Shown in pieces: positions 1-32,000 of a stretch of 32,000 nt of DNA. Positions within the stretch are counted from its first letter, which is position 1. The number at the start of each line of letters is the position of its first letter. The DNA lies in assembly GCF_000021865.1 (NCBI RefSeq), contig NC_014034.1, positions 2,400,001-2,432,000 on the forward strand, read 5' to 3'. The notes below the pieces were generated by a model. The model had not been told where the DNA came from and made no database searches. It was given only the letters and a program-made list of their open reading frames with translations. Source of the DNA: Rhodobacter capsulatus SB 1003 (lineage in GTDB: Bacteria; Pseudomonadota; Alphaproteobacteria; Rhodobacterales; Rhodobacteraceae). Both the position numbers and the translations under genes were made by a program.

Positions 1-121
1 CAAAGCGGACGCGCCAGCCCTGGCGGGCAAGATCGGCGGCAAGGATGTCCAGACCGGTCTCGGTCAGTTCCCAATATCTTGGGCGGCGGGTTGTCAGATA
101 CAACAGCAGCTTGGCAATCAT
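1..121 (-). CDS. Hypothetical protein, first 40 codons only (MIAKLLLYLTTRRPRYWELTETGLDILAADLARQGWRVRF...); continues past the left edge
   Basis: ATG at 121 on the minus strand is preceded by a GGGGGAG Shine-Dalgarno-like run. The frame is open to the window edge. GC3 is only moderate and the fragment is too short for a family call. Confidence 0.3.
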   Translation of the reverse strand, partial: MIAKLLLYLTTRRPRYWELTETGLDILAADLARQGWRVRF

Positions 122-217
122 GGGCTCCCCCGGAAGGATCAACGGGATGTCGCAGGCGCTGCCCCGCGCCGGAACCGAGGCGGGAACGGATCCCCGAACG
201 GGCGTCCCCGCGCCGGA

Positions 218-406
218 TCAGCCTTGCGGGGGCAGCGATTTCACTACGATCCGCCACAGCCGCGGATCGCGGTTTTGCAGGAAATGGCGGCGGGCTTCCT
301 CGGGATCATGGGTGAACCGGGTCTGCACCCGACCGCCGACGCGATGCGGCTGATCGGTGCGGGTGTCCACCATGGTCACGACGTAAAGCGGGGCGGCGGC
401 CGTCAT
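218..406 (-). CDS. Small hypothetical protein, 62 aa (MTAAAPLYVVTMVDTRTDQPHRV...)
   Basis: Its ATG overlaps the stop of the upstream ORF in an ATGA junction at 403-406, suggesting translational coupling. No recognisable family. Confidence 0.4.
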   Translation of the reverse strand: MTAAAPLYVVTMVDTRTDQPHRVGGRVQTRFTHDPEEARRHFLQNRDPRLWRIVVKSLPPQG

Positions 407-657
407 GCGAGGCCCCACAGCGCCAGACCGCCCCCGGCAAGGATCACGCCCGCCGCCGCCAGCCGCCACGCAAGCGGATCAGACCGGCCGGGCGCCCTTG
501 TCAGTTCCCGCTCCGACCGCGCCGCCCGGCAATGCATCGCGGCCTCCTCGAACGGGTCGATACCCCAGGATTCGGCGGTGCGCAGCGGCGCGGCGAACTG
601 CATCGGCAGCAGCCTGACCGGCTGGCGACGGGAGGGGATCGGCAGGGCATGTGTCAT
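403..657 (-). CDS. Hypothetical protein, 84 aa, with a C-terminal hydrophobic segment (WRLAAAGVILAGGGLALWGLA)
   Basis: ATG at 657. The hand-read codons are almost all G/C-ending. AAAGGA Shine-Dalgarno about 8 nt upstream, with an AT-rich promoter-like region upstream (660-850). Confidence 0.5.
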   Translation of the reverse strand: MTHALPIPSRRQPVRLLPMQFAAPLRTAESWGIDPFEEAAMHCRAARSERELTRAPGRSDPLAWRLAAAGVILAGGGLALWGLA

Positions 658-690
658 GACGGATCCTTTCGGGTGCAGGCGTCGGAACAG

Positions 691-718
691 GATAAATACT
701 CTATCGGAACGGTCGTCT
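691..718 (-). promoter_or_regulatory. Operator/promoter-like motif, copy D (minus orientation): AGACGA-N7-GATAGA-GT-ATTTATC
   Basis: Same architecture as the copies at 981-1007 and 22004-22030 (ACGA-N7-GATAGA-N1-2-ATTWATC). It ends 33 nt upstream of the ATG at 657. Confidence 0.4.
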
Positions 719-980
719 TTACAAGGGAATAATCTCGTCCAATTCAGTCGTTATTTAGCAGATTGTTCCCCGACCGCACCGGAACGGCCCGCCAGGACAG
801 GCGAAGATCTGCGTGCAAGCTATTGTTTTTAAATCACGATCAGAGATCGCATTGCACGGCCCCGCGATCCGCGACGGGCGGGCCGGGCGGCGGCATCGGC
901 GCCACCGGGAACAGCTTCCTGCCCCGGCGCCGCAAAAGGGCAGGATCTTCTCTTTCCGCGCCGGTCTTTGGAACCACCAA

Positions 981-1007
981 TCACGACAGATGTGATAGAC
1001 ATTAATC
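981..1007 (+). promoter_or_regulatory. Operator/promoter-like motif, copy A: TCACGA-N7-GATAGA-C-ATTAATC
   Basis: 21 of 27 positions are identical to 22004-22030, with identical spacing. It ends 26 nt upstream of the ATG at 1034. Confidence 0.4.
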
Positions 1008-1033
1008 AACGCAACCCGACCGCAGAGGTTCCC

Positions 1034-1582
1034 ATGATCAAGACGCTGCTCGTTCCGGGCCTTGACGGCTCGCCCGCACCGCATTGGCAGGACTGGTGGG
1101 CCGCCACCGACCCGACCGCGCTGATGGTCGACCTGCCCTGCCCCGACCGGCCGATGCCCGATCTGTGGGAGGCGGAACTGGCGGGCATGGTGCTGCAACA
1201 CCCGAATGCGGTGCTGGTCGGCCACAGCCTGGGCGCGGTTCTGGTGGCGCGTCTGTTGTCGAAATGGCCGCAGATCGAGGTCCGGGCGGCGATGTTCGTC
1301 GCCCCCGCCGACACCCGCGGCGCCCGCCGGATCGGCCATTTCGGCTCGCCCTCGCGCCGGGCGCTGCCGGTGCCCAGCCTGCTCGTCGCCTCGCGCAACG
1401 ACCCCTGGATGAGCTTTGCCCGCGCCAGCGAACTGGCCACGGCCTGGGGCTCGGAACTGGTCGATCTGGGCGCGGCCGGTCACATCAATGTCGCCGCCGG
1501 TTTCGGCCCCTGGCCCGCGGGCAAGGCGCTGCGCGACCGGCTGCTTGGCCGCCTGACCCGCCCGGTGGAGAAAAGCGCATGA
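1034..1582 (+). CDS. Alpha/beta serine hydrolase, RBBP9/YdeN-like (Ser_hydrolase family)
   Basis: About 180 aa, with a GHSLG nucleophile elbow, a downstream NDPW Asp and a C-terminal GHIN His. The MIKTLLVPGLDGSP...HW N-terminus is typical of this family. AGAGG Shine-Dalgarno before the ATG at 1034. Confidence 0.8.
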   Translation: MIKTLLVPGLDGSPAPHWQDWWAATDPTALMVDLPCPDRPMPDLWEAELAGMVLQHPNAVLVGHSLGAVLVARLLSKWPQIEVRAAMFVAPADTRGARRIGHFGSPSRRALPVPSLLVASRNDPWMSFARASELATAWGSELVDLGAAGHINVAAGFGPWPAGKALRDRLLGRLTRPVEKSA

Positions 1583-1683
1583 GACAGCTGTTCTGGCGCC
1601 CGCCCACCCTGCGCGACCGGCTGCTGCTTGGCCTGCTTCTGGCGGGCTGGGCGGGGCTGATCGTCGCCATCTTCCTGCAGTGA
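1579..1683 (+). CDS. Small membrane peptide, 34 aa (MRQLFWRPPTLRDRLLLGLLLAGWAGLIVAIFLQ)
   Basis: ATGA overlap with the hydrolase stop codon. 30 of 33 codons end in G/C. One clear transmembrane helix. Confidence 0.45.
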   Translation: MRQLFWRPPTLRDRLLLGLLLAGWAGLIVAIFLQ

Positions 1684-1699
1684 CCCGAAGGAGACCGAC

Positions 1700-1816
1700 A
1701 TGCTCGACGGACGCCTCGACCCCGACCTGATCCGTCTTCTGGCCCCGCGCGCCGGGGACTTCCGCCCGCTGCCGCGCTGGCTGGCCCGGCTGCTGACCGG
1801 CCGGGGGCGGGCATGA
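1700..1816 (+). CDS. Small basic protein, 38 aa (MLDGRLDPDLIRLLAPRAGDFRPLPRWLARLLTGRGRA)
   Basis: Strong GAAGGAGA Shine-Dalgarno 6 nt upstream of the ATG at 1700. High GC3. Its stop overlaps the next ATG (ATGA at 1813-1816). Confidence 0.5.
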   Translation: MLDGRLDPDLIRLLAPRAGDFRPLPRWLARLLTGRGRA

Positions 1817-3150
1817 CCGCCGCGCCCCCGCTTCGTCGGCATGTGCTGGTCATCGGCGGCGGCGCCTCGGGCGTGCTGATGGCCTGTCACCTGCTGCGCG
1901 CCGCCCCCGAAACCCGCGTCACCCTGATCGAGCGCGGCCCCCGCATCGGCCTTGGACTGGCCTATGCGACCGAGGACCCGGATCATCTGCTGAACACAAG
2001 GGTGCTCAACATGAGCGCCCTGCCCGAGGATCCCGAACATTTCCTGCGCTGGCTCTGGCAGGCGAACCGGTCCGTCTCGGGGGCCTCCTTCGTGTCGCGC
2101 GCGACCTATGGGCGCTATCTGGAAAGCCTGCTGGCGCCCTGGGCGGCCGGGCCGCGGCTGCGGCTGGTGCAGGCCGAGGCGGTGCGGCTGACCGAGGCGC
2201 CGCCGGGCCGGGTGACGCTGAGGCTGGACGATGGCCAGACGCTGATCGCCGATCACGCGATCCTGGCCACCGGCCATCCCCGCCCCGAGGCGGTGCGGGG
2301 GCTGCAGGCCGATGTGAGGCTGCTGGATCTGGAACCCGGCGTGCCGGTGGCGATCCTTGGCACCGGGCTGAGCATGGTGGATCAGGTGACGACGCTGCTG
2401 AAATCCGGCCATCGCGGCCCGATCTTCGCGCTGTCGCGCCGGGGCTTGCTGCCGCGCGTGCATGGGCCGGGAACGCCGCTGGCCACTTCGCTGGGCGAGG
2501 TGCCGCTGGGCGCCCCCGCCTCGGTGCTGCTGCACTGGCTGCGTCGGCAGGTGCGCCGCGCCGAGATCGCGGGCGGCACCTGGCGCGATGCGATCGACGG
2601 GCTGCGGCCGCATGTGCAGGGGATCTGGAGCGCCCTGCCCGAGCCCGAACGCGCCCGTGCCCTGCGCCACGCCGCCGCCTGGTGGGAGGTGCACCGCCAC
2701 CGCATGCCGCCCGAAACCGCCCGCCACATCGCCAGCGCCCGGCAAAGCGGTCAGCTGCAGATCCTGCGCGGCGCCTTTGACCGGGTCACGCCGCATCCCT
2801 GCGGGGTCTGGCTGCAGTACCGCCCCTATCGGGAAACCGGCACCACCGCGCTGAACCTGGCCGCCGTGATCGATTGCCGCGGCGTGCGGCGCGATCCCGA
2901 AATCGGCGCGGGCCCGCTTCTGCGGCATCTGCTTGACGACGGGCTGGCGCAGATCGACCCGCTGCGGCTCGGCCTGGTCACCGACCGCAGCGGCCGGATT
3001 GTCAGCCGCGCGGGCACCACCAGCCGCGTCCTGCAGGCGATCGGTCCCGCCGCGCGCGCCGCCCTGTGGGAAATCACCGCCATCCCCGACATCCGCAGCC
3101 AGACCGCCCGGATCGCCGCCGAACTGTCGCACAGCCCCGCCCGCAGCTGA
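1813..3150 (+). CDS. FAD/NAD(P)-binding oxidoreductase (YdhS-like, NAD_binding_9-type)
   Basis: N-terminal dinucleotide-binding motif VLVIGGGASGV. A second Rossmann-like stretch VAILGTGLSMVD. 445 aa, translationally coupled to the upstream micro-ORF. Confidence 0.8.
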   Translation: MTAAPPLRRHVLVIGGGASGVLMACHLLRAAPETRVTLIERGPRIGLGLAYATEDPDHLLNTRVLNMSALPEDPEHFLRWLWQANRSVSGASFVSRATYGRYLESLLAPWAAGPRLRLVQAEAVRLTEAPPGRVTLRLDDGQTLIADHAILATGHPRPEAVRGLQADVRLLDLEPGVPVAILGTGLSMVDQVTTLLKSGHRGPIFALSRRGLLPRVHGPGTPLATSLGEVPLGAPASVLLHWLRRQVRRAEIAGGTWRDAIDGLRPHVQGIWSALPEPERARALRHAAAWWEVHRHRMPPETARHIASARQSGQLQILRGAFDRVTPHPCGVWLQYRPYRETGTTALNLAAVIDCRGVRRDPEIGAGPLLRHLLDDGLAQIDPLRLGLVTDRSGRIVSRAGTTSRVLQAIGPAARAALWEITAIPDIRSQTARIAAELSHSPARS

Positions 3151-3453
3151 GCTGGCCAAAGCCGACTTGGAAAAGCCGAAACGGCGGGCCAGCACCACGC
3201 CCCCGCGACCCCCGCCGTCCGGTTTGCGCCGCCCCGATCCCTCCGGGGCGGCGGTTTCATCTGGCCCGGATCGCCGAGTCCCGATCGACGGGACAAGATC
3301 GACGGGCGAAACCCTCTTCTCCGGCCCGGCCGCAAAAGGGAATTTTCCGCCCCTCCGGCGCCTTAAAAAACACGCTCGAATTTATCGTCTTTTTGCCGTC
3401 CCTCTGCCATTCTGGCCTGACACCGTGCAACCTGCGTTCAGGAAAGGTCCGTC

Positions 3454-4005
3454 ATGTCCCGTCAGGAAATCCTGCCCCCCGAGCTGCATCTGCCCGAGCT
3501 GCGCAGTGACGCGCCGCCCGCGCTGTCGAAACTGGAACGGCGCATGGTGCTGGCCTTCGTAGAGCGGCTGCTGAGCGCCGAGGGCCAGCCCGCCCCCTTC
3601 TTCACCCTGCTGCGCCAGACCGATGCCGCGCTGGCCGCGCTGATCGGCGCCGAGGCGGCCTCGGCGGCGCGGCCCGGTCCCTATGGCCGCTTCCCGCCGG
3701 GACCGCTGCGCGCCGAGGATCTGGACGGTCCGCCCTGGCGGATCCCGCCCGCGCTTTGCGCGCGGGTGGGCGAGCGGCTCTCGGTGGCGCTTGAATTCGC
3801 CTATCTGCTGGTGATGCATCCGGGCGATCTGCGCCGCGAAAGCCTGCTGGCGCTGAGCACCGGCGGCTGGAGCCCCGAAGGGATCGGCGCCCTGGCCGAG
3901 CAGATCGGCGCCGTCGCCAGCCAGACCCGGACCCTGGCAGAGCTGCACACCGCCGCCAGATCCGTCAGCACCCGACATGCCCCGGGCCGGACCCGGCTGC
4001 ACTGA
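3454..4005 (+). CDS. Hypothetical protein, 183 aa
   Basis: ATG preceded by an AGGAAAGG Shine-Dalgarno. High GC3 over the codons read by hand. No recognisable motif. Confidence 0.55.
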   Translation: MSRQEILPPELHLPELRSDAPPALSKLERRMVLAFVERLLSAEGQPAPFFTLLRQTDAALAALIGAEAASAARPGPYGRFPPGPLRAEDLDGPPWRIPPALCARVGERLSVALEFAYLLVMHPGDLRRESLLALSTGGWSPEGIGALAEQIGAVASQTRTLAELHTAARSVSTRHAPGRTRLH

Positions 4006-4222
4006 CCCATCCCCCCGAGACGCTGGCCCAGCATGTCGGCTGGCGCGCCGATGCCGCCACCGGCGGCGGCGCTGTTTTCGCGCTCCGAGCTGGGCACATC
4101 TCCCCCCGGATCATGAAACCGACGACGGATGTGCCGGAAAGGCGGGTCGCGGGCTTGAAAACTCAACGACATCCGGACCGATCCGGATCAGGCGCTGACG
4201 GCGCAGTAAGCCGCCGCACCGC

Positions 4223-4262
4223 AAAAACCCCCCTTCCGCGACCGGAAGGGGGGGGCATTTTT
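4223..4262. terminator. Bidirectional intrinsic terminator between convergent genes
   Basis: Perfect 11-bp stem CCCCCCTTCCG/CGGAAGGGGGG (4228-4238 / 4243-4253) with loop CGAC. It is flanked by AAAAA upstream and a T-rich tract (CATTTTT) downstream, so each strand sees a U-tract. Confidence 0.7.
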
Positions 4263-4294
4263 CGTCAAGCATTTGCGGGAGGTTGCCGCGGGGC

Positions 4295-5614
4295 CTATTC
4301 GGCCACGCGCGCAAAAACCGGCGGCACCGGGGCCCGGCTTCGCAGGGCAAGGGCCGCCTGCGGCGCGGGCGCAAGCGCCAAAAGCAGCGCCGCAAGGACC
4401 CGCTCCGCCCCCGCCCGCCCGCTCAGACCGGCCCCCAGCACCTCGAGCCCCGGGGCCGCGCCCAGAACGACGGGGCAAAGCCCCCGCGCCGCCGCGATCG
4501 CCGCCGCGGAGGCACCCCCGAGCACCAGATCGGCGCCGCTCTCGTCCAGAAGCCGCGCCAGATCCGCCCTGTCCGCGGCGCAGGTCAGGCCGGTATCGGC
4601 CAGGGGCGCCCGGACCCCCTCGGGCGGGCTGTCGGTCAGGATCGCGCGCACCGGCCAGCCCAGCGTCCCGGCCAGAAACCGCGCCAGCGCCCCGGCGCGC
4701 AGGCTGCCATCGGCCACCACGACCCGGCGCGGCGCCAGCACCGCCAGCCGCTCCAGCACCGCATCGAAACGCCAGCCCTGCTGCGCCCGTTCGCGCGCCA
4801 GACTGCCCTCGGCGCCCGCGTCAAGCGGATGACCGAGGCGGTCGGAAAGCCTCCGCACCAGAGCCTCCGCCGCCTCGGCCCCCACCGGCAGCCCGTCCGC
4901 CACGAGCACCGGGATCCCATGCCGCGCCGCCAGCACCTCGGCGGGCGCCGTGCCCCAGGGCGAGAGCACAAGGCTCAGCGCCGCCCCCGCCGCCGCTTCG
5001 AGCGACGCCAGACCGCCCTCGGGGCCGAAGATCGGATTGGCCGCAAGGCCGACCCCCTCCAGCAGCCGCGACAGCGTCTCGATCTCGGCCAGCCAGCCCG
5101 GATCCAGCCCGGGGGCGATGCCGAACAGGTTCACCAGCGGCCGGTCGGCACGGGTCGGCGCGGGCGCGAGCTGGGCCAGAAGACCGGCCAGCAGCCGGGC
5201 ATGGCCCTCATGCGCGGGGCCGTGAAACCCGGCCGTCGGCACCGCCACCACTCGCTCGCCCTGCGCCGTCAGCTCCTTCACCATGGCGCCGACATCATCG
5301 CCGATCATCTCGGCCGGGCAGCCGGTCAGCACCGCCAGCATCCCGCCCTCGAGCACCGCAAGGGCGTTCTTCATCTCCTCGCGCAGCCGCGAGGTGCCGC
5401 CAAAGACCACATGCTTGTCGGCCATGTTGGTCGCGGCGATGCGCGGCAATCCGGGCGGCGCACCATAGCGCCCGCCGCCGGCCGAAAGCCCCGCCCGCAG
5501 CGCGCAGCCGGGGGTGGAATGGACGACGACCGTGACCCCGGGGATCGCCGCCGCCGTGTGAAGCGCGCCGTGCAAGGCGCAGCCACCAAAGGGAAAAATC
5601 GCCGGGCGACCCAT
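4295..5614 (-). CDS. isrK: Nitrogenase-like component 1, NifK/NifN-like subunit (isrK/nflK-type)
   Basis: Oxidoreductase/nitrogenase component-1 signatures: HSTPGC and LTGCPAEMIGDD, plus an extra N-terminal FGGCALHG. The start overlaps the D-subunit stop (TGATG at 5612-5616). Confidence 0.85.
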   Translation of the reverse strand: MGRPAIFPFGGCALHGALHTAAAIPGVTVVVHSTPGCALRAGLSAGGGRYGAPPGLPRIAATNMADKHVVFGGTSRLREEMKNALAVLEGGMLAVLTGCPAEMIGDDVGAMVKELTAQGERVVAVPTAGFHGPAHEGHARLLAGLLAQLAPAPTRADRPLVNLFGIAPGLDPGWLAEIETLSRLLEGVGLAANPIFGPEGGLASLEAAAGAALSLVLSPWGTAPAEVLAARHGIPVLVADGLPVGAEAAEALVRRLSDRLGHPLDAGAEGSLARERAQQGWRFDAVLERLAVLAPRRVVVADGSLRAGALARFLAGTLGWPVRAILTDSPPEGVRAPLADTGLTCAADRADLARLLDESGADLVLGGASAAAIAAARGLCPVVLGAAPGLEVLGAGLSGRAGAERVLAALLLALAPAPQAALALRSRAPVPPVFARVAE

Positions 5615-6969
5615 CAGCGCACCTCCTGCTTGATATGCCAGTCTGGGCTGCGTTTCAGCCAGCCCGGGGTATAGCCCGGCCGCGCGTTTTGCACCGCGCT
5701 GCGGACCAGGGCCCAGCGGGCAAGGGCGATGTCGACCGCCTCTGTCAGCACCTCCGGGGCCGCCGCGCCGATCAGCCGCGCCGGGTCCAGCACCGCGGCG
5801 GGCAGACCCTGCCGCAGCGCCACCACCACCGCATCGCCCGCGCCCAGCAGCAGATCGGGCGCAGTGCGGCGCAGCAGGCCCGCCAGTTCAAAACCCTGCC
5901 CCTCGCCGACATGGATCTGCAGATCCGGCCAGCGCTCGGCCAGGCTGCCCAGCGCCGCGGCATGGCTGCGATCGAGATGCGGCACCGAGAGCACCGCCAC
6001 CGTCCCGCCCAGATCGCCGATCAGCTCTGCCGCGGCCAGCCCCCAGGCCGTGGGCAAGGCCAGCGCGAAGCGCCGCCCCGCAAGCGGTTCGGACAAGGGG
6101 CGCGGCGGTGCAGGCGGAACCGCCACCCCCCCCAGCGCCGCGACCCGGCGCAGCACCGCCACCGTCGCCTGCGCCCCCAGGGGCAGCGCGACATCAAGCC
6201 GGGTCACGCCAAAGCGCGTCTCCAGCCCCTCGGCGAAAAGACCAAGCAGATCGGGCGCCAGAACGAGGCTTGCCTCGGCCCGGCCCGCAAGGGCGATCTC
6301 GGCGACGCGCGCCCCCGCGGGCAGGATGTTCACCCGCCAGCCCAGCCCTTCGATCTGGCCCGCCAGCGCCGCAAGCTCCGGGCTGCGGGTGCTGGTGAGC
6401 AGGTTCAAAAGCCCCGGTTCGCGCGGGCCGTTCTGCGTCTCGACCAGCTGCAAAAGCGCCTCTGCCGCCGCATCGCCCCCGGTCGCGGGCACGGCCGAGC
6501 GGACCCCCTCGGTGCGGACCCAGACCACCGGCTTGCCCAGCTCCGGGCCAAGCGCCGCCACGGTGGCGCGGATGTCGTCGGAATTGATCGCGACGACCGG
6601 GCTGCCCAAGACCGCGATCGCCGCCACCGGGCAGGCGGCATCCAGCGCGCGGAGGGTTTCCGCCAGCACCTCGCCCGAGCCGAGCACGGTGTCGCGCTGA
6701 TCAAGATCGGTCACCGCCAGCGGCGCGGGCCCGGGGGCACGGACGCCACAGCCGCGCGGCCCGTGCACGACAAGACCCAGATCGGGGATTTCCGACAGGA
6801 TCGCCAGCGCCGGGCGCAGATCGTCGGGGGCGGCTTCGCTGAAGCTGCGGATCCGCCGCGGCGGCGTGCCCGCGGCGAATTCGGCCGCCAGATCGGCGGC
6901 GCGGCCAAGAAAGGCCTGGGTCGCCTCGGCCCGGGTCTCGCGCGGCTCCAGTCTGGGACGACGGGCCAT
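5614..6969 (-). CDS. isrD: Nitrogenase-like component 1, NifD/NifE-like subunit (isrD/nflD-type)
   Basis: HGPRGCG motif and overall NifD/BchN-like layout. The ATG at 6969 lies 1 nt after the NifH-like TAA stop, with GGAG upstream, and is preferred over the ORF-track start at 7008. Only two Cys in the whole protein. Confidence 0.85.
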   Translation of the reverse strand: MARRPRLEPRETRAEATQAFLGRAADLAAEFAAGTPPRRIRSFSEAAPDDLRPALAILSEIPDLGLVVHGPRGCGVRAPGPAPLAVTDLDQRDTVLGSGEVLAETLRALDAACPVAAIAVLGSPVVAINSDDIRATVAALGPELGKPVVWVRTEGVRSAVPATGGDAAAEALLQLVETQNGPREPGLLNLLTSTRSPELAALAGQIEGLGWRVNILPAGARVAEIALAGRAEASLVLAPDLLGLFAEGLETRFGVTRLDVALPLGAQATVAVLRRVAALGGVAVPPAPPRPLSEPLAGRRFALALPTAWGLAAAELIGDLGGTVAVLSVPHLDRSHAAALGSLAERWPDLQIHVGEGQGFELAGLLRRTAPDLLLGAGDAVVVALRQGLPAAVLDPARLIGAAAPEVLTEAVDIALARWALVRSAVQNARPGYTPGWLKRSPDWHIKQEVR

Positions 6970-6970
6970 C

Positions 6971-7843
6971 TTACGCGCTCCGCGCCGCGGCGGCGCGTTC
7001 GGCGCCAAAGATCCGGTCGCCCCAGTCCCGCGCCCAATCCTTCAGATCGGGACCGTTGAGGGGCTTCGGCAGCCGGGTTTCCAGATCCCCCGTCACGCGC
7101 CGCGCCAGTTTGCGGTAGATCTCGGCCTGATCGGAATAGGGCGCGGCCTCGATCACCGTCTGGCCGTAAAGCTCGGCCTGCGCGACGTCGACGGACCGGG
7201 GCACATAGCCCACCACCTCGGTGCCGGTGCGATGGGCGAAATCGTCGATCAGCCCGCGGGCATGATCCAGCTGCAGGCTGTTGGCGATGATGCCGCCCAG
7301 CCGCGCCCCGCCCGAGGGCGCATATTTGTCGATCGCCTTGAAGAGATTGTTGGCGGCAAAGATCGCCATGAAATCGGAACTGGTGACGACAAAGGCGCGG
7401 TCCGCGATGCCGTCGCGGATGGGCACGGCAAAGCCGCCGCAGACGACATCGCCCAGCACGTCATAAAGCACATAATCGGGGGCGAAGGTCTCGAAGACGC
7501 GCAGCTCTTCGAGCAGATCGACCGCGGCCGAGATGCCGCGCCCGGCGCAGCCCACCCCCGGCACCGGCCCGCCCGCCTCGATGCACAGAACGCCCCAGAA
7601 ACCGACGGCGGAAATGTCTTCCAGCTTCGGTTTGCGGGCACGGTCGCGCAGGCTGTCCAGCACGGTGGGCAGTTCTGCCCCGCCGCGCAGGATGGTGGTG
7701 GAATCCGATTTCGGATCGCAACCCACCTGAATGACGCGGTGGCCCGCTTCGGCCAAGGCGGCGGCGATGTTCGAGGTGGTGGTGGATTTGCCGATGCCAC
7801 CCTTGCCGTAAATGGCGATGTGGCGGGGGGTCTGGATGCTCAC
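6971..7843 (-). CDS. isrH: NifH/BchL-family ATP-dependent Fe protein (isrH/nflH-type)
   Basis: P-loop GKGGIGKST. Both [4Fe-4S] ligand contexts are present (GVGCAGRG and DVLGDVVCGGFA). GTG start at 7843 with AAGGA 8 nt upstream. Confidence 0.93.
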   Translation of the reverse strand: MSIQTPRHIAIYGKGGIGKSTTTSNIAAALAEAGHRVIQVGCDPKSDSTTILRGGAELPTVLDSLRDRARKPKLEDISAVGFWGVLCIEAGGPVPGVGCAGRGISAAVDLLEELRVFETFAPDYVLYDVLGDVVCGGFAVPIRDGIADRAFVVTSSDFMAIFAANNLFKAIDKYAPSGGARLGGIIANSLQLDHARGLIDDFAHRTGTEVVGYVPRSVDVAQAELYGQTVIEAAPYSDQAEIYRKLARRVTGDLETRLPKPLNGPDLKDWARDWGDRIFGAERAAAARSA

Positions 7844-7868
7844 GGGGCTGTCCTTTCAGGGGCGGAAA

Positions 7869-7888
7869 GGGGGCGGCGCACCGCCCCC
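7869..7888 (-). other. Intercistronic GC-rich stem-loop between the radical-SAM-like gene and the NifH-like gene
   Basis: 8-bp stem GGGGGCGG/CCGCCCCC with loop TGCG on the minus strand, followed only by TTTCC. The U-tract is too short for a strong terminator. Confidence 0.4.
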
Positions 7889-7892
7889 GCAA

Positions 7893-9119
7893 TCACTGGG
7901 CGGCGACGGCGGTTTCGGCGAAGACCGGCAGGGTTTCCGCCTCGATCCGCCAGATGTCATGCTGCAGGCTCGTCACATCGGCGTTGCTGTCGTAAAGGTT
8001 CGCCCAGCTGAACCCGGCCTTTTGCCAGATCGCCGCGATCTTGTGGCCAAGGTCGAGATACCAGCCCGGTTCCGGCGCGCGATGGCCCTCAAGGTCGGAG
8101 CCCGGATTGGGGCACCAGATCGAGGCGGTGCCGACCGCGCCCTTGTCGGCAAGGTATTGAATCCCCGCCAGAAGGCTTTTCTTCGGCTCGATGCCGCCGA
8201 CGAAATTCGAGCGCACATTGCCATGCCCGAAGACGCCCACCGAATATTCGATCGCCTTCAGCCAATGGTCCCAGCCGCCCGAGTCCCGCGCCTTGCCGGG
8301 GCAGATCGCGTTATAGATGCCCTTGTCCCAGAATTCGAGATTGAGCCCGACGGTGCGGTAGCCCGCTTCCTTGAAACGGTCGAGATTGCGCAGATCGATG
8401 GGGGCGGCGACGACGGCGGTGCCGTTGAAATCCTCGACCCCCGCATATTTGCGCAGCGCATCGGCGACATCGAGGTAATATTCCAGCTCGCGCCGTTCCG
8501 GGATCACGCCGCCGGTGATGTTGACGTGATCGACCAGCCCCGCCCGATGCGCCTCGGCATAGGTTTCGCCGATCTGACGCGCGGTCTTCCAGAAGATCCC
8601 GGTCTTTTCGCCATAGGTGTCCTTGGTGAAATTGATGTTGCAAAACAGGCAGTCCTCGCCCTTCGCCTTGTAGGAGCACTCGTTCGAATAGGCGACGAAG
8701 AACTGCCGTTCGGAGCCCAGCGTGGCGATGGTGGACATCGCCACCCCGTCCGAGGTGCGCTTGCCGTAGAAGGCGGGCCGGTCGGGGAAGAAGGCCTCGG
8801 CCAGTTCCTCGTCGCCGCGCACGACGATGGTGCGGTTGCCGTCCAGCTCGATCCGGTCGCGCGCCTCGGGGTTCAGCCGGAACGGCACGACAAGGCCGTG
8901 ATCAAGGCGGAAATAGCTCGGCTGCTCCTCGTCATGGGTGACAAAATCCATCTCGAAGAGCGTGTGGACCTGTTCTTGCGTCCTGATGCCCGGGGCGATG
9001 TGGGCCAGCGCCTCGGGGCTGATCGACACGCCATCGGTGTAAAGCCGCGCCTTCAGCGCGAGTTCGGCCCAAAGCCGATCCTTGAGGCCAAGCGGACGGG
9101 GGGGAAGGGAAGCATGCAT
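7893..9119 (-). CDS. isrB: Radical-SAM-like enzyme with variant Cys motif (isrB/nflB-type)
   Basis: ECSYKAKGEDCLFCN gives C-X8-C-X2-C in the position where radical SAM enzymes carry CX3CX2C. TIM-barrel-like downstream blocks (GLNLEFWD, FVGGIEP). The ATG at 9119 has an AAGGA Shine-Dalgarno; the ATG at 9218 has none. Confidence 0.75.
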   Translation of the reverse strand: MHASLPPRPLGLKDRLWAELALKARLYTDGVSISPEALAHIAPGIRTQEQVHTLFEMDFVTHDEEQPSYFRLDHGLVVPFRLNPEARDRIELDGNRTIVVRGDEELAEAFFPDRPAFYGKRTSDGVAMSTIATLGSERQFFVAYSNECSYKAKGEDCLFCNINFTKDTYGEKTGIFWKTARQIGETYAEAHRAGLVDHVNITGGVIPERRELEYYLDVADALRKYAGVEDFNGTAVVAAPIDLRNLDRFKEAGYRTVGLNLEFWDKGIYNAICPGKARDSGGWDHWLKAIEYSVGVFGHGNVRSNFVGGIEPKKSLLAGIQYLADKGAVGTASIWCPNPGSDLEGHRAPEPGWYLDLGHKIAAIWQKAGFSWANLYDSNADVTSLQHDIWRIEAETLPVFAETAVAAQ

Positions 9120-9214
9120 CGGGTCATCCTTGGGAAAGCGTTGCAAAGGCTGCGCAGGGTCGGCCTGCGCGCGCTTCGGTCTGGGCTGTGCTGGGCGCCG
9201 ATAGACGGCAAATT

Positions 9215-9232
9215 CCATCGATATTTAGATGG
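9215..9232. promoter_or_regulatory. AT-rich palindrome upstream of the isrB-like gene (CCATC-GATATTTA-GATGG)
   Basis: Inverted repeat CCATC/GATGG with an 8-nt AT-rich spacer, about 100 nt upstream of the ATG at 9119. A GATAGAC half-motif lies next to it at 9200-9206. Confidence 0.3.
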
Positions 9233-9361
9233 CACGAACCCCAGTCCGGTTCCATTCCAAGTTGCCGGCCCCGCGGGGAAGGATCGCCCTGCGCGAAACC
9301 GGCCTTGAAGCAAGGATTTTCCGCGGCCCCCCCCGGGCCGCCCGCGACGGCGCAGGCCCGC

Positions 9362-11134
9362 TCAGCGCGGCTGCGGCCGCATGTCGGCCGGATCGATCCC
9401 CGCGACCACGACGGGTTTCGTCATCGCATCGCGGCGGAACGGCTCGCCCAGTTCCTGATTGATCAGCGCCTCGATCAGCGTGGTCTTGCCCGCCGCCTGA
9501 TCGGCCAGCGCCTTGCGCAGCGCCTCGGTCAGCTCCTCCATCGTGCGCGCGACGACGCCCTGCAAGCCGCAGGCCTGCGCGATCCCCGCGTAGCTGACCT
9601 GCAGATCCAGCTCTGTTCCGACGAAATTGTCGTCATACCAAAGGGTTGAGTTGCGCTTTTCGGCGCCCCACTGGTAGTTGCGAAAGACGACCATGGTGAT
9701 TGCGGGCCAGTCGGCACGGCCGATCGCGGTCAGTTCGGTGACCGAAATCCCGAAGGCGCCATCGCCCGCAAAGCCGACCACGGGGGTCTCGGGACAGGCG
9801 ATCTTCGCGCCGATGATCGCGGGCAGGCCGTAGCCGCAGGGGCCGAACAGCCCCGGCGCCAGATATTTCCGCCCCGCCGCGAAACTGGGATAGGCATTGC
9901 CGATGGCGCAGTTGTTGCCGATATCCGAGGAGAGGATCGCCTCGGGCGGCAGGGCGGCGGTGATCGCGCGCCAGGCCATGCGCGGGCTCATCCAACCGGG
10001 TTTCGCGGCGCGGGCGCGTTCGTTCCAGCTCGTGCCCGGATCGTCCTCCTCGTGATCCATCGAGGCGAGTTCCTGCGCCCAGCGGCTTTTCGTGGTGGCA
10101 ATCCGCGCCGCCCGCTCGGCCCGGTCTTGATCGCCGGCCTGCGCGCCCAGCCGCGCCAGGATCCCCCGCGCCACCGCCCCGGCATCGGCCGCAATCCCCA
10201 AAGTGACCGGCCGCGTCAGACCGATCCGGTCGGGGTTGATGTCCACCTGGATCACCGCCGCGGCTTTCGGCCAATAATCGATGCCATAGCCCGGCAGGGT
10301 CGAAAACGGATTGAGCCGCGTGCCCAGGCACAGCACCACATCGGCCTGTGACATCAACTGCATGGCGGCTTTCGAACCGTTGTAGCCCAAGGGCCCCGCG
10401 AAAAGCGGATGGCTGCCCGGAAAGGCGTCGTTGTGCTGATATCCGGTGCAGACCGGGGCCTCGAGCCGCTCGGCCAGCGCCACGGTGTCGGGGATCGCTT
10501 CGGCCAGCACCACCCCGGCGCCGTTCAGGATCACCGGAAACCGCGCGCTTGACAGCAGCGCCGCCGCCCGGTCCAGCGCCTGCGCATCGGGCGCGGGCCG
10601 GGGCAGATCGACGCCCTGCGGCAGCTCGATGTCGATGATCTTGGTGAACATGTCCCGCGGCAGGTTGATCTGCGCGGGCGCCGAGGCGCGGCGGGCCTTG
10701 CGGATCACCCGGTCCAGCACCTCGGCGATCCGGGCCGGGTCGCGCAGCTCTTCCTGCCAGCAGACCATGTCGCGAAACAGCGCCATCTGCTCGACTTCCT
10801 GAAAACCGCCCTGCCCGATCGTCCGGTTCGCCGCCTGCGGCGTCACCACCAGCATCGGCGTGTGATTCCAGTAGGCGGTCTTCACGGCGGTGACGAAATT
10901 CGTCACCCCGGGGCCGTTTTGCGCGATGATCATCGCCATCCGCCCCGAGGCGCGGGTGAAGCCGTCGGCCATCATCCCGCCCGAGCCCTCATGCGCGCAG
11001 TCGAAAAACCGGATGCCCGCACGCGGGAACAGATCCGAGATCGGCATGAAGGCCGAACCGATGATGCCAAAGGCGGTGTCGATCCCGTGGCGCTGCAATA
11101 CCTTGACGAAGGCTTCTTCCGTGGTCATCCGCAT
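9362..11134 (-). CDS. xsc: Sulfoacetaldehyde acetyltransferase (ThDP-dependent)
   Basis: The N-terminus MRMTTEEAFVKVLQRHGIDTAFGIIGSAFMPISDLF matches Xsc as recalled, and the protein has a ThDP-enzyme layout. AGGAGA Shine-Dalgarno 6 nt before the ATG at 11134. Context with tpa and tauR. Confidence 0.9.
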   Translation of the reverse strand: MRMTTEEAFVKVLQRHGIDTAFGIIGSAFMPISDLFPRAGIRFFDCAHEGSGGMMADGFTRASGRMAMIIAQNGPGVTNFVTAVKTAYWNHTPMLVVTPQAANRTIGQGGFQEVEQMALFRDMVCWQEELRDPARIAEVLDRVIRKARRASAPAQINLPRDMFTKIIDIELPQGVDLPRPAPDAQALDRAAALLSSARFPVILNGAGVVLAEAIPDTVALAERLEAPVCTGYQHNDAFPGSHPLFAGPLGYNGSKAAMQLMSQADVVLCLGTRLNPFSTLPGYGIDYWPKAAAVIQVDINPDRIGLTRPVTLGIAADAGAVARGILARLGAQAGDQDRAERAARIATTKSRWAQELASMDHEEDDPGTSWNERARAAKPGWMSPRMAWRAITAALPPEAILSSDIGNNCAIGNAYPSFAAGRKYLAPGLFGPCGYGLPAIIGAKIACPETPVVGFAGDGAFGISVTELTAIGRADWPAITMVVFRNYQWGAEKRNSTLWYDDNFVGTELDLQVSYAGIAQACGLQGVVARTMEELTEALRKALADQAAGKTTLIEALINQELGEPFRRDAMTKPVVVAGIDPADMRPQPR

Positions 11135-11184
11135 CGGTCTCTCCTGAGATTTTCGGCCAATCAACCCCGGAGCGGCGCGAAATC

Positions 11185-11217
11185 TTAGGTCCAGAGCACG
11201 AAATCGGATGGGGCCAG
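11185..11217 (-). promoter_or_regulatory. Candidate TauR operator upstream of xsc (TTAGGTCCAG-N13-ATGGGGCCAG on the plus strand)
   Basis: The decamer at 11185-11194 is identical to the one at 14162-14171. A degenerate second repeat sits at the same 23-nt register. The proximal repeat lies 51 nt from the xsc ATG, compared with 58 nt at tpa. Confidence 0.5.
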
Positions 11218-11218
11218 A

Positions 11219-12673
11219 TCAACGCAGGGCGCGGGCGATGCGGGCGATGCCCTCGGGGATCGCGGCGGGGCCGATCGAGGAATAGGCGAGGCGATAGAAA
11301 TTGCGCCGCTCGCGCGCCGGATCAAAGAACACCCGGCCGGGTTCGATCAGCACCCCCTCGGCGCGCAGGCGCAGCGCCAGGTCTTCGGTATCGACCGCCC
11401 CGGGCGCCTGCATCCAGAACGACGAGCCCCCGAAACCGCCCTGCCCCGCGATCTGCAACCCGTTGTCTTCGATGGCTTTTGTCATCACCTCGCGGCGCAG
11501 GCGATAGGCCGCCTTCATCCGCGCCACCAGCGCATCGTAATGGCCAAGCGACAGGAACAGCGCCAGCGTGCGTTGCAGCTGCCCCGGCGGATGGCGCAGC
11601 ACGGTGGCCCGCAGCGCCCGCACCGCCGCAACGAAAGGCGCGGGGGCGACGAGATAGCCCAGCCGCAGCCCCGGAAACAGCGATTTCGAGAACGAGCCCA
11701 CATGCACGACGCGCCCGCCCGCATCGAGCGATTTCAGCGAGGGCGCGGCCGATTGCAGGAAGGACATTTCGAATTCGTAATCATCCTCGAGGATCAGGAA
11801 ATCCCCGGCTTCCGCCGCCGCCAGAAGTGCCAGCCGACGCTCCACCGGCAGGGTGGCATTCGTCGGGCAATGATGGCTGGCGGTGGTGACCACCAGCTTG
11901 AGCCGCGCGGGCAGCTGCGCGGGCACCAGCCCCCGGTCATCGACATCGACCGAAAGCACCTCGGCGCCGGTCGTGCCCAGAACCGCGCGCGTGCCCGGAT
12001 AGCCCGGATTTTCCATCGCCGCCCGTTCCCCCGGACCCAGCAGAACCTGCGCCGCCAGCCAGAGCCCGTTCTGCGCCCCCATGGTGATCAGCACCTCGGA
12101 GGGCACGGCCGCAATGCCGCGACGGGGCAGGATGTGGCGCAGGATATATTCGACGAGCAGCGGATCGTCTTCGTCGTAGCAATCCGCCGAAAGCCTGTGA
12201 AACTCGCGCCGGCCAAGGGCTTGCAGCGCACAGGCCCGCCAGTTCTGATGGTCGAAAAGTTCGGGATCGGCCTGCCCGTAGATGAAGGGATAGCGATAGA
12301 GCGACCAGTCGCGCGGCCGGTCGGGGCGCGGCAGGCCCTGCGCGCGGGGGTGCAAAAGCCGGGCCCAGTCCGTCCGGGCACCGTCCCGGGGCAAGGGCCG
12401 GGCCTTGCGCGCATCGGGGGCGGCGGCGGAAACGAACGTGCCCGACCGCCCGCGCGCCAGCAGGTAATCCGAGGCCACCAGATCGGCATAGGCGAGCGTC
12501 ACGGTGATGCGGGCGACGCCCAGATGCGCCGCCAGCGCCCGGGTCGAGGGCATCCGGTCGCCCGGGCGAAACCGGCCCGAAAGGATCCCCTCGGTCACCA
12601 TCTGGCGCAGGCGGTGCTGCAGCGATCCCTGCCCGCCGGGCGCCAGAAAGAAGCTTTCGACCGGAATGGCCAT
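11219..12673 (-). CDS. tauR: MocR-subfamily GntR regulator (wHTH plus class-I aminotransferase-like domain), taurine regulator
   Basis: N-terminal GntR wHTH (RMPSTRALAAHLGVARITVTLAYADL) fused to a roughly 350-aa PLP-fold domain. Located between tpa and xsc. Confidence 0.9.
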   Translation of the reverse strand: MAIPVESFFLAPGGQGSLQHRLRQMVTEGILSGRFRPGDRMPSTRALAAHLGVARITVTLAYADLVASDYLLARGRSGTFVSAAAPDARKARPLPRDGARTDWARLLHPRAQGLPRPDRPRDWSLYRYPFIYGQADPELFDHQNWRACALQALGRREFHRLSADCYDEDDPLLVEYILRHILPRRGIAAVPSEVLITMGAQNGLWLAAQVLLGPGERAAMENPGYPGTRAVLGTTGAEVLSVDVDDRGLVPAQLPARLKLVVTTASHHCPTNATLPVERRLALLAAAEAGDFLILEDDYEFEMSFLQSAAPSLKSLDAGGRVVHVGSFSKSLFPGLRLGYLVAPAPFVAAVRALRATVLRHPPGQLQRTLALFLSLGHYDALVARMKAAYRLRREVMTKAIEDNGLQIAGQGGFGGSSFWMQAPGAVDTEDLALRLRAEGVLIEPGRVFFDPARERRNFYRLAYSSIGPAAIPEGIARIARALR

Positions 12674-12690
12674 CTTGACCTCGCAGCTTC

Positions 12691-12717
12691 GCTGGACCCA
12701 TGAAGGATAGGTCCAGC
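12691..12717. promoter_or_regulatory. Inverted GGTCCAG repeat between tpa and tauR (GCTGGACC-N11-GGTCCAGC)
   Basis: Perfect 8-bp arms. Each arm carries the same GGTCCAG core as the tpa and xsc repeats. It lies 18-44 nt upstream of the tauR ATG and could alternatively act as an RNA hairpin. Confidence 0.45.
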
Positions 12718-12724
12718 GCGGCTG

Positions 12725-14104
12725 TCAAGCGGCCAGGCGGCGCAGGGCGGCGTCGATCGTCTCGGTGATGCGGTCGATCTCGGCTTCCGAGGCGATCAGC
12801 GCCGGGGCAAGGCAGAGCGTGGTATTGAGCCCGGGGATCGAGCGGTTGGTGGCGCCGATCAGCACGCCCTGCGCGGCGCAATCGGCCACGACCGCCTGCA
12901 CCTTCGCCTCGGCCAGCGGCTCTTTCGTGCGCCGGTCGGCCACCAGTTCCGCGCCGCAAAACAGGCCCTTGCCGCGCACGTCGCCAATCACCGCATGCCG
13001 TTCGGCCAGATCCCGAAGGTTCGCCAGCAGCCGTTCCCCCATCTGCGCGGTGTTCTGCAAAAGCCCCTCCTCCTCGATGATCCGCAGGGTTTCGAGCGCC
13101 GCCGCAGGCCCCGCCGTGCAGCCGCCAAAGGTGGAGATGTCGCGGAAATGGCACAGCGGATCGCTGGGCGCATCCTTGAACAGCTCAAAGACCGCCTCGG
13201 TCGTCACGGTGCAGGAAATCGCCGCATAGCCCGCGGCCACGCCCTTCGCCATGGTGACGAAATCGGGCTGAATGCCATAGTGCTGATAGCCGAACCAGGC
13301 GCCGGTGCGGCCGAGCCCGCAGACGACCTCGTCCAGATGCAGCAAGATGTTGTATTTGCGGCAGATGTGGCTCACCTTTTCCCAATAGCCCGCGGGCGGC
13401 ACGATCACGCCCCCGCCCGCGGTGATCGGTTCCAGCACGAGGCAGCCGATGCTGTCGGGCCCCTCGCGCAGGATCACCTCTTCGATCGCATCGGCGGCGC
13501 GCTCGCCGTAATTGGCGCAGTCCCATTGCGCCCGGTATTCGAGGCAATGCGGCACGCTCACGAAGCCGTCGGGGAAAGGCCCGTAGTGCTCGGCCCGCTG
13601 CGCCTGCCCCGAGGTGGCCAGCGCGGCAATGGTGGTGCCGTGGTAATCCCTTTCCCGGAAAAGGATTTTCCCCTTGCGGCCACCGTGATGGCGGTGCGAG
13701 ATCTGCCGCACCATCTTGTAGACCTTCTCGTTCGCCTCGGAGCCCGAGTTGGAATAATAGACCCGCGACAGCCCCGGCATCTTCGCGATCAGCGCCTCGG
13801 CATAGCGCGCCCCGGGCACGGTGCCCGCCGCGCCCGCATAATAGGGCAGCGCCAGAAGCTGCGCCGCGACGGCCTCGACAACATCCTTGCGGCCATAGCC
13901 GAGGTTCACCGTCCAGACCCCGCCCGAGGTCGCATCCAGAAATTCGCGCCCGGTCGCATCCCAAAGCCGCATCCCCCGGCCCTCGACGAAGACCCGCGGA
14001 TCGCTGGTTTCATAGGGCTTGTGCTGGCTCAGGTGGTGCCAGACATGGGCGCGGTCAGCGGCGATGATCGGGGCGGCATCTTGCGGAATCGGGGCGGCGT
14101 GCAT
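12725..14104 (-). CDS. tpa: Taurine-pyruvate aminotransferase (class-III aminotransferase)
   Basis: Class-III PLP enzyme blocks (YSNSGSEANE, LDEVVCGLGRTGAWFG, TMAKG Lys). Context with tauR, xsc and tauABC. The ATG at 14104 is preferred over 14140, which lies only about 20 nt from the operator repeats. Confidence 0.88.
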   Translation of the reverse strand: MHAAPIPQDAAPIIAADRAHVWHHLSQHKPYETSDPRVFVEGRGMRLWDATGREFLDATSGGVWTVNLGYGRKDVVEAVAAQLLALPYYAGAAGTVPGARYAEALIAKMPGLSRVYYSNSGSEANEKVYKMVRQISHRHHGGRKGKILFRERDYHGTTIAALATSGQAQRAEHYGPFPDGFVSVPHCLEYRAQWDCANYGERAADAIEEVILREGPDSIGCLVLEPITAGGGVIVPPAGYWEKVSHICRKYNILLHLDEVVCGLGRTGAWFGYQHYGIQPDFVTMAKGVAAGYAAISCTVTTEAVFELFKDAPSDPLCHFRDISTFGGCTAGPAAALETLRIIEEEGLLQNTAQMGERLLANLRDLAERHAVIGDVRGKGLFCGAELVADRRTKEPLAEAKVQAVVADCAAQGVLIGATNRSIPGLNTTLCLAPALIASEAEIDRITETIDAALRRLAA

Positions 14105-14161
14105 GGGGGCCTCTGGTTGAGCGTGGGATGGCGCGACCATGACAGCGGCCCCCCGCTTCGA

Positions 14162-14194
14162 TTAGGTCCAGTTTCCCCGAAGCCTTAAGTCCAG
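14162..14194 (-). promoter_or_regulatory. TauR operator: direct repeats TTAGGTCCAG-N13-TTAAGTCCAG (CTGGACYTAA on the tpa strand)
   Basis: Two 10-nt direct repeats (9 of 10 identical) with starts 23 nt apart, in the tpa/tauA divergent region. Consistent with my recollection of the direct-repeat TauR site reported at the R. capsulatus tpa promoter. Confidence 0.7.
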
Positions 14195-14244
14195 AGCGCC
14201 GTTTTTTCCACCCTGACGGGATTTTTCTTCCCCCGCCGGACCGG

Positions 14245-14270
14245 CAAGGCGCGCTGCCGCGCCTTGTTTT
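14245..14270 (+). terminator. Terminator-like hairpin inside the tauA upstream region
   Basis: Perfect 9-bp stem CAAGGCGCG/CGCGCCTTG with loop CTGC, followed by TTTTG on the plus strand only. It lies 160 nt upstream of the tauA ATG. Confidence 0.45.
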
Positions 14271-14429
14271 GCGGGCCCGAAGAAGAATTCCCCTTCGCCC
14301 CCGCCCCGCGAGAGATTTTTCCTGCCGTTCGGCCCGCGCCTTTGGAATGGCATCCGGGCCGCGGATCGGCTCATTTCACAAATGACGATGGATTTAATGA
14401 ACATTCCGCCACCTCTGAAAGGACCGACC

Positions 14430-15425
14430 ATGACCAAAGCCCTGAAACGTGCCGCGCTTTCGGCGCTTGCGCTGCTGGCCGCAAGCAGCGCCGCCACCGC
14501 GGCCCCCGACGAGATCACCGTGGCCTGGTTCCTTGAATGGCCGCTGCCGTTCGAGCAGGCCAAGGTCGATGGCACCTTCGAGAAGGAACTGGGCGTCAAG
14601 GTGAACTGGCGCGCGTTCGACACCGGCGTGGCGATGTCGGCCGCCGCCGCCGCGGGCGATGTGCAATTCCTGATTTCGCAAGGGGTGCCGCCCTTCGTCA
14701 CCGCGACCTCGGCCGGGCAGGATCTGAAGGCCATCGCCATCGCGGTGAGCTACTCGGAAAACGACAATTGCGTCGTGCGCAAAGACCTTGAAATCACGAA
14801 GGAAAATGCGAAAGATCTGATCGGCAGGAAGGTCGGCGTACCGCTGGGCACCGCGGCGCATTACGGCTTTCTCAAGCAGCTCGAACATTTCGGGCTGGAG
14901 GCGAGCCAGCTGCAGGTGGTCGATCTGACGCCCCCCGATGCGGCGGCGGCGATTGCGCAGGGCAATATCGACGTCTTCTGCGGCTGGGGTGGCGCGCTGG
15001 CCCGTGCCAAGGATTACGGCAACGTGCTGCTGACCGGCGCCGAAAAGGAAGAGGCGGGCATTCGCGTCTTTGACGTGATCTCGACGCCCGGCGCCTTTGC
15101 GGCGGAAAACCCCGATCTGGTGACGCGGTTCCTCAAGGTGGTGAACGACGAAAACGCCGCCTATCTGGCCGATCCCGACAGGTTCATCCCGGTGCTGGCG
15201 AAGGACTCGGGTCTGGACGAGGCGGGCACCAGGGCGCAGCTGGCGGGCTTTGCCCTGCCCACGATCGAAGAAAAGCTCTCGGACAAATGGCTGGGCGGCG
15301 GGTTGCAGGCCTATCTGAAATCGGTCGCCGATTTCTTCGTCACGACGCAGAACATCCCCGCGGCGCTGGAAAGCTATGAGGGCGCGGTGGACGCAAGCTA
15401 TCTCGAGGCCGCCTCGAAACTCTGA
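14430..15425 (+). CDS. tauA: Taurine ABC transporter periplasmic binding protein
   Basis: Signal peptide MTKALKRAALSALALLAASSAATA. TauA/SsuA-type blocks (WRAFDTG..AAAAGDVQF). AAGGA Shine-Dalgarno 8 nt before the ATG at 14430. Confidence 0.85.
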   Translation: MTKALKRAALSALALLAASSAATAAPDEITVAWFLEWPLPFEQAKVDGTFEKELGVKVNWRAFDTGVAMSAAAAAGDVQFLISQGVPPFVTATSAGQDLKAIAIAVSYSENDNCVVRKDLEITKENAKDLIGRKVGVPLGTAAHYGFLKQLEHFGLEASQLQVVDLTPPDAAAAIAQGNIDVFCGWGGALARAKDYGNVLLTGAEKEEAGIRVFDVISTPGAFAAENPDLVTRFLKVVNDENAAYLADPDRFIPVLAKDSGLDEAGTRAQLAGFALPTIEEKLSDKWLGGGLQAYLKSVADFFVTTQNIPAALESYEGAVDASYLEAASKL

Positions 15426-15510
15426 CGCTTCCGTCCCGGACCTTCGGCGGCGCGGGGCCCTCCCCGCGCCTTTCCCCGTTCCGCCCCCCGTTCAGACACC
15501 CGGTGTTCCC

Positions 15511-16326
15511 ATGTCCGACCTTTTCATCGACCGCCTGTCGATGCGGTTTGCGCAAGCCGCAAGCCCCCCCACCGAAGCCCTGCGCGATGTCTCGCTGACG
15601 ATCCGCAAGGGCGAACTTGTCTCGATCCTCGGCCCCTCGGGCTGCGGCAAGACCACGCTTTTGAACATCCTTGCCGGATTTCTGGCGCCCACCGGCGGCA
15701 CGGTCCGGCTGGGCGACGCGCCGATCACCGGCCCCGGCCCCGAACGCGGCATGGTGTTTCAGCAGGGCGCGCTGTTCGAATGGATGAGCGTGCGGCACAA
15801 CATCGATTTCGGACCGCGGATGCGCGGCGTGGCGCGGGCCGAGCGCGCCCGCCTGACCGATCATCTGCTTGAAAGCGTGGGGCTGCAGGGCTTTGGCGAC
15901 AAGCCGGTCTATGCGCTCTCGGGGGGCATGCAGCAGCGGGTGGCGCTGGCGCGCTGCCTGGCCAATGACCCGGAGCTGATCCTGATGGACGAGCCCTTGG
16001 GCGCGCTGGATGCGCTGACGCGCGAAAAGATGCAGGGCCTGATCCTGAAGCTGTGGCGGGACACCGACAAGACGGTGATCCTGATCACCCATTCGGTCGA
16101 GGAGGCGCTGCTTCTGGGGCAGCGGCTGATCGTGATGGCGCCGCGCCCGGGGCGGATCCTGCGCGACTATGCGCTGCCCTTTGCCGGGGCCGCCGTCGGC
16201 GCCGATCTGCGCGAGATCCGCCGCCGCCCGGATTTCATTCAGACCCGCGACGAGATCCTGTCGCTGATCTGGGGGATGGAGGACGAAATCATGGGCCGCT
16301 TCGAACTGGCGGAGGCGGCGCAATGA
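15511..16326 (+). CDS. tauB: Taurine ABC transporter ATP-binding protein
   Basis: Walker A GPSGCGKTT, ABC signature LSGGMQQR and Walker B LILMDEP. Confidence 0.9.
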   Translation: MSDLFIDRLSMRFAQAASPPTEALRDVSLTIRKGELVSILGPSGCGKTTLLNILAGFLAPTGGTVRLGDAPITGPGPERGMVFQQGALFEWMSVRHNIDFGPRMRGVARAERARLTDHLLESVGLQGFGDKPVYALSGGMQQRVALARCLANDPELILMDEPLGALDALTREKMQGLILKLWRDTDKTVILITHSVEEALLLGQRLIVMAPRPGRILRDYALPFAGAAVGADLREIRRRPDFIQTRDEILSLIWGMEDEIMGRFELAEAAQ

Positions 16327-17576
16327 TCCTGGCCCTTGCCTATCTGGCGATTTTCCTGGGCGCGGGGCTGAGCCTGCGCCTGATCCGCCGCGGCCGCATC
16401 GACACCGCGCGCCGCACCGTCTCCTTTGGCGACGCAAGCGCGGTGCGGCCCGACCGCGTCGCCTCGGTGCTCTCGGTGGCGACGATCTTTCTGATCTGGG
16501 GGGCCTTCACCGGCTCGAAACTGGTGCCGGTGCATGTGCCGGGCCCCTTCACCGGCGAGACGGCGTTTTCCTACACCGTCACCGCGCCCGATGGCGCCAG
16601 CGATACCGCGACGGTGCGGGTGACGGTGCTGGCCCCCGCCGACACCACCCCGCAAAAGCCGCCCTTGCCCGCCCCCCGCACCGGCCTTGCGCAAGATGAC
16701 GCCGCCTCGGTCGCGGCCTGGCGCTATGCGCTGGTGCGTCCGACCGCGAATGACGCGCCGGGGGTGAGCCTGACCGCGATCGACGGGCAGCCGGTGACAG
16801 TGGGCCAGCCGCTGCGCGTCGCGCATGGGCAGGTGACGCTGACGCCGAAAGGCTCGCTCTCGTTTGCGCCCGACAAGGGCTGGCAGATGGAGCCGATCTG
16901 GCTGCCCGCGCCCGAAAGCGTCGCCGCCCGGTTCTGGCAAATCGCGCGGGAGGGCTATCAGAACAAGCCGCTGTGGGAACACCTGGGCTTTTCGCTTTTT
17001 CGGGTGCTGGCCGGGTTCTTTTTCGGCGCGCTGATCGGGATTCCGCTTGGCTATGCGATGGGGCTTTCGGGTTGGGTGCGCGGCTGGTTCGACCCGATCG
17101 TCGAATTCATGCGCCCGGTGCCGCCGCTTGCGCTCATTCCGCTGATCATCATCTGGTGGGGGATCTGGGAAACCGGCAAGATCGTTTTGCTGTTTCTGGC
17201 CGCGCTTTGGATCATGGTGATCGCGGCGCGCTCGGGGGTGGCGGGGGTGCGGCTTTCCAAAGTCCATGCCGCCTACAGCCTTGGCGCTTCGAAATGGCAG
17301 GTGCTGACCCATGTGATCATCCCGAATTCGCTGCCCGATCTCTTCATCGGCGCGCGGGTGGCGATGGGGGTGTGCTGGGGCACCGTCGTCGCGGCGGAAC
17401 TGGTCGCGGCGGAAAAGGGCGCAGGCATGATGATCCTTGTCGCCTCGAAATTCCAGCTGACCGACATCGTGGTGATGGGGATCCTGCTGATCGGCCTGAT
17501 CGGTTACGGCATCGATGTCGCCCTGCGCGCGGCCGAGCGCCATTTCGTGCCCTGGCGCGGCAGGACCGGCGGCTGA
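16323..17576 (+). CDS. tauC: Taurine ABC transporter permease carrying a roughly 130-aa periplasmic insertion
   Basis: ATGA coupling to tauB. The C-terminal 220 aa is a standard BPD-type permease core. Residues about 65-193 are an extra domain with cadherin/Big-like sequence patterns. Confidence 0.85.
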   Translation: MILALAYLAIFLGAGLSLRLIRRGRIDTARRTVSFGDASAVRPDRVASVLSVATIFLIWGAFTGSKLVPVHVPGPFTGETAFSYTVTAPDGASDTATVRVTVLAPADTTPQKPPLPAPRTGLAQDDAASVAAWRYALVRPTANDAPGVSLTAIDGQPVTVGQPLRVAHGQVTLTPKGSLSFAPDKGWQMEPIWLPAPESVAARFWQIAREGYQNKPLWEHLGFSLFRVLAGFFFGALIGIPLGYAMGLSGWVRGWFDPIVEFMRPVPPLALIPLIIIWWGIWETGKIVLLFLAALWIMVIAARSGVAGVRLSKVHAAYSLGASKWQVLTHVIIPNSLPDLFIGARVAMGVCWGTVVAAELVAAEKGAGMMILVASKFQLTDIVVMGILLIGLIGYGIDVALRAAERHFVPWRGRTGG

Positions 17577-17590
17577 TCGCGCGGCACAGG

Positions 17591-17625
17591 AAAAGGCCCC
17601 GGATCGCTCCGGGGCCTTTGGTTTT
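17591..17625. terminator. Bidirectional intrinsic terminator between tauC and the cysteine desulfurase gene
   Basis: 8-bp stem GGCCCCGG/CCGGGGCC with loop ATCGCT, flanked by AAAA upstream and TTTGGTTTT downstream. Confidence 0.7.
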
Positions 17626-17634
17626 GGGGCTTTC

Positions 17635-19413
17635 TCAGCGCCGGCGACTGGCCAGCCGTGCCACCGCCGCGACGAACAGATCGACCTCGTCCCTTGTGTT
17701 GTAAAAGGCAAGCGAAGGCCGCACCGTCGCCTCCAGCCCGAAGCGGCGCAGGATCGGCTGCGCGCAGTGATGCCCCGCCCGCACCGCGATCCCCTCGCGG
17801 TCCAGCGCCCGGCCGACCTCGAGCGGCTCGAACCCCTCCAGCACGAAGGAGAGGACCGAGGCCTTGTGCGCCGCCGTGCCGATCAGCCGCACGCCGCGCA
17901 CCTGCGCCAGTTGCGCGGTCGCATAGTCCAGAAGCGCGTGTTCATAGGCGCCGATCGCGTCAAGCCCGATCCGTTGCACATAGGCCAGCGCCGCCGCCAG
18001 CCCGGCGGCATCGGCGATATTGCCGGTGCCCGCCTCGAACCGCGCGGGCGGCGGCTGGTAGAGCGTGCGCTCGAAACTGACATCGGCGATCATGTTGCCC
18101 CCGCCCTGCCAGGGCGGCAGCGTCTCGGCCAGGGCGCGGCGGATGTAGACCGCGCCGATGCCGGTGGGCCCAAACACCTTGTGGCCGGAAAAGACAAAGA
18201 AATCGGCGCCGATCTCCTGCACGTTCACCGGCATGTGGCTGACCGATTGCGCGCCATCGACAAGCGCCACCGCGCCGACCCCATGCGCCGCCGCCACGAT
18301 CTCGCGCACCGGAACCACCGTGCCCAAAGCGTTCGAGACCTGCGTCACCGCCACGATCTTCGTGCGCGGGCAAAGCAGCTTGAGATAGTCCTCCAGCCGC
18401 ACCTGCCCGGTGTCATCGACCGGAATGACCCGGATCCGCGCCCCCTTTTCCGCCGCAAGCTGTTGCCAGGGCACGATATTGGCATGGTGTTCCAGATGCG
18501 AGACGATGATCTCGTCGCCCGCGCGGATGTTCGCCACGCCCCAGGTGCGGGCGACAAGGTTGATCCCCTCGGTCGCGCCGCGCACGAAGGTGATTTCCTC
18601 CGACGCGGCCGCACCGAGAAAATCCCGCACCGCATCGCGGGCGTGCTCATAGGCATCCGTCGCCCGCGCCGCCAAAGTATGCGCGGCGCGGTGGATGTTC
18701 GAATTCTCGTGGCGATAGAACTCGGACAGCCGGTCGATGACGCAGGCGGGTTTCTGCGTCGTCGCGGCATTGTCGAACCAGACCAGCTGCCGCCCGTTCA
18801 CCCGCTCGGACAGGATCGGGAAATCGCGGCGCACGGCCTGGACGTCAAAGGCAGGCGCCGCGGCAGGCGTCGCCGGAGGGGGCTCTGCCGCCTCGGGCAG
18901 GAAGTAGAACCGCCCGGGCGGGGCCGCTTGCGGCGTGGCGAAGGGCGGCGCCCCGATCCGCGGCGACGCCGGGGCGGGCGCCAGTCGGGCATGGGCCGGG
19001 GGCGTCTGCAAGGCCGCGGGCGCGGTGTCCTGCGGCGCCAGCCTCGGCGCCCCGGAGCGATCCGGCGCCTGGGCCGCGGATTTGCCGGTCAGCAGGCCAA
19101 AGGCCTGCCGCGCCAGGCTGTCGAGACTGTCGGCATGACCGGCGCCAAGCGGCGCCGTGCCCAGCGCGCCGGGCGCAAGCCCCGCCCCGGGCGCCAGATC
19201 GGCGGCAGGGCCGCTGGCGCCGGGATGGCCCCCCGTCGCGCGCCGCGCAAGCGCGCCCGCCGTCCCCGCATCCGGCTCGGCCAGATAAGAGGGGCTTTCG
19301 CCCCCCTCTCCCGGCAATGCGGTGAAGAAATCCCGCGCCAGCGCCGTCAGTTGCGCGATGTCGGGCAGGCCCGCGGGGGCCGCGCTCTCAGCGGTAAGTG
19401 TCGGGGTAGTCAT
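17635..19413 (-). CDS. Class-V (SufS/CsdA-like) cysteine desulfurase with a long disordered N-terminal extension; predicted encapsulin cargo
   Basis: The catalytic domain runs from about FDVQAVRRDFPIL and includes the SGHK PLP lysine and the C-terminal RAGHHCAQP active-site Cys. It is preceded by about 190 aa rich in Pro, Ala and Gly. The ATG at 19413 has a GAGGTGG Shine-Dalgarno and overlaps the encapsulin 3' end by 26 nt. Confidence 0.9.
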   Translation of the reverse strand: MTTPTLTAESAAPAGLPDIAQLTALARDFFTALPGEGGESPSYLAEPDAGTAGALARRATGGHPGASGPAADLAPGAGLAPGALGTAPLGAGHADSLDSLARQAFGLLTGKSAAQAPDRSGAPRLAPQDTAPAALQTPPAHARLAPAPASPRIGAPPFATPQAAPPGRFYFLPEAAEPPPATPAAAPAFDVQAVRRDFPILSERVNGRQLVWFDNAATTQKPACVIDRLSEFYRHENSNIHRAAHTLAARATDAYEHARDAVRDFLGAAASEEITFVRGATEGINLVARTWGVANIRAGDEIIVSHLEHHANIVPWQQLAAEKGARIRVIPVDDTGQVRLEDYLKLLCPRTKIVAVTQVSNALGTVVPVREIVAAAHGVGAVALVDGAQSVSHMPVNVQEIGADFFVFSGHKVFGPTGIGAVYIRRALAETLPPWQGGGNMIADVSFERTLYQPPPARFEAGTGNIADAAGLAAALAYVQRIGLDAIGAYEHALLDYATAQLAQVRGVRLIGTAAHKASVLSFVLEGFEPLEVGRALDREGIAVRAGHHCAQPILRRFGLEATVRPSLAFYNTRDEVDLFVAAVARLASRRR

Positions 19414-20318
19414 GGTATTTTCCCACCTCCACATCGGTCAGCACGGCCAGCGCATCGGGCGATTGCACGACGAGCGAGCAGTAAAGCGAGATCAGATAGG
19501 ACGCGATCGCATTGCGGTCGATCCCCATGAACCGCACCGAGAGGCCCGGGCTCTGCTCGCCCTCCAGCCCCGGTTGAAAGAGGCCCACGACGCCCTGCCG
19601 CTTCTCGCCCACCCGCAGAAGCAGGATCGAGGTCTTGCCGCCGGTGACGGGGATCTTGTCGGACGGAATGATCGGCAGGCCGCGCCAGGTGAGGAACTGC
19701 GCCCCGAACAGGCTGACCGTCGCGGGCGGGACCCCGCGGCGCGTGCATTCGCGGCCAAAGGCGGCGATGGCGCGCGGATGGGCCAGGAAGAAGGCGGGTT
19801 CCTTCCAGACCTTGGTGATCAGCTCGTCCAGATCGTCGGGCGTCGGCGCCCCGGTCAGCGTCGGGATGATCTGGCTCTCGGCGGCATTGGCCAGAAGCCC
19901 GTAATCGGGGTTGTTGATCAGCTCGCTTTCCTGCCGCTCCTTCACCGTCTCGACGGTCAGGCGCAGCTGTTCCTTGACCTGATCGAAGGGCGAGGAATAT
20001 AGGTCGGACACCCGCGTATGGACATCGAGCACGGTCCAGACGGCATTGAGGAAATATTCCCGCGGCCGGTCGTCGTAATCGACGAAGGTCGCGGGCAGCA
20101 CGGCCTCGTCGCGCTGGGTGCAGGCGACGCGCACGGCATCGGCGTTCTTCACCGTGTTGAGCCGGTAGATCCCCGCCTCGACCGGAAGCCATTGCAGGAA
20201 ATGCACCAGCCAGCGCGGCAGTGATCGTGGGCCAGGATACGGCGCCCGTCTTCGTGGCATTGGCAAAGCTGGCGGGCGGCACTGTCGCCCAGCGCCAGTT
20301 TGACACCGGTTCGGTCAT
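19388..20318 (-). CDS. Family 2A (SrpI-like) encapsulin shell protein, interrupted by an apparent 1-nt frameshift near 20219-20222 (possible pseudogene, sequencing error or recoding)
   Basis: The ATG at 20318 has a strong AAGGAG Shine-Dalgarno and reads 33 codons (MTEPVSNWRWATVPPASFANATKTGAVSWPTIT). The remaining 276 codons (PRWLVHFLQWLPVEAGIYRLN ... to the stop at 19388) lie in the +1 frame. About 309 aa once joined, with no cNMP-binding insertion. Operon context of cysteine desulfurase, CysE and rhodanese. Confidence 0.8.
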
Positions 20319-20340
20319 TCACGTTCTCCTTCTTGGGGTG

Positions 20341-20372
20341 CAGAAAACCATCCCGCGGACGCGCCGCGGGAT
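20341..20372 (-). terminator. Terminator/attenuator-like hairpin between cysE and the encapsulin gene
   Basis: On the minus strand: 9-bp stem ATCCCGCGG/CCGCGGGAT with loop CGCGT, followed by GGTTTTCTG. It ends 22 nt upstream of the encapsulin ATG, abutting its Shine-Dalgarno region. Confidence 0.45.
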
Positions 20373-20397
20373 TGGCAGGTTGAAAATGTGTTCTGTG

Positions 20398-21357
20398 TCA
20401 GTCTGTTCCGGGGCCCGGCCGGGGGCCCCGGGTCAGCCCGGCCTGGGTCACATGCGCCCCCGGCGGCACGCTTTCGGTCAGCCAGACATTGCCGCCGATG
20501 ACGGCGCCCTTGCCCAGCGTGACCCGGCCCAGCACGGTGGCGCCGGCATAGATCACCACGTCATCCTCGACGATCGGATGGCGCGGATGGCCCTTGAGCG
20601 CACGGCCCAGCGCATCGGTGGGAAAGCTTTTCGCCCCCAGCGTGACCGCCTGAAACAGCCGCACGCCATCGCCGATCACCGTGGTTTCGCCGATCACCAC
20701 GCCGGTGCCGTGATCGATGAAGAACCCCGCGCCGATCGTCGCGCCGGGGTGGATGTCGATCCCCGTCGCGCGATGCGCCGCCTCCGAGATCATCCGCGCG
20801 ATCAGCGGTGCGCCAAGACGGTAAAGCCGGTGGGCGATGCGATGGTGGATCATCGCGGCCAGACCCGGGTAGCACAGCAGCACCTCGTCGACGCTGCGCG
20901 CCGCCGGATCGGCGCCATGGGCCGCCAGGACATCCTGGTCAAGCTGGGTGCGGATCGTCGGCAGATATTGCGCGAAGTCGCGCACAAGCGCATGCGCCCG
21001 CCCCCGGATTTCCGCCCGCTGCGCCGGATCGGCGTCGTTCGGACGGCCGCCCAGTTCCAGAACCACCTGTTCCACCAGATCGCGCAGCACGACATCGAGC
21101 GTGTGGCCGACATAAAGCTGTTCGCTTTCCTGCCGCAGGTCCGAAGGCCCGAGCCGCATCGGAAACAGCGCCCCGCGCAGCCCGGCGACGATCCGTTCCA
21201 CCGTCTCGGGCGCGGGCAATTCGCGCCCGCCCGGCGTGGTGGCGCGATGATGCGCCGCCCGCCAGTCGGCGCGCGCCCGGGTCAGCGCCGCCAGCACCGG
21301 AACCAGGGAAAACCCGTTGTCCGCGTCGTGATCCGTCCGTTGCGTGTCAAGCGTCAT
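20398..21357 (-). CDS. cysE: Serine O-acetyltransferase (long form, 319 aa)
   Basis: Hexapeptide-repeat core GIDIHPGATIGAGFFIDHGTGVVIGETTVIGDGV typical of CysE. AAGGAGG Shine-Dalgarno 5 nt before the ATG at 21357. Confidence 0.9.
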   Translation of the reverse strand: MTLDTQRTDHDADNGFSLVPVLAALTRARADWRAAHHRATTPGGRELPAPETVERIVAGLRGALFPMRLGPSDLRQESEQLYVGHTLDVVLRDLVEQVVLELGGRPNDADPAQRAEIRGRAHALVRDFAQYLPTIRTQLDQDVLAAHGADPAARSVDEVLLCYPGLAAMIHHRIAHRLYRLGAPLIARMISEAAHRATGIDIHPGATIGAGFFIDHGTGVVIGETTVIGDGVRLFQAVTLGAKSFPTDALGRALKGHPRHPIVEDDVVIYAGATVLGRVTLGKGAVIGGNVWLTESVPPGAHVTQAGLTRGPRPGPGTD

Positions 21358-21389
21358 GCTGCCTCCTTGGCTGAAATTCCTGCCTTCAA

Positions 21390-21437
21390 TCCGTCGCCCC
21401 GGTGCCGCGGCCCCAGTCCGTCGTCCCCGGTGCCGCG
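21390..21437. repeat. Tandem 20/21-nt direct repeat in the rhodanese-cysE spacer
   Basis: TCCGTCGCCCCGGTGCCGCG (21390-21409) and TCCGTCGTCCCCGGTGCCGCG (21417-21437). They are identical apart from one extra T, and their starts are 27 nt apart. Confidence 0.5.
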
Positions 21438-21438
21438 C

Positions 21439-21906
21439 TCAGTCCTGCCGCCAGGGCAGATCGCGCCAGCGCCAGCCCGACACCCGGCCGCGGTGGCCCG
21501 CCGCGTCCAGATCGCCCTCGAACCCCTCAAGCACGTTGAACACCTGGGTGAAGCCCGCCGCCGTCGCCGCCTGCGCCGCCTGAACCGAGCGCTGCCCGGA
21601 CCGGCACAAGAGCAAGATCACCGCCTCGCGCGGGGCGACCGTTTCCAGCCCGCGCAGAAACCGCGGGTTGCGCGTCAGCTCGAGCCCGCTGGCCCAGGGC
21701 AGGTGCAGCGCCCCCGGCACATGGCCGACGAAGCGGATCTCCTCGGGCGAGCGGATGTCGATCAGCAGCCCCTGCCCCGCCTCGGCCAGCGCCTGCGCCA
21801 GATCGGGCGGCACATCGCCCGCATAGCTCAGACCGGCCGCGCGCGCCGTGGCGCGGATCTGGGCCAGCGCATCGGCCGGGGCAAGCGGGGCGGAAACGGC
21901 GGTCAT
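21439..21906 (-). CDS. Single-domain rhodanese (sulfurtransferase), 155 aa
   Basis: Active-site loop CRSGQRS in a rhodanese-fold context. The ATG at 21906 has an AGGGAG Shine-Dalgarno 7 nt upstream. The longer ORF-track extension to 22290 is Arg/Pro-rich with no ribosome-binding site. Confidence 0.85.
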   Translation of the reverse strand: MTAVSAPLAPADALAQIRATARAAGLSYAGDVPPDLAQALAEAGQGLLIDIRSPEEIRFVGHVPGALHLPWASGLELTRNPRFLRGLETVAPREAVILLLCRSGQRSVQAAQAATAAGFTQVFNVLEGFEGDLDAAGHRGRVSGWRWRDLPWRQD

Positions 21907-22003
21907 GGCAACTCCCTGTGGCAAGCGGACATCGCGGGGCGGGACGGCGCGGCGGGGATGCCCCGCCCGCCTCTTCCGGCTGGGAGAACCGGAACACGAG
22001 AAT

Positions 22004-22030
22004 TCACGATTGAGAAGATAGATATTAATC
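22004..22030 (+). promoter_or_regulatory. Operator/promoter-like motif, copy B: TCACGA-N7-GATAGA-T-ATTAATC
   Basis: 21 of 27 positions match 981-1007. It sits in the only AT-rich patch of the 307-bp region upstream of the rhodanese-cysE-encapsulin operon, 98 nt from the rhodanese ATG. Confidence 0.4.
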
Positions 22031-22213
22031 GTCTTCTGTTTCGGCGCCGTTTTTGGAGGAAATCCGCAGCGGGGCGGCTTTCGGACAGAAGGTTTCTTCT
22101 GCGCCCCGGCAGCCCCTGCGCGGCCCGGGCGACTCAGCCGCGCCGGATTGCCCTGCGGCGCGGCCCGCGCCCGCCCGAAACCGGGCGGACGAAGACAGCT
22201 GGACGGGGGCGGC

Positions 22214-23248
22214 TCAGCCCTTTTGCGCGGCAAAGGGGGCGCGGTATTGCGCCTGACGTTCCAGCATCCAGCCCGGATATTCCGGGGCAAGCTTTGTCAC
22301 CGCATCAAGCGCCGCCAGATCCCCGGGCGACAGGCTGACCCCGGTCGCGCCGATGTTGTCGGCCAGCTGATCGACCCGTTTCGCCCCCACGATCACCGAG
22401 GTCACCACCGGCTGATGCAAAAGCCAGGCCAGCGCCACCTGTGCGACAGAGCACCCCCTCTCCGTGGCGATCTCGCGCAGCACCGCCACCGCGGCATCGC
22501 CCCGCGCCAGATCGACGGGCGGGAAGTTGAAGCTGGCCCGCCGCCCCCCGGCTGCCGTGCCGCCGCTGTATTTGCCCGACAGGAACCCGCCCGCCAGCGG
22601 GCTCCAGACCAGCAGTCCGATCCCCTCGCTTTGCAGCATCGGCACGATGTCGCGTTCCAGATCGCGACCGACCAGCGTGTAATAGGCCTGCAGCGACAGG
22701 ATCGGCGCCAGCTTGCGGGCCTCGGCGATACCCACCGCCTTGACGATCTGCCAGGCCGCCCAGTTCGACAGGCCGATGTAGCGCACATGCCCCTGCCGCA
22801 CGAGCGTATCCAGCGCCTCGAGCGTCTCCGTGATCGGCGTCACCGGGTCGAAGCCATGGATCTGGTACAGGTCGATGTGATCCATCTGCAGCCGCGTCAG
22901 GCTGGCCTTGGCCTGTGCCAGCACATGCGCGCGCGACGCGCCAGCGGCATTCGGCCCCGCGCCCATCGGCCCCAGAACCTTGGTCGCGATCACCACATCG
23001 TCGCGGGCAAGGCCAAGATTGCGGATCGACTGACCCAGAATCCGCTCGCTCTCGCCGCCCGCATAGACATTGGCGGTGTCGATGAAGTTGATCCCGGCCT
23101 CGATCGCGGTCTGCACCAGCGCATCGGCCTCTTCCTGACGCAACTGGCCGATCTGGCCCCAGATCCCCTCCGAGCCGCCAAAGGTCATCGTGCCGAGGCA
23201 GAGTTCGGAAACCAGAAGGCCGCTTGGGCCAAGCGTGCGATAGCGCAT
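22214..23248 (-). CDS. Aldo/keto reductase (Kv-beta/YajO-like)
   Basis: MRYRTLGPSGLLVSELCLGTMTFGG N-terminus and AKR blocks throughout. AAGGA Shine-Dalgarno 7 nt before the ATG at 23248. Confidence 0.85.
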   Translation of the reverse strand: MRYRTLGPSGLLVSELCLGTMTFGGSEGIWGQIGQLRQEEADALVQTAIEAGINFIDTANVYAGGESERILGQSIRNLGLARDDVVIATKVLGPMGAGPNAAGASRAHVLAQAKASLTRLQMDHIDLYQIHGFDPVTPITETLEALDTLVRQGHVRYIGLSNWAAWQIVKAVGIAEARKLAPILSLQAYYTLVGRDLERDIVPMLQSEGIGLLVWSPLAGGFLSGKYSGGTAAGGRRASFNFPPVDLARGDAAVAVLREIATERGCSVAQVALAWLLHQPVVTSVIVGAKRVDQLADNIGATGVSLSPGDLAALDAVTKLAPEYPGWMLERQAQYRAPFAAQKG

Positions 23249-23418
23249 GATCTGTCCTTTCGTGAGACAAGGCCGGGGCGATGGCCGCCCGGTTGCCACG
23301 AAGATAGGCCCGCGACGCCCCGGGCCGCGACGCCGATCCTCGCGCATTCTTGCACGATCCTCTCATTTGGCACGATTGCGGGCTGCGCTGCCGGGCAAGG
23401 GCGGTTAGCGTGCCAGCC

Positions 23419-24315
23419 ATGGACAATGACCCCCTTGCCCCCCTGAGAGACGCGATCACCCGCCTGTGGCAGGCGCATGGCCGCGAAACGCCCCTTCACG
23501 GGCTGTATCTGACCTCGGTTTCGGCCCCGGCCGGGCCGATCCATGCGGTTTACCGCCCCTCGCTCTGCGTCGTGGTGCAGGGCGCCAAGATCTCCATGCT
23601 GGGCGACCGGGCCTATCGCTATGACGCGGGAAAATGCCTGATCGCCGCGCTGGAGGTGCCGATCCGCGCCGAGATCACCGATGCCACGCCGGACCGGCCC
23701 TATCTTGCCTTCAGCCTGGCGCTGGATCCGGCGACGATTGCCGATCTGCTGCTCGACCCGGCCGAGGCCGTCGCCATCCCGCCCGGCCCGGCGCTGGCGG
23801 TGCACAGCCTGAGCGCGGAGCTGCTCGATCCGCTGCACCGGCTGCTGCGCCTGTGCGAGCGGCCGCGCGACCTTGCGATCCTGGCGCCGCTGGTCCGGCG
23901 CGAGATCACCTGGCTGTTGCTGAACGGTCCGATGGGGCCCGCGCTGCGCCAGATCGGGCTGGCGGGCAGTCCCGCGGCGCGGATCGGGCGGGCCATCGCG
24001 CAGATCCGCGACAGCTTCGCCGAGCAGCTGAACATCGCGCGGCTGGCCGAGGTCGCGGCCATGAGCCCCGCCACCTTTCATCGCCATTTCAAGGCGGTGA
24101 CGGCGATGACGCCGGTGCAGTATCAAAAGCAGCTGCGCCTGCAGGAGGCGCGGCGGCTGCTGTTGTCCGACGCGGCCGATGTCGCCCGGGTCGGCTATGC
24201 GATCGGCTACGAAAGCCCCTCGCAGTTCAGCCGCGAATATCGCCGCATGTTCGGCGCCCCCCCCGGCCGGGATGGCGTCGCGATCCGCAAGGTCCTGGCC
24301 CCGCCGACGGCCTGA
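23419..24315 (+). CDS. AraC-family transcriptional regulator (AraC_N-type sensor domain plus C-terminal HTH)
   Basis: C-terminal dual HTH (MSPATFHRHFKAVTAMTPVQYQKQLRL...GYESPSQFSREYRRMFG). Divergent from the aldo-keto reductase gene. Confidence 0.85.
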   Translation: MDNDPLAPLRDAITRLWQAHGRETPLHGLYLTSVSAPAGPIHAVYRPSLCVVVQGAKISMLGDRAYRYDAGKCLIAALEVPIRAEITDATPDRPYLAFSLALDPATIADLLLDPAEAVAIPPGPALAVHSLSAELLDPLHRLLRLCERPRDLAILAPLVRREITWLLLNGPMGPALRQIGLAGSPAARIGRAIAQIRDSFAEQLNIARLAEVAAMSPATFHRHFKAVTAMTPVQYQKQLRLQEARRLLLSDAADVARVGYAIGYESPSQFSREYRRMFGAPPGRDGVAIRKVLAPPTA

Positions 24316-24327
24316 GACCGCCCCGCC

Positions 24328-24675
24328 TCAGCGCGCCTCGAGATAGATCCGCACCGCCTCCTGCACATGGCGGAAGCGGTCGCCGCCCAGATGCTTGCCG
24401 CCAAACCACCGCGTCACGACGATGATGTGATCGTGCAGGGCCGCGCGTTCAAGCATGCGCAGGATCACCAGACCCGCCCCCGCCTCGCCATCGTCATGCT
24501 TCAGCGCGCCCCCCGCGGTCAGGACCGCCCAGCTGTTATGCGTCGCCCGGGCGAAAGTCTTGTCGCGGCACAGCGCCTTGACGAAGGCTTTCGCCTCCGC
24601 CTCGGTCGCGCAGGGCCCGCCCGACACCGCATATTTCGAGCCGCGGTCGCGGATGATGTTGTCAAGGATGCGCAT
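24328..24675 (-). CDS. YigZ/IMPACT-family (UPF0029) N-terminal-domain protein
   Basis: Family blocks are present: ATHNSWA, DDGEAGAG and VVVTRWFGGKHLGGDRF. The start at 24675 was chosen where the domain begins. Confidence 0.7.
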   Translation of the reverse strand: MRILDNIIRDRGSKYAVSGGPCATEAEAKAFVKALCRDKTFARATHNSWAVLTAGGALKHDDGEAGAGLVILRMLERAALHDHIIVVTRWFGGKHLGGDRFRHVQEAVRIYLEAR

Positions 24676-24849
24676 GAAACAGGCATAGGGCGCAACGCCC
24701 CCGGCGGCAAGGCACGGGCCGCGGCGCCACCGCAACGCCCCCCGGTTTCCTTGCATCTTCCTTATGCCGCGCGGCCGTCTTCGGTATCGATCCCTGATGC
24801 GCTTCGGCGCGATCCTCGGGCAGTTTTCGATGTACCAGGGAGACCCTCG

Positions 24850-24933
24850 ATGTCCGATATCCTCTTTGCCGGTCTTGGCCTCGGGCTGATCGCGCTTTTG
24901 GCGCTTTACGCCCTCGTGCTGGCGCGGGCCTGA
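24850..24933 (+). CDS. Small hydrophobic peptide, 27 aa (MSDILFAGLGLGLIALLALYALVLARA), upstream of kdpF
   Basis: GGGAG Shine-Dalgarno upstream. A single transmembrane helix. The stop lies 2 nt before the kdpF ATG. Confidence 0.4.
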   Translation: MSDILFAGLGLGLIALLALYALVLARA

Positions 24934-24935
24934 TC

Positions 24936-25022
24936 ATGGCCGAAGCCATCATCGGCCTGACCGTGGCGCTTGCCGTGGGCGCCTATCTGATCCTCACCCT
25001 GATCGCGCCCGAGAAATTCTGA
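24936..25022 (+). CDS. kdpF: K+-transporting ATPase subunit F, 28 aa
   Basis: MAEAIIGLTVALAVGAYLILTLIAPEKF resembles the E. coli KdpF pattern (...GYLVYALINAEAF) and lies immediately upstream of kdpA. Confidence 0.65.
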   Translation: MAEAIIGLTVALAVGAYLILTLIAPEKF

Positions 25023-25040
25023 GCGGGCCGGGAGATCCCC

Positions 25041-26750
25041 ATGACAGTTTTCGGATGGCTGCAGATCGCGGCCGTATTGCTTTTCACGCTGGCGACGGCG
25101 GTGCCGCTTGGCCGCTACATGGCCCGTCTTTTCAGCGGCGAGCGCACCTTCCTGCATCCGCTCCTGCACCCGGTCGAGCGCGGCTTTTACCGGCTCGCAG
25201 GCGTCACGCCCGAACGCGAACAGGGCTGGCTGGGCTATGCGCTGGCGATGCTCGCCTTCAGCGCGGCGGGGTTTGCCGCGCTTTACCTGATCTTGCGGGC
25301 GCAGGGGCTGATGCCCTTCAACCCGGGCCAGCTGCCCGGCCTGCCCGCCGATCTGGCCTTCAACACCGCCGTCAGCTTCCTGACCAACACCAACTGGCAG
25401 GCCTATGCGGGCGAAACCACGATGAGCCCCTTCAGCCAGATGGCCGGGCTTGCGGTGCAGAATTTCCTCTCGGCGGCGACCGGGATCGCGCTGGCCATGG
25501 CGGTGACGCGGGCCTTCGCGCGGGCGGGCACCGATCGGCTGGGCAATTTCTGGGCCGACATGACCCGGGCGACGCTTTATGTGCTTTTGCCGCTGTCGAT
25601 CCTTGTGGCGCTGGCGCTGGTGGCGCTTGGCGTGCCGCAGACGCTGACCGGCTCGGTCGCGGCGGTGACGCTCGAAGGCGCGCAACAGACGATCGCGCTG
25701 GGGCCGGTTGCCAGCCAGGAGGCGATCAAGCAGCTGGGCACCAATGGCGGCGGGTTCTTCAACGCCAATTCGGCGCATCCGCTGGAAAACCCCTCGGCTT
25801 TGTCGAACGGGCTGGTGATCTGGGCGATGCTGGCGATTTCGGCGGCGCTGCCGATCACCTTTGGCCGGATGACCGGATCGGAGCGGCAGGGCTGGGCGAT
25901 CCTGGCCGCAATGGGGCTGTTGCTGATCGCGGCGACCACCACCGTCTATTGGGCCGAAACCGCGGGCACCCCGCATCTGGCCGCGCTGGGGCTTGATCCG
26001 CTCGCGGGCAACATGGAGGGCAAGGAGGTCCGGTTCGGGCAGGCGATGTCGGCCCTCTTCGTCGCGGTGACCACGGGGCTGTCCTGCGGTGCGGTGAATG
26101 CGATGCATGACAGCCTGACACCGATGGGCGGTCTGGTGCCGATGCTGCTGATGCAGTTGGGCGAGGTGCTGCCGGGCGGCGTCGGCTCCGGGCTTTACGG
26201 CATGGTGGTGTTTTGCGTGCTTTCGGTCTTTGTCGCCGGTCTGATGGTCGGGCGCAGCCCCGCGTTTCTGGGCAAGAAGATCGAGGCGCGGGAAATCCGG
26301 CTGGCGGTTCTGGCGGTGCTGATCCTGCCGCTGGTGATCCTGGGCTTCACCTCGGCCGCGGCGCTGCTGCCTTCGGCGCTGGCCAGCCTGAACAACGCCG
26401 GGCCGCATGGGCTGAGCGAGCTGCTTTACGCCTATTCCTCGGCGGCGGGCAACAACGGCTCGGCCTTCGCGGGCCTCAATGCCAACACGCCCTGGTTCAA
26501 CACCACCCTTGGCATCGCGATGATGCTGGGCCGCTTCGCCTATGTGCTGCCGGTCCTGGCGATGGCCGGGGCGCTGGCGGCGAAACCGCGCCTCGCGGCC
26601 TCGGCAGGCACCTTTCCCACCACCTCGCCCCTCTTCGTCGGGCTCTTGGTGGGGGTGATCGTGATCCTTGGCGGGCTGCAATTCTTCCCCGCGCTCGCGC
26701 TTGGCCCGATCGTCGAGCAGGTGCTGATGCGCGATCTCGTGACCTTCTGA
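25041..26750 (+). CDS. kdpA: Potassium-transporting ATPase subunit A
   Basis: 569-aa polytopic membrane protein with KdpA signatures ([22 protein letters not shown]). Confidence 0.95.
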
Positions 26751-26760
26751 GAGGCTTATC

Positions 26761-28809
<2,049 letters not shown>

Positions 28810-28819
28810 GGAGGCCTGC

Positions 28820-29380
28820 ATGCTCTCTCATCTTCGCCCGGCGCTTGTCTTCGTCGGCGGTTTCACCCTCTTGCTCGGGCTGGCCTATCCGCTGTCGCTG
28901 ACGGCCATTGCCACCACGCTTTTGCCGCATCAGGCGCAGGGCAGCCTGATCCGGCAGGGCGAGCGCATTCTGGGCTCGGCGCTTCTGGGCCAGAATTTCA
29001 CCGCGCCCGGGTATTTCCACCCCCGCCCCTCGGCCACGGCTGCGCCCTATGATGCCATGGCCTCGGGCGGTTCGAACCTTGGTCCGCTGTCGCAAAGGCT
29101 GATCGACCGGATCCGGGCCGATGTCACGGCCGCAGAGCTGGCGGCGCCGGTGCCCGCCGATGCGGTGACCGCCTCGGCCTCGGGGCTTGATCCCGACATC
29201 TCGCCGCAAAATGCGCAGGCACAGGTGGCGCGGGTGGCGGCGGCGCGGGGCATCCCCCCCGCGCGGGTGGCGGCGCTGGTCACGGATCAGACCCGGCAGC
29301 CGCTCCTTGGCGTCTTTGGCGCGCCGCGGGTGAATGTGCTTGCGCTGAACCGTGCGCTGGACACACTGGCGGCGCAATGA
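28820..29380 (+). CDS. kdpC: Potassium-transporting ATPase subunit C
   Basis: N-terminal transmembrane helix plus KdpC blocks (SGGSNLGP, SASGLDPDISP). GAGGAGG Shine-Dalgarno before the ATG at 28820. Confidence 0.9.
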   Translation: MLSHLRPALVFVGGFTLLLGLAYPLSLTAIATTLLPHQAQGSLIRQGERILGSALLGQNFTAPGYFHPRPSATAAPYDAMASGGSNLGPLSQRLIDRIRADVTAAELAAPVPADAVTASASGLDPDISPQNAQAQVARVAAARGIPPARVAALVTDQTRQPLLGVFGAPRVNVLALNRALDTLAAQ

Positions 29381-29392
29381 CCCGAGGATGCG

Positions 29393-32000
29393 ATGCCCGC
29401 CGGTGATCCGGAAAAACGCCCCGATCCCGATGCGTTGCTGGCGCTCAGCCAGCGCGAGAGGCCCGGCCGTCTGAAGATCTTCCTCGGCGCGGCGCCGGGG
29501 GTGGGCAAGACCTGCGCCATGCTGCAGGAGGCCCACCGGCTGCGCGCCGAGGGGGTCGATGTGGTGCTCGGCCTGATCGAGACGCATGGCCGGGCCGAAA
29601 CCGAGGCGCTGGCGGCGGGGCTGGAAACCCTGCCGCGGCGGCACATCGACCATCGCGGCCAGCCGCTCGAGGAATTCGACATCGACGCCGCGCTGGCCCG
29701 GCGTCCGGCGCTGCTGGTGGTGGACGAACTCGCCCACACCAACGCGCCGCAAAGCCGACATCCGAAACGCTGGCAGGACATCCGCGAACTGCTCGATGCC
29801 GGGATCGATGTCTGGACGGCGCTGAACATCCAGCATCTGGAAAGCCTGGCCGATGTGGTGGCGCGGATCACCGGCGCCCCCATGCGCGAGACCGTGCCCG
29901 ATGTCCTGCTGCAAGAGGCGCAGGATGTGGTGCTCGTCGATATCCCGCCCGACGAGCTGATCGCGCGGCTCAAGGCGGGCAAGGTCTATCTGCCGCAGAC
30001 CGCGCGCCGGGCGGTGGAGAAATTCTTCACCCCCGGCAATCTGACGGCGCTGCGCGAACTGGCTTTGCGCCGCACCGCCGAGCGGGTCGACGACCAGATG
30101 ACCGAGATCCTGCGGCAAAAGGCGATCGAGGGGCCCTGGGCCGCGGCCGAGCGGCTGCTGGTCTGCCTGGTCGCCGATGGTAGCAGCGATGCGCTGATCC
30201 GGCAGACGGCACGGCTGGCCTCGGCGCTGAATGCGGACTGGATCGCGCTCCTGCTGGCGCCGCCCGGCGATCCGGCGCAACCGGACCGGCGCGCGAGCGA
30301 GGCGCTGCGGCTGGTCGAGACGCTGGGGGGCACGGCGCAGCGGCGGACCAGCGCCGATTTTGCCGCGGATATCCTGCGCGTGGCGCGGCGCGAACATGTC
30401 ACGCAGATCCTGCTCGGGCATCGGCCGCGCGGCCCGCTGGCGCGGCTGCTGCGCCAAAGCCTGGCCGAGGCGCTGGCCGCCCGCGCCGAGGGGATCGCGG
30501 TGCATCTGCTGCCCCTGCCCGGCCCGGCGCCCGCGGCGGCGCGCCGACGCCTTGACGCCCTGCGCCGGGGCCTGACGCGGCCGGGCCTGCCCGCCGATCT
30601 GGCGCTTGCGGGGCTGGCCACGACCGGGGTGATCGCGATCGGCCATGCTTTGGCCGCGGTGATGGAACTGCCGAACCTGTCGATGATCTTTCTGGCGGGC
30701 GTGCTGATCTGCGGCACGTTGCGCGGCACCCGGGCGGCGGTTCTGGCGGCGCTTCTGTCCTGTCTGGGCTACAATTTCTTCTTCATCGAGCCGCTGCACA
30801 CCTTCAGCATCGCGCGGCCGCATGAATTCCTGGCGCTGCTGATCTTTCTGGTCGTCGCCAGCCTGACCGGGTCCTGGACCGGGCGGATCCGCGCGCAGGC
30901 CCGCGCGGCGCTGGCGCAGACCCGGGGCGTCGAGGCGCAGGCGGCGTTTTCGCGCCAGCTCTCGGCGGCGTCTTCGGCCGAGGATGTCGCCTGGGCGATG
31001 GTGACGCAGGTGCAGGGCGGGCTGGGCGGCAAGGCGATCCTGCTTCTGGTCGAGGGCAGCGAGCTGGTGCCCTGCGCCGCCTGGCCGCCCGAGGAAATCG
31101 CCGATCCGGTCGAGATGACCGCGGCGCGCTGGGCGTTTGAAAAAGGCGAGGTGGCGGGCTGGCGCACGGCGACGCTGCCGAACCTGCGGCTGCGCTTTCA
31201 CCCGCTGGCGACGCCGCGCCATGTGGTGGCGGTGCTGGGCTACGAGCCGCCCGACCGCGACCAGCCGCTCTCGGTCGCCGACGAGGCGAAGCTGGCCGTG
31301 GCGGTGGAACAGGCGGCGGTGGCGCTGGACCGCGCGCTTTTGGTGCGCGAGGCGGTGAAGGCGGCGGCGATGCAGGAAAACGAGAACATCCGCGATGCGC
31401 TTTTGGCCTCGCTCGGCCATGATCTGCGCACGCCTCTGGCCGCGATCACCGGCGCGGTGACGACGCTGCAACGGGGCGAAACCGACCTGCGCCCCGATCA
31501 GCGCACCGAGCTGCTGGACACCATCGGGCAGGAAGCCGCGCGGCTGAACCGCTTCGTGGGCAACCTTTTGGAGATGAGCCGGATCGATCAGGGCGTGGTC
31601 AAGGTCCGCCGCGACTGGGTCGATGTCGGCGATGCGATCCGGCTGGCGGCCGAGCGGGCGCGCAAGACCCATCCGGGGCGGCAGACCCGGGTCAGCCTGG
31701 CCCCCGATCTGGGCTTCGTGCGCGGCGATCAGGATCTGCTGTCGCAGGTGATCTTCAACCTGCTCGACAACGCACATAAATACGGCGAAAGCGAGGTCAG
31801 CGTGCATGCGCGCAATGAAGGGGATCAGGTGGCGATCAGCGTGACCGACGACGGCCCCGGGGTGAAACCGGCCGATCTGGAGCGGATCTTCGAGAAATTC
31901 TTCCGCGCGGGCGGCACCGACCGGCGCAAGCCCGGCACCGGGCTGGGGCTGTCGATCTGCCGCGGCCTCGTGCGGGCGATGGGCGGCACGATCAAGGCCG
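29393..32000 (+). CDS. kdpD: Sensor histidine kinase KdpD (3'-truncated by the window edge)
   Basis: N-terminal KdpD P-loop domain (LKIFLGAAPGVGKTCAML), transmembrane block, H-box SLGHDLRTPL (in frame with the ATG at 29393) and ATPase G-box GTGLGLSIC. It is absent from the ORF track because no stop codon occurs before position 32000. Confidence 0.9.
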   Translation, partial: MPAGDPEKRPDPDALLALSQRERPGRLKIFLGAAPGVGKTCAMLQEAHRLRAEGVDVVLGLIETHGRAETEALAAGLETLPRRHIDHRGQPLEEFDIDAALARRPALLVVDELAHTNAPQSRHPKRWQDIRELLDAGIDVWTALNIQHLESLADVVARITGAPMRETVPDVLLQEAQDVVLVDIPPDELIARLKAGKVYLPQTARRAVEKFFTPGNLTALRELALRRTAERVDDQMTEILRQKAIEGPWAAAERLLVCLVADGSSDALIRQTARLASALNADWIALLLAPPGDPAQPDRRASEALRLVETLGGTAQRRTSADFAADILRVARREHVTQILLGHRPRGPLARLLRQSLAEALAARAEGIAVHLLPLPGPAPAAARRRLDALRRGLTRPGLPADLALAGLATTGVIAIGHALAAVMELPNLSMIFLAGVLICGTLRGTRAAVLAALLSCLGYNFFFIEPLHTFSIARPHEFLALLIFLVVASLTGSWTGRIRAQARAALAQTRGVEAQAAFSRQLSAASSAEDVAWAMVTQVQGGLGGKAILLLVEGSELVPCAAWPPEEIADPVEMTAARWAFEKGEVAGWRTATLPNLRLRFHPLATPRHVVAVLGYEPPDRDQPLSVADEAKLAVAVEQAAVALDRALLVREAVKAAAMQENENIRDALLASLGHDLRTPLAAITGAVTTLQRGETDLRPDQRTELLDTIGQEAARLNRFVGNLLEMSRIDQGVVKVRRDWVDVGDAIRLAAERARKTHPGRQTRVSLAPDLGFVRGDQDLLSQVIFNLLDNAHKYGESEVSVHARNEGDQVAISVTDDGPGVKPADLERIFEKFFRAGGTDRRKPGTGLGLSICRGLVRAMGGTIKA

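What the first reader, a model, noticed from the sequence alone, without database searches (positions are those of the whole stretch)
4295..9119. Nitrogenase-like reductase operon (radical-SAM-like plus NifH/D/K-like genes) directly downstream of xsc in a sulfonate locus
Four co-directional, tightly packed genes encode a NifH-type Fe protein with an intact P-loop and both cluster cysteines, a NifD-like/NifK-like pair, and a radical-SAM-like protein. No nif maturation genes (nifB/E/N/V/Q etc.) or bch/chl genes are present in the window. Instead the operon follows tpa-tauR-xsc on the same strand, 242 nt after xsc, and lies next to tauABC. That context argues for C2-sulfonate chemistry (reductive C-S cleavage) rather than N2 fixation or tetrapyrrole reduction. 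From memory, two related systems are known. MarBHDK is a methylthio-alkane reductase in Rhodospirillum rubrum. nflBHDK, renamed isrBHDK, has been genetically linked to anaerobic isethionate assimilation in Rhodobacter capsulatus. To my knowledge the actual reaction, cofactor and role of the radical-SAM partner remain unresolved, so this is the most mechanistically interesting element in the window.
Basis: partly seen in the sequence, partly recalled or inferred. Interest (0 to 1): 0.88.

Follow-up and report, generated by a model that had tools for sequence, protein, structure and literature searches.

The report
Known isethionate reductase operon isrBHDK
This stretch is the published isrBHDK operon of Rhodobacter capsulatus SB 1003, a nitrogenase-like enzyme plus a radical SAM protein that frees sulfite from the sulfonate isethionate without oxygen; it is a rediscovery, although the enzyme's chemistry is still unsolved.

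Summary
Four tightly packed genes lie on the minus strand. They are isrB (7893-9119), isrH (6971-7843), isrD (5614-6969) and isrK (4295-5614), 242 nt downstream of xsc.

All four proteins are identical, residue for residue, to ADE85967-ADE85964 of Rhodobacter capsulatus SB 1003. In that strain isrBHDK was defined genetically as isethionate reductase (Morimoto et al. 2024, mSphere).

My tests exclude genuine Nif, Bch/Chl or Cfb membership. The closest solved relative is the methylthio-alkane reductase MarHDK. IsrD lacks the P-cluster and L-cluster ligands of MarD. IsrB is not NifB-like: it has a CX8CX2C motif, a HydE/LipA/BioB-type barrel and no set of auxiliary-cluster cysteines.

Three points refine the picture:
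- isrBHDK has no TauR box. It shares a conserved promoter box with tauABC instead.
- Adjacency to xsc is confined to the Rhodobacter capsulatus/viridis group.
- In other phyla, IsrB-type clusters often carry metK, an SDR gene, extra IsrB paralogs and SAM riboswitches. This hints that IsrB is a SAM-consuming catalyst rather than a cofactor maturase.

The reaction, the cofactor and the role of IsrB remain biochemically unresolved.

The parts
7893..9119 (-). isrB: variant radical SAM protein, 408 aa, with a CX8CX2C cluster motif at Cys148/157/160 and one further invariant Cys273
   Evidence: PF04055 and NF045502 (E = 2e-127). Exact match to ADE85967. Cys conservation in 44 homologues. AlphaFold model with pLDDT 93; best folds are LipA, HydE, PylB, BioB and HydG, with no NifB in the top 50.
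6971..7843 (-). isrH: NifH-type Fe protein, 290 aa, GTG start, with P-loop GKGGIGKS and [4Fe-4S] ligands Cys99 and Cys135
   Evidence: PF00142 at E = 2e-95. The nifH equivalog scores 370 bits against a cut-off of 394. Best PDB sequence match is MarH 9fmg_D at 388 bits, against at most 282 bits for NifH. Exact match to ADE85966.
5614..6969 (-). isrD: NifD-like catalytic subunit, 451 aa. Only Cys74 is conserved; Pro124, Ala238 and Gly378 replace the cluster ligands of MarD and NifD
   Evidence: PF00148. Exact match to ADE85965. Alignment to MarD. Family-wide read-out of columns. The model's best structural match is MarD, TM 0.81.
4295..5614 (-). isrK: NifK-like catalytic subunit, 439 aa, with Cys12, Cys37 and Cys99
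   Evidence: PF00148 at E = 3e-60. Exact match to ADE85964. MarK 9d9u_C scores 148 bits against at most 47 bits for any other chain. Cys positions.
9210..9263 (-). Candidate isrB promoter/operator: AACTTGGAATGGA (9251-9263), then 23 nt, then TAAAT (9223-9227), then ATCGATGGAATTT (9210-9222)
   Evidence: The box is invariant upstream of isrB in 7 alphaproteobacterial loci. TTGGAATGG occurs exactly twice in the window, upstream of isrB and of tauA. The composite pattern recurs upstream of tauA in L001 and L003. There is no Rfam match. Its function is inferred, not shown.
9127..9131 (-). Ribosome-binding site AAGGA, 7 nt before the isrB ATG at 9119
   Evidence: Read from the sequence and conserved in the Rhodobacter orthologues.
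4228..4253 (-). Intrinsic terminator hairpin (11 bp, 9 G-C) with a T-run, 42 nt after the isrK stop. It is bidirectional and faces the convergent gene at 3454-4005
   Evidence: Terminator scan. RNA fold of -39.5 kcal/mol, z = -2.5.
9362..11134 (-). Context: xsc, sulfoacetaldehyde acetyltransferase, upstream on the same strand and a separate transcription unit
   Evidence: TIGR03457 at 899 bits against a cut-off of 676. A TauR box lies at 11185-11194. RNA-seq and knock-out data are in PMC11423573.
14342..14350 (+). Context: second copy of the TTGGAATGG box, upstream of tauABC (14382-17576)
   Evidence: tauABC is co-induced with isrBHDK according to PMC11423573, Table 1.

Best explanation
The region is the isrBHDK operon of Rhodobacter capsulatus SB 1003, which encodes isethionate reductase, a Group IV-F nitrogenase-like system.

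Shown in the literature for this very locus:
- All four genes, plus the SsuCAB importer (outside the window), are needed to use isethionate as sole sulfur source.
- The reaction releases sulfite, because the isethionate sulfite-lyase IslAB can replace IsrDK.
- IsrD and IsrK co-purify and carry Fe-S chromophores.

Inferred from homology and from my tests:
- An IsrH dimer with one bridging [4Fe-4S] cluster (Cys99, Cys135) uses MgATP to pass low-potential electrons to an IsrDK complex.
- IsrDK holds a simple interfacial [4Fe-4S] cluster, with ligands IsrD Cys74 and IsrK Cys12, Cys37 and Cys99. It does not hold a P-cluster or an L-cluster.
- IsrB cleaves SAM at a CX8CX2C-bound cluster.
- I judge it somewhat more likely than not that IsrB acts catalytically on the substrate or a small molecule, generating a 5'-deoxyadenosyl radical at each turnover, and that it is not a NifB-type cluster maturase. 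IsrHDK would then supply the ATP-driven electron(s) that complete C-S cleavage to sulfite plus a C2 product (ethanol or acetaldehyde).

Regulation (inferred): transcription starts from the operon's own promoter, which carries a box shared with tauABC and not the TauR boxes of tpa, tauR and xsc. It ends at a strong terminator after isrK.
For: Identity:
- The four proteins are exact matches to ADE85964-ADE85967.
- The Cys numbering equals that printed in the paper.

Function:
- Genetics and RNA-seq are in PMC11423573 and are reviewed in PMC13474568.

Family placement:
- Scores fall below all Nif, Bch and Cfb cut-offs.
- The best PDB sequence and fold matches are MarH, MarD and MarK.

Cluster ligands:
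- MarD Cys270 aligns with IsrD Ala238, and MarD His429 with IsrD Gly378.
- About 55 IsrD-type representatives share Cys74, Pro124, a non-Cys residue at 238 and the W444/K447 tail. The next-best group has Cys124 and Cys238.

IsrB:
- It matches NF045502 and no NifB model.
- Only four Cys are invariant.
- Its fold resembles LipA, HydE, PylB, BioB, HydG and ThiH.
- It keeps 50-65% identity across phyla, against 26-42% for IsrD and IsrK.
- metK lies in 5 of 7 non-alphaproteobacterial clusters. One HDK set is accompanied by 2-3 IsrB paralogs in five loci. In L008, a SAM riboswitch, metK and an IsrB paralog form one string.
- A 50%-identical homologue has no NFL gene within 8 kb.

Regulation:
-.
Against: - No in vitro activity has been reported. 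The reductive nature of the reaction, the C2 product and the ATP and SAM stoichiometries are all unknown (PMC13474568).
- A plain [4Fe-4S] cluster is not an obvious catalyst for cleaving an aliphatic C-S bond. An unrecognised cofactor made by IsrB therefore remains possible, and HydE and HydG, which are structural neighbours of IsrB, are themselves cofactor maturases.
- metK adjacency could simply reflect a shared sulfur/SAM-starvation regulon. S-box riboswitches are present in the clostridial loci.
- metK, the SDR gene and the nucleosidase-like gene are all absent from the R. capsulatus locus and from the other alphaproteobacterial loci.
- The nucleosidase-like protein matches no specific family above its cut-off.
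- The promoter box is a sequence inference only.
Confidence: 0.9

Rival explanations
1. IsrB is a cofactor-biosynthesis (maturation) enzyme for IsrDK, as NifB and MarB are for their partners. This is the reading implied by the UniProt name 'Probable isethionate reductase cofactor biosynthesis protein'. IsrHDK would then cleave isethionate reductively on its own, using a special IsrB-made cofactor.
For: - The B-H-D-K gene order mirrors marBHDK, and isrB is essential.
- The structural neighbours of IsrB, HydE and HydG, build organometallic cofactor parts.
- A plain [4Fe-4S] cluster looks chemically insufficient for cleaving an aliphatic sulfonate (inference).
Against: - IsrB matches no NifB model, and NifB is absent from its 50 best fold matches.
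- Apart from the SAM cluster, only one further Cys is invariant, so there is no ligand set for auxiliary clusters.
- IsrD lacks the Cys and His that anchor the L-cluster in MarD.
- Two or three IsrB paralogs per single HDK set, and metK co-transcription, fit a one-off maturase poorly.
- The closest Swiss-Prot relative reported is BciD. From my own knowledge, BciD acts on a substrate.
Confidence: 0.35
2. The system is a radical lyase, not a net reductase. IsrB abstracts a hydrogen atom from isethionate, as the glycyl-radical enzyme IslA does. Sulfite then leaves and acetaldehyde is the product. IsrHDK only re-reduces the IsrB cluster or a radical intermediate.
For: - IslAB, which gives sulfite plus acetaldehyde, fully replaces IsrDK in vivo.
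- The carbon product has never been identified.
- An SDR gene lies next to IsrB in five non-alphaproteobacterial loci and could handle an aldehyde.
- An invariant Cys273 could serve as a hydrogen-atom donor (inference).
Against: - All known nitrogenase-like enzymes carry out net reductions.
- There is no direct evidence for acetaldehyde.
- No SDR gene occurs in the R. capsulatus locus, and the minimal set BHDK plus SsuCAB is sufficient in R. sphaeroides.
Confidence: 0.2
3. The genes encode a genuine nitrogenase, or a tetrapyrrole reductase of the DPOR, COR or CfbCD type.
For: Only shared Pfam families (PF00142, PF00148) and moderate fold similarity to DPOR and NifDK (TM 0.66-0.72).
Against: - The nifH equivalog scores 370 bits against a cut-off of 394. 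NifD and NifK score 44-45 bits against cut-offs of 654 and 427. BchL, BchX, BchB, BchN, BchZ and CfbC all fall far below their cut-offs.
- The FeMo-co and P-cluster ligands are missing.
- The window has no nifB/E/N or bch genes.
- The isr knock-outs affect isethionate use only, not taurine use.
Confidence: 0.01

Closest known systems
IsrBHDK isethionate reductase of Rhodobacter capsulatus SB 1003 (rcc02237-rcc02234; Morimoto et al. 2024, mSphere, PMC11423573)
   Same: Everything matches. The four proteins are identical in sequence. The gene order, the neighbours (xsc, tauR, tpa, tauABC, sufS2 and so on) and the Cys numbering are the same.
   Different: Nothing differs; this is the same locus. 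My additions are the promoter box shared with tauABC, the absence of TauR boxes upstream of isrB, the terminator, the family-wide IsrD signature and the gene contexts in other phyla.
MarBHDK methylthio-alkane reductase of Rhodospirillum rubrum (PDB 9FMG, 9D9U; PMC12552129)
   Same: It is a Group IV nitrogenase-like two-component system for anaerobic sulfur acquisition by C-S cleavage, with B-H-D-K gene order. It is the best solved relative of IsrH (388 bits), IsrK (148 bits) and IsrD (78 bits; fold TM 0.81).
   Different: MarDK carries a P-cluster and an [Fe8S9C] L-type cluster anchored by MarD Cys270 and His429. IsrD has Ala238 and Gly378 at those positions and keeps only one of the three alpha-subunit P-cluster Cys. 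MarB is a true NifB homologue; IsrB is an unrelated variant radical SAM protein. The Mar substrate is a thioether, not a sulfonate.
DPOR (BchLNB) and COR (BchXYZ)
   Same: Both are ATP-dependent Fe protein plus heterotetramer systems with a single interfacial [4Fe-4S] cluster and no complex cofactor, which is the arrangement predicted for IsrDK. Fold TM is about 0.70.
   Different: The ligand split is reversed: three Cys from BchN plus one Asp from BchB, against one Cys from IsrD plus three from IsrK. The DPOR/COR substrate is a conjugated tetrapyrrole. All sequence scores are far below family cut-offs.
IslAB isethionate sulfite-lyase (a glycyl-radical enzyme and its radical SAM activase)
   Same: It performs oxygen-independent release of sulfite from isethionate, uses a radical SAM partner, and substitutes functionally for IsrDK in vivo.
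   Different: The proteins are unrelated. IslAB has no ATP-dependent reductase component, and its product is acetaldehyde. No glycyl-radical enzyme was found among the ORFs scanned in this window.
BciD (bacteriochlorophyllide C7-methyl oxidase) and the MSMEG_0568-type 'variant_rSAM' proteins (NF045502, TIGR04043)
   Same: These are the closest characterised or curated relatives of IsrB and belong to the same variant radical SAM domain family.
   Different: IsrB scores 96 bits on TIGR04043 against a cut-off of 304, so it is not a member of that equivalog. The BciD substrate is a tetrapyrrole. I did not compare IsrB with BciD directly.

Membership tests
IsrBHDK isethionate reductase (Group IV-F NFL) | Sequence identity to the genetically characterised proteins rcc02234-rcc02237 | tested here: met
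   Exact look-up returns ADE85964, ADE85965, ADE85966 and ADE85967 of R. capsulatus SB 1003.
IsrBHDK isethionate reductase (Group IV-F NFL) | Co-directional B-H-D-K gene cluster | tested here: met
   The minus-strand genes run 9119 to 4295 with junctions of 49 nt, 1 nt and a 1-nt overlap.
IsrBHDK isethionate reductase (Group IV-F NFL) | IsrD keeps only the Cys equivalent to NifD Cys88 and lacks the FeMo-co/L-cluster Cys and His ligands | tested here: met
   Cys74 is the only invariant Cys. Ala238 aligns with MarD Cys270 and Gly378 with MarD His429. The signature Pro124, non-Cys 238 and W444/K447 is shared by about 55 representatives and separates them from the Cys124/Cys238 group.
IsrBHDK isethionate reductase (Group IV-F NFL) | IsrK keeps the three beta-subunit cluster Cys | tested here: met
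   Cys12, Cys37 and Cys99 are present. Cys37 and Cys99 align with Cys residues of MarK.
IsrBHDK isethionate reductase (Group IV-F NFL) | Fe protein with Walker A motif and two [4Fe-4S] Cys | tested here: met
   GKGGIGKS, Cys99 and Cys135 are present.
IsrBHDK isethionate reductase (Group IV-F NFL) | Required for anaerobic growth on isethionate, with release of sulfite | not testable with these tools
   Taken from the literature on this same locus (PMC11423573).
Nitrogenase NifHDK | Scores above the NifH, NifD and NifK equivalog cut-offs, with FeMo-co and P-cluster ligands present | tested here: not met
   nifH scores 370 bits against 394, nifD 44 against 654 and nifK 45 against 427. The ligands are absent.
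DPOR/COR (BchLNB, BchXYZ) and CfbCD | Scores above the respective equivalog cut-offs | tested here: not met
   BchL scores 225 bits against 345, BchX 195 against 331, BchB 58 against 490, BchZ 42 against 529 and CfbC 321 against 402. The CfbD marker scores 35 against 268.
Methylthio-alkane reductase MarBHDK | Six P-cluster Cys, L-cluster ligands Cys270 and His429 in the D subunit, and a NifB-type B protein | tested here: not met
   MarHDK is the closest solved relative, but the ligands are replaced and IsrB is not NifB-like.
NifB-type radical SAM cluster maturase (tested for IsrB) | NifB sequence motifs, and Cys/His ligands for the auxiliary K-clusters | tested here: not met
   No NifB model appears among the NCBIfam hits. 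There is no PDB sequence hit. NifB is absent from the top 50 fold matches. Only Cys148, 157, 160 and 273 are invariant.
Radical SAM superfamily (tested for IsrB) | A three-Cys motif for the SAM-binding [4Fe-4S] cluster on a TIM-barrel core | tested here: met
   PF04055 scores 34.1 bits against 29.5. The invariant motif is CX8CX2C, a variant of CX3CX2C. The barrel is superposable on LipA, HydE and BioB.

The most novel reading that the evidence does not exclude
IsrB is not a maturase. It is the SAM-consuming, substrate-activating half of a composite enzyme in which radical SAM chemistry is coupled to ATP-driven electron delivery by a nitrogenase-like module that has only a simple [4Fe-4S] cluster. 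The IsrB paralogs found beside a single HDK set in Clostridia, Chlorobiaceae and Anaeromyxobacter would then be interchangeable specificity modules for different organosulfonates. The clustered metK would recycle methionine to SAM.
Probability: 0.35. Interest if true: 0.8.

Novelty: already known. Interest (0 to 1): 0.3.

Why it matters
Isethionate and taurine are abundant sulfonates in marine and gut habitats. Isr is the third known oxygen-independent route for releasing their sulfur, and it is a new use of the nitrogenase scaffold.

The locus itself is published, so the scan adds no discovery. The open question is how an enzyme with an apparently plain [4Fe-4S] cluster and a non-NifB radical SAM partner cleaves an aliphatic C-S bond. 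My comparative data make the catalytic-IsrB hypothesis concrete enough to test in one reconstitution experiment. Those data are the missing auxiliary-cluster ligands, the linkage to metK and SAM riboswitches, and the multiple IsrB paralogs.

The shared isrB/tauA promoter box gives a handle on the unknown sulfur-limitation regulator.

Tried and rejected
- The longer isrB ORF starting at 9218 (441 aa) is rejected. The region is not conserved in frame among orthologues, the ribosome-binding site sits before 9119, and the named NCBI/UniProt entries are 408 aa.
- The TTG start of isrD at 7008 is rejected in favour of the ATG at 6969, which matches the 451-aa database entries and the published Cys74 numbering.
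- A riboswitch or leader RNA upstream of isrB is not supported. There is no Rfam hit at gathering threshold or at E up to 5.
- The isrB-isrH hairpin and the xsc-isrB hairpins fold no better than shuffled sequence (z = -0.15 and +0.45). I make no claim for them.
- The sigma-70 consensus scan found no promoter in 3900-9500.
- The 13-mer box has no other copy in the window at up to 3 mismatches. The tauA copy emerged only with the 9-mer core.
- IsrB against PDB by sequence gave nothing meaningful.
- The clostridial PNP_UDP_1 protein could not be assigned to MTA/5'-deoxyadenosine nucleosidases: 43 bits against a cut-off of 169. I do not rely on it.
- The SDR neighbours match only generic SDR and FabG-like models.
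- A literature search for the promoter motif was uninformative.
- I first translated the encapsulin gene in the wrong frame (19410-20318, no hits). The correct frame is 19388-20266.
- One context look-up (P0094) found no record.
- The antisense ORFs over the operon have no Pfam hits.

Full report
**1. Observation**

ORF listing and translation show four co-directional genes on the minus strand.
- isrK: 4295-5614, 439 aa.
- isrD: 5614-6969, 451 aa from the ATG. An upstream TTG at 7008 is not used in the database entries.
- isrH: 6971-7843, 290 aa, GTG start.
- isrB: 7893-9119, 408 aa.

Pfam and NCBIfam give Oxidored_nitro for K (E = 3e-60) and D (E = 1e-40). H matches Fer4_NifH (E = 2e-95). B matches Radical_SAM and the 'variant_rSAM' domain NF045502 (E = 2e-127).

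The junctions are a 1-nt overlap (D/K), a 1-nt gap (H/D) and a 49-nt gap (B/H).

IsrH has GKGGIGKS, Cys99 and Cys135. IsrK has Cys12, Cys37 and Cys99. IsrD has Cys74. IsrB has Cys148, Cys157 and Cys160, a CX8CX2C motif.

The long antisense ORFs have no Pfam hits.

The rest of the window holds the following genes:
- xsc, tauR and tpa on the minus strand;
- tauABC on the plus strand;
- a four-gene sulfur operon on the minus strand;
- an aldo-keto reductase, an AraC regulator, a UPF0029 gene and kdpABC-kdpD;
- to the left of isrK, a CMD-domain gene, an FAD/NAD-binding oxidoreductase and a Ser_hydrolase gene.

There are no nif maturation or bch genes among these.

**2. Identity**

An exact-sequence look-up finds all four proteins as ADE85964.1 to ADE85967.1 of Rhodobacter capsulatus SB 1003, whose chromosome is 3,738,958 bp. 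UniProt names them 'Isethionate reductase catalytic subunit beta/alpha', 'iron protein' and 'Probable isethionate reductase cofactor biosynthesis protein'.

The Cys numbering equals that printed by Morimoto et al. 2024 (PMC11423573). The window is therefore the type locus of isrBHDK.

That paper shows the following:
- The genes are induced 1149- to 4788-fold on isethionate compared with sulfate.
- Knock-outs of B, H and DK lose anaerobic growth on isethionate.
- islAB rescues the DK mutant, so sulfite is released.
- isrBHDK plus ssuCAB confers isethionate-dependent growth on R. sphaeroides.
- IsrD and IsrK co-purify, with an Fe-S absorbance.
- The xsc knock-out still grows on isethionate, and xsc and tpa are not strongly induced.

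A 2026 review places ISR in Group IV-F. It states that the cofactors are 'entirely unknown', that the reaction is not biochemically verified, and that the function of IsrB is 'obscure' (PMC13474568). I found no later biochemical report.

**3. Family tests run here**

All Nif, Bch and Cfb equivalog scores fall below their cut-offs. For example, nifH scores 370 bits against 394, CfbC 321 against 402, BchL 225 against 345 and nifD 44 against 654.

Among solved structures, the best sequence matches are the R. rubrum methylthio-alkane reductase chains. 9FMG is identified as Mar in PMC12552129, and 9D9U is labelled Mar in the PDB fold library.

| Isr subunit | Score against Mar chain | Best score against any other chain |
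|---|---|---|
| IsrH | 388 bits | 282 bits (NifH) |
| IsrK | 148 bits | 47 bits |
| IsrD | 78 bits | 31 bits (NifD) |

An AlphaFold model of IsrD (pLDDT 85.7) matches MarD best, with TM 0.81. DPOR chains follow at about 0.70 and NifD at 0.66-0.72.

In the MarD alignment, the L-cluster ligands Cys270 and His429 correspond to IsrD Ala238 and Gly378.

I ran a profile search of 1.84 billion representative proteins and read out the alignment columns. About 55 full-length representatives (at least 275 bits) share Cys74, Pro124, a non-Cys residue at 238 and the C-terminal W444 and K447. The next group (at most 253 bits) has Cys124 and Cys238, as expected for Mar/Nfa-type proteins. The Isr type is thus a sharply bounded family, and the window protein lies inside it.

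**4. IsrB**

- IsrB has no PDB sequence relative.
- The model is confident (pLDDT 93).
- The barrel superposes on LipA, HydE, PylB, BioB, HydG and ThiH, with TMq about 0.43. The N-terminal part of the protein is largely not covered by these barrel matches. NifB is not among the top 50 matches.
- In 44 homologues only Cys148, Cys157, Cys160 and Cys273 are invariant. There is therefore no ligand set for NifB-like auxiliary clusters.
- IsrB keeps 50-65% identity between R. capsulatus and Clostridia, Chlorobiaceae, Anaeromyxobacter and Deferrimicrobiaceae. IsrH keeps 70-77%, and IsrD and IsrK only 26-42%.

**5. Context elsewhere**

Synteny with tpa-tauR-xsc holds only in the R. capsulatus/R. viridis group (L001-L003). 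Cereibacter azotoformans and Rhodopseudomonas rhenobacensis have ABC/ssu-type transporter genes beside isrBHDK instead; at Rhodovulum strictum only a TauB-like ABC ATPase gene was detected.

Features of the seven non-alphaproteobacterial clusters that carry NFL genes:
- metK lies inside or next to the cluster in five.
- An SDR gene lies next to an IsrB gene in five.
- Two or three IsrB paralogs accompany a single H-D-K set in five.
- NMT1/ABC sulfonate-type transporter genes are the most constant neighbours.

In the clostridial loci, SAM riboswitches (about 95 bits) precede metK-isrB-SDR and a second isrB operon.

One 50%-identical IsrB homologue has no NFL gene within 8 kb.

A neighbour-joining tree shows that some paralog pairs are recent, as in Clostridium. 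The Anaeromyxobacter pair is ancient.

Neither paper I read on Isr mentions metK, and the 2024 paper mentions no nucleosidase or short-chain dehydrogenase either.

**6. Regulation**

Upstream of isrB, seven alphaproteobacterial loci share an invariant AACTTGGAATGGA box. About 23-25 nt further on lies TAAAT-NN-CGA.

The 9-mer TTGGAATGG occurs exactly twice in the window, upstream of isrB (9252-9260, minus strand) and upstream of tauA (14342-14350, plus strand). The same downstream box, AAAT-NN-CGATGGA(A)TTT, follows both copies. The composite pattern recurs upstream of tauA in two other Rhodobacter genomes. Both operons are co-induced in the published RNA-seq data.

The TauR consensus CTGGACYTAA (cited in PMC5320631) occurs four times, against 0.56 expected. 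All four copies are upstream of tpa, tauR or xsc, and none is upstream of isrB.

A strong terminator follows isrK.

These data explain why isrBHDK is regulated apart from xsc even though it lies 242 nt behind it.

**7. Mechanism**

Shown: sulfite release, the need for all four genes and for SsuCAB, and Fe-S chromophores in IsrDK.

Inferred:
- ATP-driven electron transfer runs from IsrH to a [4Fe-4S] cluster at the IsrD/IsrK interface, built from one Cys of IsrD and three of IsrK.
- An aliphatic sulfonate has no pi system to accept single electrons, and IsrD has no site for a complex cluster. IsrB must therefore contribute something essential.
- The missing auxiliary-cluster ligands, the relation to BciD, the metK and S-box linkage and the paralog multiplicity lean towards a catalytic, SAM-consuming IsrB. 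I put this at about 0.5 overall, of which about 0.35 is the full composite-enzyme reading.
- A maturase role (about 0.35) and a lyase-type chemistry giving acetaldehyde remain open.

**8. Verdict**

The finding is already known: it is the published type locus. It is of low interest as a discovery and of moderate interest as an unsolved enzyme.

Noticed in passing
window 17635-22290, minus strand: This is a family 2A encapsulin operon. It comprises a rhodanese (21439-22290), a serine O-acetyltransferase (20398-21357), the encapsulin shell protein (19388-20266; NF041162, 494 bits against a cut-off of 380) and a cargo cysteine desulfurase with an N-terminal extension of about 200 aa (17635-19434; NF041166, 843 bits against 800). 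The 2024 isr paper lists these genes as 'major membrane protein I' and 'sufS2', reports them induced more than 1000-fold alongside isrBHDK, and never mentions encapsulin.
   Followed up: partly
window 9252-9260 (minus strand) and 14342-14350 (plus strand); L001 2427-2473 and L003 2407-2453: A shared promoter-type element, TTGGAATGG-N24-29-AAAT-NN-CGATGGA(A)TTT, lies upstream of both isrB and tauA. These two operons are co-induced under sulfur limitation. The element is a candidate site for the still unknown regulator.
   Followed up: partly
window 11185-11194, 12707-12716, 14162-14171 and 14185-14194 (minus strand): Four TauR boxes (CTGGACYTAA) lie upstream of xsc, tauR and tpa. Four were found against 0.56 expected by chance. 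None lies upstream of isrB.
   Followed up: yes
L008 6373-9194; L012 1-1917 and 7530-9197; L010 8001-12337; L011 5971-9218; L014 6793-9206: metK (SAM synthetase) is clustered with IsrB-type radical SAM genes in Clostridia, a Bacillota MAG, Anaeromyxobacter and a Deferrimicrobiaceae MAG. In L008 it appears to be co-transcribed, with a 28-nt gap. In the two clostridial loci, SAM-I riboswitches sit in front of these operons.
   Followed up: partly
L008, L009, L010, L012, L014, L016: Two or three IsrB paralogs occur per locus, beside a single NifH/D/K-like set wherever the contig is long enough to show it. L009 and L011 also carry a distant variant radical SAM gene (about 26-30% identity) followed by a conserved ~155-aa protein of unknown function.
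   Followed up: partly
L015 8001-9242: An IsrB homologue with 50% identity stands alone. It has no nitrogenase-like gene within 8 kb and lies next to a very large glycoside hydrolase gene.
   Followed up: no
L007 (Cereibacter ovatus) 8188-11313; cluster members P0008, P0019 and P0033: The isr cluster appears to be decaying in some genomes. In C. ovatus, isrD is missing and isrH is truncated. Some complete R. capsulatus genomes carry truncated IsrK (153 aa), IsrD (312 aa) and IsrH (194 aa).
   Followed up: no
window 5614-5650 (IsrD residues 433-451): The IsrD C-terminal tail, GWLKRSPDWHIKQEVR, is nearly invariant across the Isr-type family (W444, K447) and is not conserved in the Mar-like group. 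The model predicts it with low confidence, which suggests a flexible tail that docks onto a partner.
   Followed up: partly
window 3454-4005 (plus strand) and 1813-3150 (plus strand): Two genes converge on isrK: a CMD-domain (carboxymuconolactone decarboxylase-like) protein (TIGR04029, 62 bits, below its cut-off) and an FAD/NAD(P)-binding oxidoreductase. Both are syntenic in L001-L003. By position they correspond to rcc02233 and rcc02232, which the paper reports as strongly induced; it tested only the rcc02232 mutant, which still grew on isethionate.
   Followed up: no
window 25041-31999 (plus strand): The kdpABC genes and the start of kdpD (potassium-transporting ATPase and its sensor kinase). 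They are unrelated to the finding.
   Followed up: no

Follow-up and report, generated by a model that had tools for sequence, protein, structure and literature searches.

The nitrogenase-like isethionate reductase of Rhodobacter capsulatus SB1003 has a cysteine pattern consistent with a single interface [4Fe-4S] cluster

The nearest solved structure to IsrDK is that of methylthio-alkane reductase, MarBHDK (Group IV-C; PDB 9fmg and 9d9u), which resembles Isr in its role in sulfur scavenging, its reductive C-S cleavage and its set of B, H, D and K genes. MarDK carries six P-cluster cysteines, three in MarD and three in MarK, together with MarD Cys270 and His429, which bind an L-like cluster. 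NifEN, DPOR (BchNB) and COR (BchYZ) hold an interface [4Fe-4S] cluster with 3+1 ligands, and act on a tetrapyrrole or a cluster precursor, whereas Isr acts on a small sulfonate. CfbCD (Ni-sirohydrochlorin a,c-diamide reductive cyclase, Group IV-B) is also nitrogenase-like and has neither a P nor an M cluster, only a simple [4Fe-4S] cluster. CfbD is, however, homomeric with three conserved cysteines, while Isr is a heteromer whose D subunit has one Cys.

The isrBHDK genes of R. capsulatus SB1003 were described as encoding isethionate reductase by Morimoto et al. 2024 (PMC11423573). In that work, anaerobic growth with isethionate as the source of sulfur, from which sulfite is released, depended on each of the four genes, and isethionate induced isrD more than 1000-fold. 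The sole published biochemistry comes from the same paper: IsrD and IsrK co-purified, and showed a 410-nm absorbance that was bleached by dithionite. The authors also performed the same cysteine analysis as ours, finding that IsrD keeps only Cys74 (NifD Cys88) and IsrK keeps Cys12, Cys37 and Cys99 (NifK Cys70, Cys95 and Cys153), with no equivalent of Cys275 or His442, and proposed a [4Fe-4S] cluster (PMC11423573, section 13). A 2026 Chem Rev review restates the cysteine pattern and predicts a [4Fe-4S] cluster (PMC13474568, section 9.4); a literature search found no later spectroscopy or structures of IsrDK. Because the 2024 paper and the 2026 review already covered the pattern, the cluster proposal and the function of this locus, our finding adds no new knowledge. 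The cysteine pattern is real, well supported and already known.

The window, the whole stretch of 32,000 nucleotides analysed here (NC_014034.1, positions 2,400,001 to 2,432,000), carries on its minus strand isrBHDK (rcc02234-02237), encoding a nitrogenase-like isethionate reductase of Group IV-F (Table 1). IsrD, IsrK and IsrH had exact protein matches in R. capsulatus genomes, and the cysteine numbers (IsrD C74; IsrK C12, C37 and C99; IsrH C99 and C135) were the same as those published. The neighbouring genes, namely xsc (TIGR03457, 899 bits), a MocR-type regulator, a class-III aminotransferase (tpa), tauABC-like genes, sufS, cysE and a rhodanese gene, agreed with the published 26-kb locus. 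The sequence-only reading had left the enzyme unrecognised; the identity of proteins, gene order, neighbours and cysteine numbers assigns it to the published isethionate reductase.

The gene junctions were tight, with TAAGATG between isrH and isrD, and TGATG between isrD and isrK, where the isrK start overlaps the isrD stop. IsrH scored 370 bits against TIGR01287, under the cut-off of the model. The open reading frame of isrB reaches up to an ATG at 9218, and database members are 408 aa long. IsrB displayed the motif C148-x8-C157-x2-C160 and, besides its match to NF045502, a PF04055 radical SAM domain only, as characterizes isethionate reductase; MarB and other Group IV homologues of NifB retain a further SAM-binding domain (PMC13474568). 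In a synteny survey of 80 loci, the H-D-K order was retained wherever the related contig reached, and a B-type radical SAM gene was present in most loci, though in some lineages no B gene was adjacent to HDK.

Table 1. Features of the isr locus, with positions counted from the first letter of the window.
Feature	Position	Strand	Description
isrK (rcc02234)	4295..5614	-	439 aa, NifK/MarK-like beta-type subunit; PF00148, 3.4e-60
isrD (rcc02235)	5614..6969	-	451 aa, NifD/MarD-like alpha-type subunit; Pfam PF00148, 9.8e-41
isrH (rcc02236)	6971..7843	-	290 aa, NifH-like ATP-dependent reductase, Cys99 and Cys135; PF00142, 2.2e-95
isrB (rcc02237)	7893..9119	-	408 aa, variant radical SAM protein; NF045502 variant_rSAM, 2e-127; PF04055
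IsrK Cys99 (TGCPAEMIGDD)	5318..5320	-	NifK Cys153 equivalent; 79/79 species
IsrK Cys37 (HSTPGC)	5504..5506	-	NifK Cys95 equivalent; 79/79 species
IsrK Cys12 (FGGC)	5579..5581	-	NifK Cys70 / NifE first-ligand equivalent; 79/79 species
IsrD C-terminal tail (Y433..W437..W444-H-I-K447-x-E449-V-R)	5617..5673	-	conserved across the family
IsrD Ala377	5839..5841	-	NifD His442 / MarD His429 (cofactor ligand) column, by alignment to 9fmg_A
IsrD Ala238	6256..6258	-	NifD Cys275 / MarD Cys270 (cofactor ligand) column, by profile alignment to 9fmg_A
IsrD Pro124	6598..6600	-	NifD Cys154 / MarD 'SCP' Cys column
IsrD Cys113 (DAAC)	6631..6633	-	not conserved
IsrD Cys74 (HGPRGC)	6748..6750	-	only conserved IsrD Cys; NifD Cys88 equivalent
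IsrD Asp49-Asp50	6820..6825	-	Asp49 at NifD Cys62 column

Translation of the minus strand across isrD confirmed that the protein contains two cysteines, C74 in HGPRGCG and C113 in DAACPV, as the sequence-only reading had counted. Conservation was assessed in 79 species-level homologues from about 10 phyla. C74 was present in all 79 species, and in every full-length IsrD-like representative but the divergent P0180; its column was the only one in IsrD where 30% or more of the sequences have Cys. Alignment with paralogues placed it at the HGxxGC cysteine of NifD, NifK, NifE, NifN, BchN, BchY and BchZ, and at Asp36 of BchB. Position 113, by comparison, varied in a 24-sequence family alignment where C74 was invariant, and other R. 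capsulatus strains have His or Tyr there. This variation within R. capsulatus itself rules out C113 as a second ligand, so that IsrD is effectively a one-Cys subunit. No other conserved His that could serve as a ligand was found above 80% conservation in the 79 species, beyond H69 of the superfamily-wide HGP motif. Two cysteines in 451 aa is in itself an unremarkable count, and other PF00148 paralogues of the same genome carry 4-8; as judged from the alignments, it is the position-specific pattern, not the raw count, that goes beyond chance.

The columns of the remaining ligands were identified by alignment with MarD and by an alignment to paralogues that the genome also encodes (NifD/K/E/N, AnfK and BchN/B/Y/Z), which gave the same assignments. 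In one alignment of 95 representatives that included the three-Cys Group IV relatives, IsrD-like proteins carried, of columns 49, 74, 124 and 238, C74 alone. At column 49, nearly all three-Cys relatives had Cys, and IsrD-like proteins had D, N or S. Column 124 was Cys in nearly all three-Cys relatives and in NifD, NifE, BchN and BchY, but Pro in 79/79 species of the family, where N129 and D131 were likewise 100% conserved. The cysteine that IsrK has in TGCPAEMIGDD had been read as lost from the IsrD motif GSPVVAINSDD; the motif is present, and P124 sits at the NifD Cys154 column. For the cofactor ligands, nearly all Mar-like relatives had Cys at column 238, where most IsrD-like proteins had D or N, while column 377, His in many Mar-like relatives, was variable in IsrD, with His in one of the 79 species. 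The reported absence of a Cys275 equivalent thus stands, the column being Ala238 here and unconserved across the family. The IsrD alignment is in register, because the closest three-Cys relatives carry the P-cluster cysteines, the Cys275 cysteine (nearly all) and the His442 histidine (many) at the same columns.

Two details of these columns deserve comment. Morimoto et al. 2024 (PMC11423573) place an Arg at the NifD Cys62 column, whereas our alignments place Asp49 there. Arg41 is conserved in IsrD and Mar-like proteins alike, and so does not correspond to that column. The residue following Asp49, in column 50, was always D or E, and non-Cys ligation by Asp49 with Asp/Glu50 at the Cys62 column is possible; Asp36 of BchB provides a precedent for non-Cys cluster ligation. 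A Chlorobiota/Desulfuromonadales subset of IsrD-like proteins (10/79) has a Cys at the Cys275 column with a His nearby. Its distribution was patchy, with four changes on the tree, and nested deep rather than basal, which indicates that this Cys is not an ancestral conserved ligand and rules it out as a relic cofactor site.

The ligand set differs from those of the larger-cofactor enzymes. Compared with MarDK, IsrD lacks four ligand positions: two of the three P-cluster columns of the D subunit hold D49 and P124, and the cofactor columns hold A238 and A377. The misfit with methylthio-alkane reductase cofactors suspected earlier is borne out at these four positions. The enzyme is IsrBHDK rather than a methylthio-alkane reductase. 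Likewise, of the alpha-subunit ligands of NifDK, VnfDK and AnfDK (Cys62, Cys88 and Cys154 for the P-cluster, Cys275 and His442 for the M-cluster), only Cys88 has an equivalent in IsrD, which scored 34 bits against the NCBIfam nifD model (cut-off 653).

In IsrK, exactly three cysteine columns were conserved across the 79 species; the two further cysteines, C345 and C380, were unconserved. The family thus combines one conserved IsrD cysteine with three in IsrK. Retention of HSTPGC and TGCP had been correctly noted from the sequence, but the cysteine of FGGCALHG, then regarded as extra, is the canonical first ligand: it aligned with NifK Cys70, the NifE first ligand, and the first cysteine of BchN and BchY. 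Over the three canonical columns, IsrD shares the pattern (x, Cys, x) with NifN and BchZ, and IsrK shares (Cys, Cys, Cys) with NifE, BchN and BchY.

The subunit type of IsrD determines how this pattern should be read. The IsrD family profile matched MarD (9fmg_A, 1e-62) far better than MarK (1.4e-16), while the best PDB match of IsrK was MarK (9d9u_C, 7e-42). Homologues and MarD could be aligned with IsrD along its entire length, and IsrD shares with MarD an N-terminal R-E-x-R-L ... R-x-F-S segment and a Y..W motif near the C-terminus. Its AF2 model (pLDDT 85.7) returned MarD 9fmg_A as the top hit in a fold search, with a TM of 0.81. IsrD-like proteins formed one separate clade (SH-aLRT 99), in agreement with the distinct superfamily branch suspected at the outset, on the alpha-type side of the tree, with IsrK on the beta-type side; the alpha/beta split itself had an SH-aLRT of 91, under the threshold of 95, and reference branches were long. 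The profile scores, the Mar-like N-terminal segment and the side of the tree rule out IsrD as a beta-type (NifN/BchB-like) subunit, which would have made the 3+1 arrangement a conventional one. With IsrD alpha-type, the ligand set mirrors those of NifEN and COR. The asymmetry is inverted relative to NifEN, DPOR and COR, with the beta-type subunit giving three ligands and the alpha-type subunit one. The sequences do not otherwise group with these systems, as NCBIfam scores were far under the cut-offs and IsrD-like proteins lie in their own clade.

These data suggest, with a probability of roughly 0.8, that the alpha-type IsrD of isethionate reductase takes part in a single four-Cys interface [4Fe-4S] cluster, and that the enzyme lacks a P-cluster or a Cys/His-bound 8Fe cofactor. 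At the level of sequence, the earlier proposal of one inter-subunit [4Fe-4S]-type cluster in place of a P-cluster plus large cofactor holds, the 1+3 cysteines being universal in the family and at the canonical columns of a 3+1 set. Each IsrD-IsrK interface would hold one such cluster, with three ligands from IsrK and one from IsrD. [quoted passage not shown]

A plain [4Fe-4S] cluster requires no dedicated radical SAM maturase, yet IsrB is essential; it is thus conceivable that IsrDK has another cofactor or that IsrB acts in catalysis. IsrDK might contain a second cofactor besides the interface cluster, made or inserted by IsrB and held through non-Cys/His or non-covalent contacts in the IsrD pocket that corresponds to the M- or L-cluster site of NifD and MarD. 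The location of isrB in the operon and the B-type gene in most related loci would agree with this, as would the overall MarD fold predicted for IsrD and the family-specific conserved polar residues N129, W444, K447, E449 and D49/D50. Within the C-terminal tail, Y433, W437, W444, K447 and E449 were at least 95% conserved in the 79 species, and W444, K447 and E449 were missing from Mar-like relatives; the tail has low pLDDT in the IsrD monomer model. However, neither cofactor-ligand column is conserved in IsrD, IsrB lacks the extra SAM-binding domain of other NifB homologues, the B gene is not adjacent in some lineages, and DPOR, COR and CfbD function without a second cofactor. We consider this explanation unlikely.

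Less likely still, IsrB could itself be the radical catalyst of C-S cleavage, with IsrHDK only pumping low-potential electrons to the IsrB cluster at the expense of ATP. The need for isrB, its variant C-x8-C-x2-C motif and NF045502 match, and the lack of a recognisable catalytic cofactor site in IsrDK are compatible with such a role, which was raised by the isethionate reductase authors (PMC11423573). The strong conservation of the IsrD family-specific residues, however, suggests that IsrD has a substrate site of its own, and in some lineages HDK has no B gene beside it. Moreover, we know of no nitrogenase-like DK component that serves purely as an electron relay to a separate enzyme.

Nothing was found to suggest that the low cysteine count of IsrD is an artefact, whether of an incorrect gene model, of sequencing errors or of a Mar-type pseudogene in decay; this explanation is already refuted and has a negligible probability, given the identical or near-identical IsrD in many R. 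capsulatus assemblies, the cysteine pattern kept in 79 species with full-length alignments, the sole upstream in-frame extension (TTG at 7008, 13 aa), which brings no Cys and rules out a gene-model error, and the published isethionate induction and failure of a mutant in any isrBHDK gene on isethionate (PMC11423573).

Under the preferred reading of a single interface [4Fe-4S] cluster, one further, rather doubtful suggestion concerns the site of reduction. The IsrD side of the P-cluster site, vacated by the loss of two cysteines, may form a substrate pocket, so that isethionate would be reduced at the interface cluster itself, with IsrB giving a radical or maturation step. Such a pocket may be lined by IsrD Asp49, Asp/Glu50, Pro124 and Asn129 and by IsrK Arg78, Lys82 and Asn83, possibly with the W-x-x-K-x-E tail of IsrD. 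If true, this would represent a new catalytic logic in the nitrogenase superfamily, without a separate active-site cofactor or tetrapyrrole-type pocket. More broadly, Isr would be a case in which a nitrogenase scaffold, stripped down to one interface cluster with four Cys ligands, still supports C-S cleavage in anaerobic sulfur scavenging, and it bears on how cofactor complexity evolved in the nitrogenase superfamily.

Translation of isrD gave only two cysteines, C74 in HGPRGCG and C113 in DAACPV, as the sequence-only reading had claimed, and the segment GSPVVAINSDD was likewise present. An alternative upstream start would add 13 residues, none of them Cys. IsrK carried C37 (HSTPGC) and C99 (TGCPAEMIGDD) as described, but the FGGC cysteine (C12), previously called extra, is the canonical first ligand, because in the alignment with paralogues IsrK matched NifE, BchN and BchY, all of them (Cys, Cys, Cys). 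Two further Cys occur in IsrK besides these three.

This Cys pattern and its interpretation are already known for this very locus. Identical copies of the encoded proteins were located in R. capsulatus genomes by exact matching. Morimoto et al. 2024 (mSphere, PMC11423573) named rcc02234-02237 isrBHDK, encoding isethionate reductase. They matched Cys74, the single conserved Cys of IsrD, to NifD Cys88, and IsrK Cys12, Cys37 and Cys99 to NifK Cys70, Cys95 and Cys153; NifD Cys275 and His442 were unconserved in IsrD, and the four Cys were suggested as possible holders of a [4Fe-4S] cluster. Loss of any one gene abolished anaerobic use of isethionate as sulfur source, the DK mutant was rescued by the known isethionate sulfite-lyase IslAB, and R. 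sphaeroides gained the trait upon receiving isrBHDK and ssuCAB (PMC11423573). His-IsrD pulled IsrK along in purification, and the complex absorbed at 410 nm and was bleached by dithionite (PMC11423573). A Chem Rev 2026 review (PMC13474568) places Isr in Group IV-F, restates the cluster prediction and notes that MarD Cys270 and His429 are absent from IsrDK. A literature search for later structural or spectroscopic papers on IsrDK found none.

The four genes are close-set within 4295-9218: a single base separates the isrH stop from the isrD start, and isrD and isrK overlap in TGATG.

Features of the isrBHDK locus and its surroundings
Feature	Position	Strand	Remarks
isrB, radical SAM	7893-9119 as annotated	minus	ORF reaching 9218
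isrH, NifH-like	6971-7843	minus	
isrD, NifD-like	5614-6969	minus	451 aa
isrK, NifK-like	4295-5614	minus	439 aa
xsc, sulfoacetaldehyde acetyltransferase	upstream of isrBHDK	same strand	TIGR03457, 899 bits
MocR-type regulator	upstream of isrBHDK	same strand	
class-III aminotransferase	upstream of isrBHDK	same strand	
tauABC-like transporter genes	further along from xsc/MocR/aminotransferase group		
cysteine desulfurase, hexapeptide acetyltransferase and rhodanese genes	further along, as for tauABC-like genes		

The minus strand at 17635-22290 holds a cysteine desulfurase ORF (599 aa with a long N-terminal extension, the Aminotran_5 domain starting at residue 218), a 302-aa ORF with no Pfam match, a CysE-like hexapeptide acetyltransferase and a rhodanese gene. 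These correspond to genes that PMC11423573 gives as induced by isethionate: sufS2, major membrane protein I, serine O-acetyltransferase and rhodanese. A potassium-transport and sensor cluster (kdpA, kdpB, kdpD; 25041-31999) follows this sulfur island.

Conservation of the ligand pattern was examined at several depths. Among 24 IsrD homologues of 36-90% identity, C74 was invariant and C113 gave way to His or Tyr even among other strains of R. capsulatus. When 1.84 billion representatives were searched with a profile, IsrD-like proteins came first and then their nearest other relatives; 95 full-length hits from both groups were placed in one MAFFT alignment. Columns 49, 74, 124 and 238 (IsrD numbering) were Cys in nearly all the closest relatives, and column 377 was His in many; they are the positions of NifD Cys62, Cys88, Cys154, Cys275 and His442. 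These residues serve as an internal control, indicating that the column assignment is correct. The IsrD-like proteins had D/S/N at 49, Cys at 74, Pro at 124, D/N at 238 and a variable residue at 377. Profile-based alignment with the MAR structure 9fmg_A set A238 and A377 opposite MarD Cys270 and His429, bearing out the claim that IsrD has no Cys275 equivalent.

A species-level set comprised 80 loci from Pseudomonadota, Chlorobiota, Bacillota, Spirochaetota, Thermodesulfobacteriota, Chloroflexota, Myxococcota, Bacteroidota, Fibrobacterota and Verrucomicrobiota. Wherever the fetched contig extended that far, H-D-K synteny was retained, and most loci had a B-type radical SAM gene. In 79 sequences of each subunit, Cys reached at least 30% at a single IsrD column, C74, and at exactly three IsrK columns (C12, C37 and C99); all four stood at 100%. 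With one conserved Cys from IsrD and three from IsrK across 79 species, the earlier reading of a simple interface cluster is sound.

Ten IsrD-like proteins (loci L018, L022-L024, L029, L030, L033, L036, L043 and L073), from Chlorobiaceae, Geobacteraceae and Desulfuromonadaceae, carry 'LCPD', whose Cys occupies the NifD Cys275 column, and close to it 'GDSTH'. The gene lies at ~6000-7400 in most such loci, most lack a strong adjacent IsrB-type gene, and L018 is flanked by NMT1-type (SsuA/TauA-like) ABC transporter genes. An ancestral ligand was rejected for this Chlorobiota/Desulfuromonadales subset, which is patchy, deeply nested and not basal in the tree.

Twelve PF00148 paralogues occur in the R. 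capsulatus genome; IsrD and IsrK were aligned with its NifD/K/E/N, AnfK and BchN/B/Y/Z. Like NifN and BchZ, IsrD showed (x, Cys, x). In the usual 3+1 set, three ligands come from the alpha-type subunit, and we therefore tested whether 'IsrD' is of beta type. This was rejected. The IsrD profile favoured MarD (1e-62) over MarK (1.4e-16), while IsrK matched MarK at 7e-42. The IsrD AF2 model (pLDDT 85.7) was nearest to MarD (TM 0.81), and an N-terminal R-E-x-R-L ... R-x-F-S segment is common to IsrD and the Mar-like D proteins. The one-Cys proteins grouped in a single clade (SH-aLRT 99), which fell on the alpha-type side of the tree, with IsrK on the beta-type side; the alpha/beta split had a support of 91, with long reference branches. 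IsrD is thus the alpha-type subunit. Since all other alpha-type lineages sampled have three Cys, IsrD most likely lost two. The interface site mirrors those of NifEN and COR, with the subunits' ligand shares swapped.

The ligand set, its conservation, the operon, the genetic requirement and the FeS absorbance are supported by sequence and literature. From the ligand set we infer that each D-K interface would hold one four-Cys [4Fe-4S] cluster, with neither a P-cluster nor a Cys/His-bound 8Fe cofactor predicted in IsrDK. An IsrH dimer would reduce this cluster with ATP hydrolysis, and the electrons would drive reductive C-S cleavage, releasing sulfite. A plain cubane requires no dedicated radical SAM enzyme, yet IsrB is essential, and two alternatives were therefore retained. 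An unrecognised, IsrB-dependent cofactor in Isr is unlikely; that IsrB is itself the catalyst seems more improbable still. IsrB matches NCBIfam NF045502 'variant_rSAM' (2e-127), and its only tri-Cys cluster is C148-x8-C157-x2-C160 (8640-8678), versus the canonical CX3CX2C. Some related loci (L049, L050, L019 and L028) have two to five IsrB-type paralogues around H-D-K, and in many Bacillota loci B is found not upstream of H but downstream of K or several kb off.

Beyond the predicted four-Cys cluster, three points go slightly past the published paper. HMMER and MAFFT alignments placed NifD Cys62 at IsrD Asp49, next to which residue 50 is always Asp or Glu, whereas PMC11423573 gives Arg as the counterpart; Arg41 is conserved in IsrD-like and three-Cys Mar-like proteins alike (R41, D49 and D50 at 6820-6849). 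The IsrD tail, Y433..W437..W444-H-I-K447-Q-E449-V-R (5617-5673), was at least 95% conserved in 79 species, and its W444, K447 and E449 are missing in Mar-like D proteins. Its low pLDDT in the monomer model suggests that it may become ordered only within the complex. Asn129 is a further invariant, family-specific residue of IsrD. The IsrK helix that follows the FGG motif carries, within R76-N83 (5366-5389), invariant R78, K82 and N83; the MarK counterparts are Asp, Gly and Ala. These tail residues, Asn129 and the IsrK trio are predicted candidates for sulfonate binding, and the cationic residues of R76-N83, near the predicted cluster site, could bind the sulfonate.

Follow-up and report, generated by a model that had tools for sequence, protein, structure and literature searches.

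A Family 2A encapsulin operon in Rhodobacter capsulatus SB 1003, with a shell gene probably broken only in the reference sequence

It is very probable that the genes rcc02247 to rcc02244 of Rhodobacter capsulatus SB 1003 form a Family 2A encapsulin operon for a shell-protected sulfur store, and that the break at the 5' end of its shell gene is an artefact of the reference. The genes lie in a 32,000-nt stretch of the genome (the window; all positions are those of the window). A sequence-only reading had proposed four co-directional genes, which we confirmed on the minus strand, the outer ends being the stop of the desulfurase (17635) and the start of the rhodanese (21906):

21439 to 21906, minus strand: rhodanese gene rcc02247, 155 aa, single-domain (Pfam PF00581)
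20398 to 21357, minus strand: serine O-acetyltransferase gene of EpsC type, rcc02246, 319 aa (NF041874)
19388 to 20318, minus strand: Family 2A encapsulin shell gene rcc02245 (NF041162, PF19307, PDB homologues)
17635 to 19413, minus strand: cysteine desulfurase cargo gene rcc02244 ('sufS2'), 592 aa (NF041166)
18844 to 19413, minus strand: predicted disordered N-terminal cargo-loading domain of the desulfurase (residues 1-190), 54% Pro+Ala+Gly

Gaps of 81 and 79 nt separate the first three genes, and the cargo gene takes in the last 26 nt of the shell gene. A Pfam scan of the products returned SrpI-like, Aminotran_5, Hexapep and Rhodanese domains, and the order rhodanese-acetyltransferase-shell-desulfurase is kept in 57 of 80 related loci. 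Judged by its sequence, rcc02247-rcc02244 is the four-gene operon type defined for desulfurase encapsulins (PMC10836720). We hold the family assignment to be right because curated HMMs, homology to solved structures, loading motifs and gene order in relatives agree. The assignment is correct yet already known, the RefSeq product name being family 2A encapsulin shell. The suggestion of novelty, including for purple non-sulfur bacteria, is not supported: besides the RefSeq name, the operon type has been characterised in Acinetobacter baumannii, Family 2A shells also occur in the purple non-sulfur bacteria Rhodovulum strictum, Fuscovulum blasticum, Cereibacter ovatus and Rhodobacter viridis, and three of the R. 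capsulatus genes have already been knocked out. R. capsulatus was not found in the supplements of the encapsulin catalogue PMC8346489. A plasmid origin of the operon was considered and rejected, as plasmid matches were only distant (71-79% identity) and the source is a 3.74-Mb chromosome.

As had been proposed, profile searches identified the rcc02245 product as a Family 2A shell that lacks a cNMP-binding insertion. The protein scored 494.5 bits against encap_f2a (NF041162; cut-off 380) and matched PF19307 with an E value of 9.4e-105, while Pfam returned no cNMP-binding domain in its 307 residues. Its score against encap_f2b (NF041163) was 388.7 bits, below the cut-off of 400, and covered profile positions 210-449 of 450 only. 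Solved HK97-fold shells were also matched: A. baumannii 8T6R at ~80% identity over the full length (E 2.7e-166) and SrpI (6X8M) in an end-to-end alignment (E 2.8e-147). By homology, this near-full-length identity to a 1.78-Å cryo-EM structure settles the predicted HK97 fold of the shell. Family 2B encapsulins (9BJE, 9BHU, 9BIX) have the HK97 core in common with it (E 1e-85 to 1e-94 over the C-terminal ~240 residues), but their shells are ~470 aa long with a cNMP-binding insertion, which is absent from the R. capsulatus shell.

The shell sequence blocks quoted in the sequence-only reading are all present in the window; its shell of about 309 aa could not be confirmed because the window holds no such ORF, ANATKT and PRWL lying in different frames that had been joined silently. 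As deposited, the gene spans 931 nt, and three frames share its N-terminal blocks: that of the ATG at 20318 holds MTEP and ANATKT..PTIT, a second holds KLALGDSAARQL, and a third holds PRWLVHFLQWLPVEAGIYR together with all downstream shell sequence. The longest in-frame shell ORF in the window encodes 292 aa from a TTG at 20266, and the GenBank entry (ADE85975.1, 'major membrane protein I') is 272 aa long from an annotated GTG start. We aligned the window pairwise with four other R. capsulatus assemblies, L081 (12.9 kb near-identical), L082, L083 (10.7 kb) and L084 (7.3 kb), and found 15 differences private to the window, all in one interval:

19730 to 20408, no strand assigned: cluster of 15 of the 16 differences from L081, made up of eight one-base insertions and seven substitutions

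All indels in this interval are insertions in the window, and the density of differences climbs toward 20338. The eight insertions span 20220 to 20338. All but one affect the shell CDS, within its first 99 nt (at 20220, 20233, 20239, 20247, 20267, 20301 and 20307), and it is these seven bases that spread the N-arm codons over three frames. The substitutions include a GC/CG swap at 19730/19733 and an A317G change near the acetyltransferase C-terminus (nt 20408), and the shell in the window carries S92W at a position that is Ser in every homologue inspected. Removal of the seven inserted bases yields a CDS of 924 nt and a 307-aa protein (P0001). The intact 307-aa shell is present in other R. capsulatus assemblies, and the N-arm, the extension by which Family 2A subunits interlock with their neighbours, reads MTEPRQLALGDSAARQLANATKTAPILPTITPRWL and is intact in the four compared here, the alignment to 8T6R running from residue 2.

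The best-surviving alternative, which we nevertheless consider improbable, is that the frameshifts are real mutations of the SB 1003 lineage, leaving either a shell pseudogene or an N-arm-less product from the TTG at 20266 or the annotated GTG, and hence a defective or altered compartment. The window is the deposited sequence and the GenBank product is indeed 272 aa; knockouts of rcc02245 and rcc02244 had no growth phenotype on isethionate, which fits a non-functional system; and the two Logan assemblies that are otherwise 100% identical to the window (runs DRR065959 and SRR12463556) are not necessarily SB 1003. However, seven insertions in 99 nt, followed by 830 nt that contain no indel or stop and are 97-100% identical to other strains, are unlike a decaying gene, and insertions only, with substitutions that become denser in one direction, are the pattern of base-calling error. 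Moreover, the flanking 7-13 kb are identical or carry one difference (L083 and L084 have none outside 19730-20408), and the truncated, frameshifted protein occurs on one contig against 76 with the intact form. We hold the reference to be wrong because of this pattern of differences between assemblies: as far as the alignments tell, the broken 5' end is most likely a sequencing artefact from a low-quality read tail, and the real gene is intact. Programmed frameshifting was rejected because seven separate one-base insertions are missing from all other assemblies. A literature search for reported SB1003 sequencing errors returned nothing relevant. The peptide TEPRQLALGDSAAR is an example of what is expected from the intact, not the frameshifted, shell gene.

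The product of rcc02244 had been described as a SufS-like desulfurase with a long disordered N-terminal domain, and our searches bear this out. It scored 843 bits against the cargo model f2_encap_cargo1 (NF041166; cut-off 800) and 544 bits against sufS (TIGR01979). The SufS-type catalytic domain occupies residues ~176-589 (PDB 8KG1, E 3e-186 over 176-589), with its catalytic residues intact (the PLP lysine in SGHK, 409-412, and Cys550 in GHHC), and the whole protein is identical in L081. Residues 1-175 found no match among solved structures. The N-terminal domain carries two loading motifs, LPDIAQLTALARDFFTALPGE (nt 19306-19368) and GRFYFLPE (FYFL at nt 18898-18909), both of which are present in 59 of 67 homologous cargo proteins of related loci and correspond to the 'LARLANEFFS' and 'AASPYYFLDG' motifs of Nichols et al. 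2021 (PMC8049743). We considered whether 'sufS2' could instead be a free, unencapsulated second housekeeping SufS for Fe-S or thio-cofactor synthesis under sulfur limitation, with the rhodanese as acceptor. The canonical SufS catalytic domain is compatible with such a role, as is the ability of rhodaneses to serve as desulfurase acceptors (PMC10836720). Several features speak against it: the protein passes the model specific to family 2A cargo, both motifs are present in its disordered domain of 190 residues, the gene overlaps the shell gene, and neither sufE/sufU nor sufBCD adjoins it; further, the equivalent N-terminal domain is necessary and sufficient for cargo loading in Synechococcus elongatus (PMC8049743). 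A free SufS is therefore very unlikely, and we retain the reading of rcc02244 as encapsulin cargo.

The two upstream genes match their proposed roles to different degrees. The rhodanese was identified as such (PF00581, E 1.8e-14); its sole cysteine, Cys101, lies in the active-site loop CRSGQRS, and the protein is presumed to be a persulfide acceptor or sulfur remobiliser. It is identical in L081, and a rhodanese homologue lies upstream of the shell gene in 68 of 80 related loci. The rcc02246 product had been called CysE; it passes the EpsC model (NF041874, 163 bits; cut-off 150) and misses the cysE equivalog cut-off (TIGR01172, 167 bits against 210.65), and it is therefore a member of the serine O-acetyltransferase family, not a canonical CysE. 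Its catalytic motif DHGTGVVIGET is intact, and a Pfam hexapeptide repeat and an N-terminal extension of ~135 residues were also found.

Three non-coding elements accompany the genes:

21907 to 22213, minus strand: 307 nt preceding the rhodanese gene, with the presumed operon promoter and regulatory sites
20350 to 20372, minus strand: GC-rich 9-bp stem-loop followed by GGTTTTCTG, found in a terminator-like scan within the acetyltransferase-shell spacer
17584 to 17633, no strand assigned: bidirectional intrinsic-terminator-like hairpin, GGCCCCGGA-TCGC-TCCGGGGCC, with T-runs on both strands

The desulfurase and tauC genes converge, and the 58 nt that separate them contain the hairpin at 17584-17633, which marks where the operon ends on its 3' side. 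The stem-loop at 20350-20372, possibly a partial terminator or RNA-stability element, also folds in L081; in Rhodovulum strictum this spacer contains a GC hairpin that differs from it. An AT-rich island, GATTAATATCTATCTTCTCAATCGTGAATT, lies at ~21990-22035 upstream of the rhodanese gene; a scan of this upstream region for the sigma-70 consensus gave no match, and no Rfam family was found in 21907-22213. Rfam scanning upstream of and within the operon for riboswitches and sRNAs returned only BjrC68 on the terminator hairpin, at 19.8 bits (below 39). A motif shared upstream of isrB and tauA, TTGGAATGG, was rejected (two matches against 0.24 expected, with 3 of 100 shuffles reaching two); it is missing upstream of the encapsulin operon and therefore gives no account of co-regulation.

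The closest known system is that of A. baumannii 118362 (J517_0525-0528; Benisch et al. 2024, PMC10836720; 8T6R), in which the four genes and their order agree with those of R. capsulatus; its cargo has a long disordered Pro/Gly-rich N-terminal loading domain bearing short conserved motifs, and the operon is induced by sulfur limitation. In contrast, R. capsulatus is an alphaproteobacterial phototroph, its operon lies at the end of a 26-kb isethionate/taurine assimilation island, and induction is ~1000-fold on isethionate compared with ~10-fold in A. baumannii. Desulfurase encapsulation and sulfur deposition in the shell have been shown only for A. baumannii (PMC10836720), whereas the R. capsulatus system is known from its genes, their expression and knockouts. 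The SrpI/CyD system of S. elongatus PCC 7942 (Nichols et al. 2021, PMC8049743; 6X8M) likewise has a Family 2A shell with an N-arm, a desulfurase cargo with LARLANEFFS-like and AASPYYFLDG-like motifs and a sulfur-starvation response; it is plasmid-borne, in contrast to the chromosomal four-gene operon of R. capsulatus, and Nichols et al. characterised the shell and adjacent desulfurase only, with no mention of a rhodanese (PMC8049743). Mycobacterial MMP-I Family 2A shells (9KSL, 8WOL, 8WON) are homologous to rcc02245 (E 1e-130 to 1e-137), but come from actinobacterial hosts and have lower identity; they are the source of its legacy product name, which wrongly implies a membrane protein. That rcc02245 encodes a membrane protein or antigen and not a cytosolic shell, as the GenBank product name 'major membrane protein I' alone would have it, has next to no probability and is effectively refuted by solved homologue structures: 8T6R, 9KSL and 8WOL, deposited under that very name, are among its closest solved shell homologues, the SrpI homologue is an HK97-fold T=1 shell by cryo-EM, and RefSeq has renamed the protein.

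The mechanism that we propose for R. capsulatus is carried over, in every step, from the homologues in A. baumannii and S. elongatus. The HK97-fold shell protein of 307 aa would assemble, as sixty copies, into a T=1 particle of ~24 nm, as is known for homologous shells (PMC8049743, PMC10836720). The desulfurase would be loaded through the short motifs of its disordered N-terminal domain binding the inner shell surface and, once encapsulated, would convert cysteine to alanine and deposit the sulfur in protected form, as an elemental or polysulfide store; meanwhile the acetyltransferase would feed cysteine synthesis and the rhodanese would probably accept or remobilise the stored sulfur. The four genes belong to the 26-kb sulfonate-assimilation island and are ~1000-fold up when isethionate replaces sulfate in the published RNA-seq.

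The link to sulfur limitation suggested from the position of the operon gains support from this published work, in which SB1003 RNA-seq gave Ise/Sul ratios of 1005 (rhodanese), 1215 (acetyltransferase), 1293 (shell) and 1422 (desulfurase), ratios that compare isethionate with sulfate and are not a measure of strict starvation (PMC11423573). The same 2024 paper named the genes 'sufS2', 'major membrane protein I', 'serine O-acetyltransferase-2' and 'rhodanese' and did not recognise the encapsulin, and knockouts of rcc02244, rcc02245 and rcc02247 grew normally on isethionate (PMC11423573). A tentative extension, which we regard as possible but rather doubtful, is that the encapsulin serves the 26-kb anaerobic sulfonate-assimilation island (isrBHDK, ssuABC, xsc/tpa/tauABC) as its store or buffer, such that the sulfite set free from isethionate or from taurine would undergo reduction, be fixed into cysteine via the dedicated acetyltransferase, banked as shell-protected elemental sulfur and released through the rhodanese. 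If true, this would couple sulfonate scavenging to a protein-bounded sulfur store, a coupling undescribed for other hosts. A conserved linkage of encapsulin and taurine genes was rejected, tauA/tauC-like genes being present within 6 kb in only 3-4 of 80 related loci.

Overall, the R. capsulatus operon reveals nothing new on encapsulin biology, and its practical value is small but real. The probable error cluster in the widely used SB 1003 reference shortens rcc02245 to 272 aa; cloning, proteomics searches and read counts for this gene would all be misled. The identity of the operon ties the published ~1000-fold induction and knockouts (PMC11423573) to a well-understood machine, and suggests phenotypes beyond growth on isethionate, namely sulfur storage, recovery from sulfur starvation and redox stress.

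ORF reading of the window, which belongs to the chromosome of Rhodobacter capsulatus SB 1003, placed four co-directional genes on the minus strand (rcc02247 to rcc02244), whose limits, 21906 at the rhodanese start and 17635 at the desulfurase stop, are exactly those that the sequence-only reading had given for a Family 2A encapsulin operon.

Encapsulin operon and flanking features (window positions)
17584-17633, bidirectional hairpin resembling a terminator, separating the convergent desulfurase and tauC genes
17635-19413, minus strand, cysteine desulfurase, 592 aa
19388-20318, minus strand, shell protein, 307 aa (true length)
20350-20372, minus strand, GC-rich 9-bp stem-loop followed by the short T-run GGTTTTCTG, in the acetyltransferase-shell spacer
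20398-21357, minus strand, serine O-acetyltransferase, 319 aa
21439-21906, minus strand, rhodanese, 155 aa
22214-23248, minus strand, aldo-keto reductase, co-directional with the operon and 307 nt upstream of it
23419-24315, plus strand, AraC-family regulator, divergent from the aldo-keto reductase

The rhodanese and acetyltransferase genes are separated by 81 nt and the acetyltransferase and shell genes by 79 nt, and the shell gene runs 26 nt into the cargo gene. The stem-loop in the acetyltransferase-shell spacer may control how much upstream relative to downstream product is made, or may act as an mRNA stabiliser. Neither an Rfam family nor a sigma-70 consensus turned up within or upstream of the operon; the sub-threshold match of the hairpin at 17584-17633 to BjrC68, an sRNA family (19.8 bits, cut-off 39), probably reflects just the hairpin itself. 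Since neither the aldo-keto reductase nor the AraC-family regulator appears in the list of genes induced >100-fold by isethionate (PMC11423573), both probably lie outside the operon.

The Family 2A assignment proved correct, as the shell passed the Family 2A encapsulin equivalog model (494.5 bits, cut-off 380) and is homologous to shells of solved structure. The 2B model was failed (388.7 bits, cut-off 400) and matched only the C-terminal half, and the Pfam hit was SrpI-like (E 9e-105). P0001, the intact shell protein of other R. capsulatus assemblies, aligned end to end with the Acinetobacter baumannii shell 8T6R (E 2.7e-166, ~80% identity) and matched SrpI 6X8M (E 2.8e-147); mycobacterial MMP-I shells also matched it, and 2B shells matched its core. 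The RefSeq name of WP_013067954.1 is already family 2A encapsulin nanocompartment shell protein.

The desulfurase passed the dedicated family 2A cargo model (843 bits, cut-off 800) as well as the SufS model, and both its PLP lysine and its catalytic cysteine are present. Residues 176-589 matched the solved desulfurase 8KG1 (E 3e-186), and residues 1-175 found no match among solved structures. The first 190 residues, of which 54% are Pro, Ala or Gly, hold LPDIAQLTALARDFFTALPGE and GRFYFLPE, the counterparts of the motifs 'LARLANEFFS' and 'AASPYYFLDG' described for SrpI-associated desulfurases (PMC8049743); both loading motifs were found in 59 of the 67 cargo homologues extracted from related loci. 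The sole cysteine of the rhodanese sits in a CRSGQRS loop. The acetyltransferase passed the EpsC-type serine O-acetyltransferase model but failed the strict cysE equivalog, so that the name CysE, which the sequence-only reading had used, is slightly over-specific.

The shell of that reading, about 309 aa long with ANATKT and PRWL..PVEAGIYR in one protein, did not hold for the window as sequenced: these blocks lie in different frames and no such ORF exists. MTEP and ANATKTGAVSWPTIT share the frame of the ATG at 20318, KLALGDSAARQL lies in a second frame, and PRWLVHFLQW with all downstream shell sequence lies in a third. The longest actual shell ORF starts at a TTG and encodes 292 aa. The in-frame part of the shell candidate is 100% identical to ADE85975.1/WP_013067954.1, which is carried by one contig only (3,738,958 bp). 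P0001 begins MTEPRQLALGDSAARQLANATKTAPILPTITPRWLVHFLQW and is intact at 307 aa; the N-terminal peptide of the 307-aa rcc02245 shell would be TEPRQLALGDSAAR.

For comparison we took four P0001-encoding loci and aligned them to the window; they come from the complete chromosomes CP198954.1 and CP198942.1 and from DRR065959 and SRR12463556, Logan assemblies of public R. capsulatus runs. The comparison with CP198954.1, which spans 12.9 kb, gave 16 differing positions, 15 of them inside 19730-20408; the Logan contigs, 10.7 kb and 7.3 kb long, show exactly those 15 differences and none elsewhere. All 15 are private to the window among these assemblies and comprise eight one-base insertions in the window (20220, 20233, 20239, 20247, 20267, 20301, 20307 and 20338) and seven substitutions (19730, 19733, 20000, 20037, 20092, 20305 and 20408). 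The indels all run in one direction, the spacing narrows steadily towards 20338, and the pair at 19730/19733 is a GC/CG swap. One of the substitutions changes S92 of the shell, a serine kept in every homologue inspected, to tryptophan, and the cluster changes one acetyltransferase residue (A317G). In a collection of 15 billion proteins, the frameshifted shell product occurs on 1 contig and the intact one on 76. The SB 1003 genome was Sanger-sequenced, and the pattern looks like the tail of a single low-quality Sanger read and unlike a decaying gene. Judged by this pattern, the differences at 19730-20408 are very likely an error in the SB 1003 reference, in which the 5′ end of rcc02245 is almost certainly mis-sequenced; the cluster truncates the gene to the 272 aa of its GenBank annotation.

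The rhodanese-acetyltransferase-shell-desulfurase order recurs in 57 of 80 related loci in GTDB representative genomes, whereas tauA/tauC-like genes lie nearby in only 3-4 of the 80; the operon is conserved, its placement in a sulfonate island lineage-specific. The family also occurs in the purple non-sulfur bacteria Rhodovulum strictum, Fuscovulum blasticum, Cereibacter ovatus and Rhodobacter viridis. In R. strictum (locus L001), the closest non-capsulatus relative, a CysK-like cysteine synthase gene (3896-4870) between the rhodanese and acetyltransferase genes makes a five-gene variant encoding both cysteine-synthesis steps, and a different strong GC hairpin (5839-5919) occupies the equivalent acetyltransferase-shell spacer.

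The upstream part of the window holds tauABC, tpa, the MocR-type regulator TauR, xsc and the nitrogenase-like isrBHDK.

Sulfonate island (window positions)
4295-5614, minus strand, further ORF among the nitrogenase-like genes
5614-7008, minus strand, NifD/E-like nitrogenase-like gene
6971-7843, minus strand, NifH-like nitrogenase-like gene
7893-9218, minus strand, radical SAM gene
9362-11164, minus strand, xsc, taurine/sulfoacetaldehyde module
11219-12673, minus strand, MocR-type regulator TauR, same module
12725-14140, minus strand, tpa aminotransferase, same module
14382-17576, plus strand, tauABC, same module

GGTCCAG/CTGGACC boxes, which we take to resemble published TauR sites, are repeated in the xsc-tauR, tauR-tpa and tpa-tauA spacers. 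The 9-mer TTGGAATGG lies just upstream of isrB (9252-9260, minus strand) and tauA (14342-14350, plus strand) and is absent upstream of the encapsulin operon; its 2 matches (0.24 expected; 3 of 100 shuffles reach 2) may mark a promoter or regulator element common to the sulfur-regulated island. The TauC permease (16323-17576, plus strand) has 417 aa against a 275-position TauC profile, and its extra N-terminal region of ~185 residues, with a faint Big_9 (bacterial Ig-like) Pfam match in the near-identical R. capsulatus locus L081, is unusual for an ABC permease. The genes at 4295-9218 are the isethionate-assimilation genes isrBHDK, induced 1100-4800-fold on isethionate (PMC11423573).

The link to sulfur limitation that the sequence-only reading had suggested is borne out by strong co-induction in SB 1003 when isethionate replaces sulfate, with Ise/Sul transcript ratios of 1422 (rcc02244), 1293 (rcc02245), 1215 (rcc02246) and 1005 (rcc02247) (mSphere 2024, PMC11423573). 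Mutants without rcc02244, rcc02245 or rcc02247 retained growth on isethionate, and the word 'encapsulin' is absent from that paper. The family was founded on SrpI (Nichols et al. 2021, PMC8049743). A later catalogue covers 11 phyla, lists 1462 desulfurase encapsulin operons and defines four types of them (Benisch et al. 2024, PMC10836720); the A. baumannii operon characterised in that study is of exactly the same four-gene type as that of R. capsulatus. In A. baumannii the shell is T=1 (1.78 Å), the disordered loading domain binds discontiguously, the system stores crystalline elemental sulfur, sulfur limitation induces the operon ~10-fold, and the rhodanese was proposed to remobilise stored sulfur (PMC10836720). 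For R. capsulatus, our analysis demonstrates homology, domain architecture, loading motifs, catalytic residues and conserved gene order; by analogy with the homologues, the shell would form a 60-mer T=1 assembly, up to ~12 desulfurase dimers would be loaded via the N-terminal domain, cysteine-derived sulfur would be deposited inside and its release would be mediated by the rhodanese. Overall, the system is already known and annotated, and it is closely related to one whose structure and biochemistry have been characterised. Our additions are limited to two: the almost certain mis-sequencing of the rcc02245 5′ end in the SB 1003 reference, and the recognition that the 'sufS2 / major membrane protein I / SAT-2 / rhodanese' genes published for the isethionate island are an encapsulin operon.
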